This document shows, one piece after another, positions 1 to 64,000 of a stretch of DNA of 64,000 nucleotides (position 1 is the stretch's first letter; each line of letters begins with the position of its first letter). The notes under the pieces are model-generated. The model made no database searches and was not told the origin of the DNA. It saw only the letters and a list, made by a program, of their open reading frames with translations. Both the position numbers and the translations under genes were made by a program. This DNA is from an uncultured Pseudomonadales bacterium (lineage in GTDB: Bacteria; Patescibacteriota; Microgenomatia; UBA1400; PJMF01), in contig CAYMSV010000003.1 of the NCBI GenBank assembly GCA_964393205.1, positions 34,608 through 98,607 of the forward strand, in the 5' to 3' direction.

Positions 1-303
1 TCCGGGTTCTCCAAATTTTTCTCTAAGAAATAGGGAAGCGAGCTGTTCCTCGGCTTCTTTAGTTAAATGATCAATCTCATTTTGAATTAAATCTATTAGT
101 GTTTCTCCACTATAAGCCAGCATTTTAATTAAGCTCTGAGTGCTTGATTGTAACTGCTCATGCAGATTTTCCAATAAAAGTAGGGGGTTTTTTTCTAGAA
201 CCAAATAATCATGTAATGATTCTAAATTAGCTGGTATTTCACTTTTCCAAGCAGTTCCATACCAATTATTTGCGTATTCTACAGATGAAACATTTTCTTT
301 CAT
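1..303 (-). CDS. Partial CDS (N-terminal ~100 aa; C-terminus lies beyond window start), unknown function
   Basis: Minus-strand ATG at 301-303 (MKENVSSVEYANNWYGTAWK...); open with no stop to position 1; not in ORF track because it is truncated. Confidence 0.35.
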   Translation of the reverse strand, partial: MKENVSSVEYANNWYGTAWKSEIPANLESLHDYLVLEKNPLLLLENLHEQLQSSTQSLIKMLAYSGETLIDLIQNEIDHLTKEAEEQLASLFLREKFGEPG

Positions 304-530
304 CAGACCTTTCTTGCGGCTTTATTGCCAAAATCCATCTCCAATGATGAATTTAATTAATAATTTGCCGTGGAAAAGCCTAAAAAAAATCACTTGATGC
401 TCGTCAAGAATGATTTGGGCTGAAGATCGGACTTATTTGTAATTGAAATAAAAACAAACTCACCGTTGCGGCACAGTCACGGACTTACACCGTGTTCCAC
501 AGCAAAAACAATTTAGCAAAAAAATAATAA

Positions 531-1268
531 TTAGACAATTGGTAATTTATTTAAGCGATAAGCTCGAATTAATAGTTTTTGTAAAGTTTTTTGAATAATT
601 AAGTTAGCTTGGTTGACAGTAGTGAAGTCTTTGCTCTTCCCTTCAAAATAAATGGGTTTGCCATAACTTATGATATAAGCTCCTTTTCGATACCAAACGA
701 ATAGATTCTTTTTCCCTTTAATATTTATAGAGAATTTTTTGATTTTTTCTGGGTTAACACAAATACTAATGGGAATAATTGGAGCTTTAGTTGCCAAAGC
801 CATACGAGCAGCACCAGTTTTTAAAGTTTTAACCTTTTTACAATTTTTACTAACGCCCCCCTCTGGGAAAATCAAAATTGAACGATTCTTTTTGAGCAAA
901 GCGATAGCTCTTTTAAGAGCTAATTTTCCAGTAGTAGGGCTTACTGGAATGTGTCCCGCCCAAGTAATTAGTCTACTTAAACCAAAAATTTTAAAAACGT
1001 CTTCTGTAAGAAGAGCATGTACCGGTTCTTTGATACTACTCATTACGTATAAAGGGTCAAGTGTGCTGGGGTGATTAACAGCAAAGATTTTGGCACCTTT
1101 GGGTAATTTTTCTTTTGATTTAATTTGGCGTTTTAGATCAATTTTGGTATAGCAGCGAGCTAATGAACGACCAAAAAAATATAGCAGGTTTTCTAAGAAG
1201 TAATGTTTTTTCATTTTGACAACTGGCCCATTAAGCCATAGATTACTTATAAAAGCAAGCTTAATCAA
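531..1268 (-). CDS. plsC: 1-acyl-sn-glycerol-3-phosphate acyltransferase
   Basis: Acyltransferase motifs H(x)4D (AVNHPSTLDP) and FPEGG; 245 aa. Confidence 0.8.
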   Translation of the reverse strand: MIKLAFISNLWLNGPVVKMKKHYFLENLLYFFGRSLARCYTKIDLKRQIKSKEKLPKGAKIFAVNHPSTLDPLYVMSSIKEPVHALLTEDVFKIFGLSRLITWAGHIPVSPTTGKLALKRAIALLKKNRSILIFPEGGVSKNCKKVKTLKTGAARMALATKAPIIPISICVNPEKIKKFSINIKGKKNLFVWYRKGAYIISYGKPIYFEGKSKDFTTVNQANLIIQKTLQKLLIRAYRLNKLPIV

Positions 1269-2205
1269 TTAGAGTTTTATAAACTTTCTGACTAATTGAG
1301 GCTATAAGTTCAGCTTGTTTTTTCAAATCTTTGCCCTTGGTCATTACGCAAAGAATATAGGGTGAAGAATTTTTATAAACAATGCCGCAGTTATGCAATT
1401 GCTTTTCATTTGTTTTTGGATATGTTCTAACACCATATTTATGTGCAACTAAAACATTCTCCGGCAGGTATTTAGTGAGACCCTCAGTAAAAGTTGCTTT
1501 AGTCATTAGATCAAGAGCCTGATTGGAGCTATTAGCTGAAAGATATTCGCTGTTGTATAAAATACGTAACATACCAGCATATTCAATGACATTAATAGTG
1601 TCTATTTCTGATAAAATTCCTAAATATAATTCTGTTTGAGCGAGGGTGGGCTGAATACCTTCTTTTTCATAATATTCAGTTAATAGAGCGAGAGAAGTGT
1701 TGTCAGAATTAATGATCATAATTTTTAATAACTCCCGAATGGTATAGCTTTTTCCAAGAACTAAAGATTTCTCAAAGTCTGGGTCAGAAAATAAAATTTT
1801 TCTTTCTTGATATTTAATTTTTTTATCTAATAATTCGGGGTTATTTTCAGCATTTTTATAATAAGCAACCAAAACGGGGATTTTTAATAAGCTTCCGCCG
1901 TCAAATCTTAAATTACCATTAATGCTAAACCATGGTCCATTATTAAGATCACGGAAATAAATAGCTGTTTGAATCTCTGAATTTTGCAAAGATTTGTCAA
2001 TTGTTGATTTAAATTCGTCAATCTTTTTTAAACTAATGTTATCCTCCTTGGCATAAGGATTTAAAAATTGCCACTGAGAGTCCTGTGGATGATCGAGGGA
2101 GCAGCTTATTTGTTGGCAAGGTTGTTGATATATATAGATAAGTAGAAAAATAATTAAGAAAAAAACAATTAGTCCAAAAGAAATTAAAATTAATTTTTGT
2201 TTCAC
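1261..2205 (-). CDS. Serine hydrolase, class A beta-lactamase / PBP-like, membrane anchored
   Basis: N-terminal TM; S-x-x-K (GGSLLK) and SDN (NSDNTS) motifs; KTG replaced by HKYG. Confidence 0.5.
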   Translation of the reverse strand: MKQKLILISFGLIVFFLIIFLLIYIYQQPCQQISCSLDHPQDSQWQFLNPYAKEDNISLKKIDEFKSTIDKSLQNSEIQTAIYFRDLNNGPWFSINGNLRFDGGSLLKIPVLVAYYKNAENNPELLDKKIKYQERKILFSDPDFEKSLVLGKSYTIRELLKIMIINSDNTSLALLTEYYEKEGIQPTLAQTELYLGILSEIDTINVIEYAGMLRILYNSEYLSANSSNQALDLMTKATFTEGLTKYLPENVLVAHKYGVRTYPKTNEKQLHNCGIVYKNSSPYILCVMTKGKDLKKQAELIASISQKVYKTLID

Positions 2206-2298
2206 TAAAAATAATATTGTAGACCTTTTGTCTCAAGAATCAATCAATAGATGGGATGAGCTTGAAAATCAATTATTAGAAGCCTAGAATAGAACTAT

Positions 2299-3039
2299 AT
2301 GAAAAAAAATATTTTTCTTCTTTCATTTTGTTCGTTAAGTTTAATTTTTTCAAATTCTGTCAATGCTCAGCGCGCCAATAACAGAGCCCCTGAATTATCT
2401 AGGGAAGCAATAGGAAATATTAATCGAGTGCAACAACAAGAAAATATTCAAGACCCAAATTTGCCCAGTGATGATTCAATTCAAGTAAGAACAAATCCCT
2501 CTGGAAAGAGTGAAATAATTGGGGAAGAGAATGGAGCTGGGGGAGCCATGCTTGTAAAAGATGGATCTAGACGTTTAACGGTTGGAGAAGCTGCAAAAAT
2601 TGTCAGAGAAAAAAATAATGATGTTGCTAATCAAGTTCAATCTTTATTGATGGAAAAATTCCAGGAAGGGAACGGTCCTAAAGGTGGAATTGGTGAGCAA
2701 GTAAGAACTATAGCTCAAGAACAGTTGCGAGCACAAGAAGAAATAAGAAACAGATTGAGTCAGTTGGAGGAAAGACCGGCTTGGAAGCGTTTTTTCTTTG
2801 GTCAAGAAAAAAGTGCGGTTGTTGCTGTAGATGAAACCCTAGAAAAACAAACTCAACAGCTTAATGAATGGCGTGAACTTTTAGAAGACCCAAACTTAAC
2901 TGCAGAAGAGCGTTTAGCGATAGAAGATACAATTTTAGAATTGCAGGCTCAACAAGAATTGGTTGAGGCTCATGTTGACAATGTTTTAGGAGAATTTAAT
3001 TTGGCTAACTTTTTTAGAAGATTATTTCGCCGCTCCTAA
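2299..3039 (+). CDS. Secreted coiled-coil protein, unknown function
   Basis: Signal peptide (MKKNIFLLSFCSLSLIFSNSVNA), Q/E-rich coiled-coil. Confidence 0.45.
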   Translation: MKKNIFLLSFCSLSLIFSNSVNAQRANNRAPELSREAIGNINRVQQQENIQDPNLPSDDSIQVRTNPSGKSEIIGEENGAGGAMLVKDGSRRLTVGEAAKIVREKNNDVANQVQSLLMEKFQEGNGPKGGIGEQVRTIAQEQLRAQEEIRNRLSQLEERPAWKRFFFGQEKSAVVAVDETLEKQTQQLNEWRELLEDPNLTAEERLAIEDTILELQAQQELVEAHVDNVLGEFNLANFFRRLFRRS

Positions 3040-4160
3040 TTATTGAGAGACTCTTGTAGAAATATTTTTAATCCGTTCCAATTGTCACGTCCAGCTTTTG
3101 GAATTAGTACTGAGCCATTATTACTGCTACTACTATTTAAAACATTCTCTGTATTTAAATTAATGTTTTTAATCTGAAAATCATTGGCGCTGACAAGTAG
3201 TGGTGCAAAATATTGCAAACTTTCTAAATCGAAATCTGTATGAACGTGTTGATTTACTTGTTTAAAAAATTGAGGAATTTTATTCAGTGCATCTAGATCA
3301 AAAAGCTTTTTTCTAATACCGGTTATTACTTCCACTTGGCGTCGACTACGATCAAAATCACTAGAGCTGTGTCGAGAACGGACGTATTTTAGCGCATCTC
3401 CTCCCTCCATTTTTTGCAGTCCAGCTGGAAAATAAATACGTTCATAACGACAGGTAAATTGACTCTCTAAATTAAAACCACTAAGGGTAGCAGTTAAATG
3501 AGCAATCTCATCATTACTATAACCACAGGGGTCGAGTTGTTTTCCTTCAATTGGATACCATTTATCTTCAAAGTCTTGTGCCACCTCAACTTCAATTCCA
3601 CCCAACTCTTTACCAATTAGACGTTGAAACCCAACAAAATCAATGGCAATAAAATACCTGATATTCAAGCCAGTAATTAGAGATAGTGTTTCTTTACTAA
3701 CTTGACCGGCATTAATCATTGGTTCGCTGCCAGTCATATTAGAACTAAAAACAGCATTAATCTTTCGGTAATTAGTGTTATTAAGTTTAACTTCTAAATC
3801 CCTAGGGATTGATATAAAAGACAAAGTCTTTTGTTCAAAATTTAGTTGGGCAATTTGAATGACATCAGCCAACATTCCTCCTTGGTGACCAGCCCCACCA
3901 TATCCCAAAAGCAAGACATTTAGTTCCTTTTTATCATTTTTTTCAATTTGACTATCGTCTAAAAAGTTTGCAGCATTAATTTCGATCTGGTTTACTACTT
4001 CTTGTTTGTTTTTGTTTTGATTGAAATAGCGATAGCTAAGTACACTAGAAATAGTGATTCCGGTAATAAATATAAGTAAAAAAGCAATAAATAAAGTCTT
4101 TTGTTTATTGTTTAATCGACGAAATTTTATTAATTGTTTTTGCCACAGCTTCTTAATCAT
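3036..4160 (-). CDS. LytR-CpsA-Psr (LCP) family cell-envelope phosphotransferase
   Basis: N-terminal TM; LCP core (LLLGYGGAGHQGG...ADVIQIAQLN...ISIPRDL). Confidence 0.75.
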   Translation of the reverse strand: MIKKLWQKQLIKFRRLNNKQKTLFIAFLLIFITGITISSVLSYRYFNQNKNKQEVVNQIEINAANFLDDSQIEKNDKKELNVLLLGYGGAGHQGGMLADVIQIAQLNFEQKTLSFISIPRDLEVKLNNTNYRKINAVFSSNMTGSEPMINAGQVSKETLSLITGLNIRYFIAIDFVGFQRLIGKELGGIEVEVAQDFEDKWYPIEGKQLDPCGYSNDEIAHLTATLSGFNLESQFTCRYERIYFPAGLQKMEGGDALKYVRSRHSSSDFDRSRRQVEVITGIRKKLFDLDALNKIPQFFKQVNQHVHTDFDLESLQYFAPLLVSANDFQIKNINLNTENVLNSSSSNNGSVLIPKAGRDNWNGLKIFLQESLNN

Positions 4161-4198
4161 AAGTCTTTTTAGTATAGCTTAAGTGATATAATAAGACC

Positions 4199-4915
4199 AT
4201 GTCTTCAAAATCTTTTTTTATTTCAAATGATATTAGTTTTCCTTATGACCAGTCCCGCTTTCCGGGTCAGGCAAGTGATGAAAGCATTTTATATGCTACT
4301 AGGGAGCATTCGATATTTTTAATCATCAGATTATTGTTTGTTTTTGGAGTAGGCTTGAGTATTATTTTAGCCACTATTTTATTTAATAAAACCATTAATT
4401 TAATTTTTTCTACCAATGTTTTGCCAGGTGTTATTTTAATTATGTTATTGATTTTTTCTTTGTTTATTTTGATTGGAGCTTGGTGGGTTTTTACTCTGTG
4501 GAAGAAATCCATAGCTATAGTTACTAACAAGCGTTTAATTAAGTTTATTTATACCACTCCAATTAATCGTTACAACATGAGTTTGCCTCTGGATATGATT
4601 GTTGATACTAGTTGTCACAATAAGGGTTTTTTAAGTTCTTATTTAAAAATTGGTAGTATTACAGCTCGTTCTAGTGCTAGTAGTTCTGGTCTAGCTACCG
4701 CAGACACTTCTCGAATTAATAAAAAATATTTTTATTTAGAAAATATTAAATATTTTGAAGATTTGCAACAATATTTAAATAAACTCATTAACACTTTGCA
4801 TAAAGAACCAGAAAAATTAAACAAATTTAGACCTTTTATTCCCCATTTAAAAGGGGAAAAAAGAGAAGAATTTTTAAGAAATAATTATCCTGATTACGCA
4901 AAAAAAACCAACTAA
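4199..4915 (+). CDS. Membrane protein with bacterial PH (bPH_2/DUF304-like) domain
   Basis: Two TM helices followed by IVTNKRLIKFIY...PLDMI segment typical of membrane-flanked PH domains. Confidence 0.4.
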   Translation: MSSKSFFISNDISFPYDQSRFPGQASDESILYATREHSIFLIIRLLFVFGVGLSIILATILFNKTINLIFSTNVLPGVILIMLLIFSLFILIGAWWVFTLWKKSIAIVTNKRLIKFIYTTPINRYNMSLPLDMIVDTSCHNKGFLSSYLKIGSITARSSASSSGLATADTSRINKKYFYLENIKYFEDLQQYLNKLINTLHKEPEKLNKFRPFIPHLKGEKREEFLRNNYPDYAKKTN

Positions 4916-4936
4916 TTACAAAAGTTTTTAATACTT

Positions 4937-5686
4937 TTAGATTATTCGAGTTTTCTTTTTGTAATTTAACCACTCTTTGCCGTATCTTTCAGCGTAATTT
5001 TTTTCTAAAAGAGGTACTCCACTAACAAAACGAATTAGAACAGTGATATAAATAGGGCTTACTAGAGCTAGTAAAGCCCAATTGCCTAAGCTGGGTAAAA
5101 AATAGAAAAAGAGGCACCACCAAAAGAGAATTTCGCCTAGATAATTGGGATGACGAGAATGTTTCCATAGGCCGCTTTGAATAAATTTACCTTTGTTTTT
5201 TGCATTATTTTTAAATTGATATTTTTGCCAATCGGCTATAGTTTCAATTCCAAGAGCGATGAGAGCTAAGACAAAGAACATAATTTGCCAACTATTAACG
5301 CTGGTTTTAATAGAATCTGCTAGGGAAAAACTCAAAATAAAGCTTAAGCTAATTGCAAAAATTGATAGAGCTTGTAGTAGCCAAAACTGTAAAAAGCTCC
5401 AAAAATTTTGCCGAATTTGATTAAAGCGCTGATCTTTTTTAATTTTGAGAATTCTAATAAATAAATAACTGGCTAATCTAATTCCCCAAAGACTGACTAG
5501 TAGGGTGGGTAAAATAAAGAAAAGTTTTTGTTGGCTTTGCCAGAATAAAAGATTGATGACAATAACAAAAGTTATTCCATAGGCTAAGTCAGTTAATTTG
5601 TCGGTTTTAAAAGCATTAGCAACCAAGAAAAATAAAACCTGACTAGTAAAAATTAATAAAAAAAGATTAAAAAATTGATTAAACAT
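4937..5686 (-). CDS. Polytopic membrane methyltransferase, ICMT/PEMT-like family
   Basis: Multiple TM; C-terminal RHPNYLGE motif (isoprenylcysteine carboxyl / phospholipid methyltransferase family). Confidence 0.55.
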   Translation of the reverse strand: MFNQFFNLFLLIFTSQVLFFLVANAFKTDKLTDLAYGITFVIVINLLFWQSQQKLFFILPTLLVSLWGIRLASYLFIRILKIKKDQRFNQIRQNFWSFLQFWLLQALSIFAISLSFILSFSLADSIKTSVNSWQIMFFVLALIALGIETIADWQKYQFKNNAKNKGKFIQSGLWKHSRHPNYLGEILFWWCLFFYFLPSLGNWALLALVSPIYITVLIRFVSGVPLLEKNYAERYGKEWLNYKKKTRII

Positions 5687-5778
5687 ATTACTATATTATA
5701 GCAGTCCTGTTTTTTTATTAATGTAATATTGATTGTTTGAACTTTTCTTGATAGGCTGATCAAATAATATCCAAAAAT

Positions 5779-6966
5779 ATGAAAAAAAGTGCTGGGCCCG
5801 GTTTATCTGCAGATAAAAAAACCGTATTAAAACAAATTTTGTATTGGCAAGAATTTCAGGCTGATAAACAAGCTTATTTAACAGTAGGAGGTTATGCTGG
5901 AACTGGAAAAACTACTCTAATTGCTGTTTTGCGCCGTTTACTTTATAAGAAAGATCCTAAACTAAAAGTAGCTTTTGCTGCTTTCACCGGAAAAGCCGCT
6001 CGGGTATTGAAGAATTATTTGGAAGAATTTGCTTTGCTTTATAAGCAGGATTCTATTGGTACTATCCACTCGCTGATTTATAGCGTGATTGAAAATGAAC
6101 AACAACAAATTATTGGTTGGCGTAAAAAAGACCGGTTAAAAACAGATTTGATTATTATCGATGAAGCCTCAATGATTGATCAAAAAATTTGGTCAGATCT
6201 CTTGTCTTATCAAATTCCTATTTTGGCAGTTGGGGATCATGGCCAATTGCCACCAGTTCATGGTTACTTTAATTTAATGAAAGAACCAATTTTGCGTTTA
6301 GAAACTATTCATCGTCAAGAAGCTAATAACCCCATTATTGATTTATCGATTTTGGCTAGAACAAAGGGTTGTATTCCAGTTGGTAACTATGGACCAAGAG
6401 TTAAAAAGTTTCTCAAAAGTGATCCAGAAACTGCTGAGTTGATAGATAATCATCTGCAAATGGCCAATCAAGACACACTAATTGTTTGTGGTTACAATAA
6501 TACTAGATTAAAACTTAATCAATACCTGCGTTCTATTAAAGGTTTTGAAGATGAACAACCACAAGCTGGCGATCGGGTGATTTGTTTACGCAACAACCAC
6601 CAAAAACAAATTTTTAATGGCATGTTGGGGACTATAGAAAGAATTAGAACAGTTGATGAGAAATTTTTCGAAATAAAAGTTAATTTTGACGATCAGGATT
6701 TTGTTTATGAGGGTCTAGCTGTAGCCAAGCAATTCAATAGTAGTAAGACTATTAGTTTTAATAATCAAGATCGTCACTTACTCAAAAAAGCTGATCTCTT
6801 TGACTTTGCTTACGCGCTAACAGTCCACAAAGCCCAAGGTAGTCAGGCAAGCAAGGTGATTGTCTTTGAAGAGCGTTTCAAACAAATGAGTGATGAAGAC
6901 TGGCGACGTTGGTTGTATACTGCCATTACCCGTGCCGAAGAAGAATTAATTATTATAGGTGATTAA
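5779..6966 (+). CDS. RecD/PIF1-like ATP-dependent DNA helicase
   Basis: Walker A GYAGTGKTT, Walker B IIIDEASM, C-terminal LTVHKAQGSQ (UvrD_C_2-like). Confidence 0.7.
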   Translation: MKKSAGPGLSADKKTVLKQILYWQEFQADKQAYLTVGGYAGTGKTTLIAVLRRLLYKKDPKLKVAFAAFTGKAARVLKNYLEEFALLYKQDSIGTIHSLIYSVIENEQQQIIGWRKKDRLKTDLIIIDEASMIDQKIWSDLLSYQIPILAVGDHGQLPPVHGYFNLMKEPILRLETIHRQEANNPIIDLSILARTKGCIPVGNYGPRVKKFLKSDPETAELIDNHLQMANQDTLIVCGYNNTRLKLNQYLRSIKGFEDEQPQAGDRVICLRNNHQKQIFNGMLGTIERIRTVDEKFFEIKVNFDDQDFVYEGLAVAKQFNSSKTISFNNQDRHLLKKADLFDFAYALTVHKAQGSQASKVIVFEERFKQMSDEDWRRWLYTAITRAEEELIIIGD

Positions 6967-6968
6967 AT

Positions 6969-7718
6969 ATGAGTATTCGTATCAATAAGTTGTTAGCAGA
7001 CCTTGGTTTAGCTTCTCGTCGTGGTGCTGATCTTTTAATTAGTGCTGGTAAGGTAAAAATTAATGGCAAGAAAGCTGAACTAGGAACTAAAGTAGATTTG
7101 AGTCGTGATCGATTGGTGGTTAACGGTGAATTGATTAATACAGAAACAGCTCAAGCAATTGTGGCTGGAGAAAATTTTGAATATTGGTTGCTCAATAAAC
7201 CCCCAGGAGTTATTTCTTCTGTTAGTGATCCTGCTGGTCGTAAAACTGTGATGCGATTTTTTACAAATAAAACTCAGGCTCGTTTATATCCAGTTGGACG
7301 CTTGGATTATGATTCAGAAGGCTTATTGTTAATGACTAATGATGGAGAATTAACTCACCGACTTACTCATCCTAAATATGGTATAGAAAAAGAATATTTG
7401 GTTGAAGCAAATGGTATTTTTAGTCAGGACAAAATAGCTAGATTAGAGCGAGGAGTTTTATTGTCTGGTAGGCGAGCTAGAGCGGACCAAGTTGAATTAA
7501 TTCAAAAAACTGGTCGGGATCTAGAGTTAAAATTTATTCTTCATGAGGGGCGCAAACGCGAGGTGAGAAGATTGTGTGCTAGGGTTGGTTGGGAGGTGCA
7601 GCGTCTAGTGAGGGTGCGTTTAGCCAATCTAGAATTAGGAACATTAAAACCAGGCATTGTACGCAAATTGAGTAATCAGGAAATTGCAGAATTAAAAAGC
7701 AGTGTCAAGTTAGTTTGA
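6969..7718 (+). CDS. rluB: rRNA pseudouridine synthase (RsuA/RluB family)
   Basis: N-terminal S4 domain (RINKLLADLGLASRRGADLLI), catalytic PVGRLDYDSEGLLLMTNDGEL. Confidence 0.85.
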   Translation: MSIRINKLLADLGLASRRGADLLISAGKVKINGKKAELGTKVDLSRDRLVVNGELINTETAQAIVAGENFEYWLLNKPPGVISSVSDPAGRKTVMRFFTNKTQARLYPVGRLDYDSEGLLLMTNDGELTHRLTHPKYGIEKEYLVEANGIFSQDKIARLERGVLLSGRRARADQVELIQKTGRDLELKFILHEGRKREVRRLCARVGWEVQRLVRVRLANLELGTLKPGIVRKLSNQEIAELKSSVKLV

Positions 7719-7728
7719 CTAGAAGTTT

Positions 7729-8157
7729 TTGGTGAATCAGGAAACAAAACTTAAGAAAAAAGCTTATAAATTTGACAAGGTAACGAAAGAATTAGCTGTT
7801 AAAAAGGCAAATTATCACTGCGAGTGTTGTGAAGCTAAACTCAACAAAAAGGATTCAAAAAAAGCAGAAGTGCATCATCTGTTGCCCGTTTGGGTAGTTT
7901 TTAATTGTTGTCCGGAAATGAGTGCTGACCTTATTCGAAATTTGGCAAATGCTGTAGTTTTGTGTCACGATTGTCATTGTTTTTTGCATCAAATAGAAAA
8001 TGGAGATGAAAATAAATTAGAAGTTTTTTATCAAGCTTTGATGGAAGAAATGCGTTGTTTAGATAGAAAATTTTTTAAAAATAACGGTAAGAAAAATTCA
8101 AACAAAGAGTTAATTAATTCTCTGAAAGTTAAAAAAATGCTGTACTTGCTCTATTGA
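7729..8157 (+). CDS. HNH-motif endonuclease-like small protein
   Basis: Cys/His cluster YHCECC...VHHLLP...LCHDCHCFLH. Confidence 0.45.
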   Translation: MVNQETKLKKKAYKFDKVTKELAVKKANYHCECCEAKLNKKDSKKAEVHHLLPVWVVFNCCPEMSADLIRNLANAVVLCHDCHCFLHQIENGDENKLEVFYQALMEEMRCLDRKFFKNNGKKNSNKELINSLKVKKMLYLLY

Positions 8158-8183
8158 AAGAAGAAATTTAAAATTCCACTATA

Positions 8184-8831
8184 ATGGAAATAATGCAATC
8201 TAATTTTACACACTTAATTTTTGATTTTGATGGTACTTTGGTTGACACTAGAGAAATTTATGTTTTGGCCTTTAATAAAATTCACGCTCGTTTTGATTTG
8301 CCAAAAATCAACAAGAAGGATTGGACCAGGTTCCAATCGAGTAGTATGAAAGATCTTTGTCGAGAATATGATATTGGTCCAGTGAAATTATTGAAAATTG
8401 CTAAAACTATTAATAGAGAAACTAGACTTTTAATAACTAAGGCTAAGTTTTATCCAAATATTGAAAAAATTTTACTTAAATTAAAAAAAGATTATCAGCT
8501 CGGGATTTTAAGTTCGAATGAGTTGAGTAACATCAAGGCGTTTTTTAAGCAACAAAATTTACCTTTAAAAGAAGTTTTTTCTTTTTGGCGCTGTGAAAAA
8601 AACTTATTTGGTAAAGATCGGGCTCTTAAGTCTTTAATTAAAGAATATCAGCTTGATCCAAAAACAATTCTTTATTTTGGCGATCAAGTTCGTGATATTG
8701 AAGCTTGTCAACGTGCTGGGGTTCCGGTTGCAGCGGTAAGTTGGGGTTTTGCGAGTGAAGATTTATTGGCCAGTGCTCAGCCCAATTTTTTACTTAATAG
8801 TCCAAGTGAGATTTTAGATCTATTGTATTGA
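8184..8831 (+). CDS. HAD-superfamily hydrolase (phosphoglycolate phosphatase-like)
   Basis: DxDGT motif (LIFDFDGTLVDT), C-terminal GDxxxD (YFGDQVRDIEA). Confidence 0.7.
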   Translation: MEIMQSNFTHLIFDFDGTLVDTREIYVLAFNKIHARFDLPKINKKDWTRFQSSSMKDLCREYDIGPVKLLKIAKTINRETRLLITKAKFYPNIEKILLKLKKDYQLGILSSNELSNIKAFFKQQNLPLKEVFSFWRCEKNLFGKDRALKSLIKEYQLDPKTILYFGDQVRDIEACQRAGVPVAAVSWGFASEDLLASAQPNFLLNSPSEILDLLY

Positions 8832-8901
8832 GTCAAATACTGTGCTCTGTTAATTTTACTCTCAAAAGAGTATAATCTATCTTTTGATTTTAGAAAGATT
8901 T

Positions 8902-10755
8902 ATGCAAATTCGTAATGTAGCGATCATCGCTCACGTTGATCACGGAAAAACTACTTTAATTGATGGGATGCTCAAACAGACCCATGCTTTTCGTGAAAAT
9001 CAGGCCGAGATGGAACAAGAAACCATACTTGATAGTAATGATTTAGAGCGAGAAAAAGGCATTACCATTTTAGCTAAAAATACCTCTATTCACTATCAGA
9101 GTTTAGCGGGTGAAAAGATAAAAATTAATATTATTGATACTCCAGGCCACGCAGACTTTGCAGGTGAAGTAGAGCGAGTGATCAGCATGGCTGATGGTGC
9201 CATTTTATTGGTTGATGCTGCTGAGGGGCCACTACCCCAAACCAAATTTGTTTTGGAGCAGGCCATTGAGCAAAAACTACCCATGATTGTTTTGATTAAC
9301 AAAATTGATCGTCAAGATGCTGAACCAGAAAAAGTTTTGGCTCAAGTTGAAGAACTATTTTTAAGTTTAGCAGACAACGCTGCCCAATTAGATTTTCCAG
9401 TTTTATATTCTGTTGGTAGGATAGGAAAAATTTGGCCAACACTGCCCGTTCAAGAACTAGGACAAACAGAAGCTTTAGCCAAAAAAACAGGCGACTTGAG
9501 ACCTTTATTTGAAGAAATCGTGCGCAGTATTCCAGCTCCTCAAACTAAGCCAGAAGCAGCTTTTAAAATGCAAGTATCAACCTTAGATTTTGATTCATAT
9601 AAAGGTATTTATGCCATTGGTAAGGTTACTCAGGGTTTAGTTAAGCGAGGTCAGCGTTTAGTAATTTTACAAGAACAAGAAAAAGTTGGTGAAATGACAG
9701 TGGCTCATTTACTGGAAAGTGACGGTTTAGACAAGGTAGAAATCGAACAATCTCGTCCTGGAGACATTATTGCCATCACTGGTTTAGATAAAATTGCTAT
9801 TGGTCAAACTTTAGCAGCTCTGGGTGAAACTGAGGGTTTCCCGATGATTAAAATTACTGAACCAACTCTTAAAATTCAAATTTCAGCCAATACTTCTCCA
9901 TTTGTTGGTAAAGAAAGTGAATTTTGTACAGTTCGTCAGTTAGCAGATCGTCTTAAGCGTGAACAAAAAACCAACTTAGGTTTGCGTATTGAACAGAAGG
10001 AGGGTGGAGTTTTTGTAGTAGCTGGGCGTGGAGAATTGCATTTATCTATTTTGATTGAGACCATGCGGCGAGAAGGTTATGAAATGGAGGTTGGTCGTCC
10101 TCAGGTGATTTTTAAAGAAATTGATGGAGTCAAACAAGAACCAATTGAGGAATTAATGGTTGAGATAGATCAAGCTTATGTGGGAGTAATTACTGAAGAG
10201 TTGGGTAAACGTCACGCTCAATTACAAGCGAGCTCTACTAGTCATAAGGGAGTTAGTCGAATGACTTACCATATTAGTAGCCGCAATCTTTTAGGATTTC
10301 GGACAGAGATTTTAACCAAAACCAAGGGCAATGGTTTATTCACTAGTTCTTTTTTGAAATATGCACCACTTCAAGGTAATAAGTTGAGGTTAAGAAATGG
10401 AGCTTTGATTGCTACTGAAGCTGGGATGGTAACAGCTTATGCATTAGAGAGTGTGCAACAGCGAGGTAAAACCTTTGTTAACCCTGGTGATCAAGTTTAT
10501 GAAGGACAGATAGTTGGTTTGTGTAAACAAAAGGGTGACTTAGATGTCAATGTTTGTAAAAGTAAAAAGCTAACTAATTTCCGCTCAAATGCTGACGTGA
10601 TGACGGTGCTTAATGCTCGAGTCGATTTAAGTCTCGAACAATGCTTAGATTTTATTGAGAATGATGAATTGCTCGAAGTTACTCCAGAAAATTTACGTTT
10701 ACGAAAACGCTACTTAAGTAAATTAGTTCGTAATAAAAAAACTCGTCCCCAATAA
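8902..10755 (+). CDS. typA: Translational GTPase TypA/BipA
   Basis: IRNVAIIAHVDHGKTTL, DTPGHADF, NKIDR; EF-G-like domain order; ATG at 8902 preferred over track TTG at 8884. Confidence 0.9.
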   Translation: MQIRNVAIIAHVDHGKTTLIDGMLKQTHAFRENQAEMEQETILDSNDLEREKGITILAKNTSIHYQSLAGEKIKINIIDTPGHADFAGEVERVISMADGAILLVDAAEGPLPQTKFVLEQAIEQKLPMIVLINKIDRQDAEPEKVLAQVEELFLSLADNAAQLDFPVLYSVGRIGKIWPTLPVQELGQTEALAKKTGDLRPLFEEIVRSIPAPQTKPEAAFKMQVSTLDFDSYKGIYAIGKVTQGLVKRGQRLVILQEQEKVGEMTVAHLLESDGLDKVEIEQSRPGDIIAITGLDKIAIGQTLAALGETEGFPMIKITEPTLKIQISANTSPFVGKESEFCTVRQLADRLKREQKTNLGLRIEQKEGGVFVVAGRGELHLSILIETMRREGYEMEVGRPQVIFKEIDGVKQEPIEELMVEIDQAYVGVITEELGKRHAQLQASSTSHKGVSRMTYHISSRNLLGFRTEILTKTKGNGLFTSSFLKYAPLQGNKLRLRNGALIATEAGMVTAYALESVQQRGKTFVNPGDQVYEGQIVGLCKQKGDLDVNVCKSKKLTNFRSNADVMTVLNARVDLSLEQCLDFIENDELLEVTPENLRLRKRYLSKLVRNKKTRPQ

Positions 10756-10788
10756 AGCATCTTTATAAATGGGTGTTAGAATAGGAGT

Positions 10789-12006
10789 ATGCCTTCGTTT
10801 AGCGAACCATTAGCCTCACTTTTGCGTCCTAAGAACCTTGAAGAATTTGTTGGTCAAACTCATTTGGTGGGAGAGGGAAAACCTCTTAGTGCGATGATTG
10901 CGCTCGGTGCGCCTTTTTCTTTGATTTTTTGGGGACCACCTGGGGTGGGTAAAACTACTTTGGCCAAAATTATTGCTAGAGAAACTGGTCGGTCTTTTAT
11001 TGAGTTATCTGCGGTCTCAGCTAGTAAAGCAGATGTAAGAAAGGTCTTAGAGCAAACTAAAGAGCAAAAGACTTTGCTTGAATCATATCAAGCACCGGTG
11101 CTTTTTTTGGATGAAATTCATCGTTTCAATAAAGCTCAGCAAGACTTTTTATTACCCAGTGTTGAAAGCGGTCAAATTGTTTTAATTGGTGCTACCACTG
11201 AGAACCCATCTTTTGAAGTAATTGCTCCACTCTTATCTAGAATGAGGGTTTTTGTCTTGCATGCCCTCAAAGATGAAGATTTATTAGAAATAATTAAAAA
11301 AGCTCTTAAATTATTGAAGATCAAAAAAATAGCCAGTGCTAGTCAAGATTTTTTACTAAATTATGCCGATGGTGATGCGCGCAGACTATTAACCATTATA
11401 GATAACACCTATGCTCTTTATGGAGATCTTAAATTAAAATCACTCAAAAATGCTTTGCAATCCAAGCAGATTTTATATGATAAAAAGGGTGAAGAACACT
11501 ACAATATTATTAGTGCTTTTATCAAGAGTTTGCGGGCTAGCGATGTTGATAGTGCTCTTTACTATTTGGCAAGAATGGTTAAGGCTGGAGAAGATCCAAA
11601 ATTTATTGCTAGGAGAATGGTAATTTTTGCTAGTGAAGATGTTGGTATGGCACAGCCAACAGCGATAGTGGTTGCCAATGAGGTTTTTGAGGCTGTGATG
11701 AAAATTGGTTATCCAGAAGCGCAAATAAGTTTAGCTCATGGAGTGGTTTATTTAGCCCTGGCTAAAAAAGATCGAAGTGCTTATGATGCCTATTTTGCTG
11801 CTCTCTCTGATGTAGAAAAACAGGGTAATTTAGCCATTCCTCTTAAGCTACGCAATGCTCCAACCAAATTAATGAAAAATTTAAAATATGGTGAGGGTTA
11901 TCAAATGTATAAACCCGGCAGAGATGAAAAAAAAGAGAGCTATTTGCCAGACAAACTTAAGGGCAAAAAATATTATAAGCCAAAAAATAAAAGCCATCTT
12001 GAGTAA
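10789..12006 (+). CDS. rarA: Replication-associated recombination protein A (AAA+ ATPase)
   Basis: FWGPPGVGKTTLAKIIA Walker A, LFLDEIHRFNK, MgsA C-terminal domain. Confidence 0.85.
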   Translation: MPSFSEPLASLLRPKNLEEFVGQTHLVGEGKPLSAMIALGAPFSLIFWGPPGVGKTTLAKIIARETGRSFIELSAVSASKADVRKVLEQTKEQKTLLESYQAPVLFLDEIHRFNKAQQDFLLPSVESGQIVLIGATTENPSFEVIAPLLSRMRVFVLHALKDEDLLEIIKKALKLLKIKKIASASQDFLLNYADGDARRLLTIIDNTYALYGDLKLKSLKNALQSKQILYDKKGEEHYNIISAFIKSLRASDVDSALYYLARMVKAGEDPKFIARRMVIFASEDVGMAQPTAIVVANEVFEAVMKIGYPEAQISLAHGVVYLALAKKDRSAYDAYFAALSDVEKQGNLAIPLKLRNAPTKLMKNLKYGEGYQMYKPGRDEKKESYLPDKLKGKKYYKPKNKSHLE

Positions 12007-12130
12007 AACACAATTTTTACTCTTAAAGATGATTATTTACTAATTTACCAATCTTTTTTATTTATTGTTTTCTTAATATCTAGCTGATATAATAAATTTT
12101 TACCTAATTAATAATAATCGAAAGGTTAAA

Positions 12131-12853
12131 ATGTCAGAAAAAGACTTGCAAAATTGTTGTGGCTGTTGTCAATGTGCTGATTGTGATTGTGCAACAATTA
12201 ATACTACTTTCCCCTTAATTGGTGATAAATTTCCAGAGATGGAAGCCCATAGTACTCATGGTCGCTTATCTTTCCCCAAAGACTTAATGGGTAAGTGGAC
12301 GGTGCTCTTTAGTCATCCAGCCGATTTTACGCCAGTTTGTACTACAGAGTTTGTATCTTTTGCCAAATATGCGCCAGAATTTAAAAAAATTAATACTCAA
12401 TTAATTGGTTTATCTATTGATCAGGTTTTTTCTCATATCAAATGGGTGGAATGGATTAAAGATAAGCTAGACATTAAAATTCCTTTCCCGATTATCTCTG
12501 ATAATACTGGTCGTGTGGGTAAACGTCTGGGGATGATTCATGAAAAACAAGGCACAGATACGGTGAGAGCTGTTTTTGTCATGGATGAAAAGGCCAAGAT
12601 TCGCTTAATTCTTTATTATCCTCAAGAAGTAGGGCGCAATATGGCAGAAATTCTGCGAGCAGTTAAAGCTTTGCAGTTTTCTACGGCCAATAAGGTTGCT
12701 ATGCCAGCTAATTGGCCAGAGAATGAGTTAGTCGGCGATCATGTAATTATTCCTCCAGCTACAACTGAAGCTGAAGCCAAAAGTAGAGCTGGAAAAAAAG
12801 ACTGTTATGATTGGTGGTTTTGTCATAAAAAGATAGCGACTAAAAAGAAATAA
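12131..12853 (+). CDS. 1-Cys peroxiredoxin (Prx6-like) with N-terminal Cys-rich extension
   Basis: [12 protein letters not shown] peroxidatic motif; N-terminus [12 protein letters not shown]. Confidence 0.85.
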
Positions 12854-12870
12854 ATTTCTTATATAAATTG

Positions 12871-12897
12871 GCCCCTGTTTTGACAGGGGCTTTTTTT
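12871..12897 (+). terminator. Rho-independent terminator
   Basis: GCCCCTGT-TTTG-ACAGGGGC stem-loop followed by TTTTTTT. Confidence 0.8.
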
Positions 12898-12943
12898 CAT
12901 TTGTTCTAATTATAGAAGTGGCTTATAATAACAACTTGAGTGA

Positions 12944-13017
12944 GCGCCCATAGCTCAGCTGGATAGAGCGTTTGTTTGCGGAACAAAAGGCCAGAGGTTC
13001 GAATCCTCTTGGGCGCA
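12944..13017 (+). tRNA. tRNA-Arg, anticodon read as GCG
   Basis: Manual cloverleaf: acceptor GCGCCCA/TGGGCGC, D-arm GCTCAGCTGGATAGAGC, anticodon loop TTGCGGA, T-arm AGAGGTTCGAATCCTCT; no encoded CCA. Confidence 0.8.
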
Positions 13018-13282
13018 CAATTGGTTTTTAAATTAATTTTTTTTGGTAAGCTTGTTTGATTTTTATTGGTTTTTTTCGCCCATTGGTTTACAATACAAAG
13101 ATTATGAGAAAAGAACATAAAGAATCTGCCACGGCGGTTGTTATTCGTCAGCTGTCACAAATTCAACAGAGTGGTTGTAAATGTGATGAGACCAATAAAA
13201 AGATATGGTCTGACACAGCAGAAGTTCGCGCAGCGGATAATCAAAAAAATAAAAAAAGCAGCAACTAAGACGATCTGCTTAA

Positions 13283-13369
13283 GGAAGGGTCGCATAGCGG
13301 CTATTGCATCAGCCTCGAAAACTGACGCCCTTTTGGGCATCGCGGGTTCGAGTCCCGCCCCTTCCGCCA
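13283..13369 (+). tRNA. tRNA-Ser (anticodon CGA), type II with long variable arm, CCA encoded
   Basis: Acceptor GGAAGGG/CCCTTCC, anticodon loop CTCGAAA, variable arm GCCCTTTTGGGC, T-arm GCGGGTTCGAGTCCCGC, 3' GCCA. Confidence 0.8.
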
Positions 13370-13377
13370 AGCGAATT

Positions 13378-13405
13378 CCTGGCGGATGGCCCCCGAGCCA
13401 CCGCC
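13378..13405 (+). repeat. Conserved tRNA-Ser trailer hairpin, copy 1 (CCTGGCGGATGGCCCCCGAGCCACCGCC)
   Basis: Near-identical 27-nt element recurs after the second tRNA-Ser (19440-19466); folds as GGCGG-A-TGG / CCA-C-CGCC stem with 8-nt loop. Confidence 0.6.
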
Positions 13406-13432
13406 GTCAAGCGAGCATACTAAGTTATTATC

Positions 13433-14098
13433 ATGAAAAAACTCATTATTTCAGATACCCATCTTGGAAAGTTTAATAAAAAACAATTTAGTTTTTTAAA
13501 GGATCTTATCAGTTCCGTTGACGAAGTAATTATCAATGGTGATTTTTGGGACAGTTGGTGTGTTTCTTTTGAAAAATTTGTTAATTCAGGGTGGCAGCAA
13601 CTATTCGATTTATTGTTAGAAAAAAACACTATTTATATTCACGGCAACCACGACCCCAAGCATTTGTGCGATGAACGTTGTTCCTTATTTGCTGTAGAAA
13701 CCCATGATAGTTATGAATTTGAGTTTTTGGGTAAAAAATTTCATTGCGAACATGGTCATCGTTTAATGACTGGTTTTGACATGGGTAAATTTATTAATTT
13801 TTATAATAAGATTTTACATCGTAGACCTAAATTTCTTTGTTATGTTATTGCTAAATTAGAAAGATTACTTTTTAATTTATTTCCAAAAATTGCTAAACAC
13901 TCAAAAGTTGGTCAGCGTACTAATAAAATACTTAAGAAAAATTCTAAAGTTGAATATATAAATATTTTTGGTCATTCACACAATCCAACTCTGGATTATG
14001 AAAATAATTTTATCAATACAGGTTCAATTATGTGTAAAAATGCTAGTTATGTTCTTATTGATGATGAAAAAATTCACTTGGAAAAAAAGAGATATTAG
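13433..14098 (+). CDS. Calcineurin-like metallophosphoesterase (LpxH-like)
   Basis: ISDTHLG, INGDFWD, GNHD, GHSH motifs. Confidence 0.7.
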   Translation: MKKLIISDTHLGKFNKKQFSFLKDLISSVDEVIINGDFWDSWCVSFEKFVNSGWQQLFDLLLEKNTIYIHGNHDPKHLCDERCSLFAVETHDSYEFEFLGKKFHCEHGHRLMTGFDMGKFINFYNKILHRRPKFLCYVIAKLERLLFNLFPKIAKHSKVGQRTNKILKKNSKVEYINIFGHSHNPTLDYENNFINTGSIMCKNASYVLIDDEKIHLEKKRY

Positions 14099-14154
14099 GC
14101 TTAAGTTTAATTTTTAAACTGGTGGCTTGAATAAAAATTTGTTAATATGATTTT

Positions 14155-14613
14155 ATGGAAGCCCTCACTTGTCTCAAAACTAGAAGGTCAATTAGAAAAT
14201 ACAAAAATACGTCTGTTTCTCAAGAAATTATTGACGACATTCTTGAATGTGCGCGCAGCGCTCCTTCGGCCAACAATTCACGACCTTGGCATTTTATTGT
14301 GGTGCGAGACCAAGCTCAAAAAGAAAAATTGTCTCAGGTTCAGCCTTGGGCTTCTTTTGTAGCAGATGCTCCGGTTTGTATTGTTTTGTGTATGACTAGC
14401 GCTGGCTCAGACTTTTCGCCATCAAACTATCTAAGTGTGGCTTGTGCAGGTGAAAATATTTTGTTGGCGGCTCATGCTCATGGATTAGGCAGTTGTTGGG
14501 CTTACGTTAAAGATTTTAATAATACTAGTGTTGAAGAAAAAGCCAGAACTGTTTTAAAAGTTTCAGAAGATTTAGAAATTATTGCCCTTTTTCCCATTGG
14601 CTATCCTGTATAA
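14155..14613 (+). CDS. Nitroreductase-family oxidoreductase
   Basis: TRRSIRKY ... SAPSANNSRPWHFIVV nitroreductase signature. Confidence 0.8.
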   Translation: MEALTCLKTRRSIRKYKNTSVSQEIIDDILECARSAPSANNSRPWHFIVVRDQAQKEKLSQVQPWASFVADAPVCIVLCMTSAGSDFSPSNYLSVACAGENILLAAHAHGLGSCWAYVKDFNNTSVEEKARTVLKVSEDLEIIALFPIGYPV

Positions 14614-14621
14614 TCCTCTTC

Positions 14622-15431
14622 ATGAAAAGAAAACAAAAAAAGTTAGGTTTAGCTTTAGGTTGCGGTGGTTGGAGAGGCTTGGCTCATATTGGTGTAATTG
14701 AGGAGTTATTGAAAAATGATATTGAGATTAGTTATATAGCTGGTAGTAGTGCTGGAGCTCTGGTCGGTGGCATGTATGCAGCTTTTCAAGATATTGAAAA
14801 AGTAGAATCAATATTTCGAGAAAATATGAATTATCGACGTGTACTCTATGCTTTTTCTGATCCTCGACCAAAATGGGGAATTTTTGGTGGTGAAAAAATG
14901 GAGAAAATTTTTAAAAAATACTTAGGTAATCGTCAAATAGAAGATTTACCAATTCCTTTTTGCGCGATGGCTTGTGACCTGTTAACTGGTAAAGCTATAG
15001 AATTAAAAGCCGGCAACTTGGCTAAAGCCATTCATGCCAGTCTAGCTGTGCCATTTTTTTTACAACCGGTTAAGTGGGGTAAGATGCGCCTTATTGATGG
15101 AGGAACAGCGGTACCGATTCCAGTTAAAACAGCTCAACAGATGGGAGCAGAGGTAGTGATTGGAGTTAATTTACAAAAAAACCATTTTCCGATGACAGAT
15201 CATAAGATGTCTGCTTTTAAGACAGCCCTTAAAACTTCTCAAGTAATGCTTTATCACTTGGCCCAATACACTCAAGAGCCAGCAGACTTAGTGTTGCAAC
15301 CAGATATTAATGAAAGCGGCGATTATAGCAATCCCTTTTTGGGTTTTGTTAAACGAGGGGATGTATTTTCTGATGGAGAAGAAGTGGTGAAAAATAATAT
15401 AGAAGTTATTAAAAAATTATTATTTGTTTAA
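14622..15431 (+). CDS. Patatin-like phospholipase
   Basis: Oxyanion GCGGWRG, nucleophile GxSxG (AGSSAGA), DGG catalytic Asp. Confidence 0.8.
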   Translation: MKRKQKKLGLALGCGGWRGLAHIGVIEELLKNDIEISYIAGSSAGALVGGMYAAFQDIEKVESIFRENMNYRRVLYAFSDPRPKWGIFGGEKMEKIFKKYLGNRQIEDLPIPFCAMACDLLTGKAIELKAGNLAKAIHASLAVPFFLQPVKWGKMRLIDGGTAVPIPVKTAQQMGAEVVIGVNLQKNHFPMTDHKMSAFKTALKTSQVMLYHLAQYTQEPADLVLQPDINESGDYSNPFLGFVKRGDVFSDGEEVVKNNIEVIKKLLFV

Positions 15432-16173
15432 AAAAATGAGTCAAATTGCTAAAAAAATTATTCTAGCTATTAAAAAAGAAGCAGATCCTCAAAAAGCTAA
15501 ACACTTGCAACGTTTTTTTAAAACTGGTCCGGGAGAATATGGTGAGGGCGATTTATTTTTAGGTTTAACTGTTCCCACTCAACGAAGTATTGTTAAGAAT
15601 TTTAAAAACAGACTAAACCTTAAGGATTTAAAAGTACTTATTGTTAATCCTTATCATGAAGTTCGTTTGGTTGGTTTGCTGTTGTTAGTAGAGTTTTTTA
15701 AAAAGGCTTCTAATCAGTTAGAAAAAAAAGTTTTAGTTGATTTTTATTTGGATCATTCCTCTTATATTAATAATTGGGATTTAGTTGATTTATCTGCTTA
15801 TAAAATTATTGGTCAATATTTATTTGAAATAAATCAGGAAAAAAAATTACAGAAAATTCCAAAATTATTAAGTAGTTTAGCTAAATCAGATTTGTTATGG
15901 GATAGGCGAATTGCTATATTATCTACTTTTCCTTTTGTCAGAGCGGGTCAATTTTTACCAACTTTGGAATTAGCTAAAATCTTAATTAATGATCAAGAAG
16001 ATTTAATGCACAAGGCGGTTGGTTGGCTACTACGTGAAGTGGGCAAGCGAGACGAACAGGTTTTAACTACTTTTTTAGACGAATATACTTTAGAAATGCC
16101 ACGCACCATGTTGCGCTATGCTATTGAAAAATTTCCTGAGAAAAAAAGACAGTTTTATTTAAAGAAAACTTAA
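15424..16173 (+). CDS. DNA alkylation repair protein (AlkD/AlkC-like HEAT-repeat glycosylase)
   Basis: N-terminal ADPQKAKHLQRFFKTGPGEYGEGDLFLGLTVP characteristic of the family; likely start ATG 15436. Confidence 0.65.
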   Translation: MFKKMSQIAKKIILAIKKEADPQKAKHLQRFFKTGPGEYGEGDLFLGLTVPTQRSIVKNFKNRLNLKDLKVLIVNPYHEVRLVGLLLLVEFFKKASNQLEKKVLVDFYLDHSSYINNWDLVDLSAYKIIGQYLFEINQEKKLQKIPKLLSSLAKSDLLWDRRIAILSTFPFVRAGQFLPTLELAKILINDQEDLMHKAVGWLLREVGKRDEQVLTTFLDEYTLEMPRTMLRYAIEKFPEKKRQFYLKKT

Positions 16174-16403
16174 GCAGGCTTGTGAACGTAAAAGACCTGA
16201 TCACTAATGGGGAAATCTGATTCATTAAAAACTTCATTCTTAAGTGAACGAATAACAATCATTGAAGCTCCTGGTATTTCTTTAACAATTTCTGCAATTA
16301 GTTTTTTATTAACAAAATATGGTTCCGCATCACTACCAGCTCCTGCATGGATAGAATCTCCTTTGTGTAGAGTAATTTTTTTGATTTTTTCTGTCATAAT
16401 CAA
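16170..16403 (-). CDS. Hypothetical small protein (77 aa)
   Basis: ORF only; 4-nt overlap with upstream convergent gene. Confidence 0.3.
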   Translation of the reverse strand: MIMTEKIKKITLHKGDSIHAGAGSDAEPYFVNKKLIAEIVKEIPGASMIVIRSLKNEVFNESDFPISDQVFYVHKPA

Positions 16404-16543
16404 TTATTATATCAATTTATATCAAATAGTGAAGACAAATTTATTTTTTAATTATTTTAACTATTGCCTTCTCAAAAAATAAAAACTACAATGACCGATG
16501 GTGTTGAGCTCTCGTTTAGATATAAACCAGATTAGATTTGATA

Positions 16544-16633
16544 AAAAACGCCTAAATAGGCGTTTTTCTATGGTCACTTTTTTGACCAAAGAAATATTAG
16601 ACACCAAAAAGCAAGCTAAGGCTTGCTTTTTTT
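16544..16633 (+). promoter_or_regulatory. Cluster of three hairpins in the argG 5' region (possible attenuator / small RNA / bidirectional terminators)
   Basis: AAAAACGCCTAAATAGGCGTTTTT; TGGTCACTTTTTTGACCA; AAAAAGCAAGCTAAGGCTTGCTTTTTTT, 50 nt upstream of argG start. Confidence 0.45.
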
Positions 16634-16685
16634 ATAACCTTAAAGTTAGTTTAAATATTAATTAGTTTACGGAAAGTCAACAACT

Positions 16686-18368
16686 ATGGAGCAAGATTCA
16701 AGCTACACCAAAGTTTCTACTTATGAGGGACGCAAGGGGATGGTTAAAAAAGTGGTGCTTTTGTATTCTGGTGGACTTGATACTTCAGTGATGCTGCGTT
16801 GGATTAAAGAAGAATATGGGGCTCAGGTGGTAGCTTTGACTATAGATATTGGTCAACAAGCTGACGATTTAGAAGAAATGCGTAAAAAAGCATTGAAAAT
16901 TGGTGCGGTCAAAGCAATTGTCATTGATGCTAAAAAAGAATTTGCCTATCACTATCTCGCTAAGGGTATTAAGGCTAATGCTAGTTATCAGGGCAAATAT
17001 CATTTAAGCACCCCTTTAGGTCGACCTTTACTAGCAAAATTAGCAGTCGAAGTAGCTCGCGCCGAGGGTTGTGACACTATCGCTCATGGTTGCACTGGCA
17101 AAGGCAATGATCAAGTTCGATTGGAGGGCACTATTTTAACCCTAGCTCCAGAAATGAAAATAATTGCTCCAGTTAGAGAATGGAGTATGGGCCGTGATGA
17201 AGAATTAGCCTATGCTAAAAAACACAAAATACCGGTTAAACAAACCAAGGACAAACCTTATTCTTATGATGATAATATGTGGGGAGTAACCATTGAAAGT
17301 GGTGAGATTGAAAATCCAGCTCTTATTCCTCCTTTAGACAAAATTCTTCAAGTGAGTCGGGTTATTGAAAAAACCCCAGATAAACCAAAATATATCAAAC
17401 TAACTTTTGTTAGAGGTCTACCAACTAAAATTGATGATAAAACCATGAATTTAGTAGAGATTATTCGATTTTTAAATCAAATGGGTGGCAAGCATGGGGT
17501 TGGAGTAACTCATCATATTGAAGATCGATTGGTAGGATTGAAAGTGCGAGGTATTTATGAAGCGCCGGCAGCAGAAATTATTATTAACGCCCATCTTAAT
17601 TTGGAAAAATATGTCTGTACCCGTCGAGAAAATGAATTTAAAAATGAAATTGACAATAAGTGGGCTTATCTCTGTTATGGGGCACTTTGGTATGAGCCAC
17701 TGATGGAGAGTTTAAATGCTTTTATTAATCAAGTTAATGATAAGGTGAGTGGGACAGTAACAGTTAAGTTGTTTAAAGGGATAGCTGAAGTAGTGGCAGT
17801 TGAAACTGCTAATAGCATTTTCGATGAAAAACTAGCTACTTTTATGAAGAACGATGCTTACAATCAAAACGCTTCTCCAGGTTTTATTGAGATTTATACT
17901 CTACAGATGCGTTTAGCTCAAAACAAACATCGCTATGCGCTGCTAACTATTGGAGAAGACAAAAATAAAAAAGCCTTTTTACCTTATGTAAAAATTTTAG
18001 CCAAACTCGGTTATAACTTCTATGCAACGGAAAATACGCATAAGTTTTATAAAAAACACGGTATTGAATCAGTTTTTATTTATAAGATGCATCAGAAAAA
18101 ATATCCTAACCTAGAGGAATTATTGCAACAAAATTTCTTTGATTTAATTATTCATGCTCCTTATAAAAATAAACCAGAGAATGCTAAAGATGAAGAAGTG
18201 ATCAGAAAATGGACAGTTAAGCACAGCATTCCCGTTGTTAATGATGCTAGAGTATTTAAGGTTTTAACCGATAAATTACAAAAACACATCGTTGCCGTTA
18301 AAAAGGAACAAAAAGATGAAGAAAAAGCAAAATTGGAATTTGAAAAATCTCGTTCTAGAAAAAATTAA
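16686..18368 (+). CDS. argG: Argininosuccinate synthase fused to a C-terminal MGS-like domain
   Basis: N-terminal VVLLYSGGLDTSVMLRWI PP-loop and ArgG core (~400 aa); C-terminal ~150 aa (LLTIGEDKNKKAFLPYVKILAKLGYNFYATENTHKFYKKHGIESVFIY...) resembles methylglyoxal-synthase-like allosteric domain of CarB. Confidence 0.8.
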   Translation: MEQDSSYTKVSTYEGRKGMVKKVVLLYSGGLDTSVMLRWIKEEYGAQVVALTIDIGQQADDLEEMRKKALKIGAVKAIVIDAKKEFAYHYLAKGIKANASYQGKYHLSTPLGRPLLAKLAVEVARAEGCDTIAHGCTGKGNDQVRLEGTILTLAPEMKIIAPVREWSMGRDEELAYAKKHKIPVKQTKDKPYSYDDNMWGVTIESGEIENPALIPPLDKILQVSRVIEKTPDKPKYIKLTFVRGLPTKIDDKTMNLVEIIRFLNQMGGKHGVGVTHHIEDRLVGLKVRGIYEAPAAEIIINAHLNLEKYVCTRRENEFKNEIDNKWAYLCYGALWYEPLMESLNAFINQVNDKVSGTVTVKLFKGIAEVVAVETANSIFDEKLATFMKNDAYNQNASPGFIEIYTLQMRLAQNKHRYALLTIGEDKNKKAFLPYVKILAKLGYNFYATENTHKFYKKHGIESVFIYKMHQKKYPNLEELLQQNFFDLIIHAPYKNKPENAKDEEVIRKWTVKHSIPVVNDARVFKVLTDKLQKHIVAVKKEQKDEEKAKLEFEKSRSRKN

Positions 18369-19296
18369 AAAACAGGGTGGTTGGGTTAATACTCACAGTC
18401 ATTTAGATAGAGCTTATACCATTACCCCTGAATCTTTAAAACTAGGTGATGAGCATTTGCATAAAAAATGGGGGCTAGTTGATGAGCTTAAAAAAAGTTC
18501 CAGTGTTAAACAAATCTACGATAGAATGGCTTTTGCTTTGGAAAGACAGTTAGAGCAAGGAGTAACCGTCTTGGCTAGTTTTATTGATGTTGATGAGGTA
18601 GTAAAAGATAAAGCCATGAAAGCGGCTCAAAAATTGAAGGAAAATTATCAAAAAGATTTAAAATTAGTTTTTATTAACCAAGCACTGAAGGGAGTTTTAA
18701 ATCCTAAAGCTAGATTTTGGTTTGAAGAAGCACTGAGCTTTGTAGACATTATTGGTGGCTTGCCAGGTAAAGATGCTGGTCAAGAAACTAAGCACCTAGA
18801 TATTTTATTTAGTTTGGCTAAAAAACACGACAAAATGGTTCATGTCCATGTCGATCAACTCAATACTCCTCAAGAAAAAGAAACTGAGTTGTTGATTAAA
18901 AAAACTCAAGAACATGCTTTGCAAGGAAAAGTGGTTGCTGTTCATTCCGTTTCTTTGGCTGCTCAGAAAGCCAAATATCGACAAAAAATTTATCAAGAAA
19001 TGCAAAAAAACCAGTTAATGGTGATAGTTTGTCCCTCAGCTTGGATAGATAGTCGACGCTCAGAAGAATTGGCGGTGACTCATAACGCCATTGCTCCAGT
19101 TGAGGAGTTGCTTGAAGCCAAAATTCCAGTAGCCCTTGGTACAGATAATATTGCTGATATTTACAAACCCTTTACAGATGGGGAGATGTGGATAGAACTG
19201 CGTTTTTTGCTAGAGACTTGTCATTTTTATGATATTAAACAACTAGCAAACATTGCTACTATAAATGGTAGAAAAGCTCTTGGTCTAAGCACTTGA
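18292..19296 (+). CDS. Amidohydrolase-superfamily metal-dependent hydrolase (deaminase-like)
   Basis: NTHSHLD (HxH), VHVHVD, AVHSVSL, LGTDNIAD metal-ligand pattern; true start uncertain (overlaps argG 3' end). Confidence 0.55.
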   Translation: MPLKRNKKMKKKQNWNLKNLVLEKIKKQGGWVNTHSHLDRAYTITPESLKLGDEHLHKKWGLVDELKKSSSVKQIYDRMAFALERQLEQGVTVLASFIDVDEVVKDKAMKAAQKLKENYQKDLKLVFINQALKGVLNPKARFWFEEALSFVDIIGGLPGKDAGQETKHLDILFSLAKKHDKMVHVHVDQLNTPQEKETELLIKKTQEHALQGKVVAVHSVSLAAQKAKYRQKIYQEMQKNQLMVIVCPSAWIDSRRSEELAVTHNAIAPVEELLEAKIPVALGTDNIADIYKPFTDGEMWIELRFLLETCHFYDIKQLANIATINGRKALGLST

Positions 19297-19345
19297 GGCT
19301 GTCGGCTTAGTAAAAAGACGCTATAATAAACAAGTTTTTTGATAA

Positions 19346-19428
19346 GGAGGTGTCGCATAGCGGTCAATTGCACACGCTTGGAAAGCGTGAGCCTCACGGC
19401 TTCAAGGGTTCGAATCCCTTCACCTCCG
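19346..19428 (+). tRNA. tRNA-Ser (anticodon GGA), type II
   Basis: Acceptor GGAGGTG/CACCTCC, anticodon stem CACGC/GCGTG loop TTGGAAA, variable arm AGCCTCACGGCT, T-arm AAGGGTTCGAATCCCTT. Confidence 0.85.
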
Positions 19429-19439
19429 CAAAGCGCCAG

Positions 19440-19466
19440 CCTGGCGGATGGCCCACGAGCCACCGC
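19440..19466 (+). repeat. Conserved tRNA-Ser trailer hairpin, copy 2 (CCTGGCGGATGGCCCACGAGCCACCGC)
   Basis: 26/27 identity with 13378-13404. Confidence 0.6.
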
Positions 19467-19605
19467 ATCCTGGGATTTGAACTATAGCGACGTCATTATT
19501 TTTTTGGCTAATTGTTTTTTTATTTTTTTAAAAAATTATATATTGTGATATACTATGAGCTGTTGTTGATTTAACCAATCTTTCATTCTGTTTAGGAGGT
19601 GTATC

Positions 19606-19824
19606 GTGGGTTTTAGGAAAGAGGATCGAGAATCAGCGAACAGCAAGTTTCACAATGCGTGTAAAGCTGCAGGTCTTTCAGAACAAGAGCGAAGGGCTTT
19701 CAGCGAATACATGCATAACAAGAACTTACTCAGGGATTATATGAGTTACGACGAGATTAAACGTCTCGCCACAGAGTGGAAAGGCCGTAGCGGCTACAAT
19801 CCATATCATCGTAATAACCGATAG
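19606..19824 (+). CDS. Small basic protein (72 aa), unknown function
   Basis: AGGAGG RBS then GTG start; locally elevated GC; followed by terminator. Confidence 0.4.
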   Translation: MGFRKEDRESANSKFHNACKAAGLSEQERRAFSEYMHNKNLLRDYMSYDEIKRLATEWKGRSGYNPYHRNNR

Positions 19825-19839
19825 TAAGTTCATCAACTG

Positions 19840-19862
19840 AGGGCAGTAAAATCTGCCCTCTT
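19840..19862 (+). terminator. Rho-independent terminator
   Basis: GGGCAG-TAAAAT-CTGCCC followed by TCTTTT. Confidence 0.65.
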
Positions 19863-19880
19863 TTACTTTAAAAAGTCGAG

Positions 19881-20348
19881 CTAATCAATTTCATGAAAAA
19901 AAGCTATTTGACAGTTATCTATTTGTTTCGCCAATGTTATCTCCTTTTTCTTATTATTAGAGATGGAAATAAGACCAAAACGATTAGGTAAAACATTTAT
20001 GACACTTTGATCATTGAATATAATTGATACAGTTTTGGCTGTTTTACTAAATCTAAATTCAGTAATTTCTTTAATTTTATTTTTTAGTTTTTGCTCGACA
20101 AAAATTTCAATTCTCTTATACAACTGCAGGGCTGTTTCATTATCATCTTTAAACTCAGTCATAAACAAATAATCATTGCTATCATAATTCCAAATACCAT
20201 CTATAGTAATTGTTAGTTTTTCATCATTCTTATCTTTTAAGATGAAATACAGTTCCGTTCCGGCCGCCTTAAATAAATCTACTATTGGTAGACCAATAGC
20301 TGAATCGAAAGCTTGTTTATATTCTTCTGTAGTAATCTTTTTTTGCAT
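19881..20348 (-). CDS. Hypothetical protein (155 aa)
   Basis: ORF only. Confidence 0.35.
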   Translation of the reverse strand: MQKKITTEEYKQAFDSAIGLPIVDLFKAAGTELYFILKDKNDEKLTITIDGIWNYDSNDYLFMTEFKDDNETALQLYKRIEIFVEQKLKNKIKEITEFRFSKTAKTVSIIFNDQSVINVLPNRFGLISISNNKKKEITLAKQIDNCQIAFFHEID

Positions 20349-20480
20349 GCCTTAATTCTATACTATTTAGTCAAGAAAGATAATTCAAAGAAAATAAAAC
20401 ATTTACTTTCTATACTGTCCCATTTGTCTCATTTTGAGTATAATTAACTCTAGAAAGGTGTAGGTGGCTATGGGACACCC

Positions 20481-20510
20481 TGGTTCCAGACCCACCTGCT
20501 CCGCAATAAT
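20481..20510 (+). repeat. Direct repeat R1 (candidate att core)
   Basis: Shares GTTCCAG(A/G)CCCAnnTGCTCCGC(C)A with 31917-31949 and 32769-32801. Confidence 0.6.
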
Positions 20511-20560
20511 CCAAAAATTCTGATAGACCCGTCTAATAATGCTAAAGGTCTTGATGAATC

Positions 20561-20590
20561 TTGCTAAAAATCTCCAATTTGGAGATTTTT
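20561..20590. terminator. Palindromic hairpin, bidirectional terminator candidate
   Basis: AAAATCTCCAAATTTGGAGATTTTTT. Confidence 0.5.
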
Positions 20591-20611
20591 TAGTTTTAGA
20601 GCCCAGAATAA

Positions 20612-21442
20612 ATGATTTCTTTACTTATATTGATATATAATCTGAATCATATGAGCGATCCCAATAAGTCTGATCATAAGAAAAATGTTTCTGAATTAAT
20701 TTCTGCTGGATCAGAAATAGTGGGAGCTGGAATTGGAGGTGTTACTGGATTTTTATTTGCTGGACCAGTGGGCGCAGCTGGTGCTGGAATTGGGGGAGTC
20801 ATAGTTGCAAAAACATTGAATAAAGTCGGCCAAGAAATATCAACCAGGCTTTTATCACCTAGAGAAAAAGTAAGAGTGGGAGGAGTTATGGCTCTTTCCA
20901 CACTAGAAATAGAAAAGAGAATCTCAGAAGGAGAGACCATACGCTCTGATGGTTTTTTTGATACCAATCCCAATGGAAGATCCAATGCTGATGAAGTTGT
21001 AGAAAGTGTTCTACTCAAAAGTCAAAGAGAACCTGAAGAAAAAAAACTTCCCTATCTTGCTCATTTATATGCAAATATTGCATTCAGCGAAGAAATCAGC
21101 ACCCCAATGGCTCATCAACTTATAAAAGGTGTTAACCAACTAACATATAGACAGCTATGCATTTTAAGATTGTGTGCAATGAAAAAAATCCCACTCAGAG
21201 AAAAAGACTACAGAGAAGAGTCTTCTTTCCCAAAAGAACTTTATCAAGTTTTATATGAATGTTTTGACTTATCCTCAAAAGGATACATAAATAATGGAAG
21301 CACAATTGCTCTTGGGCTAACTGATTTAATCCCAAAAGAAATGACTCCTCAAGCATTAGGAGCTGACATTCATAATTTCTTACAACTTTGGAATATTCCC
21401 ATGGAAGACCTCCAACCGATTATAGATCAATTAAAACAATAA
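20612..21442 (+). CDS. Hypothetical protein with N-terminal glycine-zipper membrane segment
   Basis: GAGIGGVTGFLFAGPVGAAGAGIGGVIVA then soluble domain. Confidence 0.4.
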   Translation: MISLLILIYNLNHMSDPNKSDHKKNVSELISAGSEIVGAGIGGVTGFLFAGPVGAAGAGIGGVIVAKTLNKVGQEISTRLLSPREKVRVGGVMALSTLEIEKRISEGETIRSDGFFDTNPNGRSNADEVVESVLLKSQREPEEKKLPYLAHLYANIAFSEEISTPMAHQLIKGVNQLTYRQLCILRLCAMKKIPLREKDYREESSFPKELYQVLYECFDLSSKGYINNGSTIALGLTDLIPKEMTPQALGADIHNFLQLWNIPMEDLQPIIDQLKQ

Positions 21443-22726
21443 CTGTTTATTCTTAAGTATAAATTTAGTTTTTATCATCCCCAACGCTTCCTGCCTATCA
21501 TCTGCTGATCCAGTTTTAAGTACATGTTTTAGATAGTTTATTGCCATCCCTTCATCATTAATTTTAACTGCTGAATTTTCCATTTCTTCCAAATTCCCAG
21601 ACAAATATTCTTGGTGTAAAACTTCTGATCTTAGTTTATGGAATCTCTCTATATCTGCCTTAAGTTTTTTAGCAATTTTAGTCTTAACTATTTTTATATT
21701 TCCAGCATTAATGTGAGCCAAAAGTTGGCTTATCAAATCTTCCTCAGTGATATAAGGTTCATCACAATCATAATTAACTGATCTGCCACAATGATAGTAA
21801 ATGTATTTCCCATAACCCCCATATTTAAGTTTTTTGTATTTAACTTCTGCTGTAACACCTCCACCACATGATCCACAAGTACAAAGTGTTTTAAATGGAA
21901 ATTTCTTTTTATGCCAATTCTTTGGTGGCACTTGAAGTTGCTTTTGTACTTTATCCCACAATTCTTTACTGACTAAAGGTTCATGAATTCCTTTGTACCA
22001 TTCATCTCCATATTTAAACTCACCATAATAAAATGGATTTTTTAGAGTTGAATAAATTTTGCTTAAAGCCAATATCTTTCCTCTCTTTGTTTCGAACCCA
22101 ATTTCTTTAAACCATTTTCTGATTGTTCTACCACTATGTCCTTTTACAGCTACCCGTGTAAACATTTCCTTAATAACCCATGCTCTTTCAGGATCAGGTA
22201 TAACTTCACTGATTCTATTATTTTTCAAAATATTTAAATATCCAATTGGAGCTAACCCAGGTCTAATACCCATTTCACATTTAGCTTTAAGTCCTCGCTT
22301 AACATTAATCCCTCTATTATCATTTTCTAACTTCGCTTGTGAACAAAGAATCATTAATAGAAACTTTTCATTTGGATTATTTCTAAATATCTGAGATTTT
22401 GTTTTAATCTCTTGAAGCTTTCCTTGATCCATTAGATCCACCAAAGATCCTAAATCACCTGCATTACGACTTAATCTGTCAGGGGCCCAAGTAAGAATCC
22501 CATCAAAAACCCCTTTATCAATATCTTTTAAGAGTTTAATAAAAACTGGCCTTGTTCCTGATCTTTTAGCAGAATGACTCTCTTGTCTAATTTCAGTAAC
22601 ATTTAGTTGTTCACTTTCAGCTATTATCCTCATCTCTTTAATTTGAGAATCAATTGACATTGTTTGTCGTTCATCAGATTCAGAAGATTTTCTTGCGTAG
22701 AGACAATATTTTATATTTTTTTGCAT
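21431..22726 (-). CDS. Large serine recombinase (integrase/resolvase family)
   Basis: N-terminal resolvase catalytic domain YARKSS...S..Q, recombinase domain, C-terminal zinc ribbon CTCGSCGG...YYHCGR. Confidence 0.85.
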   Translation of the reverse strand: MQKNIKYCLYARKSSESDERQTMSIDSQIKEMRIIAESEQLNVTEIRQESHSAKRSGTRPVFIKLLKDIDKGVFDGILTWAPDRLSRNAGDLGSLVDLMDQGKLQEIKTKSQIFRNNPNEKFLLMILCSQAKLENDNRGINVKRGLKAKCEMGIRPGLAPIGYLNILKNNRISEVIPDPERAWVIKEMFTRVAVKGHSGRTIRKWFKEIGFETKRGKILALSKIYSTLKNPFYYGEFKYGDEWYKGIHEPLVSKELWDKVQKQLQVPPKNWHKKKFPFKTLCTCGSCGGGVTAEVKYKKLKYGGYGKYIYYHCGRSVNYDCDEPYITEEDLISQLLAHINAGNIKIVKTKIAKKLKADIERFHKLRSEVLHQEYLSGNLEEMENSAVKINDEGMAINYLKHVLKTGSADDRQEALGMIKTKFILKNKQLLF

Positions 22727-22990
22727 TCTGTTCCTTTTCTAGTAGTAGAAGGTACCGCAAAAAAAGATGAAGTCAAGTCGTGGTTGAAACATTAAAAAAG
22801 ACTGATTTATAGTTATTTTTTATTAAAAATACTCTTGATTTTCTTTGCTAAAAATCTTATAATTAAGTAGTTAAAAAAAGGTAAACTAATAGAAAATATA
22901 CTCATGGAAAAAGGTTCAAAACTAATTAAAGATAATGATAAATTAATGTCTATGGATGGTTTAAACTCTAGCCTCTTGTCAAAAGATGAG

Positions 22991-23025
22991 TGTAAATGTA
23001 AAATCGACTCGATTTTACATTTACA
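22991..23025. promoter_or_regulatory. Perfect 17-bp inverted repeat (35 bp), candidate recombinase/repressor binding site or attP-like site
   Basis: TGTAAATGTAAAATCGA-C-TCGATTTTACATTTACA, between terminase stop and recombinase start. Confidence 0.5.
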
Positions 23026-23048
23026 GTAGAATTTTCAAAAATAATTCC

Positions 23049-24479
23049 CTATAAAAAATCAATAATTGGCACTTCTTCCTCCTTTAAGTCTTCTAAAAAC
23101 TCATAAACTAATTGAGAAAATGAATCTGCTAAATCATCATATTTTTCACTTCCAAAATACAAAATTTGATTAATTAATTCTTCTGCTCCTTTTTTAGGAA
23201 ATCTAACCTTTCCATTTTTGATCTGATAAGAAGCTGATGATAATCTTTCTCTTTTATCACGACCTCCTGTTGTCAAACCTCTAACTGGTAAACCTTCTCT
23301 CTCCATACTTTGAATTAACCCTGCCTGCTGACCCGCTTCTTCAACAACAATTTCAACTGGAGCTAAATCTTTTAAAGAAAAAAACATTACTTTAACTTCT
23401 TCAATTAAATCAGGCATTCTTATTCGTTTATTTGTTGGAAACGGATGAATATATATTTTAGCTGACTTTCCTTTACCAACAACTGAACCAACAGTAATGG
23501 CTACATTATCTCCAGTACTTTTTTGACTAAAAGCAGGATCAATACTAATAATAATTCTAGAAACATTTCTTTCAGGTAATTCATCATAAAACTGTAGCCA
23601 TTCTTCTTTAACAATTTGCTCGTCATCAGCAATAATCTTCAACATATATTCTCTTTGAAAATCAGTATTAGTTACTTTGTTTTTTAATCTAACGATTGAG
23701 ACTTCATCTGGATATTTACCAAACCATAAACTCTTGCCTTCTAATAAGAGAGAGTACTCTCTATATTCACCATCAAAAGTTCCTCCCAAAATAGATCTTT
23801 TCATTCTCATCATTACTGAATCGTTATGAACCAAGTTCCCAATCATTACTACTTTGGTATTTTTATCTCCAGATGGAATTAATTCTGAATTCAAAAATTC
23901 CCAAGCCTTCTTTCTCCCTTCAGCTGTTTTTGCAGAAGCAACATCTTCAATATCATCAGCCACAATTAAATCAGGTCTAAACTGACGATGACGAAAACCT
24001 CTAATTTTTTCAGATATAGAAACGGCTGTAATACGAGCCTGTTGTTTAGTAAAAACCAAACTAGAACTACTCCATTCAGCAAGATCCTTTGGAAATGGAC
24101 CAAAATCATTTATCAAAAGCTGATTATTTTCACACTCCTGTCTAATGTTATCCAAAGCCTGTTGAGCTCTTGTCTGTGTTTGATTAACTAACACTACAAA
24201 ATTCTTTTCCTTACGACTTAAGATCATCCATAAAGGATAAATAAGCTGACAATAAGTAGACTTGGCACTTCCACGAAAAGCTACAATCACTAAAAATCTA
24301 ACAGCATCATTTTGTAAAAGCTGTAGCATCTCTTTATGAAAATCTGCTATTTCATATTCAATATAATGTGGGAAGTAAATCACAAAAAACCAAAGAATAT
24401 CCTGCTTTGCCAGCTTCTTTCTGAGTTTTTTATTTTTCCTAACTTCTAAAATTAATTCTTGTGTAATTTTTTCTTTCAT
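23049..24479 (-). CDS. terL: Phage terminase large subunit
   Basis: N-terminal ATPase (VIVAFRGSAKST Walker A-like, DDIED), C-terminal RNase-H-like nuclease (ISIDPAFS). Confidence 0.8.
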   Translation of the reverse strand: MKEKITQELILEVRKNKKLRKKLAKQDILWFFVIYFPHYIEYEIADFHKEMLQLLQNDAVRFLVIVAFRGSAKSTYCQLIYPLWMILSRKEKNFVVLVNQTQTRAQQALDNIRQECENNQLLINDFGPFPKDLAEWSSSSLVFTKQQARITAVSISEKIRGFRHRQFRPDLIVADDIEDVASAKTAEGRKKAWEFLNSELIPSGDKNTKVVMIGNLVHNDSVMMRMKRSILGGTFDGEYREYSLLLEGKSLWFGKYPDEVSIVRLKNKVTNTDFQREYMLKIIADDEQIVKEEWLQFYDELPERNVSRIIISIDPAFSQKSTGDNVAITVGSVVGKGKSAKIYIHPFPTNKRIRMPDLIEEVKVMFFSLKDLAPVEIVVEEAGQQAGLIQSMEREGLPVRGLTTGGRDKRERLSSASYQIKNGKVRFPKKGAEELINQILYFGSEKYDDLADSFSQLVYEFLEDLKEEEVPIIDFL

Positions 24480-24480
24480 T

Positions 24481-24891
24481 TCAATCCTTACTGCTCATTA
24501 AACTGAGTGCTTTTTTATAAATTTCTTTTTCTTCTTCAGTTAATTCTTCTGACTCCTCTGATTCATGAAAAAGTTTGACCCTATTCTCATAAGCCTGTCT
24601 GTGATGCTTTAACCAAAAGATTATGGCAGTCATATTTTCATCTCGTATTTGATTTATTAATTGAGACTCTGCCATATCAGATATTAGCTCTGTTCCTTCT
24701 TGTAAAGCTTTATTAGCTTCCTTAGAAAATTCAGGGTCATCCTTCCTCCAACGATAGTAGGTTGCCCTGGATATTCCTGCTTTTTTACAAGCTATTTGAA
24801 TTATTGGATTCACTTTTAATTTATCGATAATAAGTTTCTTATCATTAATAATCCTTTCCTCAATTGGAGTTAATACTTTTGTATTTGTCAT
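24481..24891 (-). CDS. HTH DNA-binding protein, probable terminase small subunit
   Basis: HTH (ACKKAGISRATYYRWRKDDPEF); position immediately upstream of terL with 1-nt gap. Confidence 0.45.
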   Translation of the reverse strand: MTNTKVLTPIEERIINDKKLIIDKLKVNPIIQIACKKAGISRATYYRWRKDDPEFSKEANKALQEGTELISDMAESQLINQIRDENMTAIIFWLKHHRQAYENRVKLFHESEESEELTEEEKEIYKKALSLMSSKD

Positions 24892-26210
24892 TGAATTAGC
24901 TTTGCTTTTTTACCTGTTAACTTTTCCCAACGATTCTTAATAACTTCTGCATAAATTGGAGATTTTTCCATGATGTTGCATCTTCTCTTCATCTTTTGAG
25001 AAGCGATTAAAGTACTACCACTACCACCAAATGGCTCTACAACTAAATCTCCACGCCTGGTTAAAACTTTAAGATAAGGGATTAAAATCTCAATTGGTTT
25101 TGTACCAAAAATAATTCCTTGTCCCGATTGTTTCTCATCACAAGCTTTAAATTCAATGAAATCAGTCGGTTGGATTTTCTTACCCTTGTTGTAACCTTCC
25201 CAGTGAGGCTTCCCGTTAATTGCAAACAAAGCCGTTTCATATTCATTCTGCAAAAGGTTATCTGATTCTGAATCTAAATCTAACTGTTTGCTTTCTGAGC
25301 TCCCAACCATAGCAATATCATGCTTTGAAAAAAACTTGTGTTGAGAAGCAAATCCTTGATGCCTATTTGGTAAATGCCAAACCAACATATTACGAACTTT
25401 CCAATGTCTTTCCATTTCTCCCCAAATAGTTCTGATGTTTTTCCAATTTTCATAAACAATAATACTAAAATCATCTTTGGCTATTTTAGAAATATTCCCC
25501 ATCCACTTTTCGGTGAAATCTGGTGGTAGAACGTCTGTCTCAAGATATTTTCTATTTTTCTTAGCCCCAAATCCTTCAGTTGGTTTTCCATGTCTTTTAG
25601 CTTTTAGATAATCAAGAATGTAGGGAGGATCAGTCAGACACATATCTGCTTTTTCTTTATTCATTAATTTAAGAAAATCAGCTTCAATTGTTGAGTCTCC
25701 ACACATTAACTTGTTTTCACCCAGCTGCCAAACATCACCTTTTTTAATTTTGATTTCATCTATTTTTAATTTCTGGAGTTCTTTCTCAAGATCAAAATCT
25801 TCTGGATTATCTTCTGTTAGAAAAACTTCATCTATCTCTTCACTAGAAAATCCAACATCAGAAAGAAAAGCCTCATCAAACTCAGCCAATAAATCAAAGT
25901 CCCAGTCACCAGTATTTTTATTAAGCCTTAGATTGAGTTCTTTTTCTTTTTTAATCTCTGGAAGATTGATGAAAACCACAGGAACTTCTTTAAATCCCAA
26001 ATCCTTTAAAACTTTTAAGCGAAAATGGCCTCCTATAACTATATTCTTTCTACCTGGAGCTGAGTTAACTAAGAGTGGATCAACAACTCCAAAACGCGAG
26101 ATGCTTTCTTTAAGATCATTGCTAGCTTCTTCACTCCAAGTTCTTGGGTTATATGGAGCTGGATTTAACTCTGATACTTTAATTTCTACTATATTCAGTT
26201 TATTTTTCAT
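24888..26210 (-). CDS. ParB-like nuclease domain fused to N6-adenine/N4-cytosine DNA methyltransferase
   Basis: N-terminal ParB motif (VSELNPAPYNPR), DPPY catalytic motif (CLTDPPYILD), AdoMet motif FGGSGST. Confidence 0.8.
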   Translation of the reverse strand: MKNKLNIVEIKVSELNPAPYNPRTWSEEASNDLKESISRFGVVDPLLVNSAPGRKNIVIGGHFRLKVLKDLGFKEVPVVFINLPEIKKEKELNLRLNKNTGDWDFDLLAEFDEAFLSDVGFSSEEIDEVFLTEDNPEDFDLEKELQKLKIDEIKIKKGDVWQLGENKLMCGDSTIEADFLKLMNKEKADMCLTDPPYILDYLKAKRHGKPTEGFGAKKNRKYLETDVLPPDFTEKWMGNISKIAKDDFSIIVYENWKNIRTIWGEMERHWKVRNMLVWHLPNRHQGFASQHKFFSKHDIAMVGSSESKQLDLDSESDNLLQNEYETALFAINGKPHWEGYNKGKKIQPTDFIEFKACDEKQSGQGIIFGTKPIEILIPYLKVLTRRGDLVVEPFGGSGSTLIASQKMKRRCNIMEKSPIYAEVIKNRWEKLTGKKAKLIQ

Positions 26211-26318
26211 AAACTTTCCTTTACTAAAAGATCTTTTTGATACTAATTTGATCTTCTAATAATATTGTAAAAATATTCTTTGGTTTTTTTCCCAAATTGC
26301 TTTTTTAGCCTGATAATA

Positions 26319-26348
26319 AAAAAGCACTCTCAATTGAGAGTGCTTAAA
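26319..26348 (-). terminator. Rho-independent terminator for minus-strand gene 26390-26812
   Basis: GCACTCTCAATTGAGAGTGC palindrome flanked by A/T runs. Confidence 0.6.
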
Positions 26349-26389
26349 AAACTTTTATTTTATAACTTAAAGTTAAAATTTAGTTAAAA

Positions 26390-26812
26390 TTATCTGTATT
26401 CTTTATCAAAATCAATAATCTCAATCTGTTCATTACCCCAAGCATCAGTATATATCAACCTATATCCACCACCATCCATTCTTGTCTCATACTCTACAGG
26501 AGTTGAAACAAAACATTCCCGGGTAATATCAAAAAAGTTTGAATCATAATTATCTAAAGATTCAAGCTTCTCAATCATTCCTTCCAAAGAAACTGGAATA
26601 GTATAAAACCAAGCTTCATATAAATTTATGACTGCCTTGTATTCTCCAAGACAAGAAACCTTAACTTGCTGTTCAGAATCCTTTAAAGCCTCTTGTTTTT
26701 TTGAAAACTTATAAAAATTAAAAGCTTCTTTAACAATTAAAACTAATACTAATATTCCAATTATTATAAATATTTTTGAAATTGGCCTTTTTATACTCAT
26801 TTTCTTAAACAT
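26390..26812 (-). CDS. Hypothetical membrane-anchored protein (140 aa)
   Basis: Single N-terminal TM helix; ORF only. Confidence 0.35.
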   Translation of the reverse strand: MFKKMSIKRPISKIFIIIGILVLVLIVKEAFNFYKFSKKQEALKDSEQQVKVSCLGEYKAVINLYEAWFYTIPVSLEGMIEKLESLDNYDSNFFDITRECFVSTPVEYETRMDGGGYRLIYTDAWGNEQIEIIDFDKEYR

Positions 26813-26921
26813 ATTCCCCTTCTATAAATGCTATTTATTAACATCATTTTATCTGTATGTCTGTGAAAATGCTAGTTATAAACTGTAGAGTCGACAACAT
26901 CATTTCATTAATCTGATATTA

Positions 26922-27152
26922 ATGAAACAAACACACAAACCAAATACAAACTTGAGAAGGAAATTTGGGAAAAGAGTTAGACAATTAAGAGATGATTTGG
27001 GATATTCACAAGAAGAACTAGGATTCAAAGCTGACCTACATAGAACTTACATTGGCTCGATAGAACGAGGAGAACAAAATGTATCTTTGGATAATATAGG
27101 AAAATTAGCTAAAGTTCTCAAGACCTCTCTTTCAGATCTTTTTGATCTATAA
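26922..27152 (+). CDS. XRE-family HTH transcriptional regulator (Cro/CI-like)
   Basis: RVRQLRDDLGYSQEELGFKADLHRTYIGSIERGEQNVSLDNIGKLAKVL. Confidence 0.8.
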   Translation: MKQTHKPNTNLRRKFGKRVRQLRDDLGYSQEELGFKADLHRTYIGSIERGEQNVSLDNIGKLAKVLKTSLSDLFDL

Positions 27153-27193
27153 ATCACCTTTAATCTAAAAATTTACAATCTATAATAACCTTT

Positions 27194-28075
27194 ATGATTG
27201 ATATACAGGTAGTTCGTGCAGTCAAAAAACAACTTGAAGAAGCCTCATCTGTTATAAAAGCAATGAAGGAAGTAAATGATTCTTATTCAAAGCAACTTAG
27301 AGCCATCTCCGAAACTATAATTAATTTCAACAAACAAGCAAAAAAAATAATATCAGAACTACCAAACCTTGATCTTTTTTTAGGGTTTGATCAGGCAGGG
27401 CTAACCCCTAATTTGGGAAAAAGTAAATCAATTCATAATGTTAAAAAGTTTATTTCAAACCTCGATAAAGGGTATGCTATTTTTTGGATTCCTAGAGCTG
27501 ATATCGTTGATGAAATTGTATTTGCTGATACCAGTAAACAGAAAAAGGAAATAATTATAGAAAACCAAAAGCTAATTCTCTCTGATTGTTTAAAAGTGGT
27601 AAAAACAATAAAAAATAATAAATTAAAAAATCATGCTGATCATTTAATGTCAGCTATTACTTGCATGGAACATGGAAATTTTAGAGCTGCTCAATCAACT
27701 GCAACAATTTGTCTTGACTCATTGATTGATGAATTAGTTGACCTAAGTGATCTAGATTCATTTAGGAAAATAAATAACAAATTAAATAAGACTGCAAATG
27801 TTTTGACAGATATTGATAAAATTCCAATTAACTATCTCTATGCTGCTCTGCAATCCAGATTAATAATCTATTTATTCCGACCATTTGACAGATTAAATCC
27901 GAATAAAATATCACATAAGTATGCAAGACACTCTAGCACTCATTCTGTTAGCAAAAGACAATATAAACCATTTAATGCCATGCAAGCTATTATGATTGCA
28001 ACATCACTACTAGCAACTACCAATAAATTAGGAAGTAACTGGTTATCAAAATTAGCATCGTATAATTCTGTATAA
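27194..28075 (+). CDS. Hypothetical protein (293 aa), unknown function
   Basis: ORF only; first gene of 4-gene unknown cassette. Confidence 0.35.
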   Translation: MIDIQVVRAVKKQLEEASSVIKAMKEVNDSYSKQLRAISETIINFNKQAKKIISELPNLDLFLGFDQAGLTPNLGKSKSIHNVKKFISNLDKGYAIFWIPRADIVDEIVFADTSKQKKEIIIENQKLILSDCLKVVKTIKNNKLKNHADHLMSAITCMEHGNFRAAQSTATICLDSLIDELVDLSDLDSFRKINNKLNKTANVLTDIDKIPINYLYAALQSRLIIYLFRPFDRLNPNKISHKYARHSSTHSVSKRQYKPFNAMQAIMIATSLLATTNKLGSNWLSKLASYNSV

Positions 28076-28089
28076 ATTACTAAACTGAA

Positions 28090-29187
28090 ATGGAAAATAG
28101 ATATCTTAAACCTAAACAATACTATATTGACCTCTACGATTTATTCACCATAAAAGAATGCCTAGATTGGTATTGGAAACTAAAAGAAGGCATGGAAAAA
28201 CACCGTGATGAACTAAAAGAAAAAGAACCTAAAACAGATTTTGATCATGAAGTTCACAAATGTTGCAGCTATGCAGTTAATGTAATAAAAGGCGAAAGAT
28301 ATCGTAGAAAGGCAGAAACCATTCAAAAATGGATAGATAAAGATAAAAAAAACCAAGACATCTTTGATAAAGCCACTCCCCACTCAGATATTCTCTGCAA
28401 AAAATGTGGAGGTAAGACCAAAATAATCCATAAAACTTTACATAGTGAAGATGAAAACAATCCAAGAATTTCTTTCATGTTTGAGTGTAAGAAATGTAAC
28501 AAAAGACAAATTTTTTATAGTGATGGTTCTCCTTGGGATTTTGAAAGGGAAAAGTGTCCTGACTGTGGAATTGAACTTAAAACAGAGTACGAAGATGATG
28601 AAAAAAATGAAATATTAATTACAACTGATTACTGTCTCAAATGTGATTATAAGAAAGTTGATGTAACTAATTTCAAAAAGAATCGGGAAGAACGAGAAGA
28701 AGAAAAACAAAAAGATGAGGCTTTACTAAAAGAATATCGTGATGAGTTTTGCTGGAATGACAAAGATGGCCAACAATATATAAGCACAATGGAAACTCTA
28801 AAAAACTTATACGAAGAAGCTGAACAACAAAAGAAAAAAGAAAAAGATCCAAATTACCAAAAAACTAAAAAACTAAAGAAACTTAAAATCAATCAACTAA
28901 AAGAACTACTTTCAGAAAAGTTAAATAAGCAAAAATATATTGATCTTCAATTTGGGAAACCAGAAATTGGAAAGTATGTTGTAGTAGATTTTACTGTTAA
29001 TGACACAAACAATGATCGATCTGAATATGATAGTAATAAACAATTAAAAAAACTAATACAGAATACATTAATCAAAACAAATTGGAGATTAATGAGTGAC
29101 GGGATTAGTTATCGCATAGGAATCTTAAGTGGAAGACTTAAGGCTTATGAAAGAGATGATGATTTAATGAAAATTATTAAAAATTAA
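28090..29187 (+). CDS. Hypothetical protein with four CxxC zinc-ribbon pairs and K/E-rich coiled-coil
   Basis: CKKCGG...CKKCNK...CPDCG...CLKCDY. Confidence 0.4.
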   Translation: MENRYLKPKQYYIDLYDLFTIKECLDWYWKLKEGMEKHRDELKEKEPKTDFDHEVHKCCSYAVNVIKGERYRRKAETIQKWIDKDKKNQDIFDKATPHSDILCKKCGGKTKIIHKTLHSEDENNPRISFMFECKKCNKRQIFYSDGSPWDFEREKCPDCGIELKTEYEDDEKNEILITTDYCLKCDYKKVDVTNFKKNREEREEEKQKDEALLKEYRDEFCWNDKDGQQYISTMETLKNLYEEAEQQKKKEKDPNYQKTKKLKKLKINQLKELLSEKLNKQKYIDLQFGKPEIGKYVVVDFTVNDTNNDRSEYDSNKQLKKLIQNTLIKTNWRLMSDGISYRIGILSGRLKAYERDDDLMKIIKN

Positions 29188-29207
29188 TTATTAATATAGA
29201 CAAAAAT

Positions 29208-30587
29208 ATGATAAAAAATAGTTCAAATTTAAAAAAATTATTGCAAAAATTCAAAGAATCTGGTTTTGAATTAATACAATCTAAAGATAAATCATATTTC
29301 TACATAAAAAATGAAAAAGAAGAAGCAAAAATACTAGAAATTAAAGATAGTGAATATATATTACATCTTTTGAAGATAGAGGAAAACAATTCTATTATTT
29401 ATCAAAAGGGTTTTAAATATTTAATTTCTGAAAAGGATTTTGATTTATTATCGATTTTGTACTTCAAAGAAAAAAAATATCAACTATCAGCTGGATGGCA
29501 ATTCAGAAGAATAAATAATCTTGGAGAGGATATTGAAAAATTAATTATTAAACAAAAATATAAACAAAAAAGAATTAACAAAAAAGGTAAAAGTCTAACA
29601 ATTTCTCCAAATATATACTCACTTATCCTTAAAGATATATGGCGTGCTGAAGATAAATCAAGAAAATATAAATCATCAGTACGAAATTATCTTTTAAATG
29701 ACCTAACTGGAGAATACTCTTCAAAAAAAATTAAAGATACTACTTCATTAAACAAAGGTGAATATGAATTCATAACACATAGATTTAATTTAAAAACAAA
29801 AAATAAACGTAAAGACTATCTTAAATACTTAAACAAAAATGACATCAATTCTCTACAATATTTATTTCTAAAAATGGTTAAAAATAAAGTTTTTGATGAC
29901 AAATATTTAAAGAAACTAAATAACTTTTTCAAAAAAGAAAATCTTAGAGAAATCATAAGTCTAGGAAATGAGATATTAAGTTTAGGTGTTACAGATTTAA
30001 GTACAAAAAAAGCAAAAGCCACAGTAAAAAAAATTACTGAAAAAAAAGTTGCAAAGCTTGAAGGTCTTTGGCAAGAATATTTTGAACAATATTTGTTATT
30101 ATTAATATTTTCTTACAAATCAATTCATCCAAAAATCAAACTAAATAATATTGATTCAGATAAAAACTATCCAGATTTCATTGGAATAAATCATTATAAT
30201 GGCTTAGATGTTATAGAGATAAAAACTCATTTAAAAAAAGCACTAACTTATGATTCGAGTCACGATAATTTTAGTTTTTCCTCTGAATTGAGCAAAGCTA
30301 TTATACAAACAACAAATTACATGGATCAAATAGTTGCAGAAAATTTCAAGAAAAGTTCTGATAAAACAAAAATAACTTCATCAATTCATGAAGAAAATTT
30401 ACATAGACCTAGAGGAATAATCATTATCTCATCTTATGAACATCTAACAACTGACATGTCATCAAGAAATAAGGATAAACTAACTAGAGATTTCACCAAA
30501 CTTAGAAATAGTCTACATAATATACAAATTCTAACCTTTGATGAAATACTTAATACAGCAAGTGACTATCTAGATAATGTTGTATAA
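29208..30587 (+). CDS. Hypothetical protein with C-terminal PD-(D/E)xK nuclease-like motif (Shedu/DUF4263-like candidate)
   Basis: C-terminal NYPDFIGINHYNGLDVIEIKTHLKK...AIIQTTNY resembles D...(D/E)xK...Q restriction-endonuclease fold. Confidence 0.35.
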   Translation: MIKNSSNLKKLLQKFKESGFELIQSKDKSYFYIKNEKEEAKILEIKDSEYILHLLKIEENNSIIYQKGFKYLISEKDFDLLSILYFKEKKYQLSAGWQFRRINNLGEDIEKLIIKQKYKQKRINKKGKSLTISPNIYSLILKDIWRAEDKSRKYKSSVRNYLLNDLTGEYSSKKIKDTTSLNKGEYEFITHRFNLKTKNKRKDYLKYLNKNDINSLQYLFLKMVKNKVFDDKYLKKLNNFFKKENLREIISLGNEILSLGVTDLSTKKAKATVKKITEKKVAKLEGLWQEYFEQYLLLLIFSYKSIHPKIKLNNIDSDKNYPDFIGINHYNGLDVIEIKTHLKKALTYDSSHDNFSFSSELSKAIIQTTNYMDQIVAENFKKSSDKTKITSSIHEENLHRPRGIIIISSYEHLTTDMSSRNKDKLTRDFTKLRNSLHNIQILTFDEILNTASDYLDNVV

Positions 30588-30611
30588 ATAAACTATATAA
30601 AATATATATTT

Positions 30612-30794
30612 ATGATAAAACCAATAAAAGTTGATGCACTGAATATGACAAATCATGCATATTTTGAATGCAAAAATTGCAATCTAAAAAGTGAGATGTT
30701 CTTAAAAAATAAAATTAGTGTTGATGAGAAAAATGATACTCAATATTTAAATACAATGCCATGTCCTAATTGCAATAAAAAGCTTGGCAAATAG
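30612..30794 (+). CDS. Small zinc-ribbon protein (60 aa)
   Basis: CKNCN...CPNCNKK. Confidence 0.3.
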   Translation: MIKPIKVDALNMTNHAYFECKNCNLKSEMFLKNKISVDEKNDTQYLNTMPCPNCNKKLGK

Positions 30795-30811
30795 TCTATA
30801 TTGTTCATGGC

Positions 30812-31681
30812 TTAATTTAAATCTTCTGGTAAGAGGCTATCAATATGCCACTCATCATTAAATAAAGCAGAATTATTTTCATTAATTCTTGAAATATCTC
30901 TATCTCCATAACTATCTTTAGTTTTTTCAAAACGACTAATTCCAAAATTAATTGCTAAAACTTCGGCAGATTTTGCTGTATTTGATAACCCAAGTTTTAT
31001 TAACTCCTCAGAACTAATCCACAAATAATATTCATGAAATTGATTTTTTTCACCAAATTGATTTGTAACCCAGAAACCACCTTGCTTACTCTTAAAACGC
31101 AAGCTAACTCGCCATGCCTTTTGAGAACTAGAGTAAGGACATGAATGTTCTGCCACTATCATGAGTCCTGGAATTAATATTTTTGAATACTTTTCTTCCC
31201 ACCAATCAGGATTTTCTATTAAACAAAATTGTTCATTTACCATTTCAAATGTAAATCTCTCTCCATCGCTAGGATTGCTACTATCAATTGTTTCTTTGAT
31301 TTTTTCTATGGCTAACTTTTCAATTTCTTCCTTTTTTAAATGATGGGAATTTAGTATGGAGATAAAAAAGATAAAACCAATAAAATCATCTTCACTTTTT
31401 TTAACAATAAATCTTGCCATTCTTTCAAAACTAGCACTTAGAGTGACAACTCCTTTCAAATCCCAATAAATTTTATAACCATGATGATTAATAGGAGTAT
31501 CATATTCCCCTAATTTTTTATTTTCCAAAAAATTCAATATTACTTTTAATTCATACCTTCGATCACCTCTGTCATTAACTCTTACAGAATTTAAAGTCCC
31601 ATTTCTATCCCAACGTCTTAAAGTTTCAGGGTGAATATTTAACATTTCTGCTGCTTCACTTATGGTAAGTAAGTTTTTCAT
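30812..31681 (-). CDS. Excisionase/MerR-family HTH protein with C-terminal unknown domain
   Basis: LTISEAAEMLNIHPETLRRWDRNGTLNSVRVNDRGDRRYE (HTH_17 excisionase-type). Confidence 0.55.
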   Translation of the reverse strand: MKNLLTISEAAEMLNIHPETLRRWDRNGTLNSVRVNDRGDRRYELKVILNFLENKKLGEYDTPINHHGYKIYWDLKGVVTLSASFERMARFIVKKSEDDFIGFIFFISILNSHHLKKEEIEKLAIEKIKETIDSSNPSDGERFTFEMVNEQFCLIENPDWWEEKYSKILIPGLMIVAEHSCPYSSSQKAWRVSLRFKSKQGGFWVTNQFGEKNQFHEYYLWISSEELIKLGLSNTAKSAEVLAINFGISRFEKTKDSYGDRDISRINENNSALFNDEWHIDSLLPEDLN

Positions 31682-31790
31682 AACTTATACTAAGTTATAC
31701 TTAATTAAACAAAATGTCAAGAGATAAAAAAGCACAACATTTTTTTAAACTGTCTCATTTGTCTTGTTTCTGTTATAAACATAATTAGAG

Positions 31791-31896
31791 GTCTCTATAG
31801 TTCAATGGATAGAATAGAGTCTTGCTTAAGATCATAAGCTTATCAGTTTGTGTTTTTAACAAGACTAAGATGGTGGTTCAATTCCACCTAGAGATA
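31791..31896 (+). tRNA. tRNA-like gene with aberrant 50-nt anticodon region (pseudo-tRNA or insertion/intron-containing tRNA)
   Basis: Acceptor GTCTCTA/TAGAGAT (G1-U72), D-arm TAGTTCAATGGATAGAAT, T-arm GGTGGTTCAATTCCACC; 7-bp stem AGTCTTG/CAAGACT encloses 35 nt. Confidence 0.4.
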
Positions 31897-31916
31897 CAAA
31901 TGTTATAACGATATAT

Positions 31917-31949
31917 GAGTTCCAGACCCATATGCTCCGCCATTTTAAT
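31917..31949 (+). repeat. Direct repeat R2 (candidate att core)
   Basis: See R1. Confidence 0.6.
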
Positions 31950-32011
31950 GTGTTTTAACAAGCCATGCAGTCATTTGTTCACTTTCCATCAATGCGTGGT
32001 ATCATTTCTTA

Positions 32012-32419
32012 ATGAGCGATAAACAATTATCTTTAATAGCTCCTTGTGGCATGAATTGTTCTTTGTGCTTAGCGTATCAAAGAGAGAAAAATCACTGCAA
32101 TGGCTGTAGAAATGAACAAAACATCAAAACCAAAACTAAGAGATTTGACAATTGCATTATTAAAAATTGTAAACTATTAAAAAACACAAAATCTGGATTT
32201 TGTTATGACTGTGATAAATTCCCATGCACCAGATTAAAACAGTTAGGTAAAAGATATAAAAATAAATATAATATGAGTATGTTAGATAATTTAGACTATA
32301 TAAAAGAAAAAGGAATTAAAGAATTTGTTGAGAAAGAAAATCTTAAATGGCAATGCTCTAAATGCAATGGATTAATGTGTGTACACAGAGAACATTGTTT
32401 AAATTGTAAGAAAAAATAA
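32012..32419 (+). CDS. Cys-rich DUF3795-like protein
   Basis: LIAPCGMNCSLCLAYQ...CNGCR pattern. Confidence 0.45.
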   Translation: MSDKQLSLIAPCGMNCSLCLAYQREKNHCNGCRNEQNIKTKTKRFDNCIIKNCKLLKNTKSGFCYDCDKFPCTRLKQLGKRYKNKYNMSMLDNLDYIKEKGIKEFVEKENLKWQCSKCNGLMCVHREHCLNCKKK

Positions 32420-32421
32420 GT

Positions 32422-32748
32422 ATGACCGTAGACGAATATTATAATAAACAGAAATCTCCTCAAAAAGAAATATGCTTGAAGTTGAGAGAAATAATTAAAA
32501 AGAAATATCCACAATATAAAGAAAGTATGTTGTGGGGAGTTCCGGTTTTTAATAACGGCTTGTTCTATATTGTATCTCTAAAAAATCATGTTAATTTAGG
32601 TTTTACTATTTCTAAGCTTACTAAAGAAGAAGAAAAATTATTTCAAGGAGGGGGTAAAACTACCAGAAAGATTGAAATAGAGAGTTTAGATCAAATAAAT
32701 AAAGCAAAAATATTAGAATTAATAGATTTTGTTATTAAAAAAACTTAA
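32422..32748 (+). CDS. DUF1801 (YdhG-like) family protein
   Basis: 108 aa; KEICLKLREIIKK...YKESMLWGVPVF. Confidence 0.4.
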   Translation: MTVDEYYNKQKSPQKEICLKLREIIKKKYPQYKESMLWGVPVFNNGLFYIVSLKNHVNLGFTISKLTKEEEKLFQGGGKTTRKIEIESLDQINKAKILELIDFVIKKT

Positions 32749-32768
32749 AAGGGAACTGTGGTTCCAGG

Positions 32769-32801
32769 CCCAGATGCTCCGCCATTAAAATATTACTTAA
32801 C
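32769..32801 (+). repeat. Direct repeat R3 (third copy of att-like core)
   Basis: TGGTTCCAGGCCCAGATGCTCCGCCATTAAAAT. Confidence 0.6.
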
Positions 32802-32932
32802 AAAAACACATTTGACAAAAAAATTCTTCCCTGCTAGGATTTCAATGATGAAATTTAATTATAAGCGAATCGGTTTAAATTGGTGGACTACCTCTTTTTG
32901 GCGGTAGTTCTTGTTGTATTTAAGAAGTGAAA

Positions 32933-32957
32933 ACACCGCCACATGGGCGGTTTTTTT
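32933..32957 (+). terminator. Rho-independent terminator
   Basis: CACCGCC-ACAT-GGGCGG followed by TTTTTTT. Confidence 0.7.
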
Positions 32958-33007
32958 ATGCAAAAACCGAAAATGTAAATATATTAATAAACTTTAAAGA
33001 AAGAAAC

Positions 33008-34228
33008 ATGAAAAAAAATAAAATTAGAAAAAAATATTATCAGGCATTACCAAACAAAACAGGTTTTTTTGGTGAGTATGGTGGTCAATTTGTTCCTCCA
33101 CAATTAAAAGTAGCCCTAGAAGAAGTTGCTGCAGCTTATGAAGTGGCAAAGAAAGATCCTGTATTTCAAAAAGAATATAAGACTCTTTTAACAGACTACG
33201 TAGGCAGGCTATCCCCCCTTTTTTATGCTAAAAATTTAACAGAAAAATTGGGTGGCGCAAAAATTTATTTAAAAAGAGAGGACCTCAATCACACGGGTGC
33301 GCATAAAATTAATCACACCTTGGGTGAGGCGCTGTTGGCTAAAAAAATGGCTAAGAAAAAACTACTAGCAGAAACGGGGGCTGGTCAACATGGTGTAGCT
33401 CTTGCTACCGCCGCAGCATTGGTGGGACTTGAATGCGAAATTCATATGGGTGAAATTGATGTTTTAAAACAACATCCTAATGTTTTACGCATGCAACTGC
33501 TTGGTGCCAAGGTGATCACTGTTAAAAGCGGTGGGAGGTGTTTAAAAGACGCTGTTGATAGTGCTTTTGCCGCCTACCTCAAAGATTATAAAAATACTTT
33601 TTTTGGCATTGGCTCAGTTGTTGGTCCACATCCTTATCCAATGATGGTGAGAGACTTTCAATCAATTGTAGGAAAAGAAGTTCGCCAGCAAATCATAAGT
33701 AGCGAAAATAGACTACCAGATTATTTAGTAGCGTGTGTAGGTGGTGGTTCTAATGCCATGGGTTTATTTCACGCTTTTCTCAATGATAATCAAGTCAAAA
33801 TGCTGGGTGTTGAACCAGCAGGAAGGAGTTTTAAACCAGGTGATCATGCTGCTACGCTAACGCTCGGTAGACCAGGGACTTTGCATGGAATGTTTACTTA
33901 TCTGCTGCAGGATGACAAAGGTGAACCCTTAGCTGTGCATTCTATTGCTTCTGGTTTAGATTATCCTGGAGTTGGTCCACAACACTCTTATCTTAAAGAT
34001 CAAGAAAGAGTGAATTATGTCACAATTAATGATCAAGAAGCTCTGGCCGCTTTTGAACTCTTAAGTAAGGTTGAGGGTATTATTCCTGCTTTAGAAAGTG
34101 CTCATGCTATTGCTCATGTGTTGAAGTTGGCTCCAACTCTAAGTAGAGACAAAGTTATTGTTGTTAATCTTTCTGGCCGTGGCGATAAGGATGTTGATTA
34201 TGTTGGGGAATTACTTGGATTGAGCTAA
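33008..34228 (+). CDS. trpB: Tryptophan synthase beta chain (stand-alone)
   Basis: [18 protein letters not shown] (PLP lysine), GGGSNA; start ATG 33008 after the terminator rather than track start 32927. Confidence 0.85.
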
Positions 34229-34236
34229 AATTAGTT

Positions 34237-34277
34237 TGGGCTGCCACGATGTTTTCGTTGCGGCCCAACTTAACACA
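34237..34277. terminator. Imperfect hairpin between convergent genes (bidirectional terminator candidate)
   Basis: GGGCTGCCACG-ATGTTTT-CGTTGCGGCCC. Confidence 0.4.
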
Positions 34278-34283
34278 ATAGCT

Positions 34284-34487
34284 TTAATCAAACCTTTGTT
34301 GACGAAGATCGTTTTCACAAAGTCTAAGCGCTGTATTTAGATCTCTAATGCCAACAATGTTAAAGCCCGCCTTGTTTAGTTGATTGCTTATTTTAGCTAA
34401 TTCTTTATCTCCATTAGCAGTAGCGTATTCATGCTGACCGTTTTTATTTATATAAACTACACATTGATTTGATTGCTCTTTTGTCAT
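34284..34487 (-). CDS. Hypothetical small protein (67 aa)
   Basis: ORF only. Confidence 0.3.
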   Translation of the reverse strand: MTKEQSNQCVVYINKNGQHEYATANGDKELAKISNQLNKAGFNIVGIRDLNTALRLCENDLRQQRFD

Positions 34488-34598
34488 AGTAAGCCGTATT
34501 TTAATACTATTTTCTTATTTTTGTGAAGATTAGCTCATATATTGATATTTTTTTTGCCATGTAAAGAATAATTAATAGCAATTATAATTAATTACAAG

Positions 34599-35498
34599 AT
34601 GAAATTTGGTATTAGTCTCAGTCATCACCAACTAAAAGAACTCAAAATTGATTTAGATTATGCTCTCAATGAAAGCATTAAGCATCAGTTTGCCTATGTC
34701 AGGCTCAGCCTTTATTGGAATGAAATTGAGAAAAATAAAAATATTTATGATTTCTCTATTATAAAGAAAATTTTAGACTTTTACCAAAAAAACCAACAAG
34801 AAATTATTTTAACTGTTGGAGTCAAAGCCCAAAGATGGCCAGAGTATTATTGGCCCGAATACACTGAAAACAAAAATCTTAGTAATCAAAAAACAAAAGA
34901 ATCCCTACTAAAATTTATAGAAACCAGTATTCAAGAATTAAAAGCTTATTCTTGTATTGAGTATTGGCAGTTAGAAAACGAACCCCTAGATCCGAGTGGC
35001 CCACATCAAGACGTTATTCCTTTAAATGTTCTGCAAAAAGAAGCAGCGCTAATCAAAAGACTTGATCAGCGACCGATTATTATTAGTGTCTGGGGAAATG
35101 AAATAATTAAAAGAAATTTGCTAGATCAATTGAGTTCTATCACCGATCATATTGGTTTAGATCTTTATTACAAACTGTTTATTAGAAAAATTTTAAAAAA
35201 ATCAATTTATCTTGGACCACTGCAAAGTAGCAAAGAACTGAAAAAATATCTTGCTAAATTTCCTAAAATCAATTTTTGGATTACTGAACTGCAGGCTGAA
35301 CCATGGGAAAAAGATGCAAAGGCCTATCTCAGTCTTAATCCGAGAAGCATTAGTCCTCAGCAATTATTAAATAATTTTAAAAAAGCCTCGTTATTAGATG
35401 TAGATAAAATTTTGTTTTGGGGGTTTGAGTATTGGCTGTGGAAGAAAATTAAGGGGGATAATAGTTATTTTAAGCTTCTTAAAGAAATAAAAAATTAG
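34599..35498 (+). CDS. Clan GH-A glycoside hydrolase-like (GH5/GH113-type TIM barrel)
   Basis: Acid/base NEP motif (WQLENEPLD) and nucleophile region ITELQAEPW. Confidence 0.45.
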   Translation: MKFGISLSHHQLKELKIDLDYALNESIKHQFAYVRLSLYWNEIEKNKNIYDFSIIKKILDFYQKNQQEIILTVGVKAQRWPEYYWPEYTENKNLSNQKTKESLLKFIETSIQELKAYSCIEYWQLENEPLDPSGPHQDVIPLNVLQKEAALIKRLDQRPIIISVWGNEIIKRNLLDQLSSITDHIGLDLYYKLFIRKILKKSIYLGPLQSSKELKKYLAKFPKINFWITELQAEPWEKDAKAYLSLNPRSISPQQLLNNFKKASLLDVDKILFWGFEYWLWKKIKGDNSYFKLLKEIKN

Positions 35499-35553
35499 TT
35501 GTTTATTTGATCAAGATTGCTTTTTTATTCATCTCAAGCTATAATATCCCATA

Positions 35554-36378
35554 ATGTTAAATAGAAAGACGAGGGCTAGATTTTATCAAAAAGCCCCGGC
35601 TAAATTTTTATTAAAGAAAGCTAAGAGCCTGAGAAAGTTGGCTATTGCTTCTTTTATATTTAGTTTGGTGTTTATGTTTTTAAGCAATCCTTTTCTTACT
35701 CTGGCAAAATTTAAAGATTTACCAAACACACTAAACAGCTCAAAAGCAATCATTGCTAGTATTCCTGAATTTATTAGAGATATACCTCAAGAAGCAGAAA
35801 AAAGTAGCTTTGATTTTTTTGATTGGACAAAGATGCAGTTAGATAATTCTTGGCCAATTTTTGCTAGAGAAACAGTTGAAGAAAATCAAGAGGCTGGTCA
35901 GAGTGCTATCCCTCAAGTTATAGTGGCTCCAGACTACGCCAATTTACCTTTTCATATTGAAATTCCTAGTTTAGAGATTTATGAAGAGGTTCATGCCAAT
36001 ATTAACCCTAATAAACCCTCAGAATATAAGGAAGCTCTAGAAACTGGCGTAGCTCATGCTCGTAATTCAGCTTTTCCTGGACAAGACAAATTAATTTATA
36101 TTTTTGGTCATTCAACCAATGGCTTGTGGAATGTAGAGGCTTACAATGCGGTTTTTTATCAGATTAAGGATTTAGCGCTGGGCGAGCAAATTATTTTACA
36201 TTTAGGTGAAGAGCAGTTCGTTTACCGAGTGAGCGCTCAAGATATTATCCAAAGCAGCGAAGTGGATTTTGTTAATAATCTAAAAGATGAAAACATTTTG
36301 TTATTACAAACCTGTTGGCCTCCGGGCACTACTTGGCAAAGACTTTTTGTCAGTGCGGTGCCAGTGATTATTGAATAA
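35554..36378 (+). CDS. Sortase-family transpeptidase
   Basis: N-terminal TM; His (YIFGHST), catalytic Cys in LLLQTCWPP (TLxTC), downstream Arg (TWQRLFV). Confidence 0.65.
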   Translation: MLNRKTRARFYQKAPAKFLLKKAKSLRKLAIASFIFSLVFMFLSNPFLTLAKFKDLPNTLNSSKAIIASIPEFIRDIPQEAEKSSFDFFDWTKMQLDNSWPIFARETVEENQEAGQSAIPQVIVAPDYANLPFHIEIPSLEIYEEVHANINPNKPSEYKEALETGVAHARNSAFPGQDKLIYIFGHSTNGLWNVEAYNAVFYQIKDLALGEQIILHLGEEQFVYRVSAQDIIQSSEVDFVNNLKDENILLLQTCWPPGTTWQRLFVSAVPVIIE

Positions 36379-36379
36379 T

Positions 36380-36419
36380 ATCCCATAATGTTGACAATAT
36401 AATATTATAAATATATAAT
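36380..36419 (+). promoter_or_regulatory. Sigma70-type promoter with upstream conserved ATCCCATAAT element
   Basis: -35 TTGACA 36391-36396, 17-bp spacer, -10 TATAAT 36414-36419; ATCCCATAAT 36380-36389. Confidence 0.6.
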
Positions 36420-36461
36420 ATATAGTCCAATATATATAAAAGTAGTTTTTTAAAGACTAAT

Positions 36462-37139
36462 ATGAAAAAAATAATTTCTTACCTTTTAATAGCCACTGGC
36501 TTTTTATTGTTTTTCGCAAATCTAGCTAGCGCCAAAGAATGTCGTACTGTTTACGGTGGTGGTGAAGTTTGTGAAACCGGCAGCATTAGTTTAGATAAAA
36601 AGGTTTTTAATCCAAAAGCTGAACAATATTGGGATAATATTGCTGCTAGTTCTTATGCTTTTTCTCCAAAAGAAGAAGTTAAGTTTAGTTTAAGAATCAA
36701 AAATATTTCAGATATTAAAGTTGACAGCGTTCGTTTAGATGACGACTTCGCTCGCTTAATTGATTACATGATTTATGTAAGTAGTGATAAAGGCGATTAT
36801 GAAGTTGAAGTCAAAGATAATGTTATTAAATTTAAGCTTGGTGATTTAGATGGCAAAGAAGAGCTTACAGTTTACTTTACAGCTCGTTTCAAAGACGCAG
36901 ATGAATTACCAGTCGGTACCACTTGTATTACTAATGTAGCTCGCGCTTATTCTGATGAAGATAATTTAAGCGATACCGATTATGCTAGTTTTTGTGTCAA
37001 GACCGATGAGGCTAAAATTGTTACTGAAGTCACTCCAGACACTGGTTTTGATTTAAGCACTATTTTAGCTCTAGAAGCGATGGCTTTAGCTGGTTTAGGT
37101 GCTTTTGCCCTAACTAAGTCAAAGAAAATCAGTAAATAA
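36462..37139 (+). CDS. Sortase substrate: secreted surface protein with C-terminal TPDTG sorting signal
   Basis: Signal peptide; C-terminus VTPDTG + hydrophobic stretch + KSKKISK tail. Confidence 0.55.
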   Translation: MKKIISYLLIATGFLLFFANLASAKECRTVYGGGEVCETGSISLDKKVFNPKAEQYWDNIAASSYAFSPKEEVKFSLRIKNISDIKVDSVRLDDDFARLIDYMIYVSSDKGDYEVEVKDNVIKFKLGDLDGKEELTVYFTARFKDADELPVGTTCITNVARAYSDEDNLSDTDYASFCVKTDEAKIVTEVTPDTGFDLSTILALEAMALAGLGAFALTKSKKISK

Positions 37140-37161
37140 TTAGCATTTTTTAATTGAATTG

Positions 37162-37192
37162 AAAAACCCCTCTTCAAAAAAGAGGGGTTTTT
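37162..37192. terminator. Bidirectional rho-independent terminator
   Basis: AAAAACCCCTCTTCAAAAAAGAGGGGTTTTT. Confidence 0.85.
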
Positions 37193-37260
37193 AATAGGGT
37201 TTTAAAATTTGCATCTGGTTTTTCCTTTTTTATAGAGCACTTATAAAACAAAGAATTAAC

Positions 37261-37300
37261 ATCCCATAATATTGACAAAAATGACTTTAATTGATATACT
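37261..37300 (+). promoter_or_regulatory. Sigma70-type promoter with ATCCCATAAT element; transcript has ~350-nt leader
   Basis: ATCCCATAAT 37261-37270, -35 TTGACA 37272-37277, -10 TATACT 37295-37300. Confidence 0.55.
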
Positions 37301-37655
37301 TCTATCTAGTTATGATAACTTTTTAGTAGAGAGCAGGCCTCGATGTAATAATGCTTGTTTCTTGAAACACATTTCTTCATCAAAGTCTTTTCTCTGCTCG
37401 AAAGAGTAGAAGAAGGAGCTCTTTAAGCAGCTCTTAAAACCCGGAAATTGCTTCTGGAGTTTTGATTAGCTTACTAAAGAGACGCACCTTAACAATTGGA
37501 GGAAAATGCTTTAGGCATTTAGGTCCAGCTTTTGTGACAATCATTGCAATGAATGGTTGTTAGAGAAGCTGGTCCTTCGTGCCGAAAGGCAAAGGGACGA
37601 GTCGGTGACCACTGACGCCCATGTGGAGATTTTAACCTATAAAAAGGAGAATACC

Positions 37656-38174
37656 GTGCGTACAAAAATTTTTTTTGTTGTATTTGTTCTGGCCAGCATC
37701 ATGCTGGCAGCCTGCGGCGCGAAAGATGTGCCTACAGGTGATGAATTAAGCACTGAGCTAACTGAGCCGCGGGTAGTGGTGGTAACAGCCACTCCTGCTC
37801 CAGTCAAATTAGCTGGAATCGATGGGCTCGAAAGTCCTCGTTTGCACCATGCAGGGGAACACCCCGCTGGAGAATCCAGTGTTGGTATGTTTGACATTGG
37901 AGTAAACGAAGGTCAGTATGGCCTGGTGTTTGGTTGGAACCTTGCTTGGGGTGCACAAAGTATCCCCGGTGAAGGCTGTGAACTCGTTGTTCTCGTATCA
38001 GGATGGTATGAGGACTTTGAGATTACAGATGGTCGTTACGAGGTTTATGACCTCCCGGCGGCCGATCCCTCTGGTTGGGCAGAAGTTTTGCTCAGCCAAC
38101 GGATAGAAGAGCAGGCCACCCACTATGGATGTCCCGCTGATAAAGTCCCCCCAGTTTGGGAGGGTGGCAAATAG
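37656..38174 (+). CDS. Lipoprotein, unknown function; GC-rich (foreign-composition) gene
   Basis: GGAG RBS then GTG start; lipobox LAAC; local GC ~50% versus ~33% background. Confidence 0.55.
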   Translation: MRTKIFFVVFVLASIMLAACGAKDVPTGDELSTELTEPRVVVVTATPAPVKLAGIDGLESPRLHHAGEHPAGESSVGMFDIGVNEGQYGLVFGWNLAWGAQSIPGEGCELVVLVSGWYEDFEITDGRYEVYDLPAADPSGWAEVLLSQRIEEQATHYGCPADKVPPVWEGGK

Positions 38175-38194
38175 CCACCCTCGATCCTCCAATT

Positions 38195-38220
38195 CCCGCG
38201 AGTCGTAAAAAGCTCGCGGG
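38195..38220 (+). terminator. GC-rich hairpin after lipoprotein gene (terminator candidate; no U-tract)
   Basis: CCCGCGAG-TCGTAAAAAG-CTCGCGGG. Confidence 0.4.
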
Positions 38221-38281
38221 AAACCTTAAGTTCATAATCGCATATCAGTTTGTGAATTTAAGGTTTCTTGTCTTTTAAAAT

Positions 38282-39148
38282 ATGAAAACTGTCAAAGAAC
38301 AAACACTAGTTTCAATTCTAATGCCTGTTTATAATGCTGAGAAATATCTCAGCAAGACGTTAGAAAGCATTCAATCTCAAACATATAAAAATTGGGAGTT
38401 ATTTGCTATTGATGATTGGTCAACTGATCGATCTTATAGCATTTTATTAGATTTTGCTAAAAAAGATAAAAGAATTAAGCTTTATAGAAATGGTAAGCAT
38501 CGAGGGGTCGCTGGAGCTGCTAATTTGGCTTTATCAATGATTAAAAGTGATTATGTAGCTCGAATGGATGCTGATGACCTAATGCATCCTGAGAGAATTG
38601 CTAAGCAACTTAAATTCTTAAAAGCAAATCCAAGTGTTGTAATTGTTGGTTCACAATGCCTTTTGATCGATCAAGATGGTCAAAAAATTGGTGAAAAAAA
38701 GTTTCCAATGAAGAATGAGGATATCATGAAGATGATTTTTCGCTCAATCCCTATTCAACAACCATCCATGATGATTAATAGAGTTTTGTTGCCAAAAGAT
38801 TTTATTGCTTATGATAAAAGCAAAAACACTGCTGAAGAAGTAGGTCTACTTTTTAAGCTTTTTGAATATGGTGAGGCTGCTAACTTACCCGATTTTTTAC
38901 ACTTTTATCGTTTGCACGATAAAAACACTTCTCTTACAAATCCAAAAAAAACATTTTATTTAACATTTTTAACCCGCTTAAAATATGCCCATCAGGCCAG
39001 TTTTAGTGATTTATTTTTAAATTTTGTACAGTTAGTGATTGTTTTTATTTTGCCTAAAAAACTAATTTTTCCTTTATATAATTTGTGGCGTAATAATAAG
39101 CTGTTAAATTTAAGTGTTCCTTCCCTTACTCGACTTTTCAAAATATAA
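38282..39148 (+). CDS. Family 2 glycosyltransferase
   Basis: SILMPVYNAEKYL...AIDDWSTD, MDADD (DxD). Confidence 0.85.
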   Translation: MKTVKEQTLVSILMPVYNAEKYLSKTLESIQSQTYKNWELFAIDDWSTDRSYSILLDFAKKDKRIKLYRNGKHRGVAGAANLALSMIKSDYVARMDADDLMHPERIAKQLKFLKANPSVVIVGSQCLLIDQDGQKIGEKKFPMKNEDIMKMIFRSIPIQQPSMMINRVLLPKDFIAYDKSKNTAEEVGLLFKLFEYGEAANLPDFLHFYRLHDKNTSLTNPKKTFYLTFLTRLKYAHQASFSDLFLNFVQLVIVFILPKKLIFPLYNLWRNNKLLNLSVPSLTRLFKI

Positions 39149-39158
39149 TTTAATACTG

Positions 39159-42100
39159 ATGATGTTTAAAAAAAAGTTTGTTTTTCCATTTTTATCAGTG
39201 TTTCTTGTTTTTATTCTTTTATTATTTAATTTCAGTTCCGGCACTTTTTTAATTGGTTGGGACAATTTACAAACGGATTTAAATCCAGTTCTTAATTTTA
39301 AGAGAGCTTTAAACGTTTCTTGGCAAGAATATCAGGGGCTTGGATTGCTAGGAGGAATGGGGCATGGGGCAGACTTGATTCGCCAAATGATCCTTATCCC
39401 TTTTTCTCTAGTTTTAAATCAAAACTTACTGCGATATTTTTGGAATTTTTTCGCTCTAGCAATTGGTGTTTTGGGTTTTTATTCTTTACTTACTTACTTG
39501 ACAAAAAATAAACAAGCCTCCTTTTTAGGAGCTTGTTTCTATCTTTTAAATATTGGGACAATGCAAAATTTTTATGTTACATTTGAACCTTTTTCTTCTT
39601 TTTTTGCATTTTTACCATGGTTAATTTATTTTTTATTTAAATATTTAAATAAAGCGAAGAAAAAAACATTATTGATGTTTTTCTTCTTGTCTTTATTAGG
39701 TACAAGCTTTGCTTATGTGCAAACCACATTTTTAGTTTATTTAATTTTATTAGCGATCATTTTGTTATTTTATATTTTCAAAAAGAATATTGTTTCTAAA
39801 AAAGAGAAAGCTCTTAATTCTTTAAAAATTTTAATTATAGTTTTTTTAACAAATGCTTTTTGGCTTTTACCGCTGTCATTGTTTACTTTGAAAAATATTG
39901 ATACAACGATCAAGGCTAAAGGTAATCTGATGACTACGGAGCCTGTATTTTTACGCAACAATAAATTTGGTAACTTTCGTGATCTTATTCAACTAAAAGG
40001 CTATTGGTTCGATTTTACTGATTTTGATCAATGGGGTAATGCAGTTTTTTTACTTGAAGACTGGAAAGTTCATTTTCAAAATCCCCTGATTACTTCTTTT
40101 TCTTTTATTTATTTTGCCCTATTATTACTGGGAATTACTTCTATTTTTACTTTAAAAAAGTTACCTAGTGCAATGAAACGAGCGCGTTACTCGATTCTGG
40201 CTTTGTTTTTATTCTCTTGTTTTATTCTTCTTGGCTCTAACCCACCATTTGGATTTATTTATGACTTTTTACGTGAAAACTTGCCTCTTTTTGGCCAAGT
40301 TTTTCGCTCCTCTTTCACCAAATGGATTGTGCCCTACAGTCTTTTTTATAGCTTGCTCTTAACTTTTGGTTTAGCTTTCCTTTTCAGCATTTTTAAAAAG
40401 AAGATTTGGCAGCGCCTAGTAGCCGGAGCCTTTTTTCTTTCTCTAATTTTCTATTCCCTACCTAGTTTTACTGGTAATTTCTTTTATTCTCGTCTTAGGA
40501 TAGCAGTTCCTGATGCTTATTTTCAGTTATTTGATTATTTTAAAGACGAGGCTCCACAAAGTAGCAGGATTGCTAATTTACCCCAACACTCTTTTTATGG
40601 TTGGCAATGGAATGATTGGGGTTATCGAGGCTCTGGATTTATTTGGTACGGTATTAAACAGCCCATTTTAGATCGAGCTTTTGATGTTTGGAGTGAGGCC
40701 AGTGAGCGTTATTACTGGCAATTACAGGCGGCTTTGGATAAAAAAGATATTGGTGCGCTGGAAAATGTTTTAGCCCAATACGATGTTGATTATTTACTGC
40801 TTGATGGGTCGATTATCAACCGTAACACCAAGAAGCCTTTTAATTATCAAGCGATAAAAGATCTCTTACTTAGTTCGGAACAGATTAAACTAGTCGAAGA
40901 ATTTGATTTTATTAGTTTATATACTTTTAGCGATTCAGAAAAAAGTCGTGAAAAGAATTTTATTAGTTTGTATAAAGATTTACCAATTATAGTTAATGAT
41001 TATCGTTTTACTTGGGAAGATAAAGCTTTCATAAGTTTTCACGACTATTTGAATAAAGAAAATATTGATCAAGCTGAAGTAATATTTCTCTTTTCTTCAT
41101 TGTTTAGCAATCATTTACAAAAAGATTTGGAATTTACTTTGGGTGAAGATGATAACTATTTTTATTTAACTAATTTAAGAGATTCTAGCGCTAATAACTT
41201 TCAACTTAATTTGCCAGATCTATTGGGTACTGAAACTCACCTGCCATTTCGTTTATCCTGGTTGACGGACGAGAATATGGTGAAATTAAACTTTACTTTG
41301 CTAGCTCCAGAAATTGATAGCGCCAAACAAAAAATCAATTTTAACTTAGTAGAAGACTTTGTTTTTAACATTTCACCATGTTCAAGCAGTGAAGTTTGTT
41401 ATATCAATATAAACAACCAGCTAATTAGCCAGATCAATGAAGGTGGTGAGCTTGATTTGCTGTTAAATACCGATTTACCAAACACTATTGCTTTAAGTAC
41501 CGATTCAAAAATTGACTATTTTGACTTTGCTTTTTTTGATTTAGAACTTGAAGGCATAGAAATTACTAAGGAGGTTTTGCCAGAAAACCCTGGCTTTAGA
41601 GTCAAAATCCCAAAAATTTTATTGCAAAGCAACCTTTTAGAAACCGAACTTAATTTGAGTGAGGCCGAGGACTGTCGGCCGCTACAAGAAGGTTTTGTTG
41701 CTAAAGAACAGCGCTCTGAGGGCAATTATTATCGCTCAGTTGACACCAGTGTTTGCGATCACTTTTATTTAGAAAATTTAGATCACTCTGTTGGCTATTT
41801 GTTTAAATTAAAAGCGCAAAATATTAGCAGTTTGCCCTTGGTTTTTGCTGTCCAAGCAGATAGTTTAGGGCGCAGTCCACTGGAGACTTATTTAAGTGAA
41901 GGTGTAAATTACCAAATTTTGCCTCCAACGGAAGAGTTTAATCAGGGCTATACTTTGTATTTTTCTACTGATTCCTATGGTAGAGAAGTTAATGAAAACC
42001 TTTTAGAGTCGGCAGAAGTGTTTTTTTGGCCATATCATTTTTTGAAAAATATTGCTTTGCAAAATATAGACAGGGATTTTTTTAAAAATGAAATGGTTAA

Positions 42101-42434
42101 TTGTGACTTTGAAGTCAAAAAAAGTGCTCTTTGGTTATATCGAGTGAGCTTGAGTAGCAATTGTGATGCTAATTATTTAAAGCTATCTCAAGCTTATGAT
42201 AGTGGCTGGTTAGCATATCAAGCTGGGCAAAGACTTGAGCATCGAAAACTTAATAATTGGGCTAATGCTTGGATTTTAAATAATCAAGACAGCGATTCTC
42301 TAATTTATATTTTTTATTGGCCACAATTTTTACAATATTTTGGCTTCTTAGCAATTGCGCTTGGTTTCATTGGAATATTTTATTGTGACAGAAAGAAGCC
42401 TATTACTGATTTAGACAAAAAAACTAATCAGTAA
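39159..42434 (+). CDS. Large polytopic membrane protein, YfhO-like (GT-C fold candidate) with large extracytoplasmic C-terminal domain
   Basis: >12 predicted TM helices in first ~480 aa, ~600-aa soluble C-terminal domain ending in TM; start ATG 39159. Confidence 0.45.
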   Translation: MMFKKKFVFPFLSVFLVFILLLFNFSSGTFLIGWDNLQTDLNPVLNFKRALNVSWQEYQGLGLLGGMGHGADLIRQMILIPFSLVLNQNLLRYFWNFFALAIGVLGFYSLLTYLTKNKQASFLGACFYLLNIGTMQNFYVTFEPFSSFFAFLPWLIYFLFKYLNKAKKKTLLMFFFLSLLGTSFAYVQTTFLVYLILLAIILLFYIFKKNIVSKKEKALNSLKILIIVFLTNAFWLLPLSLFTLKNIDTTIKAKGNLMTTEPVFLRNNKFGNFRDLIQLKGYWFDFTDFDQWGNAVFLLEDWKVHFQNPLITSFSFIYFALLLLGITSIFTLKKLPSAMKRARYSILALFLFSCFILLGSNPPFGFIYDFLRENLPLFGQVFRSSFTKWIVPYSLFYSLLLTFGLAFLFSIFKKKIWQRLVAGAFFLSLIFYSLPSFTGNFFYSRLRIAVPDAYFQLFDYFKDEAPQSSRIANLPQHSFYGWQWNDWGYRGSGFIWYGIKQPILDRAFDVWSEASERYYWQLQAALDKKDIGALENVLAQYDVDYLLLDGSIINRNTKKPFNYQAIKDLLLSSEQIKLVEEFDFISLYTFSDSEKSREKNFISLYKDLPIIVNDYRFTWEDKAFISFHDYLNKENIDQAEVIFLFSSLFSNHLQKDLEFTLGEDDNYFYLTNLRDSSANNFQLNLPDLLGTETHLPFRLSWLTDENMVKLNFTLLAPEIDSAKQKINFNLVEDFVFNISPCSSSEVCYININNQLISQINEGGELDLLLNTDLPNTIALSTDSKIDYFDFAFFDLELEGIEITKEVLPENPGFRVKIPKILLQSNLLETELNLSEAEDCRPLQEGFVAKEQRSEGNYYRSVDTSVCDHFYLENLDHSVGYLFKLKAQNISSLPLVFAVQADSLGRSPLETYLSEGVNYQILPPTEEFNQGYTLYFSTDSYGREVNENLLESAEVFFWPYHFLKNIALQNIDRDFFKNEMVNCDFEVKKSALWLYRVSLSSNCDANYLKLSQAYDSGWLAYQAGQRLEHRKLNNWANAWILNNQDSDSLIYIFYWPQFLQYFGFLAIALGFIGIFYCDRKKPITDLDKKTNQ

Positions 42435-42451
42435 TTTGCTATACTAGAGAA

Positions 42452-44593
42452 GTGCTAAAAAATCACATCCTGCTTAAGGTTAAAACCAGCAAAGACAGCC
42501 AAGAGACTGAGGAGTCAGCTGTTCAACTTTTTTCTACCCTGCCTAAGTTAAAAAATAAGCTGACTGATAAGCTGCTGGGTAAAAACGAAAGACTTAGTTT
42601 TGAAATCTTGGTTAGAGAACAAAATATTCATTTTTTAGTTTGTGTCCCCCTGCGCCTTTTAGAATATTTTAAAGGAGCTATTCATGCTAGTTATCCAGAA
42701 GCAGTAATTGAAGAACTTGCTTATGATCCAGCAATTTGGTTTTTTGCTAAAAACTACCAAGTGTCTGTGGCTAGTCTTAAATTAAAAAATAAGAGTTATT
42801 TGCCCCTTAAAACTTACAAAGATTTTAAGGACATTGATCCATTATCAACTTTAATGTCTACTCTATCTAAAAACGAAGGTCAAGATACTATTTTGATCCA
42901 AATGCTTTTAAACAATCAAGTTAGTGTTTGGTCAAAAAGCTATCAGGCTTCTATTGAAGAGTTAGAAAATCATCCACAAAAGAAGTTGATTGGTCAAAAA
43001 ATGGAACAACGATCGCTCAAAGTTGCTTTTAAAATAGCGGTTGCCACAGATAATCGGCAAAAAAGCAAGCTAATTTTAGATAACATCGCTGCGGCCTATC
43101 AAGCCATGTCTCAGAGTGAGAGCAATGCTTTGCTTTTAAAGAAAAGACATTTTTTTAAAAAATCTTTTCTCAAAAAAATGCAAGAGCGAAGTTTCAGCGC
43201 TTCGCCGAATTTAAACTTAAGTTTAGATGAATTGGCCACTCTTTATCATTTTCCCAGTCAAAAATTAAGTAATATTACTAATATATCTTGGGGTAAAAAA
43301 TTACTTGGTGAGGCTCCAGAAAACTTGCCGACTATCACCCGCGACAGTTCAGTTCAAAGAAAAAAGGATATTAATATTATTGGTGAAACAGTTTATAAAA
43401 ATCGTCTAACTAAGTATGGTTTATGGAGTGAAGATCGCCGCCGCCATGTTTATGTAATTGGTAAGACTGGCACCGGTAAATCTACTTTATTGGCTAATAT
43501 GGCAATTAATGACCTCAAGCACAATGAAGGAATGTGTGTAATTGATCCTCATGGTGATCTGGTAGAAACTTTACTCGATTTTATTCCTAAGCATCGAATT
43601 AACGACGTGGTTTATTTTGATCCAGCAGATACTGAAAGAACGGTGCAAATCAATCTTTTTGAAGGAGAAAATGTGGTGCATCGTGAGCTAATTGCCTCTG
43701 GCATTATTTCTGTTTTTAAAAAGCTCTATGGCTATTCTTGGGGGCCAAGGTTGGAATATATTTTGCGTAATTGCTTACTAACCTTGCTTAAAAGTCCAGA
43801 AGCAAAATTGTCAGATATTTTAGACTTATTAACCAATGAAAAATTTCGCGAAAAAGTAGTTAACAAACTTGATGATCCAATTTTGAAAAACTTTTGGGTC
43901 AATGAATATAACAAAATGCATGATCGTCAACGCCAAGAACAAATTGCTTCAATCCTCAATAAAGTTGGTCAATTTGTTTCTTCACCACTGGTGCGCAATG
44001 TGGTTAATACCACTCAGTCTTCTTTCAGCATCGAAGAACTAATGAGTCAGGGCAAAATTTTATTAATAAATTTATCTCAAGGTCGCTTAGGTGAAGATAA
44101 TGCTACCCTTTTGGGTGCGATGATGATTACCAAGATTCAGTTAGCAGCTATGGGTAGAGTTAATGTTAGTGAAGATAAGCGACCCGACTTTTATCTCTAC
44201 GTTGACGAGTTTCAAAATTTTGCCACCGATGCTTTTATTAAGATTCTTTCCGAAGCTCGTAAATATCATCTTAATTTAACTTTAGCCAATCAATATATAG
44301 ATCAAATTCCCGAAGAGGTGCGCAATGCTATTTTTGGCAACTGTGGCAACATCATTAGTTTTGTAATGGGAGCTGGTGATGCTAGTTATTTTCAGGCTGA
44401 ATATGGAGGACTTTATACTCAAGACGATTTAGTTAATTTAGATAAATATCAAATTATTAATAAAATTTCTATCAATAATGTTTTGAGTAGGCCGTTTCCT
44501 GCTTATACTTTGCCTCTAGCTAAGAGTAGCAACCGAAATCGAGAAAAAGTAATTCGCAACAGTCGGGAGCGATACGCTAAAAAGAGAAATTAG
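42452..44593 (+). CDS. HerA/DUF87-family P-loop ATPase with ~330-aa N-terminal domain of unknown function
   Basis: Walker A VIGKTGTGKST, hallmark IDPHGD after Walker A, Walker B LYVDEFQNF. Confidence 0.55.
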   Translation: MLKNHILLKVKTSKDSQETEESAVQLFSTLPKLKNKLTDKLLGKNERLSFEILVREQNIHFLVCVPLRLLEYFKGAIHASYPEAVIEELAYDPAIWFFAKNYQVSVASLKLKNKSYLPLKTYKDFKDIDPLSTLMSTLSKNEGQDTILIQMLLNNQVSVWSKSYQASIEELENHPQKKLIGQKMEQRSLKVAFKIAVATDNRQKSKLILDNIAAAYQAMSQSESNALLLKKRHFFKKSFLKKMQERSFSASPNLNLSLDELATLYHFPSQKLSNITNISWGKKLLGEAPENLPTITRDSSVQRKKDINIIGETVYKNRLTKYGLWSEDRRRHVYVIGKTGTGKSTLLANMAINDLKHNEGMCVIDPHGDLVETLLDFIPKHRINDVVYFDPADTERTVQINLFEGENVVHRELIASGIISVFKKLYGYSWGPRLEYILRNCLLTLLKSPEAKLSDILDLLTNEKFREKVVNKLDDPILKNFWVNEYNKMHDRQRQEQIASILNKVGQFVSSPLVRNVVNTTQSSFSIEELMSQGKILLINLSQGRLGEDNATLLGAMMITKIQLAAMGRVNVSEDKRPDFYLYVDEFQNFATDAFIKILSEARKYHLNLTLANQYIDQIPEEVRNAIFGNCGNIISFVMGAGDASYFQAEYGGLYTQDDLVNLDKYQIINKISINNVLSRPFPAYTLPLAKSSNRNREKVIRNSRERYAKKRN

Positions 44594-45240
44594 TGAAGAA
44601 AAATTTTTCAACAGTCACTGATGAAAACAAGAAACCTTGGTGGGTATATATTGCTGAATGTAGTGACGGCACTTACTATACTGGCATCAGCAACGATATT
44701 AATAAAAGATTAGATAAACACAATACAGGTTGTGGAGCTCAATATACAAAAAATCGCAATCCTGTTAGTCTTGTATATTTTGAAAAACATTTAAATCGAT
44801 CCTTAGCAACAAAAAGAGAATATCAGATTAAACAATTAACTCGTCAAGAAAAAGAGAAATTAGTTGATGGTTTCTTATCAAATGCGGCCGGCTTAAAGGA
44901 AAATTTTTTATCAATTAATAAAATGCCAGCCGATAGCTTTGGTTTGAAAATTATCATCAAAAATCAAGAAAATCAGGAGCTAGCTCGTGCTTTTTTATAT
45001 ATTATGCAAAATGACTTGCATGAGCGACCATTTGCTTTATTGGAAGATGTTTTTGTAGAGTCAGAAAATCGCGGACAGGGCTTGGGTACGCAATTAATTA
45101 AAAAAGCTATTAGTGAAGCCAAGAATTTGAATTGTTATAAATTAATAGCCACCAGTCGTTATCAGCGAGCTAGAGTTCATAAGCTTTATCTTGACTTGGG
45201 TTTTAAAGATTGGGGTCAAGAATTTCGTTTAGACTTTTAA
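44593..45240 (+). CDS. GIY-YIG nuclease (YhbQ/UPF0213-type) fused to GNAT N-acetyltransferase
   Basis: WWVYIAECSDGTYYTGISNDINKRLDKHNTGCGAQYT...REYQIKQL (YhbQ-like); C-terminal GNAT motif A ENRGQGLGTQLIKKAI; GTG start overlaps ATPase stop (TAGTG). Confidence 0.6.
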   Translation: MKKNFSTVTDENKKPWWVYIAECSDGTYYTGISNDINKRLDKHNTGCGAQYTKNRNPVSLVYFEKHLNRSLATKREYQIKQLTRQEKEKLVDGFLSNAAGLKENFLSINKMPADSFGLKIIIKNQENQELARAFLYIMQNDLHERPFALLEDVFVESENRGQGLGTQLIKKAISEAKNLNCYKLIATSRYQRARVHKLYLDLGFKDWGQEFRLDF

Positions 45241-45305
45241 ACTATTCTAATTTTTATTTTTAACTTACAATTGTAAGTTGTAGTAATAGTCTTGTTTAAA
45301 TCTAA

Positions 45306-46958
45306 ATGCCAAGTATTTCCTTTAATAAAAATTCTAACTTTTTAAAACGACTTGCCTCTTATCTAAATTGGAATAATGTTGCTTTAATTTTAATTTTATT
45401 CTTGGCAGTTTTTTTAAGATTTTACCGTTTAGATAAGCAAATTTGGTGGATGAGTGGTGATGATGCTAGAGATATGTTGGTTGTGAGGCATATTGTTGAA
45501 TATGGTGAGACAATCAATCGTGGACCGTTGGCCTTGGGTGGATTTGGTTGGCTCAAAAATTCACCAGTTTACTATTATTTTGTAGCTTTTCTTTGGTTTC
45601 TAACAAACAGTGCTCAGGGAGTAATGTATTTATGGGCTGGTTTATTTACCCTGCCTGTTTTCTTAGCTTATGTGATAGTTAAAAAAATTCATAAAAAAAC
45701 CAGCGCTTTATTGGCAGCTTTGGTTTTTGCAATTAATCCATATATGATTAATGCTGCAAAAAATTTAACCCAAGTTCATTTGTCAGTAATTTTTTCTATT
45801 TTATTTATTTATTTTTTAATTAATTACTTGTCAAGTAAAAAGAAAAGATTGCTTAATCTTTTAGGAATGATTGGTGTTCTATTTTCAGCCTTTCATTTTC
45901 ACTACAACATTATCTTGGTTTTTCCTAGTTTATTTTTTTTGATTTTAATTTTTTATTGGCAACTCAACACTGGACAGAAAAAATTGTTGAGTAAAAACTT
46001 CATTTTACCAATATTATTGGCTTCGATTTTGTTTATATCTTGGATTTTTCTTACTTATACAGTAAAGCTTTTTGATCAGTTTACTTTTTTTGAAATTAAT
46101 AATTCTCTCAATGATAAAATTCTTTCTACAACAATTCTTCATTTTTTTGATTCAAACAAGTTAGTGTTCAAACTAATATGGGGCGAGTCTTTAGCAACAA
46201 TTATGATTCTGCCGACTTTGATCTTGTTGCTATTTTTAATTTTGAAAAAGGCCTATTTAAAAAATCTGCTGTTAAAAAAAAGTATAAAATATTTTTCACT
46301 CATCTTAAGCTCTTTGTTTTTGATATTTTTTTATCAGGGGTCAGTTGAAGATACTTACTTTTTATTTTTATTGCCAATTATTTTGATAATGCTGACACTA
46401 GCATTGGTTTTATTATTGGAGCAAATGAAGTATTTGGCTTGGCCAATTATTGTTCTTATTATTTTTTTAATGTTTGATTCTGGAATTAAATATAATTTTA
46501 ATAATTTTTATCCTTTGCCCGTCTACGAAAAAAAGAGATTTTTAGCTAAATTAATCGCTAGTGATTATTTTAAATTATATCCATCTAGTAAAATTACTGA
46601 GCAACCTAGGTTTTTATTGAGTTGGGACAGTCAGGTTTTTTATTTTATGAATGATTCCTGGGGTAATTCTGGAGTTTGGTTTCATTTGGAGGATGTTTTT
46701 GCTCAGCAGCTAGTAAAATTAGTTAATTATGGACCAAATTATCAATCAAAAATTGAGAATCCCCAAGTTATATATAGTATTTGTCACCATGATAATAATT
46801 ATGCGAAGGTTTCCAACTGTTTAAAAAATTTTATGGAAAAATATCCTGTTCATGAAACAGATATTTATAAATTGTATGAAGATGAGGAAGTAGCTCTGCT
46901 GCGTGCAAAAATAAGTATAAGTTTGAATAACGCTTTGCTTAATACTCCCAATTATTAG
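45306..46958 (+). CDS. GT-C membrane glycosyltransferase (ArnT/PMT-like, GT39/GT83)
   Basis: ~12 TM; first-loop motif SGDDARDMLVVRHIVEYGET...GGFGWLKNSPVYYY. Confidence 0.6.
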   Translation: MPSISFNKNSNFLKRLASYLNWNNVALILILFLAVFLRFYRLDKQIWWMSGDDARDMLVVRHIVEYGETINRGPLALGGFGWLKNSPVYYYFVAFLWFLTNSAQGVMYLWAGLFTLPVFLAYVIVKKIHKKTSALLAALVFAINPYMINAAKNLTQVHLSVIFSILFIYFLINYLSSKKKRLLNLLGMIGVLFSAFHFHYNIILVFPSLFFLILIFYWQLNTGQKKLLSKNFILPILLASILFISWIFLTYTVKLFDQFTFFEINNSLNDKILSTTILHFFDSNKLVFKLIWGESLATIMILPTLILLLFLILKKAYLKNLLLKKSIKYFSLILSSLFLIFFYQGSVEDTYFLFLLPIILIMLTLALVLLLEQMKYLAWPIIVLIIFLMFDSGIKYNFNNFYPLPVYEKKRFLAKLIASDYFKLYPSSKITEQPRFLLSWDSQVFYFMNDSWGNSGVWFHLEDVFAQQLVKLVNYGPNYQSKIENPQVIYSICHHDNNYAKVSNCLKNFMEKYPVHETDIYKLYEDEEVALLRAKISISLNNALLNTPNY

Positions 46959-46976
46959 TTATAATTTAGAGAATTT

Positions 46977-48602
46977 TTAAAGCAAGTCTGCATATACATA
47001 ATTAAGGGGTTGAGTTTGTTGTTCTTCATCAAGCTGAAACTTCCAAAGTGTAAATTCAGCTGAACTATAAATTACTTTTGGTTCCTCTGTTAAATATGAT
47101 CTTACTGACCGGAATCTTTCTAAACATTCTGTCTCAATTAATTCTGGATTTGATCTGTGGTCACATGCGAAGTAAATAAGAGAAATATTATTAGAATCCG
47201 TGTTAATGTCTGGAAAAAAATTAACTCCATGATCAGTGAGACTTACCAGTTTTCTATCTAAAAAAATTTCTAAATGATACCATAAACCACTGGTCCCCCA
47301 TAAATCATAAGGCATATTTTTTATTGTTGTTAATAAAGCTAGAGAAAATTGCTTAGAATTTTCTGATTGATTAAGTTTTAAGTCGTCAAAAATTGTTTTA
47401 GCCATCAAATATTTCTGATTATGATATGAGATTTTTGGAGTATTATCTGTTTTATAAAATTTTATTGAGGAATAAAAAATTAAGCATATTGTTGTAGTAA
47501 TTAACAGGCCAGGAAAGAAGTTTATTTCTATGAGAATGCGTAAAGCTATCGCTATAGAAATTATGAAAAATGGTAAAACAGCAGCAATATAGGTGTGAGT
47601 AATAAAACCTCTAGATAAAAAAATAAATGATAATGAAAATGACATTGAAAGAGGAATTGCAACAAGTATAAAATTTATCTTATTACGATAATTTACAATC
47701 AGCCAATAAATTACAATACCAATAAAGAAAAGTGTTAGAACGCTTGATTGAATTAGGCTTGAATTAAACCACCATAAACTTTCACTTAGAACTATTGAAA
47801 TTTCTCTAGAAAGATTGCTAAGAGGCTGAATTTTTTCTGAGAAATTAAAGCTTAAAAAATATATTTGATCTAGAGGAAAATTTCTATAAGTTAAAAAAAC
47901 CCAAGAACCGATAATTAAAAAAATTAAAATTATGGGAACATAAATGTTAGCCCATTTTGATTCGTTGTCTATTAGTAAGAACCAAGAATAGATAATCCAA
48001 AAAATTCCTATTGGCAGAATAAGAAATATTCCATAATGAAAATGCAAGCCAAAAAGTAAAAAAAATATTGATAAACAAAATGATAAAAGTTTTTTGTTTT
48101 TATAAAAATTGCTTAAAGATAATAAAAACAATACAGAGAGAAGTGGTAGTAAAAATGGTTGTAATAGCTCTTGACTCTGGTTGATTAGTGTTGGATGAAG
48201 GGCGAATAAAGCAGCAATAATTAATCCAAGTTTTTTGTCCCAGATTGTTTTTCCCAACAAATAAGCAAGTGGGATTATAGAGCTTAAAAGAAAAGACCAT
48301 ACAATCATGAAATTTATTGGGTTTTTTGTAAAAAACCAAATGATAGAAAGAAAATAGTAGTAAATTGGGGAGTTTTGTAACCAATTGAAGCCACCAGCGG
48401 CTAGAGGACCTTTGAAAATTGTTTCAGCATGTGCGACTATGTGCTTAGCTACCAACATGTCTCTGCTCTCATCAAAACCTCTTTGTGCCCAAATCCATCT
48501 ATCAAGGTCATGTAGTCGTAAATATATGCCTAAAACTACAATCAATAAAAACATTAAATTATAATTGTTTTTTTTGAAAAAGTTGAAAACTTTAGTAACC
48601 AC
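46977..48602 (-). CDS. GT-C membrane glycosyltransferase (ArnT/PMT-like), paralog of 45306-46958
   Basis: GFDESRDMLVAKHIVAHAET...GGFNWLQNSPIYYY, same motif set as convergent neighbour. Confidence 0.6.
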   Translation of the reverse strand: MVTKVFNFFKKNNYNLMFLLIVVLGIYLRLHDLDRWIWAQRGFDESRDMLVAKHIVAHAETIFKGPLAAGGFNWLQNSPIYYYFLSIIWFFTKNPINFMIVWSFLLSSIIPLAYLLGKTIWDKKLGLIIAALFALHPTLINQSQELLQPFLLPLLSVLFLLSLSNFYKNKKLLSFCLSIFFLLFGLHFHYGIFLILPIGIFWIIYSWFLLIDNESKWANIYVPIILIFLIIGSWVFLTYRNFPLDQIYFLSFNFSEKIQPLSNLSREISIVLSESLWWFNSSLIQSSVLTLFFIGIVIYWLIVNYRNKINFILVAIPLSMSFSLSFIFLSRGFITHTYIAAVLPFFIISIAIALRILIEINFFPGLLITTTICLIFYSSIKFYKTDNTPKISYHNQKYLMAKTIFDDLKLNQSENSKQFSLALLTTIKNMPYDLWGTSGLWYHLEIFLDRKLVSLTDHGVNFFPDINTDSNNISLIYFACDHRSNPELIETECLERFRSVRSYLTEEPKVIYSSAEFTLWKFQLDEEQQTQPLNYVYADLL

Positions 48603-48686
48603 CTGCTAATTTAAACACATCTGATGCTTGAGTTTCAAGTGTTAGAGTTTCTTATTAAATTGACTTGTATAAAGAATAGGCAAAAA

Positions 48687-49649
48687 CTAATTTTTTTGGG
48701 CCTTAATTTTAGCTTTTATACCCTCATATAAAGCCTCAGTCATTCTATCTAAATCAAATTTTTCCTGCCATCCCCAATCTCTGCGTGCAACATCATCATC
48801 AATAGTTTTTGGCCAACTATCAGCAATGGCTTGAGTGTGGTTGGGTTGATATTCAACTGCAAAATCTGGCTGAATTTTTTTAATAGCAGCCACCAGTTCT
48901 GCCGGAGTAAAACTAATGGCAGTAAAATTATAACTGGTACGAACTGTTAAGTTTTTAGCCGGAGCTTCCATTAATTGAATGGTGCCATTGATGGCATCAT
49001 CCATATACATCATTGGTAGGCGAGTGTCTGGTTTGAGTGGACAAACATAGTGACCATCTCTAATAGCTGCATAAAAAATATGAATGGCATATTCAGTGGT
49101 ACCATCACCCGGATCAGCTTTATAGCCGTTTAAACCAGGATAACGGAGACTACGAAAATCAACTCCATATTTAAGATGATAATATTGGCCCAGTAGCTCT
49201 CCAGCCACCTTATTAACGCCATACATAGTAGTTGGTTCAAGCACAGTGTGTTGGGGGGTGTTTTGAGTGGGTGTGGTCGGTCCGAAGGCTGCGATAGAGG
49301 ACGGCCAAAAGACTTTTATCTTATATTTTACTGCCAGATCCAAAACATTTTTTAAGCCACCCATATTGATGTCCCAAGCCAGTTGAGGGTTCTTCTCTCC
49401 ACCGACTGATAAAATGCCTGCTAAATGGTAGATTTCAGTAATATGGTATTGTTTAATCAATTCCTCTAAACGACTGAAATCTGTAACATCACCTTTTTCT
49501 AAGATGCCAATAAAATTGTCGGACATGGTCTTTCTGGCAAGCGCAACAACTTTGTTTTGACCATATTTTTTTTGCAAAGCTGGAACTAGTTCCGAGCCCA
49601 CTAAACCAAAGGCTCCAGTTACCAAAATATTATTTTTTGTCATATACAC
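48687..49649 (-). CDS. NAD-dependent epimerase/dehydratase family protein (L-threonine dehydrogenase / GalE-like)
   Basis: Rossmann ILVTGAFGLVGSEL, catalytic YxxxK (MYGVNKVAGE). Confidence 0.75.
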   Translation of the reverse strand: MYMTKNNILVTGAFGLVGSELVPALQKKYGQNKVVALARKTMSDNFIGILEKGDVTDFSRLEELIKQYHITEIYHLAGILSVGGEKNPQLAWDINMGGLKNVLDLAVKYKIKVFWPSSIAAFGPTTPTQNTPQHTVLEPTTMYGVNKVAGELLGQYYHLKYGVDFRSLRYPGLNGYKADPGDGTTEYAIHIFYAAIRDGHYVCPLKPDTRLPMMYMDDAINGTIQLMEAPAKNLTVRTSYNFTAISFTPAELVAAIKKIQPDFAVEYQPNHTQAIADSWPKTIDDDVARRDWGWQEKFDLDRMTEALYEGIKAKIKAQKN

Positions 49650-49717
49650 TTAAAGATAGGGGAGAAAGTAGTTTTGGTCAAGAATTAAAGTTAAAATAAT
49701 TTAAAAATTTTTAAAAT

Positions 49718-50236
49718 TTGTCACGCTATTCATTAATTTTTTTAGCTGTGTTACAATTTTGCTCTATGTCTCAAAAGGGATTTTCAAAGTTTTTGTCAAT
49801 TTTAATGGGTTTGTTGATGGGTTTAGTTGCTTTGTTTTTTATAATTGCTTTTTTATTTCCTAATTTAAATCTACCCAGTCTCAGAGATCTGTTGGAAACT
49901 GAAAACAGACAACAAATTCGTTTGGAAGAGAGCGAAGAAAAGATTAGAAATGATTTAGAAGTTGTTGAAGTAGTGAGTGAAGAATTGCAGCTAATTAGTT
50001 TAACTTCACCTGAAGATGATACTAACGCTTGGGATTTGCTCTTGGCGAGCCATGAGGTGCTTTATCAAGAGTATGATTTTGGTGTTTTTATTGAAGAAAT
50101 AAATGGTTTAAGGGGGGATCAAGATAATTTTTGGGCAATTTATGTGAATGATGAGAGTTCTTTGGTTGGCATACAAGATATTATGCTGAATGAAGGCGAT
50201 ATAATTGAATTAAGATATGAAGCAATTAAAAAATAA
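49718..50236 (+). CDS. Hypothetical exported/membrane-anchored protein
   Basis: N-terminal hydrophobic segment; ORF only. Confidence 0.3.
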   Translation: MSRYSLIFLAVLQFCSMSQKGFSKFLSILMGLLMGLVALFFIIAFLFPNLNLPSLRDLLETENRQQIRLEESEEKIRNDLEVVEVVSEELQLISLTSPEDDTNAWDLLLASHEVLYQEYDFGVFIEEINGLRGDQDNFWAIYVNDESSLVGIQDIMLNEGDIIELRYEAIKK

Positions 50237-50696
50237 CTTAGTAAGTGCATTGGGTGTTTTAGCTATAAGAATAGTTAAAATTTTACCAGCTAATTTTACT
50301 CCTTTGGGTAGTTTTGGATTTTTTTCTAGTCAGCCAATTTTTTATTTTATTTCAATTATCCTTTTTGATTATTTTTATGGTGGTTTGTATAGCGGTCAAA
50401 TTTGGGTGTATTTAGCTTTTACTATTTATCCAATTCTGGGATATTTGAGCCGTGGACAAATTAAAAAACAATTGTTTTTTATTCCTCTAGCTTCTTTTTT
50501 ATTTTTTTTAATATCTAATTTTGGGGTGTGGTTGAATTGGTATCCTAAAAATTTAGAGGCGCTGTTTCAGTGTTATTTATTAGCTCTGCCTTTTTATGGA
50601 CGAACTCTGATGGGAGATTTAGTTTTTGCTTATGGGTATCTCTTATTCAAGCAACTCAAACAAGAAAAATCAGTATTAGTTGAATATTCTAGTTAA
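50217..50696 (+). CDS. Hypothetical polytopic membrane protein
   Basis: 4-5 TM helices; ORF only. Confidence 0.3.
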   Translation: MKQLKNNLVSALGVLAIRIVKILPANFTPLGSFGFFSSQPIFYFISIILFDYFYGGLYSGQIWVYLAFTIYPILGYLSRGQIKKQLFFIPLASFLFFLISNFGVWLNWYPKNLEALFQCYLLALPFYGRTLMGDLVFAYGYLLFKQLKQEKSVLVEYSS

Positions 50697-50698
50697 AC

Positions 50699-51046
50699 TT
50701 ATTTCTTTTTGTCTAGTTTTTCTAAACGTAGACCCTTAACCCCAAAATAAACGACAAAAGCCACAATTGTAAAGTTTATTAAAGTAGCAACAAAATTTCC
50801 CCAAGCTACTTGGGCCGAACCAATTTGCCAAACAGCATTAGAGAAGTCAACAGTACCCAAAACAAGACCTAAAAGAGGATTAATCAAATCATTAACTATT
50901 GAATCAACTACTGTTCGAATTGAGCCTCCTAAAATAAAACCAACTGCTAGACCCACCACTCCTTGTTCACGAATAAATTCTAAAAAACCAAGCGCTGGCT
51001 GTTTAATGTTTTTTTTAATAGTTGCTTTTTCGTCTTTTTTGTTCAT
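50699..51046 (-). CDS. mscL: Large-conductance mechanosensitive channel
   Basis: FIREQGVVGLAVGFILGGSIRTVVDSIVNDLINP. Confidence 0.85.
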   Translation of the reverse strand: MNKKDEKATIKKNIKQPALGFLEFIREQGVVGLAVGFILGGSIRTVVDSIVNDLINPLLGLVLGTVDFSNAVWQIGSAQVAWGNFVATLINFTIVAFVVYFGVKGLRLEKLDKKK

Positions 51047-51063
51047 ATTAATTAATTATAACA

Positions 51064-52077
51064 TTGATATATAATCGAAAGTTAATGCTTACAGAAAAAA
51101 ATAAAAAAAATTCTTCTATCAAAAAAATTGCCATTTTATATTCTGATGCTCAACGCAAATATTTTCCAACTGAAGAGCTGTATATTACTGAAGCTGAGGT
51201 AAAGGGTCGAGCTAAATTAATTGCTGAAATTTTACGGGATAAAGAGTATCAGGTAGAGATTTTTCCAGGAGATGCTAGATTAAATGAAACTCTAGTCGAT
51301 TTTAAACCCGACAAAGTAATTAATTTAGTAGATTCTGTCTACGGCAAAGAATATTTGGCGGCTAGCATACCGGCAACGCTTGAATTGTTAAAAATTCCTT
51401 ATACCGGCAGTGGTATGTTAGCTAGTTCGATTAATGCCAATAAATATTTAACCAAATCATTGCTCGAGCAGTATGGAATAACCACTCCTAAATATCAATT
51501 AATAAAGCATGCAGGCGATGAGATTGATGAAGAATTGGATTTTCCGATTTTTGTTAAGCTTAATGAGAACCATGGTTCTCTGGAGGTGTCTGAGACTTCG
51601 GTTTGTTTTGATGACAAAATGGCTAAAGTGCAAATTGATTTTTTATATAAAAATTACAAGCAAGCAATTTTACTTGAAGAGTTTATTGCCGGTCGTGAAA
51701 TTACGGTGGTAGTGGTTGAAGGCGGAAATACTAAAATTTATGCAGCCGAAAAAATCTTTCATCGCGCTGATAACAATCCTTTCAAAAAGATTGTTACTTT
51801 TGATGATAATTGGTTGAGTACCGAAAAAACCATTACTTACGAAAAATATGACTTGCCCGAAGCAGTTAAAGAAGATATAAAAATTGCTTTTAGCATTCTT
51901 AAAATTGAGGATTATGCTAAATTTGATTTTCGTTTAGATGAGGCAGGCCGCCATTATTTAATTGATGTAAACGTCAACCCTGCCCTTGGTCCGAGTGGAA
52001 CTTGTGCAATCGCTAGTATTTTGCAGCTTCACGGCTTAAGTTTTTATACTTTATTGGATAGGTTAATTAATAACTAG
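51064..52077 (+). CDS. ddl: D-alanine--D-alanine ligase family ATP-grasp enzyme
   Basis: EEFIAGREITV, DFRLDEAGRHYLIDVNVNPALG ATP-grasp C-terminal motifs. Confidence 0.65.
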   Translation: MIYNRKLMLTEKNKKNSSIKKIAILYSDAQRKYFPTEELYITEAEVKGRAKLIAEILRDKEYQVEIFPGDARLNETLVDFKPDKVINLVDSVYGKEYLAASIPATLELLKIPYTGSGMLASSINANKYLTKSLLEQYGITTPKYQLIKHAGDEIDEELDFPIFVKLNENHGSLEVSETSVCFDDKMAKVQIDFLYKNYKQAILLEEFIAGREITVVVVEGGNTKIYAAEKIFHRADNNPFKKIVTFDDNWLSTEKTITYEKYDLPEAVKEDIKIAFSILKIEDYAKFDFRLDEAGRHYLIDVNVNPALGPSGTCAIASILQLHGLSFYTLLDRLINN

Positions 52078-52080
52078 CTT

Positions 52081-52815
52081 GTGTCAAAAATAACTTCTTA
52101 TCATATTAAAAAAGTGGATGATTATTGTTTACGAGATAATCGTTGGTTGGAATTGGATTGGCGACTAAAGAGTTTAGAAGAACTCGAACGGGAACTAGAT
52201 AAAGCAATAGCGTTTGCTAAAAAAAAAGCTTTAGCAAAAATTGAAATTATATTGCCGGCTGAAGCTAAAAAATTTAGTAGATTTTTGCTTAATAAAAATT
52301 TTAAACCAGCCTTAACAGAGCTGAAGTTTAATTTAGAAGACCTAAGCACCTTATCTTTGGTGATGACTGATTTTACTTTTGTCACAGAGATTAATAATAA
52401 AAAACCAGTCAAAGAATTATTGCTTGAACAAGCCAATTTTCATTATCAAAGTTTGCCTGATTATTATCGTTCTCCTCAAGAAATTAATTGGTTTTTTTAC
52501 TTAAAACAAGTTTACAGGGACGCGCAAAAAGATAATGGTTTAATTTTTTTGGCAAAAGAGCGAGAACAAGCAATAGCTTTAGTATTAGGGGAATATTTAG
52601 CAAAAACTGCTTTTATTTGGGAAATAATTGTTAGTCAAGAAAAGCGTGATTTTCATCTAGGAACTTTACTGCTCAATCAATATTTACAAAAATTAAAGAC
52701 TTTGGGAGTAACTAGAGTTTATCTAGAAACTATTAGCCAGTCTTATGCTAAAAACTGGTATGAACATCAGGGTTTTACAGCTATTAGCCAATCTTGGTTT
52801 TGTCGGTTAAAATAA
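52081..52815 (+). CDS. GNAT-family acetyltransferase-like protein
   Basis: C-terminal GNAT-like fold motifs; GTG start. Confidence 0.4.
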   Translation: MSKITSYHIKKVDDYCLRDNRWLELDWRLKSLEELERELDKAIAFAKKKALAKIEIILPAEAKKFSRFLLNKNFKPALTELKFNLEDLSTLSLVMTDFTFVTEINNKKPVKELLLEQANFHYQSLPDYYRSPQEINWFFYLKQVYRDAQKDNGLIFLAKEREQAIALVLGEYLAKTAFIWEIIVSQEKRDFHLGTLLLNQYLQKLKTLGVTRVYLETISQSYAKNWYEHQGFTAISQSWFCRLK

Positions 52816-53855
52816 GCTATCTGCAAAAAAAATTATATTTATTTTTATTAGTTTTTTTATCCTTTTTTACTTTGCTGTATTTGTTAATCTTTATTAGTTT
52901 AAAAGTTTTTTTTCATTCATCGCAAAAGCAGTTTAAAAAATCTACTAATTCTTCTTTGATTGCCGAACCAGAACCGATTCCAAGCTCTGCGCCTTTAAGT
53001 TTTTCTATGATTGTTGGTGGAGATTTAATGTTTGATCGTCATATTCGCACTAAAGCTGAAACGAGGGGCAGTTATGATTTTATTTTTGATGAAGATCTAA
53101 GCAATTTTTTAAATAGTGCCGACTATGCCTTGGCTAATTTAGAGGGGCCTATTACTCAAGAAAAATCAGTTAGTCAATATAGTTTGCCGGGTGGTCCTGG
53201 CAATTATACTTTCACTTTTTCACCAGAAATTATTCCAGTTTTACAACAAAATAATTTGCGTATTCTAAATTTGGGCAATAATCATATTTTAAATTTTGGT
53301 CGCAATGGTTTAAATAGTACTCAAGAGTATTTGGAACAAGCTAATCTAGTTTATTTTGGCGATGTGGGTGTTGGTGAAGATTGGCAGCGCTATTCTTTTT
53401 TAGAATATTTTGGACAGAAGATTGCCTTAATTAGTTACAACCAATTTGTTACTGAAGCAAAAAATAAAACTTTGCGTGATTTAATTGAGGTTCAAAATCA
53501 GGGAGCTGATCTAGTTTTACTTTTTGTTCATTGGGGAAACGAATATGTTCCAACAGCTAATCAGTCAATTGTTAATTTAGCTTATGAATTTATTGAAGCT
53601 GGAGCTGATTTAATTATTGGCGGCCATCCCCACGTGGTGCAAAACAAAGAGCTTTATCAAGGCAAGACCATTTATTATTCTTTAGGCAATTTTGTTTTTG
53701 ATCAATATTTTTCCATTGAAACTCAAGAAGGCTTGTTGTTAAAAATTGATTTTACTTTTGATCCAGATACGAATAACTGGACTTATCAAATTTTTGAACA
53801 AGCAATTCAGATGTCTAAAGATGGGGTAACCAGTCTTAATTCTATTGCAAATTGA
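52794..53855 (+). CDS. CapA/PgsA-family metallophosphatase (capsule biosynthesis-type)
   Basis: N-terminal TM; IVGGDLMFDRHIR, GNNHILNFG, VHWGNEY, GGHPHVVQ. Confidence 0.75.
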   Translation: MVLSVKISYLQKKLYLFLLVFLSFFTLLYLLIFISLKVFFHSSQKQFKKSTNSSLIAEPEPIPSSAPLSFSMIVGGDLMFDRHIRTKAETRGSYDFIFDEDLSNFLNSADYALANLEGPITQEKSVSQYSLPGGPGNYTFTFSPEIIPVLQQNNLRILNLGNNHILNFGRNGLNSTQEYLEQANLVYFGDVGVGEDWQRYSFLEYFGQKIALISYNQFVTEAKNKTLRDLIEVQNQGADLVLLFVHWGNEYVPTANQSIVNLAYEFIEAGADLIIGGHPHVVQNKELYQGKTIYYSLGNFVFDQYFSIETQEGLLLKIDFTFDPDTNNWTYQIFEQAIQMSKDGVTSLNSIAN

Positions 53856-53890
53856 CTTTTCTCAATAAAAAGTATATTTTACAGCTAAAG

Positions 53891-55690
53891 ATGTCCCAAA
53901 TTCAAGAGGTTAAAGACGCAAACAACATTGTTGAGATAATTGGTGAAAAAATTGATTTAAAAGTTTCTGGTAGCAGTTTTAAGGCTCCTTGTCCTTTTCA
54001 TAATGAAAAAACTCCCTCCTTTTTTGTTCATCCAGAAATGCAGCGCTATCGTTGTTTTGGTTGTGGAGCTACTGGTGATGTTTTAGACTTTTTACAAAGT
54101 TATGATGGCATGACTTTTTATGAGGCGTTGAAATTTTTAGCAGATCGCGCAGCCATCACTCTCAAGGATTTTAATCGTACCAGTGAAGATGAAGAGCGAG
54201 AGCAATTGTTAGCTATTTTGAATTTAGCTAAAGAATACTATCACTACTTATTGACCGAGCACGAAGCTGGTAAAACTGCACTAGCCTACTTGAAAGATAG
54301 AGGAACCAACAGTCAATCGATCAATTTGTTTCAGTTGGGTTATTCTATGAATAGTTGGGATGCACTCATTAAATACTTGCATTTGAAAAAGAAATATCCG
54401 CTAGATCTGATTGCTAAAACTGGCCTAATCATTAAGGGTAGAGGTAATCGTTATTATGATCGTTTTAGAGGGCGCCTAATGTTTCCTTTGAAAAATCACC
54501 GGGGACAAGTGGTGGGTTTTTCTGGAAGAGTTCTAGATCCAAAAATTAAAGAAGCTAAATATATTAATAGTCCAGAAACTAGTTTGTATCATAAATCAAA
54601 ACTACTTTATGGTTATAGCGAACTTTTTAGAGAAATTAGAAAAGATAATAGCCTCGTAATAGTCGAGGGGGAATTTGATGTAATTTCTTCAGCTCAGGCT
54701 CACGTCAACAATGTTGTGGCTGTAAAGGGGAGTGCTTTAACTAAGGAGCAAATAGAACTTATAGCCAGAGTAGCTCAAACCATTATTTTGGCTTTTGACC
54801 AGGATGAGGCTGGTATTAAGGCCACTAAAAGAGCCATCTCATTAATTAAAGATAAAGAAATAGATTTAAGAGTTATTGATGTTAAATCTCTCAATAAACT
54901 TGCTGGTTCGATTGATCTTAAAGATCCTGACGATTTTGCTCGTCATGAACCAAAATTATGGCGCCAAGCTATAGACCAAGCTGTGTCAGTTTATAGTTTT
55001 TTACTGGATATAGCCCTAGCCAAACATGATCCAAGCTCACCAGACGGTAAGCGCAAAATTATCAATGATTTGGCTTTAGTTATTAATTCTATTGATCACT
55101 CAGTTGAAAAAGAATTCTATTTGCAGAAATTAGCAGAAAAGTTAAATGTCAAAGTAGCATTGATTAAAGAAGATATTGATCGCTTTGGTCAGAAAAAAGA
55201 GCAAAAAAAAGTAGTTAAAGAACAGAAAACTAAAATCACTAAAACTCATCAAGAAAAAATGGAGGAATATTTAATATTTCTATTATTTCAATTAGATGTG
55301 AAAGATTTTGAGGAAGAAGTTAAGAAGATTTTGTCCTTAAACTTTCAAACTCCTGGTATTTCTAACATTTTGGAAATTTTGTCTAAAGATATGAGTAGTT
55401 TTAACTTGGAAAAGTTTACCAAAAAACTAGCGGAGGATTTAAAGGAAAAGTTAATGGAATTTTTATTAAATCCAGAATTTCAAAAAAATATTAAAACTGC
55501 TGATATAAAAAAAGAATGGACTTATGCTTTGTCTCAAGTTAAAAAAGATATTGTTCATGCGGAGATTGAGGAAATTAATGAAGAGATAGCTCAACTTGAT
55601 AAGAAAAATAAAAGAAGTGAGGCAGAAGAAAAACGCCTTGATGAGTTATTAAATAAAATTATTGAAAAACAGGGTCAAATCAAAAATTAA
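53891..55690 (+). CDS. dnaG: DNA primase
   Basis: CHC2 zinc finger CPFHNEKTPSFFV...CFGCGATGD, TOPRIM (IVEGEFDVISS, FDQDEAG); ATG 53891 preferred over track TTG 53852. Confidence 0.85.
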   Translation: MSQIQEVKDANNIVEIIGEKIDLKVSGSSFKAPCPFHNEKTPSFFVHPEMQRYRCFGCGATGDVLDFLQSYDGMTFYEALKFLADRAAITLKDFNRTSEDEEREQLLAILNLAKEYYHYLLTEHEAGKTALAYLKDRGTNSQSINLFQLGYSMNSWDALIKYLHLKKKYPLDLIAKTGLIIKGRGNRYYDRFRGRLMFPLKNHRGQVVGFSGRVLDPKIKEAKYINSPETSLYHKSKLLYGYSELFREIRKDNSLVIVEGEFDVISSAQAHVNNVVAVKGSALTKEQIELIARVAQTIILAFDQDEAGIKATKRAISLIKDKEIDLRVIDVKSLNKLAGSIDLKDPDDFARHEPKLWRQAIDQAVSVYSFLLDIALAKHDPSSPDGKRKIINDLALVINSIDHSVEKEFYLQKLAEKLNVKVALIKEDIDRFGQKKEQKKVVKEQKTKITKTHQEKMEEYLIFLLFQLDVKDFEEEVKKILSLNFQTPGISNILEILSKDMSSFNLEKFTKKLAEDLKEKLMEFLLNPEFQKNIKTADIKKEWTYALSQVKKDIVHAEIEEINEEIAQLDKKNKRSEAEEKRLDELLNKIIEKQGQIKN

Positions 55691-55743
55691 TTTCATTTAA
55701 AATTGACTCTTGTTAACATACCCCCACAGGGTATAATGAAATC

Positions 55744-56010
55744 ATGTCCCTGAAAAAAAATAAACTAAGTTTATCTGGAAGTGATAAAACGCTTATTCAA
55801 TTAAAAAGAATTCGTGGGCAAATTGATGGCTTGATTAGAATATATCAAGAGGAACGTCCCTGTATAGAAATTGCCCAGCAAATTACTGCTGCTCGTAATT
55901 CACTTTCTAGAGTAGCTAGAGATATTTTGGGTTCAGCAGCTAGTCGTTGCACTAGAAACAAAGACAGTCAACAATTAGATGCTATTCTTAAGGAATTATT
56001 AAAGTATTAA
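55744..56010 (+). CDS. CsoR/RcnR-family metal-sensing transcriptional repressor
   Basis: LKRIRGQIDGLIRIYQEERPCIEI...SRCT four-helix DUF156 pattern. Confidence 0.65.
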   Translation: MSLKKNKLSLSGSDKTLIQLKRIRGQIDGLIRIYQEERPCIEIAQQITAARNSLSRVARDILGSAASRCTRNKDSQQLDAILKELLKY

Positions 56011-56029
56011 GTTAAAAAGAAAGGCTGTT

Positions 56030-56368
56030 ATGTCAGCACAACATTTAGATAACACAAGTTTTCAAAGTGCTCTTGATAAGGCAGAAACTCCTGTTTTTGT
56101 GGATTTTTTTGCTGAGTGGTGTGGACCTTGTCAAATGGCTGCACCAGTTATTGATAAATTAGCAGAGGAATATAAGGATAAGGTTTTGATTGCTAAATTA
56201 GATATTGATGAGGCTCGTGATATAGCTATGCAGTTTAATGTAATGAGCGTACCAACAGTTATCATTTTCAAAAAAGATGATGGTGGCCAAATGGTAGAAT
56301 TTGATCGTAAAATTGGTTTTCCTGGTGAGGATGCTTATAAGAAAATTATCGAAGAAGCTCTAGCTTAA
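56030..56368 (+). CDS. trxA: Thioredoxin
   Basis: WCGPC active site. Confidence 0.9.
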   Translation: MSAQHLDNTSFQSALDKAETPVFVDFFAEWCGPCQMAAPVIDKLAEEYKDKVLIAKLDIDEARDIAMQFNVMSVPTVIIFKKDDGGQMVEFDRKIGFPGEDAYKKIIEEALA

Positions 56369-56408
56369 AAACGTGATACTAAATTAATTATTAATAGATA
56401 GACTATTT

Positions 56409-57494
56409 ATGAAAAATTTAAAAATTGCTGTTATTGGTTCTGGTCCCGCTGGTTTAACAGCTGGTATTTATTTGGGTAGAGCACTATTAAAACCAGTTTT
56501 GTTTAGTGGTTTTAACATGGGCGGTCAATTAATGTTTACTAGAGATGTTGAGAATTTTCCTGGTTTCCCCGATGGGATGAGGGGTCCAGAGTTTATGATC
56601 AATTTACAAAAACAGGCGGCAAAGTTTGACACAGAACTTCTTCACCAACAGGTTACAGCAGTAGATTTAAGTAAAAAACCCTTTCGAATTTGGACTACTT
56701 TGCCCAAAAATATGGAGTTGGAAAGTTTTCAAAAATTGAGGGGTCAGGAATTATTTGAAGCTACTCAAAAGATCAAAAAAGAAAGTGAAGCAAATTATAG
56801 TACTCAAGTTTTATTAATAGCAACTGGAGCCAACCACATGATGTTGGGTGTTCCTGGTGAAAAGAAATACTTGGGCAAAGGAGTGGGATTTTGTGCGGTT
56901 TGTGATGGGGCTTTTTATCGGGATAAAAAAGTTTTTGTAATTGGTGGAGGTGATACAGCACTGGGAGATGCTTTAGCTTTAACTAGATTTACTAAAGAAG
57001 TAACTATTGTTCATCGTCGAAATCAGTTTCGAGCTAGTAAGATTCTTCAAAAACAAGTTATAAACAATCCACAAATAAAAATTTTATGGAATACTCAGGT
57101 TAAAGAAATAATGGGTGATGAACAAAAAGTGACTGGCTTGAAAATTTTAGAAACAACTAAAGAGAGAACTCTTCTTGCTGATGGTGTTTTTGTAGCTATT
57201 GGTTATCAACCAAATACTGGCTTGTTTATTGATCAATTAAAAATGAATGATCGATCTTATTTATTGACTTGTCAATACGGTTGTGAGGAAAGCATAAAGT
57301 TAGAGGGTAAATGTCCAGAAGACAAAAAGCAACTTGCTTTTCCCACGATGACTTCAATCGAAGGAGTTTTTGCCGCTGGCGATGTTACTGATTTTCGTTA
57401 TCGTCAAGCAGTAGTAGCAGCTGGTTCAGGAGCCATGGCAGCTATGGACATTGAACGTTGGTTAGAAAGTAAACAACACTCAAGAAACGATTAA
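56409..57494 (+). CDS. trxB: Thioredoxin-disulfide reductase
   Basis: FAD GxGxxG (VIGSGPAG), redox CAVCD, NAD(P) GGGDTA. Confidence 0.85.
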   Translation: MKNLKIAVIGSGPAGLTAGIYLGRALLKPVLFSGFNMGGQLMFTRDVENFPGFPDGMRGPEFMINLQKQAAKFDTELLHQQVTAVDLSKKPFRIWTTLPKNMELESFQKLRGQELFEATQKIKKESEANYSTQVLLIATGANHMMLGVPGEKKYLGKGVGFCAVCDGAFYRDKKVFVIGGGDTALGDALALTRFTKEVTIVHRRNQFRASKILQKQVINNPQIKILWNTQVKEIMGDEQKVTGLKILETTKERTLLADGVFVAIGYQPNTGLFIDQLKMNDRSYLLTCQYGCEESIKLEGKCPEDKKQLAFPTMTSIEGVFAAGDVTDFRYRQAVVAAGSGAMAAMDIERWLESKQHSRND

Positions 57495-57509
57495 ATAGTT
57501 TTATTAGTA

Positions 57510-58382
57510 TTAGTTATTTACAAATTTTTTGATGGCGGTCCAAATCTCTGGATTATTTTTAGCAACATTAAGGTTGGCTAACAACCAACCTAATGGATAA
57601 CCTCCGTCAAGATATTCTCCGCTAGGTTGATGAATAACAACCTTTTCAGTAAGAGCCAGTTGACTGATGGTGTCCGTGATATAAAGTTCTCCTGATTGAG
57701 GATTAGGTTGTTGAACGCTGATTAAATCAAAAATCGTTTTAGGCAAAATATATTTGCTGATATTAGCTAAATTAGAAGGAGCAGCTCCTGGTGCTGGTTT
57801 CTCAATTAAAGCTTGTAAATAGCGGAAATTATTTTCACTAGCTAGTTTAGCAATTCCGTAGCGATGCAGCATCTCTTCTGGTTTTTCAATGCAAGTCACT
57901 AAACCTTTCGCACCGGATTCTTCGAAAGTTTTAATCATTGCTGCCACTTCACTATGACCATTATGGTTATAGATGAAGTCATCACCCATTAGGACTAAAA
58001 AAGCCTCTTCATCTTTTAAATATTCTTTAGCTAACTGAACTGGTACAGCTGTTCCATAATTTTCAGCATCAGGTTGTCTGACAAAATGAAAATTGGCTTT
58101 TTGATGTAATTGTTTAATTGAATCGTAAAGTTCAAGTTTATTATTTTTTTGTAAGTATTGATGTAATCTTTGGTTTTCTCGATAGTAATGAAGAACTTGA
58201 TAATTATGTTCACTGATTACAAAAATAATATCGGTAATGCCAGCTCTAATACAGTCATCTACCACATAATCAATTAATGGTCGATCTAAAATTGGCAACA
58301 TTTCTTTTTGAATAGTTTTACTGATGGGTAAGAATCTAGTACCAAATCCAGCGCAAGTAATCACTGCTTTACTTATTTTCAT
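57510..58382 (-). CDS. galU: UTP--glucose-1-phosphate uridylyltransferase
   Basis: KAVITCAGFGTRFLPISKTIQKEMLPILDRPLIDYVV. Confidence 0.8.
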   Translation of the reverse strand: MKISKAVITCAGFGTRFLPISKTIQKEMLPILDRPLIDYVVDDCIRAGITDIIFVISEHNYQVLHYYRENQRLHQYLQKNNKLELYDSIKQLHQKANFHFVRQPDAENYGTAVPVQLAKEYLKDEEAFLVLMGDDFIYNHNGHSEVAAMIKTFEESGAKGLVTCIEKPEEMLHRYGIAKLASENNFRYLQALIEKPAPGAAPSNLANISKYILPKTIFDLISVQQPNPQSGELYITDTISQLALTEKVVIHQPSGEYLDGGYPLGWLLANLNVAKNNPEIWTAIKKFVNN

Positions 58383-58422
58383 ATTTTATCTTTGTAGCAT
58401 ATTTTTGTATAATTGTTAAGTT

Positions 58423-59007
58423 ATGCAGTTTATTTTAGCATCACAATCGCCACAAAGGGCAAGTCTTTTGGCCACCCTACCTTATAATTTTAAATTATTG
58501 TCAGCTGCAATTGATGAAGCAGCCATTTCTTTTAAAAATCCTAAAGATAAAGCCAAGCGCATCGCTTTAGCCAAGGCTGAAACAGTAGCAAAAAAAATTA
58601 ATGGAGAATCCATTATTATTGCTGCGGACACTTTTTGTTTATGTAAGGGGAAAATTTTAGAGAAACCCAAAAACAAATCAGAGGCGCGTCAAATGTTAGA
58701 ATTACAAAATGGTCAAGAAATTAAAGCTATTACTGGATATGCTTTTATTTATCAAAATGGCGAACAAAAAATTATTAAAAATAATAGTGTGACGACAAAA
58801 CTTCGTTTTCGTAAATTATTAAGGAGTGAAATTGAAAATTATATTACCCACCAACCAGTTTTAACTTGGTCGGCTGCTTTTAGCCCAGCTTATGATGCTG
58901 GAATGGCCTTATTGCTTTCTTCTGAAGGAAATTTAACTGCTTTTACACATGGTTTGCCAATTAATCTAGTAGTTGATTTTATTAATCAACAACTTCAATT
59001 AAATTAG
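58423..59007 (+). CDS. maf: Maf-like nucleoside triphosphate pyrophosphatase
   Basis: FILASQSPQRASLL ... IIAADT. Confidence 0.8.
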   Translation: MQFILASQSPQRASLLATLPYNFKLLSAAIDEAAISFKNPKDKAKRIALAKAETVAKKINGESIIIAADTFCLCKGKILEKPKNKSEARQMLELQNGQEIKAITGYAFIYQNGEQKIIKNNSVTTKLRFRKLLRSEIENYITHQPVLTWSAAFSPAYDAGMALLLSSEGNLTAFTHGLPINLVVDFINQQLQLN

Positions 59008-59966
59008 GCATATATTACAAACATTACGCCAACAAACCAAATAAAAACAGTAACTAGCAGAATTTTGTCTTTTATCAAAACATCAACTGGCGCCTCGCCT
59101 CGATTTTCTTCATAAACAAGTTGTAGATAACGCATAATGCCAAAAATTACAAAAGGTAAAGTTAACATTAATAATTTTTGGGATTGAAGAGTGCGTGGTA
59201 AATTAATTACTAAATTAGGAAAATGTTCATAGAGTAAATGTAAGCCATCGCCTGGAGAATTTTGAAAGGCAAATAAAGCATAGGTTAGCCAAGTAGACGT
59301 TGCAAAAATACTAGTATATTGATCTAGTAAACGGATGCTGTAGGTGTCTAAGCTTTTTCTAGCAAAAGATAATTTGTGTTCAGTCATTAGAGTTCTCTCA
59401 CTTTGTCTTTTTCCAACAGCCATGAACAGAGACATAGAGATTACCGTTAGTAAAAACCAAACACTCATGTGTAAGTTGACTACCACTGCTCCTGCATAAA
59501 CCCTGATTAAAAAACCACCAGCTATGGAAATAATATCGAAAATAGCAATTTGTTTAAGATAGCTTGAATAAGCAAGTTGTAGGATTAAATAGGCAAAGAG
59601 TAAAATTTTAAAAACAATTGGTAAGGATAAACTTAACCAAAAGACCACAGCCCAACAAAAAGCAATTGCAAAAATGGCTATTGGAATTGCTAATTTTCCA
59701 GAAGCAAGGGGGCGATTTTTTTTGAAGGGGTGTTTACGGTCAGCTTCAATATCAATTAAATCGTTTAAGATATAAGTACTACTAGTCAGTAGACAAAAGA
59801 TAGCAAAAGCATAGGTGACCATCCAGAAGTAAGATGGTCCAGTTTCAGGTTTGAAAAAGAAGAACCCTGAAAAAACCAAGGAGGCATACAAAGCCAAATT
59901 TTTTAACCACTGTTTGGGCCTGGCAGTTTTAATTATTAAGAATAAGGTATTATCTGTGATTGACAT
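59004..59966 (-). CDS. UbiA-family prenyltransferase, decaprenyl-phosphate phosphoribosyltransferase-like
   Basis: NDLIDIEADRKHPFKKNRPLASGKL and second Asp-rich motif; 8-9 TM. Confidence 0.65.
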   Translation of the reverse strand: MSITDNTLFLIIKTARPKQWLKNLALYASLVFSGFFFFKPETGPSYFWMVTYAFAIFCLLTSSTYILNDLIDIEADRKHPFKKNRPLASGKLAIPIAIFAIAFCWAVVFWLSLSLPIVFKILLFAYLILQLAYSSYLKQIAIFDIISIAGGFLIRVYAGAVVVNLHMSVWFLLTVISMSLFMAVGKRQSERTLMTEHKLSFARKSLDTYSIRLLDQYTSIFATSTWLTYALFAFQNSPGDGLHLLYEHFPNLVINLPRTLQSQKLLMLTLPFVIFGIMRYLQLVYEENRGEAPVDVLIKDKILLVTVFIWFVGVMFVIYA

Positions 59967-61008
59967 TGCTTTTAAACTTATTATAAATCAAAAAAGCGAA
60001 GACAAAGCAACTAACTATAACAATGGTAATGATTTTACCGGTAGTGTTGAGGAATAAAGATAAAAATCCCAAAAGAAAACTACTAGCGATATAAAAAAGA
60101 CTAATGCGACGTTTTCCCCAACCAAAATTATCCATTAACTTGTGATGCAGGTGTCCACGATCTCCCCAAAAGGGTGATTTACCAGCCAAAACTCTTCTAA
60201 CTACTGTAAAAAGTCCGTCGGCACTTGGAATTGCTAAAACCATTAAGGTGGTTGCTACCTTAGCTCCAGAAAGAATGGCGAGCACACTTAAAAAGTAACC
60301 GGCCAGAGAACCTCCACCATAACCAGGCATAATTTTTTGTGGATAAAAATTCCAATATAATAAGCCAGCAAATGCTCCTGAAACAATTAGTGCTAATTGA
60401 GCCACATTAAATTGACTAGGGGCATCCTGAAAGCTATTGGCTAAAACAGCAATAAATAAACAGGCAACCATTACAAATCCAGGTAGTTGACCATCAACCC
60501 CTTTTGACCAATTAATAATATTCATGTTCCACATAATAAAAAAAACAGCAAAGGTACTGGATAATAACCAAATGCTTCTAAATTCACCAAACAAGAAAAA
60601 ACGCCACTGAGGCTGATCGAGATGAATAACTCCTGGACCAAAAGGGTTGCTAACGTAAGCTATACCGATACCAGCACCAACAATAATTAATGTAGCTAAG
60701 AGACCGCTTAATAACCTCCAATAAGGACTAATATCAAAAATATCGTCTAAAATACCAACTATGGTTAAAATTAAAGCTCCTAAAAAAATGGCAAACAAAT
60801 AACGATCAAAATTAAGAAAGATTATGGCACTAAAAAAAATTGCTAAGAAAACCGCTAAGCCACCACCTCTAGGAACGCTACTGGTGTGAGTAACTTTAAT
60901 GTGAGAGTTTTTTTTTGGATCATCAAGCCAATTATGTTTACGATAAAGAGCAATTATTAAAGGTGTTATGCTTAGGTTAATAAGGAAGCTAACTATTAAT
61001 GGCCACAT
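59950..61008 (-). CDS. GT4-family polyprenyl-phosphate sugar-1-phosphate transferase (MraY/WecA-like)
   Basis: DD motif (GILDDIFD), NWSKGVDGQ loop, 10 TM. Confidence 0.7.
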   Translation of the reverse strand: MWPLIVSFLINLSITPLIIALYRKHNWLDDPKKNSHIKVTHTSSVPRGGGLAVFLAIFFSAIIFLNFDRYLFAIFLGALILTIVGILDDIFDISPYWRLLSGLLATLIIVGAGIGIAYVSNPFGPGVIHLDQPQWRFFLFGEFRSIWLLSSTFAVFFIMWNMNIINWSKGVDGQLPGFVMVACLFIAVLANSFQDAPSQFNVAQLALIVSGAFAGLLYWNFYPQKIMPGYGGGSLAGYFLSVLAILSGAKVATTLMVLAIPSADGLFTVVRRVLAGKSPFWGDRGHLHHKLMDNFGWGKRRISLFYIASSFLLGFLSLFLNTTGKIITIVIVSCFVFAFLIYNKFKSNVNHR

Positions 61009-61011
61009 AAA

Positions 61012-61395
61012 TTAATTTAAAATAATAACTAATCTTAAAGAGACAGCAAAAATTAAAACTTGTAGTGCTACGGTACTTAATAAAAATACTTGCAAAATAG
61101 TTGGGTGAGCGTTTTTAAAGTTCTTAATAATTAAAAAATGAATGGTATTAATTATTGAAGCCAGTACAGGAAGAATTAGAATAAATTCTTTATTGATTAA
61201 TTGTTGGGTTTCTGGCAAAGAATAAAACAAAGGGATCTTTTCTTGAAGCGATGGGTAAAAGATCAACGAAAAAATTATGGTTAATAAATTAAAAATTACA
61301 CTATATAAAGCTATTTGGCGCAAATTTTTGGGCAAAAAAGTTAAATATTTAAACTTTTTCTTTCTACTAGAAGACTCTTTGAAACTTATATCCAT
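61012..61395 (-). CDS. Hypothetical membrane protein (127 aa)
   Basis: 3 TM; ORF only. Confidence 0.3.
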   Translation of the reverse strand: MDISFKESSSRKKKFKYLTFLPKNLRQIALYSVIFNLLTIIFSLIFYPSLQEKIPLFYSLPETQQLINKEFILILPVLASIINTIHFLIIKNFKNAHPTILQVFLLSTVALQVLIFAVSLRLVIILN

Positions 61396-61426
61396 GATTG
61401 TATTATAAACCTTTTTCTTTAAGAGA

Positions 61427-63007
61427 CTATTTTCTAAGATAAAGGTTCATGTGTTGAAATTCAGAATTTATTAAATAGTTTTCTTTGAGATAGGTGTTTA
61501 AATCTGGAAAAGTATCTTGATCATTTCTCATAACCACTATTAATCGAGGTGTTTCCTCTTTAATTTGAGTTAGAGTGCGATCATAATCTTCAAAATCTTT
61601 AATATGAAAAGCTACTGTAAAGCGAGAGCTGGGAACGGTCTTGGTTTGAGCATAAAGCATGGGATTGGTTCCCCAAATAAAGATTTTTTCTAATCCCAAC
61701 TCTTCGATCAATTTTGCTACTTTCTGATTATCTCTGACTAGGCCATTAAAGTTATAGTCATATTCTTCCTTAGTGATCTGACCGCTGACCATTTTCCAAA
61801 ACTGAGAGTAATACTTACTTGTTGAATAGGGTCTAAAATTAAACAAAAGCATAATATAAATTGTTAGAGCAACCAAACCCAATCCACTGGCGATGCTTTT
61901 AAAATTTTTAATTCTATTTTTGTTTTTCAATTCAAGGAAGACCTCCACTAGCATTAGGGCAAATGGTGGAACCATTTGGATAAAATAGTGGGGATAGGGG
62001 CGACTAGACAGTAAACTTGAGTAAAGTGAGGCTACAAACCAAACACTAATGAATTGAAATCGTTTACTAAGTTCTTTAGTGTTTAAAGCAATGAGTATTG
62101 TAAAAGCAAAAAAGTATAAGGTTTTTCCCAACAGAGAAAAAGAAAAATTAAGAAAAGCGGAATTAAGGTTTAGTTGCCAAGATTGGCTATATCGCAGATT
62201 ATATAACAAACCATAATCCAAATAATCTTGAATAGAAGCAAAAAACTGATAATAAAGAATGGAAATCACAATTGGTAGCATGATGCCTAAAGAGAATATT
62301 AAAATTCTCCAAAACAACTGTTGCAGAGTTTTATTCCAATCTTCAAACTTTTTATTAATTGAGAGCATGTCTGATAAAAGTAACAAAGCAAATATGGCCA
62401 GAAAACCGGTTAAATCGAGTAGAGCAGGTACTTTGGTTAAAATGCCTAAGGAGAAAAATAAGCCTGAAACAAACAATAACACACTCTCTTTTCTTTTTGC
62501 TTTCGGCCAAGTGATTTTTTTACTAAAGAAATTTTTCCAAACTTTAGTGTGTGCAAATAAAAGTGCTCCTACCATCACGAAACCCATGACAAACAATTCT
62601 CCGTTAGGAATATGACCCTCCAACCAAGGTAAAGTAGTCAGCAAAACCATGATTAAAGTGGCAAGAAAGCTGGGTAAGTTTTTTTTAAAGAGTTTTTTAG
62701 CAAAAAGCCAAAAGGCAGTAGTTGTCACCAACATCCAGCCCAAATTTAGCAGACGAAAATAAAACTGATTGGGTACTCTGGCTAACTGATAAATTAAGGG
62801 GGTTTTGTGGTCGATAATTGTACTGTAGAGTTGACCACCTTTATTTAGTGCATTACCAATTGTTAGATAAATAGCTTCATCCCCATACCAATAAGGTTCA
62901 AAAAAGTTTGGTATTCTAAGAATTACGACTAAGAACAAGTTTAAAAGTAGAGCTGTTTGATGATCTAAAAACACATCAATTTTTTTAAGGGTTTTTTTGA
63001 TTGACAT
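61427..63007 (-). CDS. GT-C membrane glycosyltransferase (ArnT/PMT-like), third paralog
   Basis: YWYGDEAIYLTIGNALNKGG...DHKTPLIY, ~12 TM. Confidence 0.6.
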   Translation of the reverse strand: MSIKKTLKKIDVFLDHQTALLLNLFLVVILRIPNFFEPYWYGDEAIYLTIGNALNKGGQLYSTIIDHKTPLIYQLARVPNQFYFRLLNLGWMLVTTTAFWLFAKKLFKKNLPSFLATLIMVLLTTLPWLEGHIPNGELFVMGFVMVGALLFAHTKVWKNFFSKKITWPKAKRKESVLLFVSGLFFSLGILTKVPALLDLTGFLAIFALLLLSDMLSINKKFEDWNKTLQQLFWRILIFSLGIMLPIVISILYYQFFASIQDYLDYGLLYNLRYSQSWQLNLNSAFLNFSFSLLGKTLYFFAFTILIALNTKELSKRFQFISVWFVASLYSSLLSSRPYPHYFIQMVPPFALMLVEVFLELKNKNRIKNFKSIASGLGLVALTIYIMLLFNFRPYSTSKYYSQFWKMVSGQITKEEYDYNFNGLVRDNQKVAKLIEELGLEKIFIWGTNPMLYAQTKTVPSSRFTVAFHIKDFEDYDRTLTQIKEETPRLIVVMRNDQDTFPDLNTYLKENYLINSEFQHMNLYLRK

Positions 63008-63060
63008 AAAGCTAATTTTATCTGGAAAAGTGCTAACAGCGCAAGTGCCGTTTTTGTGAT

Positions 63061-64000
63061 CTAATTCTTCTCAGGATTAGAGACTTTTTCTGTAACTCGA
63101 TATTCCATGTATTTTCCAAACATCAGTCTAGTATGAGCATCTATTCCTGGTAGCGCACTAAAAAAGAAACCCACAAGAGGAATTAATAGGAACTCAAGTG
63201 GTTGAGTTATATAAGACCACAGATTCTTGTTAGGTCTAGGTGGTCTATTTTTGGCATCAATAATAAAAATAGCAAGCATTGATATCATAGACAAAGTTAG
63301 TAGTGTAGAAGAAACTTGAGGTAGCGTTTTTCCGATAATGGTACGACCAAACTGCTCATTGAGCAGTGGAGGTAGCATGGCAGAGACGGTAATAGCAAAC
63401 CAGTTAACGGGCCATAAAAAATGATCTTCAATTACTTTTAAAACTCTAATGCTTTTATCGATAAAAGGTACTCTGTCATTAAGAACAAAGTGACGAATAA
63501 TGTAGGCATCGTCACTCACTCCCCAGGCCCAGCGTTTAATTTGTTCATATTGGTTGCGCATGCTACTCCAAAAACCAGTTGATTGGGCGGCATCAGCATA
63601 AATAGGTAAGAAGATGGGTTCTACTTCAAAATCGCCATCTTTAGCAAAATAAGACTTAAAAAACAAACGATAATCTTCTGGAATAACATCTGTATCCCAG
63701 TAACCGATATCTTCTATATGTTTGAGAGAAACAGAATAAGTAGAGAAATTAATTAAACGATCACGTCTAGCTAAGATATAAATTTGCGTAACAGATTGAG
63801 TGGCAGCTAAAACTCTGATTGGAGCTGGTACTTGCCAGATATTATTATAAAAACAAATACCCGCTTGCCAACTTTTATTGTAAGGTTTTTTACTGGTCAA
63901 GAAACTATGTGTTAAATAAGAAAAATAAAAAGGATGCAGGATTGCATCAGCATCTTCACTAGTGATAGTAATGTTTTCTAGAGCTATACCAGCTTCATCT
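63061..64000 (-). CDS. Processive GT2 (cellulose-synthase-like) glycosyltransferase, C-terminal part; gene continues past window end
   Basis: QxxRW motif (QYEQIKRWAWG), C-terminal TM helices; reading frame stays open through position 64000 (…EDADAILHP…). Confidence 0.55.
   Translation of the reverse strand, partial: DEAGIALENITITSEDADAILHPFYFSYLTHSFLTSKKPYNKSWQAGICFYNNIWQVPAPIRVLAATQSVTQIYILARRDRLINFSTYSVSLKHIEDIGYWDTDVIPEDYRLFFKSYFAKDGDFEVEPIFLPIYADAAQSTGFWSSMRNQYEQIKRWAWGVSDDAYIIRHFVLNDRVPFIDKSIRVLKVIEDHFLWPVNWFAITVSAMLPPLLNEQFGRTIIGKTLPQVSSTLLTLSMISMLAIFIIDAKNRPPRPNKNLWSYITQPLEFLLIPLVGFFFSALPGIDAHTRLMFGKYMEYRVTEKVSNPEKN

Follow-up and report, generated by a model that had tools for sequence, protein, structure and literature searches.

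Large serine recombinases canonically act on att sites that have a short central sequence in common, the arms of attP and attB being different. For the accretion of islands anchored at tRNA genes, tycheposons and SCC are the comparison cases. The attC sites of integrons carry R''/R' GTTRRRY boxes, and the established signature of tyrosine integrases is a long direct repeat extending from a T-loop-like start to an RNA gene's 3' end (cf. PMC10654092). The locus described here, lying in a 64-kb stretch of DNA that was analyzed as a whole (the window), combines tRNA-like direct repeats with a large serine recombinase, and we interpret it, with a probability of roughly 65%, as a tandem array built by accretion, in which site-specific integrative units are anchored to a tRNA-Ser(GGA) gene at its 3' end.

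Direct repeats and their tRNA-Ser-like core

The three repeat copies described in the initial annotation were shown to be real. The pattern GTTCCAGRCCCANNTGCTCCGC, with up to three mismatches allowed, matched exactly three times in the window, at 20483-20504, 31919-31940 and 32761-32782, all on the + strand, against a mean of 0.00 and a maximum of 0 in 100 dinucleotide-preserving shuffles. With the (C)A at their 3' ends counted, the copies span 20483-20506, 31919-31942 and 32761-32784 (+), with spacings of 11,436 bp and then 842 bp; the positions given previously were right within 2 nt for the first two copies and about 8 nt off for the third (32769-32801). The similarity noted upstream of the cores, at about 20412 and about 31750, was also confirmed, as the motif TGTCYSATTYGTCY occurs without mismatch at 20416-20429 and 31751-31764 and nowhere else in the window.

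Each copy constitutes the 3' half of a core of about 40 nt (consensus YTATRRSGAY-N6-GTTCCAGACCCANNTGCTCCGC), which looks like the 3' part of tRNA-Ser (T-loop, 3' strand of the acceptor, G73). Copies of it are scattered through numerous low-GC MAGs, mostly labelled as Patescibacteria; 41 distinct full-length copies share the upstream motif, the -10-like box and hairpin P1, and one contig (L042, L052, L086) places several full copies in a single genome. No Rfam family matched the module of motif, P1 and core. Homology between genomes always breaks directly after ...CCGC, and all junctions of the array lie directly 3' of this sequence, after what are positions G73 and C74 in a 3' end of the tRNA-Ser type. 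The repeats are literally 3' ends of a dispersed small-RNA-like family, an outcome that the initial annotation had named as refuting its element; it does not speak against mobility, because the dispersed family is the end module of mobile units. Furthermore, a right end of the core type also terminates other elements of the same recombinase clade (L133 and L134). The repeats, previously described as flanks typical of tyrosine-integrase insertion, are probably not target duplications of that kind; each probably forms the last stretch of its unit's own right end and mimics the 3' end of tRNA-Ser.

Three units behind tRNA-Ser(GGA)

The limits earlier assigned to the element proved too narrow, since the structure begins at a tRNA-Ser(GGA) gene (19346-19429, +; ARAGORN; 57 bits with Rfam) and includes an additional left unit, E0 (19467-20506, +). 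The tRNA gene is followed by a 37-nt trailer, CAAAGCGCCAGCCTGGCGGATGGCCCACGAGCCACCGC (19430-19466, +), with a 3' end of ...CCGC. The same trailer unit was found behind a tRNA-Ser(CGA) gene of the window, as well as in L089 and L106, where a core or a tRNA-Ser-like end precedes it. This tRNA-Ser(CGA) (13283-13369, or 13283-13404 with its 37-nt trailer ending in ...GAGCCACCGC; +; ARAGORN and Rfam) is the orthologue of a site in L129, where tRNA-Arg and tRNA-Ser(CGA) show about 85% nucleotide identity to the window and an E1-type left end is fused after ...CCCTTCCG of the tRNA-Ser(CGA). The window copy is free of the L129-type insertion; the sequence CGTCAAGCGAGC... lying 3' of its trailer also lies 3' of a core in L041, so that the site may hold something else.

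E0 is a 1.04-kb cassette carrying no recombinase. It opens with a left end termed ext-2 (19467-19495), encodes orf72 (19606-19824, +) and orf155 (19881-20348, -), neither with a Pfam family, and closes with the motif TGTCCCATTTGTCTCATTT (20416-20434), a -10-like TATAAT (20438-20443), and hairpin P1 plus core (20457-20506) containing repeat copy 1. The hairpin folds better than shuffled sequences (dG -26 kcal/mol, z -3.7). An orthologous unit in L093 was 80.7% identical in nucleotides to 19537-20506, and the homology ends exactly at 20506, the last base of copy 1; its left end is the same ext-2 behind a different ...CCCGC end, and its downstream genes (MGMT-like, BacA) are unlike those of the window. 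In addition, the variable dinucleotide CC of copy 1 pairs with the local 5' strand here and in L093, which argues that E0 has this copy of its own and did not receive it from E1.

E1 (20507-31942; 11,436 bp) is the unit carrying the recombinase. Its left end, termed the block (AATAATCCAAAAATTCTGATAGACCCGTCT...CTTGATGAATCTTGCTAAA; 20507-20610, +), includes a terminator-like hairpin (20566-20590) and is followed by ORF276 (20612-21442, +), which matched nothing in Pfam, PHROGs or PADLOC. The large serine recombinase (21431-22726, -) comprises Resolvase, Recombinase and Zn_ribbon_recom domains (PHROG 95 integrase, 2.8e-62) and aligns to the SPbeta SprA, TP901-1 and A118 integrases, including the N-terminal R-x-S motif. 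Next to it are encoded TerL (23049-24479, -; PHROG 38, 2.1e-77; weak Terminase_6C), a TerS-like HTH protein (24481-24891, -; PHROG 309 and other terS families; HTH_Tnp_1_2, Sf6_terminase), a fusion of ParB_N with an N6_N4 DNA methyltransferase (24888-26210, -; Pfam; PHROG 498, 1e-82), orf140 (26390-26812, -), an XRE regulator (26922-27152, +; HTH_3, 1e-15) and orf293 (27194-28075, +); orf140 and orf293 had no family in Pfam, PHROGs or PADLOC. A cargo region (28090-30794, +) consists of orf365, without a family match, the defence gene for a Shedu SduA-type nuclease (29208-30587; SduA_C, 4.7e-20; SduA by PADLOC) and a 60-aa ORF. The last gene (30812-31681, -) encodes a 289-aa MerR/HTH_17 protein with an excisionase-type N-terminus (Pfam MerR and HTH_17; weak PHROG excisionase), whose PDB match spans only the 45-aa HTH; this protein is a candidate regulator or directionality factor.

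The right-end module of E1 (31751-31942, +) is composed of the motif TGTCTCATTTGTCT (31751-31764), a -10-like TATAAA, a tRNA-like gene and core #2 (31901-31942) with repeat copy 2. The tRNA-like gene (31791-31896), located just 5' of the copy, has an insert of 32-38 nt and scored 46.6 bits with the Rfam tRNA model, being read by aragorn -i as Leu(taa) with a 32-nt insert. A covariance model of the right-end module gave 34.9 bits at 31881-31941. Besides the core, this right end carries a box resembling a promoter and a 5' strand that pairs.

Pfam and PHROGs bore out the gene content reported before, and no capsid, portal or tail family matched in the element. The Shedu gene and the tRNA-like gene are additions to the initial annotation. 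The GC content of E1 (24-33%, against 33-37% in the flanks), its reversed GC skew and the recurrence of its module uphold the view of the DNA from copy 1 to copy 2 as a foreign, phage-derived integrative element. The module of ParB-methylase, TerS, (TerL), XRE and recombinase was found in 10 further metagenomic loci (L130, L131, L133, L134, L135, L137, L142, L147, L148, L150). E1 is a phage-derived island or satellite-like element that has kept TerL/TerS, the ParB-methylase and regulators, with Shedu as cargo and no virion genes. Among contigs carrying the flanking proteins, neither an empty site nor an excised circle was found for E1; all of the 21 and 24 population contigs with these proteins whose sequence was read appear to carry it (10 of the 10 listed for each do), so that E1 looks fixed and may be inactive, and any present-day activity of the array would be presumptive. 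The predicted attB-like junction is core #1 joined to CATTTTAATG..., and the predicted circular junction is core #2 joined to AATAATCC....

The segment between copies 2 and 3 was indeed found to be a further small unit in tandem, E2 (31943-32784, +), an 842-bp cassette again carrying no recombinase. It contains genes for DUF3795 (32012-32419) and DUF1801 (32422-32748), both by Pfam, and core #3 (about 32745-32784; covariance model 19 bits, E 0.05) with repeat copy 3; the upstream motif is absent before this core. Ordinary genes follow, beginning with a PALP enzyme (32927-34228).

Mobile ends and the recombinase clade

Cassettes with such ends are mobile. An 895-bp flavodoxin and cupin cassette, recombinase-less, with ext-2 on its left and a core on its right, was 99.2-99.9% identical in three species-representative MAGs, standing behind a tRNA-Ser end in L114 and, in L013 and L062, behind further cores. 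In two of the three pairwise comparisons the limits of homology lie no more than 5 nt from the two junctions after ...CCGC; in the third it runs about 20 nt longer at the left, since a core precedes the cassette in both genomes. Other small units (0.8-1 kb) carry one or two genes each, including GNAT, HD, DUF952, DUF3795 and DUF1801. In 50 of 65 cases the gene 3' of the core has the same orientation as the core, and L077 contains four cores in 1.1 kb, with one empty unit of 53 nt. Besides cores, ext-2 follows genuine tRNA-Ser ends (L038, L076, L114) and the trailer; no recombinase was seen in the 8-kb stretches around ext-2-type cassettes.

Core and block are contiguous in the window (...CCCACCTGCTCCG joined to CAAtaatccAAAAATTCTGATAGACC...) and at six other places, and the block follows ...CCGC at 12 further places in other loci. 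In L130 and L033 it stands behind partial tRNA-Ser-like 3' ends, and in L129, as identified by sequence reading, behind the genuine tRNA-Ser(CGA) (...GGGTTCGAGTCCCACCCCTTCCG joined to CAAcagttGAAAAGTTTTGATAGACC..., then an ORF, then the recombinase). The block adjoins a recombinase gene in these three loci and the window; it also precedes genes that look ordinary (P-type ATPase, MFS, GrpB), in 8-kb stretches that showed no recombinase, and could have another role.

With the recombinase gene set in + orientation, 13 of 45 related loci were shown by ARAGORN to have a convergent tRNA gene 0.1-2.1 kb 3' of it, namely tRNA-Ser (L129, recombinase 85% identical in amino acids; L134), tRNA-Gln (L143, L144, L149, L150), tRNA-Asp (L151) or tRNA-Leu (L156, L158, L159, L161, L162, L165). 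Counting L157, whose Leu-type T-loop and acceptor match came from the motif scan only, a tRNA-like end lies downstream in 14 of the 20 loci whose 3' sequence is 600 nt or longer, and none was found in the other six; in L133 and L164 a tRNA-Ser lies farther off (4.6 and 6.4 kb). In the Leu-clade, the tRNA-type 3' end is located 580-607 nt past the recombinase gene in all seven loci, with GCACCA joined to TAGAGAAC in six and to TAGACTAT in L162. Moreover, L133 and L134 (recombinases 65-66% identical in amino acids) contain spans of about 14 and 11 kb that extend from tRNA-Ser fused to a left end termed block-2, at the recombinase side, to motif, P1 and core at the far side. Both ends are conserved between the two, and L133 has an extra junction of partial tRNA and block-2 within its span. 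The combination of direct repeats with a serine recombinase, formerly considered odd, largely ceases to be so, as this clade regularly adjoins tRNA 3' ends and the repeat is a likeness of the element's own arm to a tRNA-like target arm.

Proposed mechanism and alternative explanations

The array would read tRNA-Ser, 37-nt trailer, E0, E1, E2 and ordinary chromosome, every unit beginning with one of a small set of conserved left ends and closing with a core as its right end. The E1 recombinase, the likely responsible enzyme, would join an attP of core and block to an attB of a tRNA-Ser-type 3' end and the sequence following it, strand exchange presumably falling at the junction. With an element arm mimicking the target arm, integration would leave a new target-like site at the right end, into which further units could insert. 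In the presumed order of insertions E1 would have entered the core of E0, small units lacking a recombinase, E0 and E2 among them, would have been moved in trans, and the three repeats would be the right arms of successive units rather than a duplicated target. The proposed left arms of attP and attB are nearly the same (20 of 22 nt), a poor fit to the textbook discrimination between attP and attB by large serine recombinases. Dyad symmetry is weak, with peaks of 7.7-8.1 of 22 pairs at the core-block junction and 9.8 of 24 at the core-ext-2 junction, about 5.5-6 being expected by chance.

This weak symmetry, unlike that expected of a serine-recombinase site, together with repeats running from a T-loop-like start to an RNA-type 3' end, would suit a classical tyrosine-integrase island, in which a small tRNA-like gene had its 3' end duplicated to give the 22-24-nt repeats as attL and attR, the integrase is lost or acts from elsewhere in the genome, and the serine recombinase is a passenger. 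We consider this very unlikely, given that no tyrosine recombinase was found among the tested ORFs of the window between 16.7 and 36.4 kb or among Pfam families with at least two members in 113 ORFs near cores, that the serine recombinase clade tracks the 3' ends of four tRNA species at fixed distances, and that the CC pairing in the window and L093 argues for a copy native to E0. An integron-like cassette system was judged improbable as well; there, core and left end would form an attC-like folded site for an unidentified recombinase, and E1 would be a large passenger whose own recombinase serves E1 alone or nothing. The small units with one or two accessory genes and a conserved bounding site, the co-orientation after the core, the L077 cluster and the lack of a recombinase in the 8-kb stretches around small units all resemble such a system, but a tyrosine recombinase of the IntI type was not found, the core is devoid of the GTTRRRY boxes, block-type ends adjoin the serine recombinase in four places, and the arrays begin at a tRNA gene rather than at an attI beside an integrase.

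The conserved module in 41 copies, its folding and its multiplicity within one genome would also be expected of a host family of truncated tRNA-Ser-like RNAs with their own promoter, undescribed in view of the Rfam result, whose paralogues happen to lie in a variable region, the intervening DNA not having entered through recombination at the repeats. Such a family is unlikely in light of the many homology breaks exactly at the last base of the core, the near-identical (up to 99.9%) core-ended cassette in three species with unrelated flanks, the core lying at that end of the L133 and L134 spans which is farther from the recombinase, and identical left-end types behind genuine tRNA-Ser genes and behind cores. 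We regard it as highly improbable that core and block make up one continuous chromosomal RNA of about 170-250 nt, either non-coding or a 5' leader, with E1 starting at about 20611 and copies 2 and 3 being decayed duplicates. Their contiguity, often directly ahead of an ordinary gene in the same orientation (P-type ATPase in L046, MFS in L042, GrpB in L016), the terminator-like hairpin ending the window block, and a conserved long-range helix in the block with compensating differences (by eye) would accord with it. The block, however, equally follows genuine tRNA-Ser, partial tRNA-Ser-like ends, the trailer and unrelated ...CCGC ends, which marks it as a module joining at ...CCGC and not a fixed 3' part of a core RNA, and it stands beside recombinase genes in L129, L130, L033 and the window.

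The tandem accretion array accordingly remains our preferred explanation. In this reading the locus represents island accretion at a tRNA gene in a form that uses a serine recombinase, with tycheposons and SCC for comparison.

A probable tandem array anchored on tRNA-Ser(GGA)

The pattern GTTCCAGRCCCANNTGCTCCGC, of which no copy would be expected by chance, was matched three times in the window, all on the + strand, with starts at 20483, 31919 and 32761 and thus at successive spacings of 11,436 and 842 bp. The three-copy direct repeat described in the initial annotation was thereby borne out; its start coordinates were correct to within 2 nt for copies 1 (20483–20506) and 2 (31919–31942) and shifted by approximately 8 nt for copy 3 (32761–32784). 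A second motif reported as shared by both flanks, TGTCYSATTYGTCY, was likewise matched without mismatch at 20416 and 31751 only. Meanwhile, the bounds originally given to the element (20481–32801) proved too small, as the structure is larger and is anchored on tRNA-Ser(GGA) at 19346–19429.

This tRNA gene is followed by a 37-nt trailer ending in ...CCACCGC, which is shared by tRNA-Ser(CGA), and then by ATCCTGGGATTTGAACTATAGCGAC, a conserved left-end sequence of a second type (ext-2). In related loci from MAGs and metagenomes (L-numbers), ext-2 was found behind genuine tRNA-Ser ends (L038, L076, L114), behind cores, the approximately 40-nt sequences of which each repeat copy is the 3′ half, and behind other ...CCGC ends. 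The stretch from ext-2 through copy 1 constitutes a 1.04-kb unit, E0 (19467–20506), comprising orf72, orf155 and a module with the first core. Its closest relative, L093, contains the same unit (80.7% nucleotide identity over window positions 19537–20506), also with ext-2 at the left; the homology ceases precisely with the final base of copy 1, and on either side the unit has neighbors other than those in the window. From this unit and its breakpoints in L093, the order in the window was deduced to be tRNA-Ser(GGA) with its trailer, E0, E1 (20507–31942), E2 (31943–32784) and chromosome, with all array junctions falling after ...CCGC. The left neighbor of E1 is the tRNA-Ser-like core of copy 1, and the genuine tRNA-Ser(GGA) lies 1.05 kb upstream. 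The sequences after copies 2 and 3 (CCATTTTAATGTGTTTTAACAA at 31943–31966 and CCATTAAAATATTACTTAACAA at 32785–32808) agree at 81% over 43 nt including the core, so that E2 has a left end similar to the chromosomal flank.

The trailer, C(C/A)AAGCG...CCTGGCGGATGGCCNNCGAGCCACCGC, 37 nt in length and ending in ...CCGC, was observed at window positions 13370–13404 and 19430–19466 and in L089 and L106, directly behind tRNA-Ser genes, cores and further tRNA-like ends. Fused element ends may have left it as a minimal remnant, or it may be native to the tRNA as its trailer. In addition, CGTCAAGCGAGC follows ...CCGC both at 13405–13416, behind tRNA-Ser(CGA) with its trailer, and behind the core of L041. 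It may represent a further conserved type of left end, so that an island may be present after 13405 as well.

Pfam and PHROGs searches of E1 recovered the genes previously listed between copies 1 and 2, namely those for a large serine recombinase, TerL, TerS, a ParB-methylase fusion, XRE and a MerR/excisionase-type protein, together with a Shedu (SduA) defense gene beyond that list; the two small genes read between copies 2 and 3 were found there as DUF3795 and DUF1801. The 11.4-kb segment shows a reversed GC skew and has a GC content of 24–33%, that of the flanks being 33–37%. The 431-aa recombinase carries, in order, the Pfam domains Resolvase (1e-20), Recombinase (4e-17) and Zn_ribbon_recom (3e-8), matches PHROG 95 (integrase) and, when aligned to SPbeta SprA, shows the Y-x-R-x-S motif in register, so that its predicted domain organization is that of the large serine recombinases (serine integrases). 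No capsid, portal or tail family was detected in E1 with Pfam and PHROGs, TerL and TerS being the sole virion or packaging matches, and four ORFs (276, 140, 293 and 365 aa) received no family assignment; lacking capsid, portal and tail genes, E1 does not qualify as an intact prophage. PDB sequence searches with orf293, orf365 and the 289-aa MerR-type protein returned nothing informative. Scans of viral contigs with the recombinase and TerL gave essentially no matches, and a 22-mer pattern of the repeat matched three times in these contigs, one match being a real module (L117) and the other two looking like chance. Because the module of ParB-methylase, TerS, (TerL), XRE and recombinase recurs in 10 loci, E1 was assigned to a recurrent family of phage-derived islands.

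The earlier interpretation stands for a mobile element between copies 1 and 2 and a tandem remnant between copies 2 and 3; the part that took the repeats for target duplications probably does not. The comparison of related genomes it had proposed yielded no empty site for E1 itself in the source population: the contigs listed through two flanking proteins (10 each of 21 and 24) all carry E1, which appears fixed in its population. No excised circle of E1 was found.

The core and the right-end module

The repeat resembles a tRNA 3′ end: GGTTCCAGACC corresponds to a T-loop and TGCTCC to an acceptor strand, after which come G and C(C)A. ARAGORN called nothing at any of the three copies, and Rfam searches at E ≤ 10 gave no tRNA or tmRNA match at 20300–20700 and none at the cores of 18 loci; having an acceptor-like stem and T-loop-like UUCCAGA without D or anticodon arm, its hairpin does not amount to a cloverleaf. 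Comparison with the two tRNA-Ser genes of the window, GGGTTCGAATCCCTTCACCTCCG and GGGTTCGAGTCCCGCCCCTTCCG, indicated that the core is, by its sequence, a look-alike of the tRNA-Ser T-arm, acceptor strand and G73 and a copy of neither gene, 15 of 24 nt of the repeat being identical to the anchoring tRNA-Ser(GGA).

Copy 1 belongs to a hairpin (dG −26 kcal/mol, z −3.7) as its 3′ half; the 5′ strand GGTGTAGGTGG pairs with CCACCTGCTCC, and upstream there are a -10-like TATAAT and the motif TGTCCCATTTGTCTCATTT. At its variable dinucleotide, copy 1 has CC, which pairs with the local 5′ strand in the same way as in L093, whereas TA in copy 2 and GA in copy 3 showed poorer predicted pairing. Because copy 1 pairs locally and the other two less well, these observations suggested that copy 1 is native to E0 and that strand exchange occurred 3′ of the dinucleotide, in or next to ...CCGC. 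Covariation in this hairpin (P1) was weak, with six double changes, a count reached in 8 of 500 shuffles, in a test limited by the fixed 3′ strand of the search pattern.

In a scan with one genome per species, the 22-mer was present in 104 stretches. The high-GC matches look like chance, since they have no upstream motif and lie in unrelated sequence, and the low-GC matches come mostly from MAGs labelled Patescibacteria, Microgenomates, Paceibacterota or Saccharibacteria and from some binchicken MAGs with doubtful labels. L093 and many binchicken MAGs titled 'uncultured Pseudomonadales' or 'Gammaproteobacteria' have 29–43% GC and the same module as Patescibacteria-labelled MAGs, and the titles of those records are probably unreliable for taxonomy. 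Common to the low-GC matches is the extended core of about 40 nt, YTATRRSGAY-N6-GTTCCAGACCCANNTGCTCCGC, and the upstream motif, -10-like box and pairing 5′ strand were also found in 41 distinct core copies.

The right-end module exceeds a mere 40-bp site: TGTCYCATT occurs in it twice as a direct 9-mer, and it also has a -10-like box and an acceptor-like stem formed with a 5′ strand. With its 5′ acceptor strand, T-loop-like UUCCAGA, 3′ acceptor strand and G73, it is best described, from sequence features, as an anticodon-less mini tRNA-Ser gene that faces outward, in the direction of the following unit. The module may be the relic of a captured tRNA gene or, alternatively, a functional outward promoter with a processing signal; no Rfam family matched it, and motif, promoter, hairpin and core together may constitute a new tRNA-derived RNA. 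In E1, whose right-end module spans 31751–31942, the place of the 5′ strand is occupied by a tRNA-like gene at 31791–31896 (Rfam tRNA, 46.6 bits), in which an insertion of 32–38 nt in the anticodon loop lengthens the anticodon stem into a long hairpin. It was called as Leu(taa) with an insert at 33/34 by aragorn -i and not called by default ARAGORN, and the long variable arm typical of bacterial tRNA-Leu is absent.

Several assignments to known RNAs were rejected. A tmRNA or the 3′ end of a two-piece tmRNA, prompted by ...GGAC...UUCCAGA...GCUCCGCCA, was negative in ARAGORN and Rfam; the block, the conserved left end of E1, has no plausible tag frame, and pairing of the 5′ strand with the 3′ strand is in cis. 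Rfam was also negative for SRP, 6S, RNase P, group I/II introns and omega/bridge-RNA scaffolds, and the Pfam searches showed no associated TnpB, IscB, IS110 or reverse-transcriptase genes. As a general stable-RNA promoter, TGTCYCATTTGTCY was dismissed, occurring just twice in the window and being absent before the three ordinary tRNA genes, as was the block as cis-regulator of one conserved gene, the genes downstream being unrelated.

Other structures were noticed beside the cores. A second tRNA-like right-end family, GGTTCTAAC...(A)CCTCCGC or ...TCCCGC, in L021, L093 (3003–3029), L106 and L108, occupies the same kind of junction and is followed by block or ext-2. In L022, L052, L035, L038, L059 and L091, the core is followed by a longer, apparently structured sequence in which UCCGCC pairs with GGCGGA around a variable hairpin, ending in ...CCUUCCGCC(A) in L022, L052 and L091; these may be further tRNA-like modules. 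Downstream of the core or tRNA-Ser in L026, L027 and L065, small ORFs starting MxYVYIL..., by eye GIY-YIG-type nuclease-like, are preceded by a CTTCG...GGCGGAC hairpin directly behind the tRNA-Ser or core end.

Recombinase clade, element ends and small cassettes

A metagenome scan with the E1 recombinase recovered 45 loci. With the recombinase placed on the + strand, ARAGORN called a convergent tRNA gene 0.1–2.1 kb downstream of it in 13 loci: tRNA-Ser in L129 (85% amino acid identity) and L134, tRNA-Gln in L143, L144, L149 and L150, tRNA-Asp in L151, and tRNA-Leu in L156, L158, L159, L161, L162 and L165. Together with L157, where the motif scan alone found a Leu-type T-loop and acceptor match, a tRNA or tRNA-type 3′ end was present near the recombinase in 14 of the 20 loci having at least 600 nt downstream; more distant tRNA-Ser genes occur in L133 (4.6 kb) and L164 (6.4 kb). 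In the Leu clade, the tRNA-type 3′ end lies 580–607 nt past the recombinase gene in 7/7 loci, with the junction (slash) GCACCA/TAGAGAAC in six and GCACCA/TAGACTAT in L162. The clade thus displays the integrase beside a tRNA 3′ end that marks tRNA-targeting islands. Direct repeats of the tRNA 3′ end of at least 18 nt were not found around the elements in L129, L150, L165 and L134; L133 has a 106-nt repeat covering a partial tRNA end and block-2, a further left-end type, and L151 a 38-nt candidate pair without overlap with the tRNA.

At the left junction of L129, ...GGGTTCGAGTCCCACCCCTTCCG/CAAcagttGAAAAGTTTTGATAGACCCTTCT...GGGGCTTGCTAAA, tRNA-Ser(CGA) is joined to the same block of about 100 nt that stands behind copy 1 at 20507–20610, followed by an ORF and the recombinase. 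Because its tRNA-Arg and tRNA-Ser(CGA) are orthologues of the window genes at 12944 and 13283, the window has the L129 site without an L129-type insertion; for this 85%-related element, an orthologous site lacking that insertion thus exists in the window's own tRNA-Ser(CGA) locus. Elsewhere the block at times stands in front of ordinary genes, and the sequence examined there contains no recombinase. The recombinases of L133 and L134 are 65–66% identical to that of E1, and their spans of approximately 14 and 11 kb extend from tRNA-Ser/block-2, beside the recombinase, to a far end with motif, -10 box, P1 and core, with a second partial-tRNA/block-2 junction inside L133. Both ends are conserved between these otherwise mosaic loci, which identifies the core module as the right end of such elements. 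A partial tRNA-like repeat at the far end, with extra copies marking tandem units, was found in the window (copies 1–3) and in L133, L134, L033, L039, L077 and L089.

The same ends delimit much smaller units. An 895-bp cassette of flavodoxin and cupin genes, with ext-2 at the left, a core at the right and no encoded recombinase, is 99.2–99.9% identical in three species-representative MAGs (L013, L062, L114) and 80% identical in L044. Its homology ends within 5 nt of both ...CCGC junctions in two of three pairwise comparisons, the third running about 20 nt further left because both left neighbors are cores; immediately to its left, L114 has a tRNA-Ser end and L013 and L062 have other cores, and the flanks are unrelated. 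Further small inter-core units carry HD, DUF952 and GNAT genes, and L077 (about 2089–3199, − strand) has four cores in 1.1 kb with ext-2 after each, including a geneless 'empty' unit of 53 nt (ext-2 plus core). Past the core, the first gene, at a median distance of 115 nt, had the same orientation as the core in 50 of 65 cases, a modest bias as the upstream gene was co-oriented too (36/55). Among 113 ORFs of 290–545 aa near cores, SMODS (CBASS-type cyclase) was commonest with five members, and AGS_C had three and Shedu two; defense genes were frequent near cores (L011–L114 ORFs).

Probable accretion by a serine recombinase and its alternatives

We consider it probable, at roughly two chances in three, that the array formed by serine-recombinase-mediated accretion. 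In this mechanism, attP would consist of the core and left end and attB of a tRNA-Ser-type 3′ end with its flank, and integration would re-create the target at the right end of the element, whose own arm is a mimic of the target's; units would thus stack, one core being left by each. The oddity noted initially, direct repeats beside a serine recombinase, would thereby be removed. The predicted circular attP junction of E1 is ...GTTCCAGACCCATATGCTCCGC/AATAATCCAAAAATTCTGATAGACC, and the predicted repaired site after its excision is ...GGTTCCAGACCCACCTGCTCCGC/CATTTTAATGTGTTTTAACAAGCC. Serine integrase att sites are about 40–50 bp long, with imperfect inverted half-sites and a non-palindromic central dinucleotide, and attP and attB differ in both arms. 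Dyad scans at or near the junctions gave weak peaks only, the CC of ...CCGC being a possible central dinucleotide, and, unusually for serine integrases, the putative attP and attB have almost the same left arm. These features weaken the accretion reading, as do the failure to find an empty site or circle for E1 and the blocks in front of ordinary genes.

Four rival explanations are each considered unlikely. The array could have been made by a tyrosine integrase that has since been lost; the tRNA 3′-end habit is usually credited to such enzymes. In Mycobacterium, for instance, tRNA genes are used by tyrosine integrases and serine integrases go elsewhere (PMC10654092). Among the 113 ORFs near cores, no tyrosine integrase occurred in the families with at least two members. 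The repeats might also be a host RNA gene family; similarity between core-bearing loci ends directly after ...GCTCCGC in every comparison. Core and block might be a single RNA; the block is joined to a core in the window and at six further places, and equally to partial tRNA-Ser-like 3′ ends (L130, L033) and other ...CCGC ends. An integron-like system run by another enzyme would likewise give small, mostly co-oriented accessory-gene units ending in a conserved site, with identical cassettes in different arrays. Unlike in integrons, there is no IntI, attI or attC architecture, the anchor is a tRNA gene, and the sole recombinase linked to the ends is of the serine type; an integron proper was rejected, as the ORFs tested yielded no tyrosine recombinase and the core has no GTTRRRY/RYYYAAC pairs.

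Accretion by a serine recombinase has several known counterparts. The tycheposons of Prochlorococcus insert site-specifically at tRNA genes, with partial tRNA flanks and tandem stacks, in islands full of remnants and incomplete tRNAs; terS is found in some, which resemble PICIs, cargo in others, and a large serine recombinase replaces the tyrosine recombinase in 27 of 937 (bioRxiv 10.1101/2020.12.28.424599). The present loci share tandem tRNA-anchored units with partial tRNA-like ends, but have a serine-type recombinase throughout the sampled clade and a Patescibacteria-type host genome; moreover, their 'partial tRNA' is not copied from the local tRNA but is a distinct sequence kept across many MAGs, usually with upstream motif, -10-like box and pairing 5′ strand, and recombinase-less cassettes of 0.8–1 kb with the same ends move between species. 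In SCCmec/SCC and the Enterococcus cassette chromosome, Ccr large serine recombinases direct insertion to a conserved gene's 3′ end, and SCC elements have flanking direct repeats of 15–18 bp, composite arrays with at least three repeats and recombinase-less pseudo-elements mobilisable in trans. Serine-recombinase arrays, at least three direct repeats and recombinase-less units are common to both, whereas here the target is a tRNA-Ser-type 3′ end rather than rlmH, a single recombinase gene replaces the ccrAB pair, E1 is phage-derived (TerL, TerS), and the repeat is longer and part of a tRNA-like module. ICE/CIME accretion-mobilisation (ICESt1/ICESt3) combines an autonomous element with non-autonomous units keeping only att sites, regenerated at the array end, through tyrosine integrases and conjugation modules; the tandem accretion of autonomous and att-only units is similar, but conjugation genes are absent from the array. 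PICI-type satellites combine an integrase, a master repressor, a replication module and terS or capsid-redirection genes within about 10–15 kb and depend on a helper phage. E1 agrees with PICI-type satellites or defective prophages in its size (about 11 kb), integrase, XRE, MerR/excisionase-type protein, TerS, defense cargo and lack of capsid and tail genes, but differs from PICI in having TerL, in showing no recognised primase/replication module or capsid-remodelling genes, and in having no known helper. By analogy, the locus resembles a serine-recombinase version of already known tRNA-anchored accretion islands.

A more far-reaching reading, which we regard as rather unlikely, is a tRNA-Ser-anchored, serine-recombinase-driven cassette system in Patescibacteria-type genomes, whose promoter-equipped, anticodon-less mini-tRNA-Ser end module would be transcribed outward and cut at the junction by tRNA-processing enzymes. 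If this were true, the module would both offer the next unit a landing site and provide the genes of the next cassette with promoter and processing signal. Such a system would be functionally analogous to an integron, with a tRNA mimic and a serine recombinase as its components.

The mobile elements of Patescibacteria (CPR) are poorly charted, and the window locus with about 170 related loci defines recurrent phage-derived islands with serine integrases beside tRNA 3′ ends (Ser, Gln, Leu, Asp). Accretion would give a concrete reason for long 'direct repeats' in serine-recombinase islands, the element's own arm mimicking the target, and the precise predicted att sequences may interest those seeking serine integrases for genome engineering. 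The tiny recombinase-less cassettes, 99.9% identical across species, point to an exchange route for accessory and defense genes (Shedu, CBASS-type SMODS) in these minimal-genome organisms.

Follow-up and report, generated by a model that had tools for sequence, protein, structure and literature searches.

A predicted Shedu nuclease, its zinc-ribbon neighbour and two uncharacterised genes in the cargo arm of a candidate satellite-like island

We analysed a 64,000-nucleotide stretch of DNA, the window, in which the four genes at 27194-30794 (g1 to g4) had been proposed as a possible novel defence module. They do not appear to be one new system. We read them as a known one, Shedu, and its uncharacterised neighbours g1 and g2. 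Relatives of each gene mostly occurred without the others, and the four genes were found together at no locus outside copies of this island. As a whole, we consider it reasonably probable that an integrated mobile island of satellite-like character, about 11.4 kb long, lies in the genome of an ultra-small bacterium of the CPR/Patescibacteria type and that the interval would be its cargo arm, in which three independently distributed modules, g3 with g4, g1, and g2, would lie side by side. Domain identities, catalytic-residue conservation and gene-neighbourhood statistics were observed directly.

The island and its regulators

Left of the cargo and on the reverse strand lie a large serine recombinase, the island integrase (21431-22726; Pfam Resolvase, Recombinase and Zn_ribbon_recom; PHROG integrase, 2.8e-62), a terminase large subunit-like gene (TerL, 23049-24479; PHROG 38, 2.1e-77), a terminase small subunit-like gene (TerS, 24481-24891; PHROG 309, 3.2e-11; Pfam HTH_Tnp_1_2) and a fusion of ParB-N and a DNA methyltransferase, an orphan backbone methylase (24888-26210; Pfam ParB_N and N6_N4_Mtase; PHROG 498, 1.2e-82). 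These four would constitute the island backbone. The direct-repeat families D1 and D4, whose copies are about 11.4 kb apart, may mark the borders. The candidate left border (20407-20510) contains a promoter-like 37-nt repeat at 20407-20443 and a 24-nt motif, GTTCCAGACCCAnnTGCTCCG(C)CA, at 20483-20506; the candidate right border (31742-31942) holds the promoter-like repeat, a tRNA-like gene with an insertion at 31791-31896 and the 24-nt motif again at 31919-31942.

The roughly 11.4 kb between these borders, with 13 ORFs, gave no structural-protein match in Pfam or PHROGs, and no capsid, portal or tail gene was found in the island with either collection. We thus classify the host element as a satellite-like island and not as a full prophage. 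The original prediction had placed the four genes in the cargo slot of a prophage; an accessory arm of an integrated element with defence-type genes it is indeed, yet the element is no usual prophage, being about 11.4 kb long with no virion gene found in it. Nor were g1 to g4 assigned to ordinary phage structural or replication functions. Judged from its genes alone, the island may depend on a helper phage for induction and packaging, as satellites do.

The ORF check confirmed four co-directional genes at the predicted coordinates with gaps of 14-24 nt, lying between an XRE-family gene (26922-27152, forward strand) and an HTH gene (30812-31681), which was found to be convergent, on the reverse strand. 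From the XRE gene to the latter, the intergenic gaps are 41, 14, 20, 24 and 17 nt in order. No intrinsic-terminator-like site was found on the forward strand between the genes from XRE through g4. The G+C content over 27-31 kb is 0.22-0.30, the minimum of the window, and in this A+T-rich DNA a promoter scan was uninformative (43 sites against 34 expected). All four can be taken for genuine genes and not chance ORFs because homologues exist for each: 22 close relatives and about 1410 distant cluster representatives for g1, about 700 proteins for g2, more than 289 for g3 and three independent ones for g4. The cargo genes are probably co-transcribed from one promoter region upstream of the XRE gene.

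The XRE-family HTH protein (Pfam HTH_3, 1.1e-15; PADLOC Control_protein) resembles the controller (C) proteins of restriction-modification systems; it matched the Control_protein model PDLC03665 at 1.2e-23 over residues 10-75, corresponding to profile positions 4-70 of 77. It is a probable regulator of the genes downstream. At the other end, the rightmost island gene encodes a MerR/excisionase-type HTH followed by a C-terminal domain of about 230 residues (Pfam MerR, MerR_1 and HTH_17). Homologues with 45-47% identity lie convergent to g3 in two other loci, L019 and L113. A conserved block of g3, g4 and this gene was considered and rejected: the MerR-type gene accompanies g3 in only a few cases, its place being taken by unrelated genes in L021 and L104.

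The Shedu nuclease g3 and its zinc-ribbon neighbour g4

The 459-residue product of g3 (29208-30587, forward strand) matched Pfam SduA_C (PF14082/DUF4263) with 72.8 bits (4.7e-20; gathering cut-off 27) over residues 285-448, that is profile positions 4-159 of 159. Nine SduA models of PADLOC matched as well, the best at 6.2e-16. The catalytic residues P322-D323, E337-I-K339 and Q367 were invariant in 37 of 37 family members. We accordingly assign g3 to the known Shedu family of anti-phage nucleases; for g3 itself, an anti-phage activity is predicted. The PD-(D/E)xK fold of the Shedu/DUF4263 type that had been suggested for g3 is hereby corroborated, including the conservation of its D/E/K residues and the outcome of a PADLOC scan; the accompanying statement that none of the four proteins fits a nameable defence system does not hold for g3, which exceeded both the Pfam and the PADLOC thresholds for Shedu.

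The DUF4263 domain is C-terminal and preceded by a region of about 280 residues, for which no Pfam family was found. When PDB chains were searched by phmmer and hmmsearch with g3 and the profile of its family, no Shedu structure was recovered. The g3 family is too distant for this, and the Shedu call therefore rests on Pfam and PADLOC. A tblastn search of g3 against 50,697 phage genomes gave nothing.

SduA is a PD-(D/E)xK DNase, and characterised members are autoinhibited by their N-terminal domain until an infection cue lifts the inhibition and DNA is cleaved; defence by the Bacillus cereus protein needs D249 and E264 (Gu et al., bioRxiv 10.1101/2023.08.10.552793). By spacing, D323 and E337 of g3 may be the counterparts of these motif residues. 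Shedu is further characterised by a homotetramer that assembles via the nuclease domain. If the same scheme applied here, the SduA encoded by g3 would be held inactive, an infection cue would free the nuclease and DNA would be cut, with g4 as an added partner. Shedu is normally a single-gene system, and many Shedu genes have been reported on mobile elements among defence genes (10.1101/2023.08.10.552793). The g3 family appears to conform to this stand-alone habit: relatives without g1, g2 or g4 were found in two individual loci and in 13 of 16 well-flanked ones.

One narrow clade looks different. The 60-residue product of g4 (30612-30794, forward strand), with C20xxC23 and C51xxC54, is a zinc ribbon as had been proposed, and a real gene: against its three independent homologues, pN was 0.12-0.23 and pS 0.58-0.99, indicating purifying selection. 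It lies 6-24 nt directly 3' of g3 in the window and in L019/L103, L104 and L021, while the flanking genes differ: g2 (365 aa)-g3-g4-MerR in the window, SIR2-959 aa-g2 (535 aa)-g3-g4-MerR in L019/L103, a ParB-methylase gene and g2 (533 aa)-g3-g4-303 aa in L104, and RT-DUF2779-FtsKgamma-104 aa-g3-g4-RHH in L021, where g2 is missing. The pair of g3 and g4 was the only invariant one across these contexts, g4 following g3 in four of four independent contexts whose g3 has 72% identity or more, and in no others. More distant g3 relatives were found without g4, and a profile built from the four g4 sequences detected no additional copy in 188 loci. Together, g3 and g4 appear to be a two-gene Shedu variant specific to this lineage. 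By analogy with KELA, the small DNA-binding protein of KELShedu, we presume that g4 partners g3 by binding nucleic acids or in a regulatory role.

The uncharacterised genes g1 and g2 and the question of one system

The 293-residue product of g1 (27194-28075, forward strand) is all-helical and had been described as having no recognisable motif. This was mistaken: R245 and H250, spaced as Rx4H, were invariant in 22 close relatives and in 30 members with 17-27% identity. The motif falls within the Rx4-6H definition of the HEPN superfamily; a match to a curated HEPN family was not obtained, as g1 matched nothing in Pfam, NCBIfam, PHROG or PADLOC, HEPN models included. PADLOC and Pfam scans of the 30 distant relatives likewise yielded no named family. 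We predict that g1 is a HEPN-type RNase and would act as an effector of the abortive-infection or toxin type. The g1 relatives examined occurred in three other contexts, all of them without g2, g3 and g4.

The g2 protein (28090-29187, forward strand; 365 aa) consists of a helical hairpin, a double zinc ribbon, a coiled coil and a ferredoxin-like (PilO/GspL-like) C-terminal domain. The four CxxC pairs and the coiled coil noted earlier were borne out: C103/106, C133/136, C156/159 and C182 are invariant, C185 is conserved in at least 90% of the sequences, and residues 195-280 are helical in the AlphaFold model. No enzymatic domain was seen in this model. The family numbers about 700 proteins, matched at the domain level at most, and has 307 loci in reference genomes. 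Foldseek against BFVD returned nothing for g2 at E <=0.001, tblastn nothing in the 50,697 phage genomes, and in the PDB the profiles of g1 and g2 found only coiled-coil noise and weak, non-significant Rpb9/TFIIS zinc-ribbon matches (E 0.05).

The neighbourhoods of g2 keep changing. The family resides in defence islands, often a few genes from a backbone of serine recombinase, TerL, TerS and ParB-methylase; of about 60 well-flanked loci, 25 had the ParB-methylase gene upstream of g2, 24 of these pairs were divergent, and 0-8 genes separated the two. Even the commonest neighbour family was present in at most 13 of 80 reference-genome loci, and tightly spaced neighbours were a mixture of DUF5677, SF1 helicases, LexA-like, DUF4209, HamA, Mrr, SAVED, SMODS, HsdR, caspase and trypsin-like genes. 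Sometimes g2 adjoins Shedu, in either gene order. In our view g2 is most likely a stand-alone nucleic-acid-binding regulator or sensor and not a Shedu subunit, and it would travel with this element family and with defence islands generally.

Other readings of the locus were weighed against these distributions. One new multi-gene defence system made up of g1 to g4, and perhaps of the XRE gene too, is suggested by the common direction and tight spacing of these genes and the lack of terminator-like sites between them, and the five-gene block was unchanged on at least 16 contigs. These contigs, however, are copies of the same island; beyond them no locus has g1 to g4 together, and g1 was elsewhere never seen with g2, g3 or g4. 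Among the 80 reference-genome g2 loci, none contained g1 and none g4. In the closest relatives of the block, the XRE gene and g1 are absent; L019 has SIR2 and a 959-aa gene in their place, L104 nothing. We regard this reading as highly improbable. A three-component Shedu, in which g2 would sense or bind nucleic acid and gate SduA while g1 is a bystander, seems doubtful to us. Immediately 5' of g3, g2 was found in the window, L019/L103, L104 and one further locus, with junctions of 1-20 nt despite deep divergence; three loci have g3 before g2, and SduA_C genes of other subfamilies occur at most three genes from g2 in four loci and near g2 in a fifth. Yet a g3-family gene was present in only two of the 80 g2 loci by single-sequence search and an SduA_C-like gene in four by a broader profile, and at most 4-9 of 80 have a Shedu-type gene nearby; conversely, 13 of 16 g3 relatives with enough flank lack g2. 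The order of the two genes varies, g2 is missing from L021 although g3 and g4 are kept, junctions just as tight join g2 to dozens of other, unrelated defence genes, and the element family that both share is in itself enough to predict frequent adjacency. Moreover, g2 copies adjoining g3 are 38-41% identical to each other and the matching g3 copies 46-75%, which argues against inheritance as one unit.

A related but broader idea, that g2 represents a new widespread CPR sensor or adaptor family with interchangeable effectors and forms a three-part Shedu with g3 and g4 next to a new HEPN effector g1, we find quite improbable. The effectors would then be Shedu nucleases, a trypsin-like protease with DUF4209, SIR2, HamA and others. 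Somewhat unlikely in our view is that g2 serves the backbone of the mobile element, for example by activating transcription as a zinc-finger protein or by regulating excision, replication or packaging. In that case g2 would not be a defence gene and the variable genes around it would be insertions into an adjoining hotspot. Ogr and Delta, the zinc-finger activators of P2 and P4, would be examples of such a role. In three loci, L104 among them, the genes running rightward, opposite to the ParB-methylase/TerS/TerL operon, start with g2, other loci have 0-8 variable genes inserted at this junction, and in one six-gene mini-element g2 comes last, followed by housekeeping genes. The mean column identity of 58% is unusually high for a defence gene, and the lack of an enzymatic domain fits as well. 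On the other hand, many elements with the same backbone, for example at six loci, have no g2; in more than half of the g2 loci no backbone gene was closer than 8 kb, and the surroundings are instead R-M, Hachiman, CBASS-like and further defence genes; g2 matched neither Pfam Ogr_Delta nor any other family; and it was present on just 6 of 2.9 million viral contigs. We retain three independently distributed modules, with g2 most likely a regulator or sensor of its own.

This does not overturn the current understanding; the locus is useful as an entry for the catalogue and for the candidates it supplies, and does not represent a system of a new kind. Two sizeable families that lack a curated model are exposed, the HEPN-like g1 (about 1400 cluster representatives) and the zinc-ribbon g2 (about 700 proteins), both residing in CPR defence islands. 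The recurrent mini-element of serine recombinase, TerL, TerS and ParB-methylase would carry defence cargo between reduced CPR genomes.

Comparison with known systems

Like P4-like satellites and PICIs, the island is a small integrative element with its own packaging genes and no virion genes, and its variable slot holds defence-type genes; it differs from described satellites in its backbone and its host lineage. The XRE protein shares with C proteins the nearly full-length match to Control_protein models and the position before potentially toxic genes. However, the genes that follow it, g1 to g4, match no restriction endonuclease family, and upstream there is one weak, imperfect C-box-like palindrome (ACTGTAGAGT) instead of paired operators. 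When compared to HEPN RNases such as Csm6, AbiV, LsoA/RnlA and HEPN-MNT toxins, g1 stands apart: no HEPN model recognises it, it has an additional N-terminal coiled coil and a conserved AGLTPNLG/GYAIFWxP region, and no cognate antitoxin or sensor was identified for it.

The closest correspondence is between g3 and Shedu, in particular Type 1 as in B. cereus B4264, with an N-terminal domain. Both have a C-terminal DUF4263 domain, above the Pfam threshold in g3, behind a long non-catalytic region; the motif II Asp and the motif III ExK are invariant in the g3 family, and g3, too, is found on a mobile element amid defence genes. The differences are a sequence too far from solved Shedu structures for detection by phmmer or hmmsearch, a host in the CPR/Patescibacteria, a barely studied bacterial lineage, and the conserved 60-aa zinc-ribbon gene directly after g3 in its clade. 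Shedu is mostly regarded as a single-gene system, and one two-gene variant is known from experiment. This precedent, KELShedu of Escherichia coli, consists of KELA and KELB, where KELA is a 12.6 kDa protein that binds dsDNA and is encoded upstream (PMC12577705). Two-component Shedu of this type is defined by a small partner from the same operon on which defence depends. As in KELShedu, a DUF4263 nuclease and a small non-enzymatic partner would be bicistronic, in the case of g3 and g4 as read from the genes; compared by description only, KELA differs from g4 in its larger size and upstream position, g4 being a 60-aa C4 zinc ribbon encoded downstream. If the partner role holds true, a zinc ribbon would be a second kind of small Shedu partner and would hint at a further mode of nuclease regulation.

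Gene block and its recurrence

In the ORF list, g1 (predicted HEPN-type protein, 27194-28075), g2 (double zinc ribbon with coiled coil, 28090-29187), g3 (Shedu nuclease SduA, 29208-30587) and g4 (60-aa zinc ribbon, 30612-30794) follow an XRE gene (26922-27152) on the plus strand and converge with a MerR/excisionase-type HTH gene on the minus strand (30812-31681). The gaps from the XRE gene through the MerR-type gene were 41, 14, 20, 24 and 17 nt, the middle three lying within g1-g4, and coordinates, shared direction and tight spacing were identical to those originally predicted. No terminator-like site was found on the plus strand between the block genes, whose G+C content (0.22-0.30) is the minimum of the window. 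Since each ORF has homologues elsewhere and pN was lower than pS among the four g4 copies compared (0.12-0.23 vs 0.58-0.99), all of g1-g4 can be regarded as genuine genes.

They are, however, not one cassette, and the proposed novel four-gene module was not supported. Exact copies of the block occurred on at least 16 contigs, all representing the same island; outside these copies, neighbourhood comparison (at most 80 loci per scan, simple ORF calls) found the genes separate. Relatives of g1 adjoined a serine recombinase, a ParB-methylase and a type I R-M system, lay in a conjugative element or stood among unknown genes, with none of g2, g3 and g4 beside them in these three contexts. Neither g1 nor g4 was near g2 in any of the best 80 of 307 g2 loci. 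None of g1, g2 and g4 accompanied the g3 relatives that are 61% and 48% identical, and g2 adjoined g3 in 3/16 g3 loci, counting only those with at least 2.5 kb on each side.

A satellite-like host element

Left of the block, a ParB-N/methyltransferase fusion, TerS, TerL and a large serine recombinase are all encoded on the minus strand. Candidate island borders are given by two repeated elements, a 37-nt promoter-like segment and a 24-nt motif, each present at 20.4-20.5 kb and again, 11.4 kb away, at 31.7-31.9 kb. The motif, GTTCCAGRCCCAnnTGCTCCG(C)CA, has three direct copies, of which the first two (20483-20506 and 31919-31942) bracket the island; the third (32761-32784) is found 842 bp to the right of the second, beyond two small genes (DUF3795, DUF1801), and could represent either a remnant of tandem insertion or another att-like site. 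The right copy of the repeats flanks a tRNA-like gene on the plus strand (31791-31896, 106 nt), situated immediately at the island's right end. It matched the full Rfam tRNA model with 46.6 bits, was not called by ARAGORN and appears to be a tRNA gene interrupted by about 35 nt of inserted or intronic sequence.

The same backbone of recombinase, terminase subunits and ParB-methylase was found a few genes 5' of g2 in 25 of the roughly 60 g2 loci whose flanks were long enough, divergent from g2 in 24 of these 25 and separated from it by 0-8 variable genes. It was also present in 7 of the 16 well-flanked g3 loci counted above. At L075 (916-9623), one of the homologous loci from other genomes, the element reads SerRec-TerL-TerS-ParBMT-HamA-g2, followed by housekeeping genes. 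Because of this recurrence with variable genes, and of the L075 mini-element, we assign the island to a family of small, satellite-like elements that integrate into CPR genomes and carry defence cargo in a variable arm. The suggested cargo slot was supported, but not a complete prophage: the island of about 11.4 kb had no detectable capsid, portal or tail gene.

Such mini-elements recur in CPR genomes (L023-L102, L103-L182; e.g. L075, L114 and L187), in dozens of unrelated MAGs. They consist of large serine recombinase, TerL, TerS and ParB-methylase followed by a few cargo genes of defence type, lack virion genes and seem to be an as yet undescribed satellite-like carrier of defence genes. Elsewhere in the window, an argininosuccinate synthase (16686-18368, plus strand) is extended at its C-terminus by an MGS-like domain (aa 432-518), and its gene shares 77 nt with the beginning of the following amidohydrolase ORF (18292-19296).

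The XRE regulator, g1 and g2

The XRE protein matched the PADLOC 'Control_protein' models (1.2e-23), and such a controller-like protein would plausibly restrain expression of potentially toxic cargo after transfer. Upstream of its gene, the stretch 26813-26921 contains two imperfect direct repeats, AAATGCTAnTTATnAAC x2 and AACATCATTT x2, and a short palindrome, ACTGTAGAGT, which are possible operator sites. The g1 protein would cleave RNA, in the manner of abortive-infection or toxin-type RNases. Both g1 and g2 come from families of considerable size that lack curated models, and they are candidates worth following up.

The 307 g2 loci in reference genomes are almost all from Patescibacteria. 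In viral collections g2 was rare (6 IMG/VR contigs), being absent from 50,697 phage genomes and without a match in a BFVD fold search. Among the best 80 loci, its commonest neighbour family was present in at most 13. Tight co-directional neighbours were of heterogeneous defence type: DUF5677, SF1 helicases, LexA-like peptidases, DUF4209, HamA, Mrr, SAVED, SMODS, HsdR, caspase and trypsin-like protease. Most likely, g2 would be a nucleic-acid-binding regulator or sensor, either as a stand-alone defence-island gene or with a function for the element; that it serves the mobile element itself we consider possible, if somewhat doubtful. A functional link with g3 is less probable still. Repeated adjacency speaks for it, g2 preceding g3 with junctions of 1-3 nt in L019, L104 and L133, but the order is reversed in L115, L119 and L179, and the majority of each family was found apart from the other: a g3-family gene lay near g2 in 2 of the best 80 loci by single-sequence search, and an SduA_C-like gene in 4 with a broader profile. 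Furthermore, the g2 copies next to g3 share only 38-41% identity, far below the 46-75% of the g3 copies, and carriage by the same kind of element alone is enough to predict frequent adjacency. For these reasons we rank the link as an unlikely, minority explanation and favor the regulator or sensor.

The one context where g2 keeps the same partners across several genomes is a conserved trio in L005-L007 and L027-L028 (e.g. L027 1488-4700) of a trypsin-like protease (363 aa), a g2 homologue and a DUF4209 protein (343 aa), neighbored by MmeI-type R-M, DUF4365 and DUF2779 genes. Some g2 proteins are longer (533-541 aa; L019 4392-5999, L104 1648-3249, L075 7998-9623 and P0236), being extended at the C-terminus by about 170 aa that include another CxxC-rich segment; it is this long form that directly precedes the nearest g3 relatives (L019/L103, L104).

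The Shedu nuclease and its putative zinc ribbon partner

The best-understood part of the island's cargo is Shedu. The proposal of a Shedu-like nuclease for g3 was strengthened by the Pfam SduA_C domain (PF14082; 72.8 bits vs a cut-off of 27, aa 285-448), by nine matching PADLOC SduA models and by P322-D323, E337-x-K339 and Q367, invariant across the family alignment (n = 37, 41-75% identity). All tests of membership applied to the sequence thus identify g3 as a Shedu nuclease with a PD-(D/E)xK signature. In the Shedu of Bacillus cereus, the aspartate and glutamate of this signature are needed for defence, and the N-terminal domain keeps the tetramer inactive, the motif II aspartate being out of place until activation completes the site and double-strand cleavage can proceed (10.1101/2023.08.10.552793). 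The catalytic core is the same in g3, whereas the N-terminal region differs, its 280 residues matching no family. By this mechanism g3 would cut DNA, with a trigger that may differ from that in B. cereus.

The sole invariant association among the block genes is that of g3 with g4, a zinc ribbon of C4 type with its cysteines kept in 4/4 copies. In all four independent contexts where g3 identity is 72% or more, a homologue of g4 (62-68% identity) lay 6-24 nt 3' of g3, and the flanks differed on both sides: g2-g3-g4-MerR in the window, SIR2-959aa-g2(long)-g3-g4-MerR in L019/L103, ParBMT|g2(long)-g3-g4-303aa in L104 and RT-DUF2779-FtsKgamma-104aa-g3-g4-RHH in L021. Beside more distant g3 genes, the g4 profile gave no match. 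In L019/L103 (552-4408), the nearest relative of the window's block, a SIR2_2 gene (326 aa) and a 959-aa protein without Pfam match replace g1 and the XRE gene, and may constitute another two-gene defence module.

KELA, of the two-gene KELShedu of E. coli, is a small, dsDNA-binding protein (PMC12577705), and by analogy g4 may, hypothetically, bind nucleic acid or tune the activation of g3. A downstream zinc ribbon partner is absent from the Shedu and KELShedu arrangements described in 10.1101/2023.08.10.552793 and PMC12577705, and we therefore count the pair of g3 and g4 as a new Shedu variant.

Follow-up and report, generated by a model that had tools for sequence, protein, structure and literature searches.

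A structured leader RNA and a putative 5′-3′ UTR helix at a probable expression site of hypervariable surface lipoproteins in Pacebacteria/Woesebacteria-type bacteria

How does a short lipoprotein gene come to be the GC-rich exception in an AT-rich bacterial genome, and what is the long leader that precedes it? In the window, the 64-kb stretch of DNA analyzed here, the segment 37560-38230 reaches 51.6% GC against 33.1% overall and forms the strongest GC peak; among 600-nt windows (mean 0.331, sd 0.042), the 12 highest values all fall on this island. A preliminary description had singled out this segment and proposed that the whole unit was acquired horizontally from a higher-GC donor, with a leader that could belong to a structured RNA, perhaps a cobalamin-type riboswitch. 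The striking composition and the structured RNA are borne out by the present analysis; the riboswitch class and the wholesale acquisition are not. The reading preferred here, with a probability of about 0.58, is that CPR bacteria of the Pacebacteria/Woesebacteria type express a hypervariable surface (lipo)protein from this fixed site, and that the locus combines a structured leader, a 5′-3′ helix, recombination of the coding part and a GC-rich allele pool. This reading draws on direct observations of conservation, covariation, complementarity, mosaic identity and base composition.

The gene itself was correctly recognized in the preliminary description as encoding a 172-aa lipoprotein from a GTG start behind a GGAG ribosome-binding site (Table 1). 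Its N-terminus, MRTKIFFVVFVLASIMLAAC, carries the lipobox LAAC with Cys20, and the signal peptide, MRTK-IFFVVFVLASIM-LAAC, comprises a positively charged n-region, a hydrophobic core and a lipobox of the form [LVI][ASTVI][GAS]C. The same layout is conserved in P0002-P0008, P0010 and the type B genes described below, and NCBIfam returns a sub-threshold match to a model of the lipoprotein signal/mature boundary. Homologs begin with an ATG aligned to the GTG at 37656. A longer ORF of 205 aa that opens at a TTG (37557) was rejected as the gene; it overlaps conserved RNA helices. Past the lipobox, a Pro/Thr/Val-rich linker leads into a conserved domain of ~115 aa with two conserved cysteines, for which an AlphaFold model gives block-mean pLDDT values mostly above 90 (about residues 81-170) and a fold of beta strands with a C-terminal helix. 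The 172-aa product has no match to a Pfam or NCBIfam family. A profile search of a library of 1.84 billion proteins, which carries no taxonomy, found the domain in 98 clusters. The product would be lipid-anchored, with a Pro/Thr-rich linker and a beta-rich domain, and is probably glycosylated by the neighboring transferases.

The surroundings of the gene are those of Pacebacteria/Woesebacteria-type genomes: a sortase, a DUF11 protein, the leader, the surface gene, a glycosyltransferase and a membrane protein of ~1100 aa. Gene order around the gene is identical in all 12 close homologs of the lipoprotein, and five further homolog contexts (L012, L013, L036, L037 and L038) all have a GT2 gene and a large membrane protein downstream. 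A pattern scan for the leader found matches in 9 GTDB genomes and in 13 contigs from metagenomes; where genome records have an informative title they belong to Ca. Pacebacteria, Paceibacterota and Woesebacteria, and most of the rest bear the label 'uncultured Pseudomonadales'. The leader occurs once per window. Across these relatives the promoter and leader are kept at a single syntenic locus and their identity tracks that of the flanking genes, the leader core being 80-87% identical compared to 72-79% for neighboring genes. An RNase Y gene was found in one related locus, L037.

Transcription of the gene can be traced to a near-consensus promoter. As had been proposed, this promoter lies ~350 nt upstream of the gene; it reads TTGACA-17-TATACT with a TG extension (37272-37300) and has 11 of 12 consensus matches. 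No other site on the plus strand between 36900 and 38500 is promoter-like, and the element is kept in every related locus, including the distant L017 and L027. Transcription would start near 37307, leaving a leader of ~349 nt (about 37307-37655). The same upstream element also occurs before the DUF11 gene at 36380. Strong hairpins had been described as bracketing the unit, and both exist; however, the upstream one (37169-37187, followed by a T run) is the intrinsic terminator of the preceding DUF11 gene, and the GC-rich downstream one (38194-38221) has no T tract. The downstream hairpin belongs to a two-hairpin 3′ layout that is common to loci with genes of types A, B and C. A promoter and terminator scan found no terminator between the leader and the ORF and no second promoter before the ORF, and leader and gene would be co-transcribed.

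Table 1. Features of the lipoprotein locus, in coordinates of the window.
Feature	Position	Strand	Basis
Promoter: upstream element ATCCCATAAYA, -35 TTGACA (37272-37277), 17-nt spacer, extended -10 TGATATACT (37292-37300)	37261..37300	+	Promoter scan
P1, 5′ hairpin with variable tip	37335..37388	+	RNAalifold columns 21-31 with 76-86: many two-sided changes, e.g. CG:9 UA:4 AU:4 GC:3
P2, hairpin with GNRA tetraloop (GAAA at 37400-37403)	37393..37410	+	6 of 8 pairs changed on both sides
P4-P5-P6, long irregular arm	37419..37481	+	Model R3, alignment A10
Invariant single-stranded block GCACCUUAACAA	37484..37495	+	Identical in 20 of 20 aligned leaders
5′ arm of putative long-range pairing, AAUUGGAGGA	37494..37503	+	Perfect 10-nt complement of 38185-38194
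P7, short hairpin AAAUGC/GCAUUU	37504..37520	+	Model R2, alignment A8, helices 1-2: 89% of cells paired
P8, long hairpin	37521..37576	+	21 pairs, 98.5% of cells paired; two-sided changes in 5 pairs
P9, GNRA-capped hairpin UGCC-GAAA-GGCA (GCCGAAAGGC)	37580..37591	+	Covariation model, helix 4
P10, final hairpin ahead of the ribosome-binding site; GGTGACCACTGACGCC holds its 5′ strand	37609..37626	+	4 of 6 pairs change on both sides
Shine-Dalgarno (SD) sequence AAGGAG of the lipoprotein gene	37644..37649	+	Read from the sequence; kept before every downstream gene
Lipoprotein gene, 172 aa, GTG to TAG	37656..38174	+	ORF call, homolog alignment
3′ arm of putative long-range pairing, UCCUCCAAUU, anti-SD-like, begins 11 nt past the stop codon	38185..38194	+	Complement of the 5′ arm
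Two 3′ hairpins: GC-rich (38194-38221, 10 bp) and 16-bp AT-rich (about 38222-38267), then a U-rich tail	38194..38267	+	Sequence, comparison of loci
Family-2 glycosyltransferase gene (GT2)	38282..39148	+	Pfam PF00535; 31% GC

Comparison of homologous leaders indicates that the leader is a real structured RNA. Its predicted folding energy is -123.4 kcal/mol (z = -6.4 relative to shuffles), and RNAalifold applied to 20 leaders yields 68 pairs, of which 37 show compensatory changes. About nine helices are backed by covariation, and GNRA loops cap two of these. In the 5′ domain (model R3, alignment A10), both sides change in 22 of 31 pairs and the covariation score is 0.507, compared to 0.222 in shuffles, a level that 0 of 500 shuffles attain; these counts, like those of the 3′ domain, come from alignments fitted to the model structure, and related sequences inflate the shuffle tests. 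The loop of P2 is GAAA or GCAA in divergent members. Within the long arm, P4a pairs 37419-37424 with 37476-37481, P5 pairs 37434-37439 with 37460-37465 and P6 pairs 37441-37446 with 37452-37457 around a conserved AUUGC loop. The single-stranded block that follows remains recognizable in divergent loci as CACCUUAAUAA (L036), CACAUUAAC (L012) and CUCUUUAAC (L037).

The 3′ domain (model R2, alignment A8) has 94.5% of cells paired and two-sided change in 13 of 37 pairs, again with 0 of 500 shuffles as high. P7 is weak in L017 and L027, and the sequence of the lower half of P8 (CCAGCUUUU/AAGCUGG) is invariant. The two segments that the preliminary description had suspected of belonging to a structured RNA both do so, GCCGAAAGGC as the P9 hairpin and GGTGACCACTGACGCC as the 5′ strand of P10. 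In divergent members, P10 changes from CCAC/GUGG to CCCC/GGGG or CCGC/GCGG. In L036, a hairpin of other sequence occupies the position of P8 and CCC-GUAA-GGG that of P9. Covariance models recognize L036 weakly (28.8 bits) and do not recognize L012, L013, L037 or L038. In all members the last helix lies 1-25 nt before the SD sequence.

Several further candidates for leader elements were set aside. The P3 helix of the RNAalifold output (AAGG with CCUU) was dropped, as it is not kept in L017 and L027. A long-range CUCG/CGAG pairing and a basal extension of P1 (37327-37333 with 37391-37396) compete with P2, which has the better compensatory support, and are retained as possible conformers only. 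Sequestration of the SD by the invariant CACCUU was dropped; partition-function folds of 15 homologs give no consistent partner. A conserved leader peptide was also rejected, the upstream ORF being 2-23 codons long and absent in divergent members. An Rfam scan had been suggested as a check on the leader. It matched no family to the leader even at E<=10, and the leader is nonetheless conserved with covariation; it represents an RNA family that Rfam 15 does not contain. In a limited search of the literature, no relevant description of a CPR leader RNA or of a hypervariable CPR lipoprotein came to light.

A second conserved feature connects the two ends of the message. The 5′ arm lies directly after the invariant GCACCUUAACA, and the predicted duplex of 37494-37503 with 38185-38194 has a dG of -14.8, a value matched by 1 of 300 shuffles. 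This arm holds an SD-like GGAGG (37498-37502), 154 nt before the GTG at 37656, followed by AUG CUU UAG. The GGAGG site is invariant in 20 leaders and is complementary to the standard CCUCC, which was assumed for the 16S 3′ end of the organism. In most members an AUG stands at SD spacing after GGAGG and opens an upstream ORF; it is absent in L007, L015, L017, L027 and L036. At the other end, a CCUCC motif lies 1-15 nt past the stop codon in 15 of 15 main-clade loci, whichever gene type they carry. The main clade combines a perfect SD-like AAGGAGG or UUGGAGG in the 5′ arm with an anti-SD-like UCCUCC in the 3′ arm. The functional SD is a poorer match to the 3′ arm, at 4-7 bp.

Complementarity between the arms extends over 8-16 bp in most of 16 loci, while L001 and L004 retain a 6-bp core only; pairing was looked for and not found in L013 and L038. 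The pairing sequence exists in five versions: AAUUGGAGGA, AAGGAGGA followed by A, U or G, and those of L036 (AAGGCAUACAUACUGC), L012 (AACGAGGCAUA) and L037 (AACAGGUGAGAAAU), the last three of which keep the pairing without an SD-like sequence in the arm. Covariation of the arm flanks scores 0.132 compared to 0.045, with 0 of 500 shuffles as high, and a pair-counting measure is not significant (72 of 500). When duplexes were sought between the entire leader and 30 nt of 3′ UTR, the GC-rich terminator stem dominated and the search did not discriminate; a site-restricted test was used instead. In the window, the helix is part of the minimum-energy fold of the 978-nt transcript with a pair probability of 0.91, a prediction that is not independent of the 10-bp GC-rich complementarity itself. 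Among full transcripts of 1-1.5 kb, 9 of 11 loci have the helix in the minimum-energy fold and 9 of 11 have a pair probability above 0.9; in L007 the predicted probability is low (0.03). The helix contains G-U pairs in L036 and bulges in L016 and L037, irregularities that favor an RNA helix, which tolerates them. The arms most likely form a 5′-3′ UTR helix in vivo, as in the hbs and icaR mRNAs, and the message probably closes on itself through this match between the leader and the region past the stop codon.

What lies between these conserved ends is interchangeable. One leader precedes three unrelated GC-rich gene types, A, B and C, and near-identical strains diverge just past the lipobox cysteine. 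For instance, L001 and L031/L035 share 8 kb at 99.3% identity through the lipobox, where similarity ends. In L004 (type A with GT2) and L031/L035 (type B with a GT1/GT4-like gene), the replaced module comprises the mature part of the lipoprotein together with the glycosyltransferase gene; in relatives, the GT2 gene is replaced jointly with the mature part. The window is itself a mosaic: its flanks are 95% identical to those of L011, whereas identity falls to 30-58% across 37615-38094; its RBS and signal peptide are 97-98% identical to those of L028, whose flanks stand at 78%; and its domain is closest to that of L007. Type B genes contain tandem repeats whose copy number differs between L031 and L035. 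The mosaic pattern indicates that lateral exchange, by recombination among related lineages, is confined to the coding part: either the RBS with the signal peptide or the mature domain, in some cases along with the glycosyltransferase gene that follows. On the preferred reading, homology arms are provided on one side by the conserved leader and signal peptide and on the other by the conserved C-terminus together with the 3′ UTR or the downstream genes; recombination between them swaps alleles and whole gene types among lineages. The donor lineage that a protein search had been expected to reveal did not emerge: the search pointed to no donor beyond loci of this kind, and all retrieved contexts are CPR-like with the same downstream genes. 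A tblastn search of the 64-kb window with type A, B and C proteins found the gene itself alone and no silent copies. A diversity-generating retroelement was considered and rejected; neither a repeat of the gene that could act as template nor, among the scanned ORFs, a reverse transcriptase was found.

The GC content of the gene is a property that it shares with its counterparts elsewhere. In 18 of 18 loci the gene is richer in GC than its flanks (0.46-0.57 versus 0.33-0.49), and GC3 in relatives is 0.41-0.61, compared to about 0.25 in neighboring genes. The glycosyltransferase genes swapped along with it are not GC-rich (0.31 and 0.36). In the window, the ORF has 51.5-51.7% GC and its product is rich in Gly, Val, Pro, Ala and Glu and poor in Lys, Asn and Ile. 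The preliminary description had named amino acid composition as a possible full explanation of the shift. Combined with the codon usage of the window, this composition alone does lift the expected GC from 33% to 45.1%, but 51.7% is observed, and GC3 in synonymous families is 0.40 where 0.23 is expected. About two thirds of the excess thus come from amino acid composition and about one third from synonymous sites; with the GC3 of the relatives, this refutes composition as the sole cause, and the notion of a mere by-product of the protein can practically be dismissed. High GC is a standing property of the allele pool, arising from amino acid composition and synonymous enrichment, and not the mark of one recent import.

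These observations bear directly on the proposal that promoter, leader and gene were recently acquired as a unit from a higher-GC donor. Base composition is indeed unusual at each of the three codon positions, as is codon usage; Ala, Pro, Gly and Arg abound in many distant proteins of the domain family, which is what higher-GC organisms would be expected to show; and alleles clearly pass between lineages. However, every relative keeps the promoter and leader at this one syntenic position, with an identity that follows the flanks, a pattern of vertical conservation, and the GC excess recurs in all 18 loci, genomes of 40-49% GC included. The glycosyltransferase gene that travels with the mature part is low in GC, every retrieved homolog context has the same GT2 gene and large membrane protein with no outside donor in sight, and a scan of the ORFs between 27 and 52 kb for integrases and transposases found no mobility genes, nor is there a tRNA junction or direct repeats. 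Recent acquisition of the unit is therefore very unlikely. Still less credible is the idea that the conserved RNA is a small or large non-coding RNA gene in its own right, with no tie to the lipoprotein gene beyond its position ahead of it. Its conservation above that of neighboring genes and its elaborate structure would suit a stand-alone RNA, but neither a terminator nor a second promoter separates it from the ORF, its last helix stays close to the SD in all members, and its linker is complementary to the post-stop region of the downstream gene, which argues that leader and gene are functionally linked.

A riboswitch, or another ligand- or protein-sensing element that switches the surface gene, is the most substantial of the alternatives, yet still unlikely. 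The leader is a large covarying RNA of several helices with two GNRA loops and invariant single-stranded blocks, it always stands directly upstream of a gene on the same strand, and around P1 and P2 the RNA could adopt either of two pairings that exclude each other. Against this, cmscan of 37100-38300 at E<=10 matched no Rfam riboswitch family, cobalamin (RF00174) included; matches inside the leader were chance microRNA models of 15-18 bits only, and a scan of the whole window at gathering thresholds returned tRNAs only. The leader has no conserved terminator and no SD-sequestering helix, the predicted partners of the SD being inconsistent across 15 homologs; it occurs at a single locus, always ahead of a surface protein and not of the genes of one metabolic pathway; and at ~240-340 nt it exceeds most aptamers. 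The main rival to an RNA helix is that the arms work at the DNA level, as inverted repeats through which the ORF is flipped by site-specific recombination (an inverton, for phase variation) or cassettes are exchanged. Inverted repeats of 8-16 bp, which change together, flank a segment of 0.7-1.2 kb, a hypervariable surface protein gene is a typical target of phase variation, and the pattern used in the collection scans spans the left arm and is blind to the inverted state. In the 11 contigs retrieved through the protein, however, the ORF has the same orientation in every case. No recombinase was found among the ORFs scanned between about 27 and 52 kb or the called genes of related loci, cassette breakpoints do not fall at the arms, the core of the match is an SD/anti-SD pair in unpaired UTR segments, and the helix has G-U pairs in L036 and a bulge in L016 and L037, which an RNA duplex tolerates. 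Inversion is accordingly judged improbable, more so than a sensing element.

Under the preferred reading of a fixed expression site, the promoter would drive an mRNA whose ~349-nt leader comprises P1, P2, P4-P6, GCACCUUAACAA, P7, P8, P9 and P10 in that order. The linker after the invariant block would pair with the first bases of the 3′ UTR, creating a panhandle around whichever ORF is installed. The most likely role of leader and helix together would be to control, in cis and whatever the ORF, how stable the mRNA is and how it is translated. Since the stop codon lies only 1-15 nt ahead of the 3′ arm, a terminating ribosome would need to melt the helix, and this would couple the state of the leader to translation. 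It is possible, though a tentative suggestion, that the locus is an ORF-independent cassette, in which an undescribed structured RNA (core about 240 nt, 37393-37626) acts as a sensor or RNP platform for a ligand, a protein or the ribosome and is combined with an mRNA-circularizing 5′-3′ helix. Any inserted surface ORF would then inherit this control; as ribosomes terminate they would open the helix, which in ribosome-poor cells would tie termination to re-initiation or decay.

Elements of this arrangement are found in well-studied bacteria. The hbs mRNA of Bacillus subtilis has a highly structured 5′ UTR and a 14-bp long-range helix between its 5′ and 3′ UTRs (Braun, Durand and Condon 2017, PMC5737220). 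The present locus shares a structured leader and a 5′/3′-UTR helix, and both genes are presumably highly expressed, but there is no homology in sequence or structure and the leader here is about 350 nt long. In addition, the putative helix described here is kept with covariation over deep divergence and around interchangeable ORFs. The 3′ UTR of the Staphylococcus aureus icaR mRNA carries an anti-SD motif, UCCCCUG, whose pairing partner is the SD region (Ruiz de los Mozos et al. 2013, PMC3868564). In contrast, the partner here is an SD-like site about 150 nt before the start codon and not the functional SD, and in L036, L012 and L037 pairing does not involve an SD-like arm. The STAB-SD of the Bacillus thuringiensis cry3A mRNA is an SD-like docking site for the 30S subunit in the 5′ UTR of a strongly expressed gene (Agaisse and Lereclus 1996; reviewed in PMC4113751). 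It resembles the present site in being a perfect SD-like sequence far upstream of the start codon. Unlike STAB-SD, the present site is followed at SD spacing by an AUG in most members and may initiate translation; it would also be masked by the 3′ UTR, and three divergent lineages have no such sequence in the pairing arm.

Variable surface lipoproteins are familiar from the Vpma and Vsp systems of Mycoplasma, which hold several gene copies per locus and vary within the cell through Xer1-type inversion (Chopra-Dewasthaly et al. 2008, PMC2268961). A conserved 5′ UTR and lipobox signal peptide, unrelated mature regions, and tandem repeats with copy-number change are common to those systems and to the present locus. 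However, each locus here has a single copy, neither silent copies in the 64 kb nor a recombinase were found, and variation is between strains and species. The cobalamin riboswitch and riboswitches in general likewise have a conserved, covarying 5′ leader RNA, but differ in that the leader here has no covariance-model match, no recognizable expression platform and a single locus, and is larger than typical aptamers. Long structured 5′ UTRs with strong promoters also precede abundant surface protein genes as the stabilizers of S-layer transcripts (e.g. Lactobacillus slpA), which are shorter and simpler than the leader here. We know of no 3′-UTR partner described for S-layer leaders.

Large structured bacterial RNAs beyond the universal ones are rare, and the leader adds an RNA family, strongly backed by covariation, in a lineage with almost no experimental RNA biology. 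Compensatory change has maintained its 5′-3′ complementarity over deep divergence, whichever of several unrelated ORFs lies between the arms; few comparative data would argue more clearly for selection on such an interaction in bacteria. For genome annotation, the lesson is that where an AT-rich genome contains a GC island, a recent import need not be assumed; the island can belong permanently to a pool of recombining alleles. For the organisms themselves, the locus probably marks a major strain-variable surface glycolipoprotein, encoded beside sortase substrates and glycosyltransferases, which makes it a candidate for host attachment or for phage and host-range variation in these episymbionts.

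Three unrelated GC-rich genes are found 3′ of one and the same leader RNA: type A, a 172-200-aa lipoprotein, which is the window's type; type B, a ~305-345-aa lipoprotein with tandem-repeat linkers; and type C, a ~320-350-aa membrane-anchored protein. For instance, an 8-kb stretch is 99.3% identical between L001, a related type A locus, and the related type B loci L031/L035; the identity spans the leader and the signal peptide and ends just past the lipobox cysteine, with no similarity beyond. In longer contigs, the exchanged module comprises the mature part and the next glycosyltransferase (GT) gene (GT2 vs GT1/GT4-like), and similarity returns where the gene of the large membrane protein begins. 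The flanks of the window gene are 92-98% identical to those of its nearest relative, L011, whereas 37615-38094 is just 30-58% identical. The ribosome-binding site and signal peptide are 97-98% identical to those of L028, the flanks of which reach about 78%, and the window gene's domain is closest to that of L007 (78-87%), a locus with a leader that hardly aligns. The lipoprotein gene of the window is thus a mosaic, and these comparisons are direct evidence of cassette replacement by recombination at the leader locus. Type B linkers also vary in repeat number: L031 (oriented 6049-6993) and L035 (oriented 8298-9278), which have near-identical flanks, carry three and four copies, respectively, of the 12-aa tandem repeat EQEPPTINVNVP. 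Other type B genes have EEPVV-type repeats in the linker.

The window lipoprotein has only 12 close homolog clusters among 5.8 billion proteins. Gene order is identical at every close homolog that could be placed: sortase, DUF11/CLIPPER surface protein, a gap of ~500 nt, lipoprotein gene, family-2 glycosyltransferase and a ~1100-aa membrane protein. A DNA pattern derived from the leader matched 9 GTDB genomes and 13 metagenome contigs; leader-carrying genomes with informative titles are Candidatus Pacebacteria, Paceibacterota and Woesebacteria, and most others are "uncultured Pseudomonadales". From the shared gene order and these titles it follows that the locus is a lineage-specific, syntenic one of Microgenomates-type CPR bacteria and not an insertion peculiar to the window genome. 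Public TPA bins named "uncultured Pseudomonadales bacterium" carry the CPR locus (L014, L016, L018, L020, L022), and this label looks like a taxonomic mislabel. The lipoprotein matches neither a Pfam or NCBIfam family nor a PDB fold; its model is beta-rich with a C-terminal helix, and block-mean pLDDT is mostly >90 from about residue 81. By profile search, its ~115-aa domain occurs in 98 clusters, many of them of Ala/Pro/Gly/Arg-rich proteins; in the three clusters with fetched context (L036, L037, L038), GT2 and the large membrane protein again follow.

The preliminary description singled out 37560-38230 as GC-rich, and the segment indeed has 51.6% GC vs 33.1% for the window. Over all 600-nt windows, GC averages 0.331 (sd 0.042), and the twelve richest of them are all at this locus. 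Amino-acid composition alone could produce such a peak, the lipoprotein being high in Gly, Val, Pro, Ala and Glu and low in Lys, Asn and Ile; this explanation is refuted by the gene's GC content, predicted from composition and window codon usage at 45.1% vs 51.7% observed. As synonymous GC3 is also 0.40 vs 0.23 expected, about two thirds of the excess is due to composition, the other third being synonymous. Recent import of the entire unit, the origin originally proposed, is contradicted by the synteny of leader and gene order in relatives and by a family-wide GC excess, present in 18 of 18 loci (gene 0.46-0.57, flanks 0.33-0.49, GC3 0.41-0.61). GT genes exchanged along with the mature part are not GC-rich. 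The genes are most simply read as members of a shared, recombining allele pool with a composition uncoupled from each host genome. Its GC content may stem from GC-biased gene conversion, reportedly treated by Lassalle et al. in 2015, from flow out of GC-richer relatives, or from selection on the mRNA.

The lipoprotein gene, its lipobox and its distant promoter are as first described, the promoter being conserved and the sole plus-strand promoter-like site within 36900-38500. Homologs begin at an ATG aligned with the GTG of the window; a 205-aa TTG ORF from the ORF scan was rejected as gene start because it overlaps conserved RNA helices. Both bracketing hairpins are real, the upstream one terminating the preceding gene and the downstream one lacking a T tract. 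The element upstream of the promoter has two matches vs 0.21 expected and is kept in distant relatives, which suggests that surface genes have a regulator in common or an extended promoter.

Features of the window at and around the leader locus
Feature	Position	Strand	Remarks
tRNA-Ser	19346-19429		start of ~16-kb stretch
ParB-like methylase	24888-26210		in ~16-kb stretch
Shedu SduA defence gene	29208-30587		very low GC (23%); in ~16-kb stretch
tRNA	31791-31896	+	Rfam 46.6 bits; missed by ARAGORN
Element ATCCCATAAnnTTGACA	36380-36396		before DUF11 gene
Hairpin and T run	37169-37187		terminator of preceding gene
Element ATCCCATAAnnTTGACA	37261-37277		before leader
Promoter TTGACA-17-TATACT, TG extension	37272-37300	+	consensus score 11/12
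P6 hairpin and U run	37441-37469		flagged terminator-like by scan
Leader arm AAUUGGAGGA	37494-37503		pairs with 3′ arm
Upstream ORF	37506-37514		AUG at SD spacing after internal GGAGG
Shine-Dalgarno (SD) AAGGAG	37644-37649	+	5′ of GTG
Lipoprotein ORF, 172 aa	37656 (GTG)-38174 (TAG)	+	N-terminus MRTKIFFVVFVLASIMLAAC; lipobox LAAC
3′ arm UCCUCCAAUU	38185-38194		pairs with leader arm
Downstream hairpin	38194-38221		no T tract
Second 3′ hairpin	directly after		AT-rich, 16-bp, U-rich tail
GT2	38282-39148		glycosylation neighborhood
1106-aa multi-pass membrane protein	39114-42434		no Pfam family
VirD4/TraG/HerA-like ATPase	42452-44593		
GIY-YIG nuclease fused to GNAT acetyltransferase	44593-45240		after the ATPase
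PMT_2 family protein-mannosyltransferase-like gene	45306-46958		
NAD-dependent epimerase/dehydratase gene	48687-49649		just past glycosylation neighborhood

The leader, present once in the window, is a structured RNA, as had been suspected. The cobalamin-type riboswitch offered as a speculative class was dropped because the leader matches no Rfam 15 family, even at E<=10. Leader blocks are invariant over long stretches across loci with lipoproteins just 52-56% identical, and the leader core is 80-87% identical vs 72-79% for flanking protein genes. The window leader has a folding energy of -123.4 kcal/mol (z = -6.4). RNAalifold predicts 68 pairs for 20 leaders, 37 of which hold pairing through two-sided changes. 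Two covariance models were built and their structures checked by hand. The 3′ domain (P7, long P8, GNRA-capped P9, P10) has 94.5% paired cells and two-sided changes in 13 of 37 pairs; its covariation is 0.239 vs 0.126 in shuffles (0/500 as high; slid controls at most 0.083). The 5′ domain (GNRA-capped P2, P4-P5-P6 arm) has such changes in 22 of 31 pairs and covariation of 0.507 vs 0.222 (0/500). Fitting of the alignments to the models and relatedness among the sequences make the figures of both domains generous, yet compensatory changes can be seen plainly in the raw alignment. In the distant relative L036, from a genome of 46-47% GC with other upstream genes, the architecture is kept with an almost entirely different sequence, weakly recognized by the covariance model (28.8 bits). 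In the terminator-like call at P6, the U run is the P5 3′ strand, and the feature is not conserved in divergent leaders. Upstream ORF length varies: the window version has 2 codons, and the longest, in L001, has 23 and coincides exactly with P7-P8; equivalents occur in L001, L006, L018 and L028 and are missing in divergent members.

In every gene type, a CCUCC motif lies 1-15 nt past the stop codon and is followed by two hairpins; its complement lies in the leader, immediately 3′ of invariant GCACCUUAACA. The window pairing has 10 bp (dG -14.8), matched by 1 of 300 shuffles. Flanks of the GGAGG:CCUCC core change in concert: AAUU with AAUU in the window clade, AAAAA with UUUUU in type B, U with A in L007, and G with C in L015 and L017. 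Flank covariation scores 0.132 vs 0.045 (reached by 0/500 shuffles); simply counting covarying pairs gives no significance (72/500). The divergent lineages L036, L012 and L037 retain the pairing with entirely different sequences, adjoining a CAC(C/A)UUAA(C/U)-like block and beginning 1-4 nt past the stop: AAGGCAUACAUACUGC in L036 (16 bp, two G-U pairs, one bulge; dG -22.1; 0/300), AACGAGGCAUA in L012 (dG -17.4; 1/1000) and AACAGGUGAGAAAU in L037 (dG -18.3; 0/1000). When whole transcripts of 1-1.5 kb were folded, 9 of 11 loci had the helix in their minimum-energy structure, and 9 of 11 gave it a pair probability above 0.9. L007 has a low predicted probability, and no pairing was found in L013 and L038. 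L001 and L004 retain just a 6-bp core; their type A cassette bears a 3′ UTR belonging to the other leader type, in itself a sign of cassette transfer. Sequence comparison shows that this match of leader linker and 3′-UTR start is selected.

This complementarity doubles as a DNA inverted repeat, so the arms may instead belong to an inverton. Several observations speak against this: no recombinase was found in ORFs scanned between 27 and 52 kb of the window, cassette breakpoints lie elsewhere than the arms, and the arms are SD/anti-SD-like and situated in UTR linkers. Pattern scans of the leader are blind to a flipped state of the segment, but all protein-derived contigs show a single orientation. 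That the leader is an independent sRNA is unlikely, since it has neither a terminator nor a second promoter and pairs with the 3′ UTR.

A surface-glycosylation neighborhood extends over 38282-46958, and its genes may have the Pro/Thr-rich lipoprotein linkers as substrates. On the other side, the sortase of the relatives L004 and L031 is linked to the argininosuccinate synthase region by about 3 kb of pyrimidine-synthesis genes. In the window, about 16 kb (about 19300-35500) takes their place and also holds a MerR regulator and an odd tRNA (31791-31896) with a 38-nt, intron-like insertion in the anticodon loop, unusual for a bacterium. This stretch may be a defence island at a tRNA.

The nearest experimentally known devices are hbs mRNA, with a structured leader and a 14-bp 5′/3′-UTR helix that modulates RNase Y cleavage (PMC5737220), icaR, in which an anti-SD in the 3′ UTR pairs with the SD region (PMC3868564), and STAB-SD, in which the 30S subunit docks at an SD-like site located far 5′ of the start codon (PMC4113751). 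RNase Y, relevant to hbs-like decay, is encoded in the related CPR locus L037 (732-2303). Mycoplasma Vpma/Vsp genes similarly combine a conserved 5′ UTR and signal peptide with unrelated mature parts and tandem repeats (PMC2268961); however, the window locus is without their multigene locus and recombinase. In the window locus, an RNA family that Rfam does not contain is combined with a conserved 5′-3′ UTR helix around a swappable ORF.

Sequestration of the real SD by CACCUU failed a thermodynamic test and no classical expression platform was found in the leader; a constitutive or translation-coupled stability device is therefore ranked above a ligand riboswitch. The invariant leader blocks may have a binding partner. 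In such a stability device, the most likely mechanism, a single transcript would carry leader, ORF and 3′ arm, and the 5′-3′ helix would close the mRNA into a panhandle. Ribosomes that terminate just 5′ of the 3′ arm would need to unwind the helix, thereby tying leader state to translation, and leader and helix together would set stability and translation whatever the ORF.
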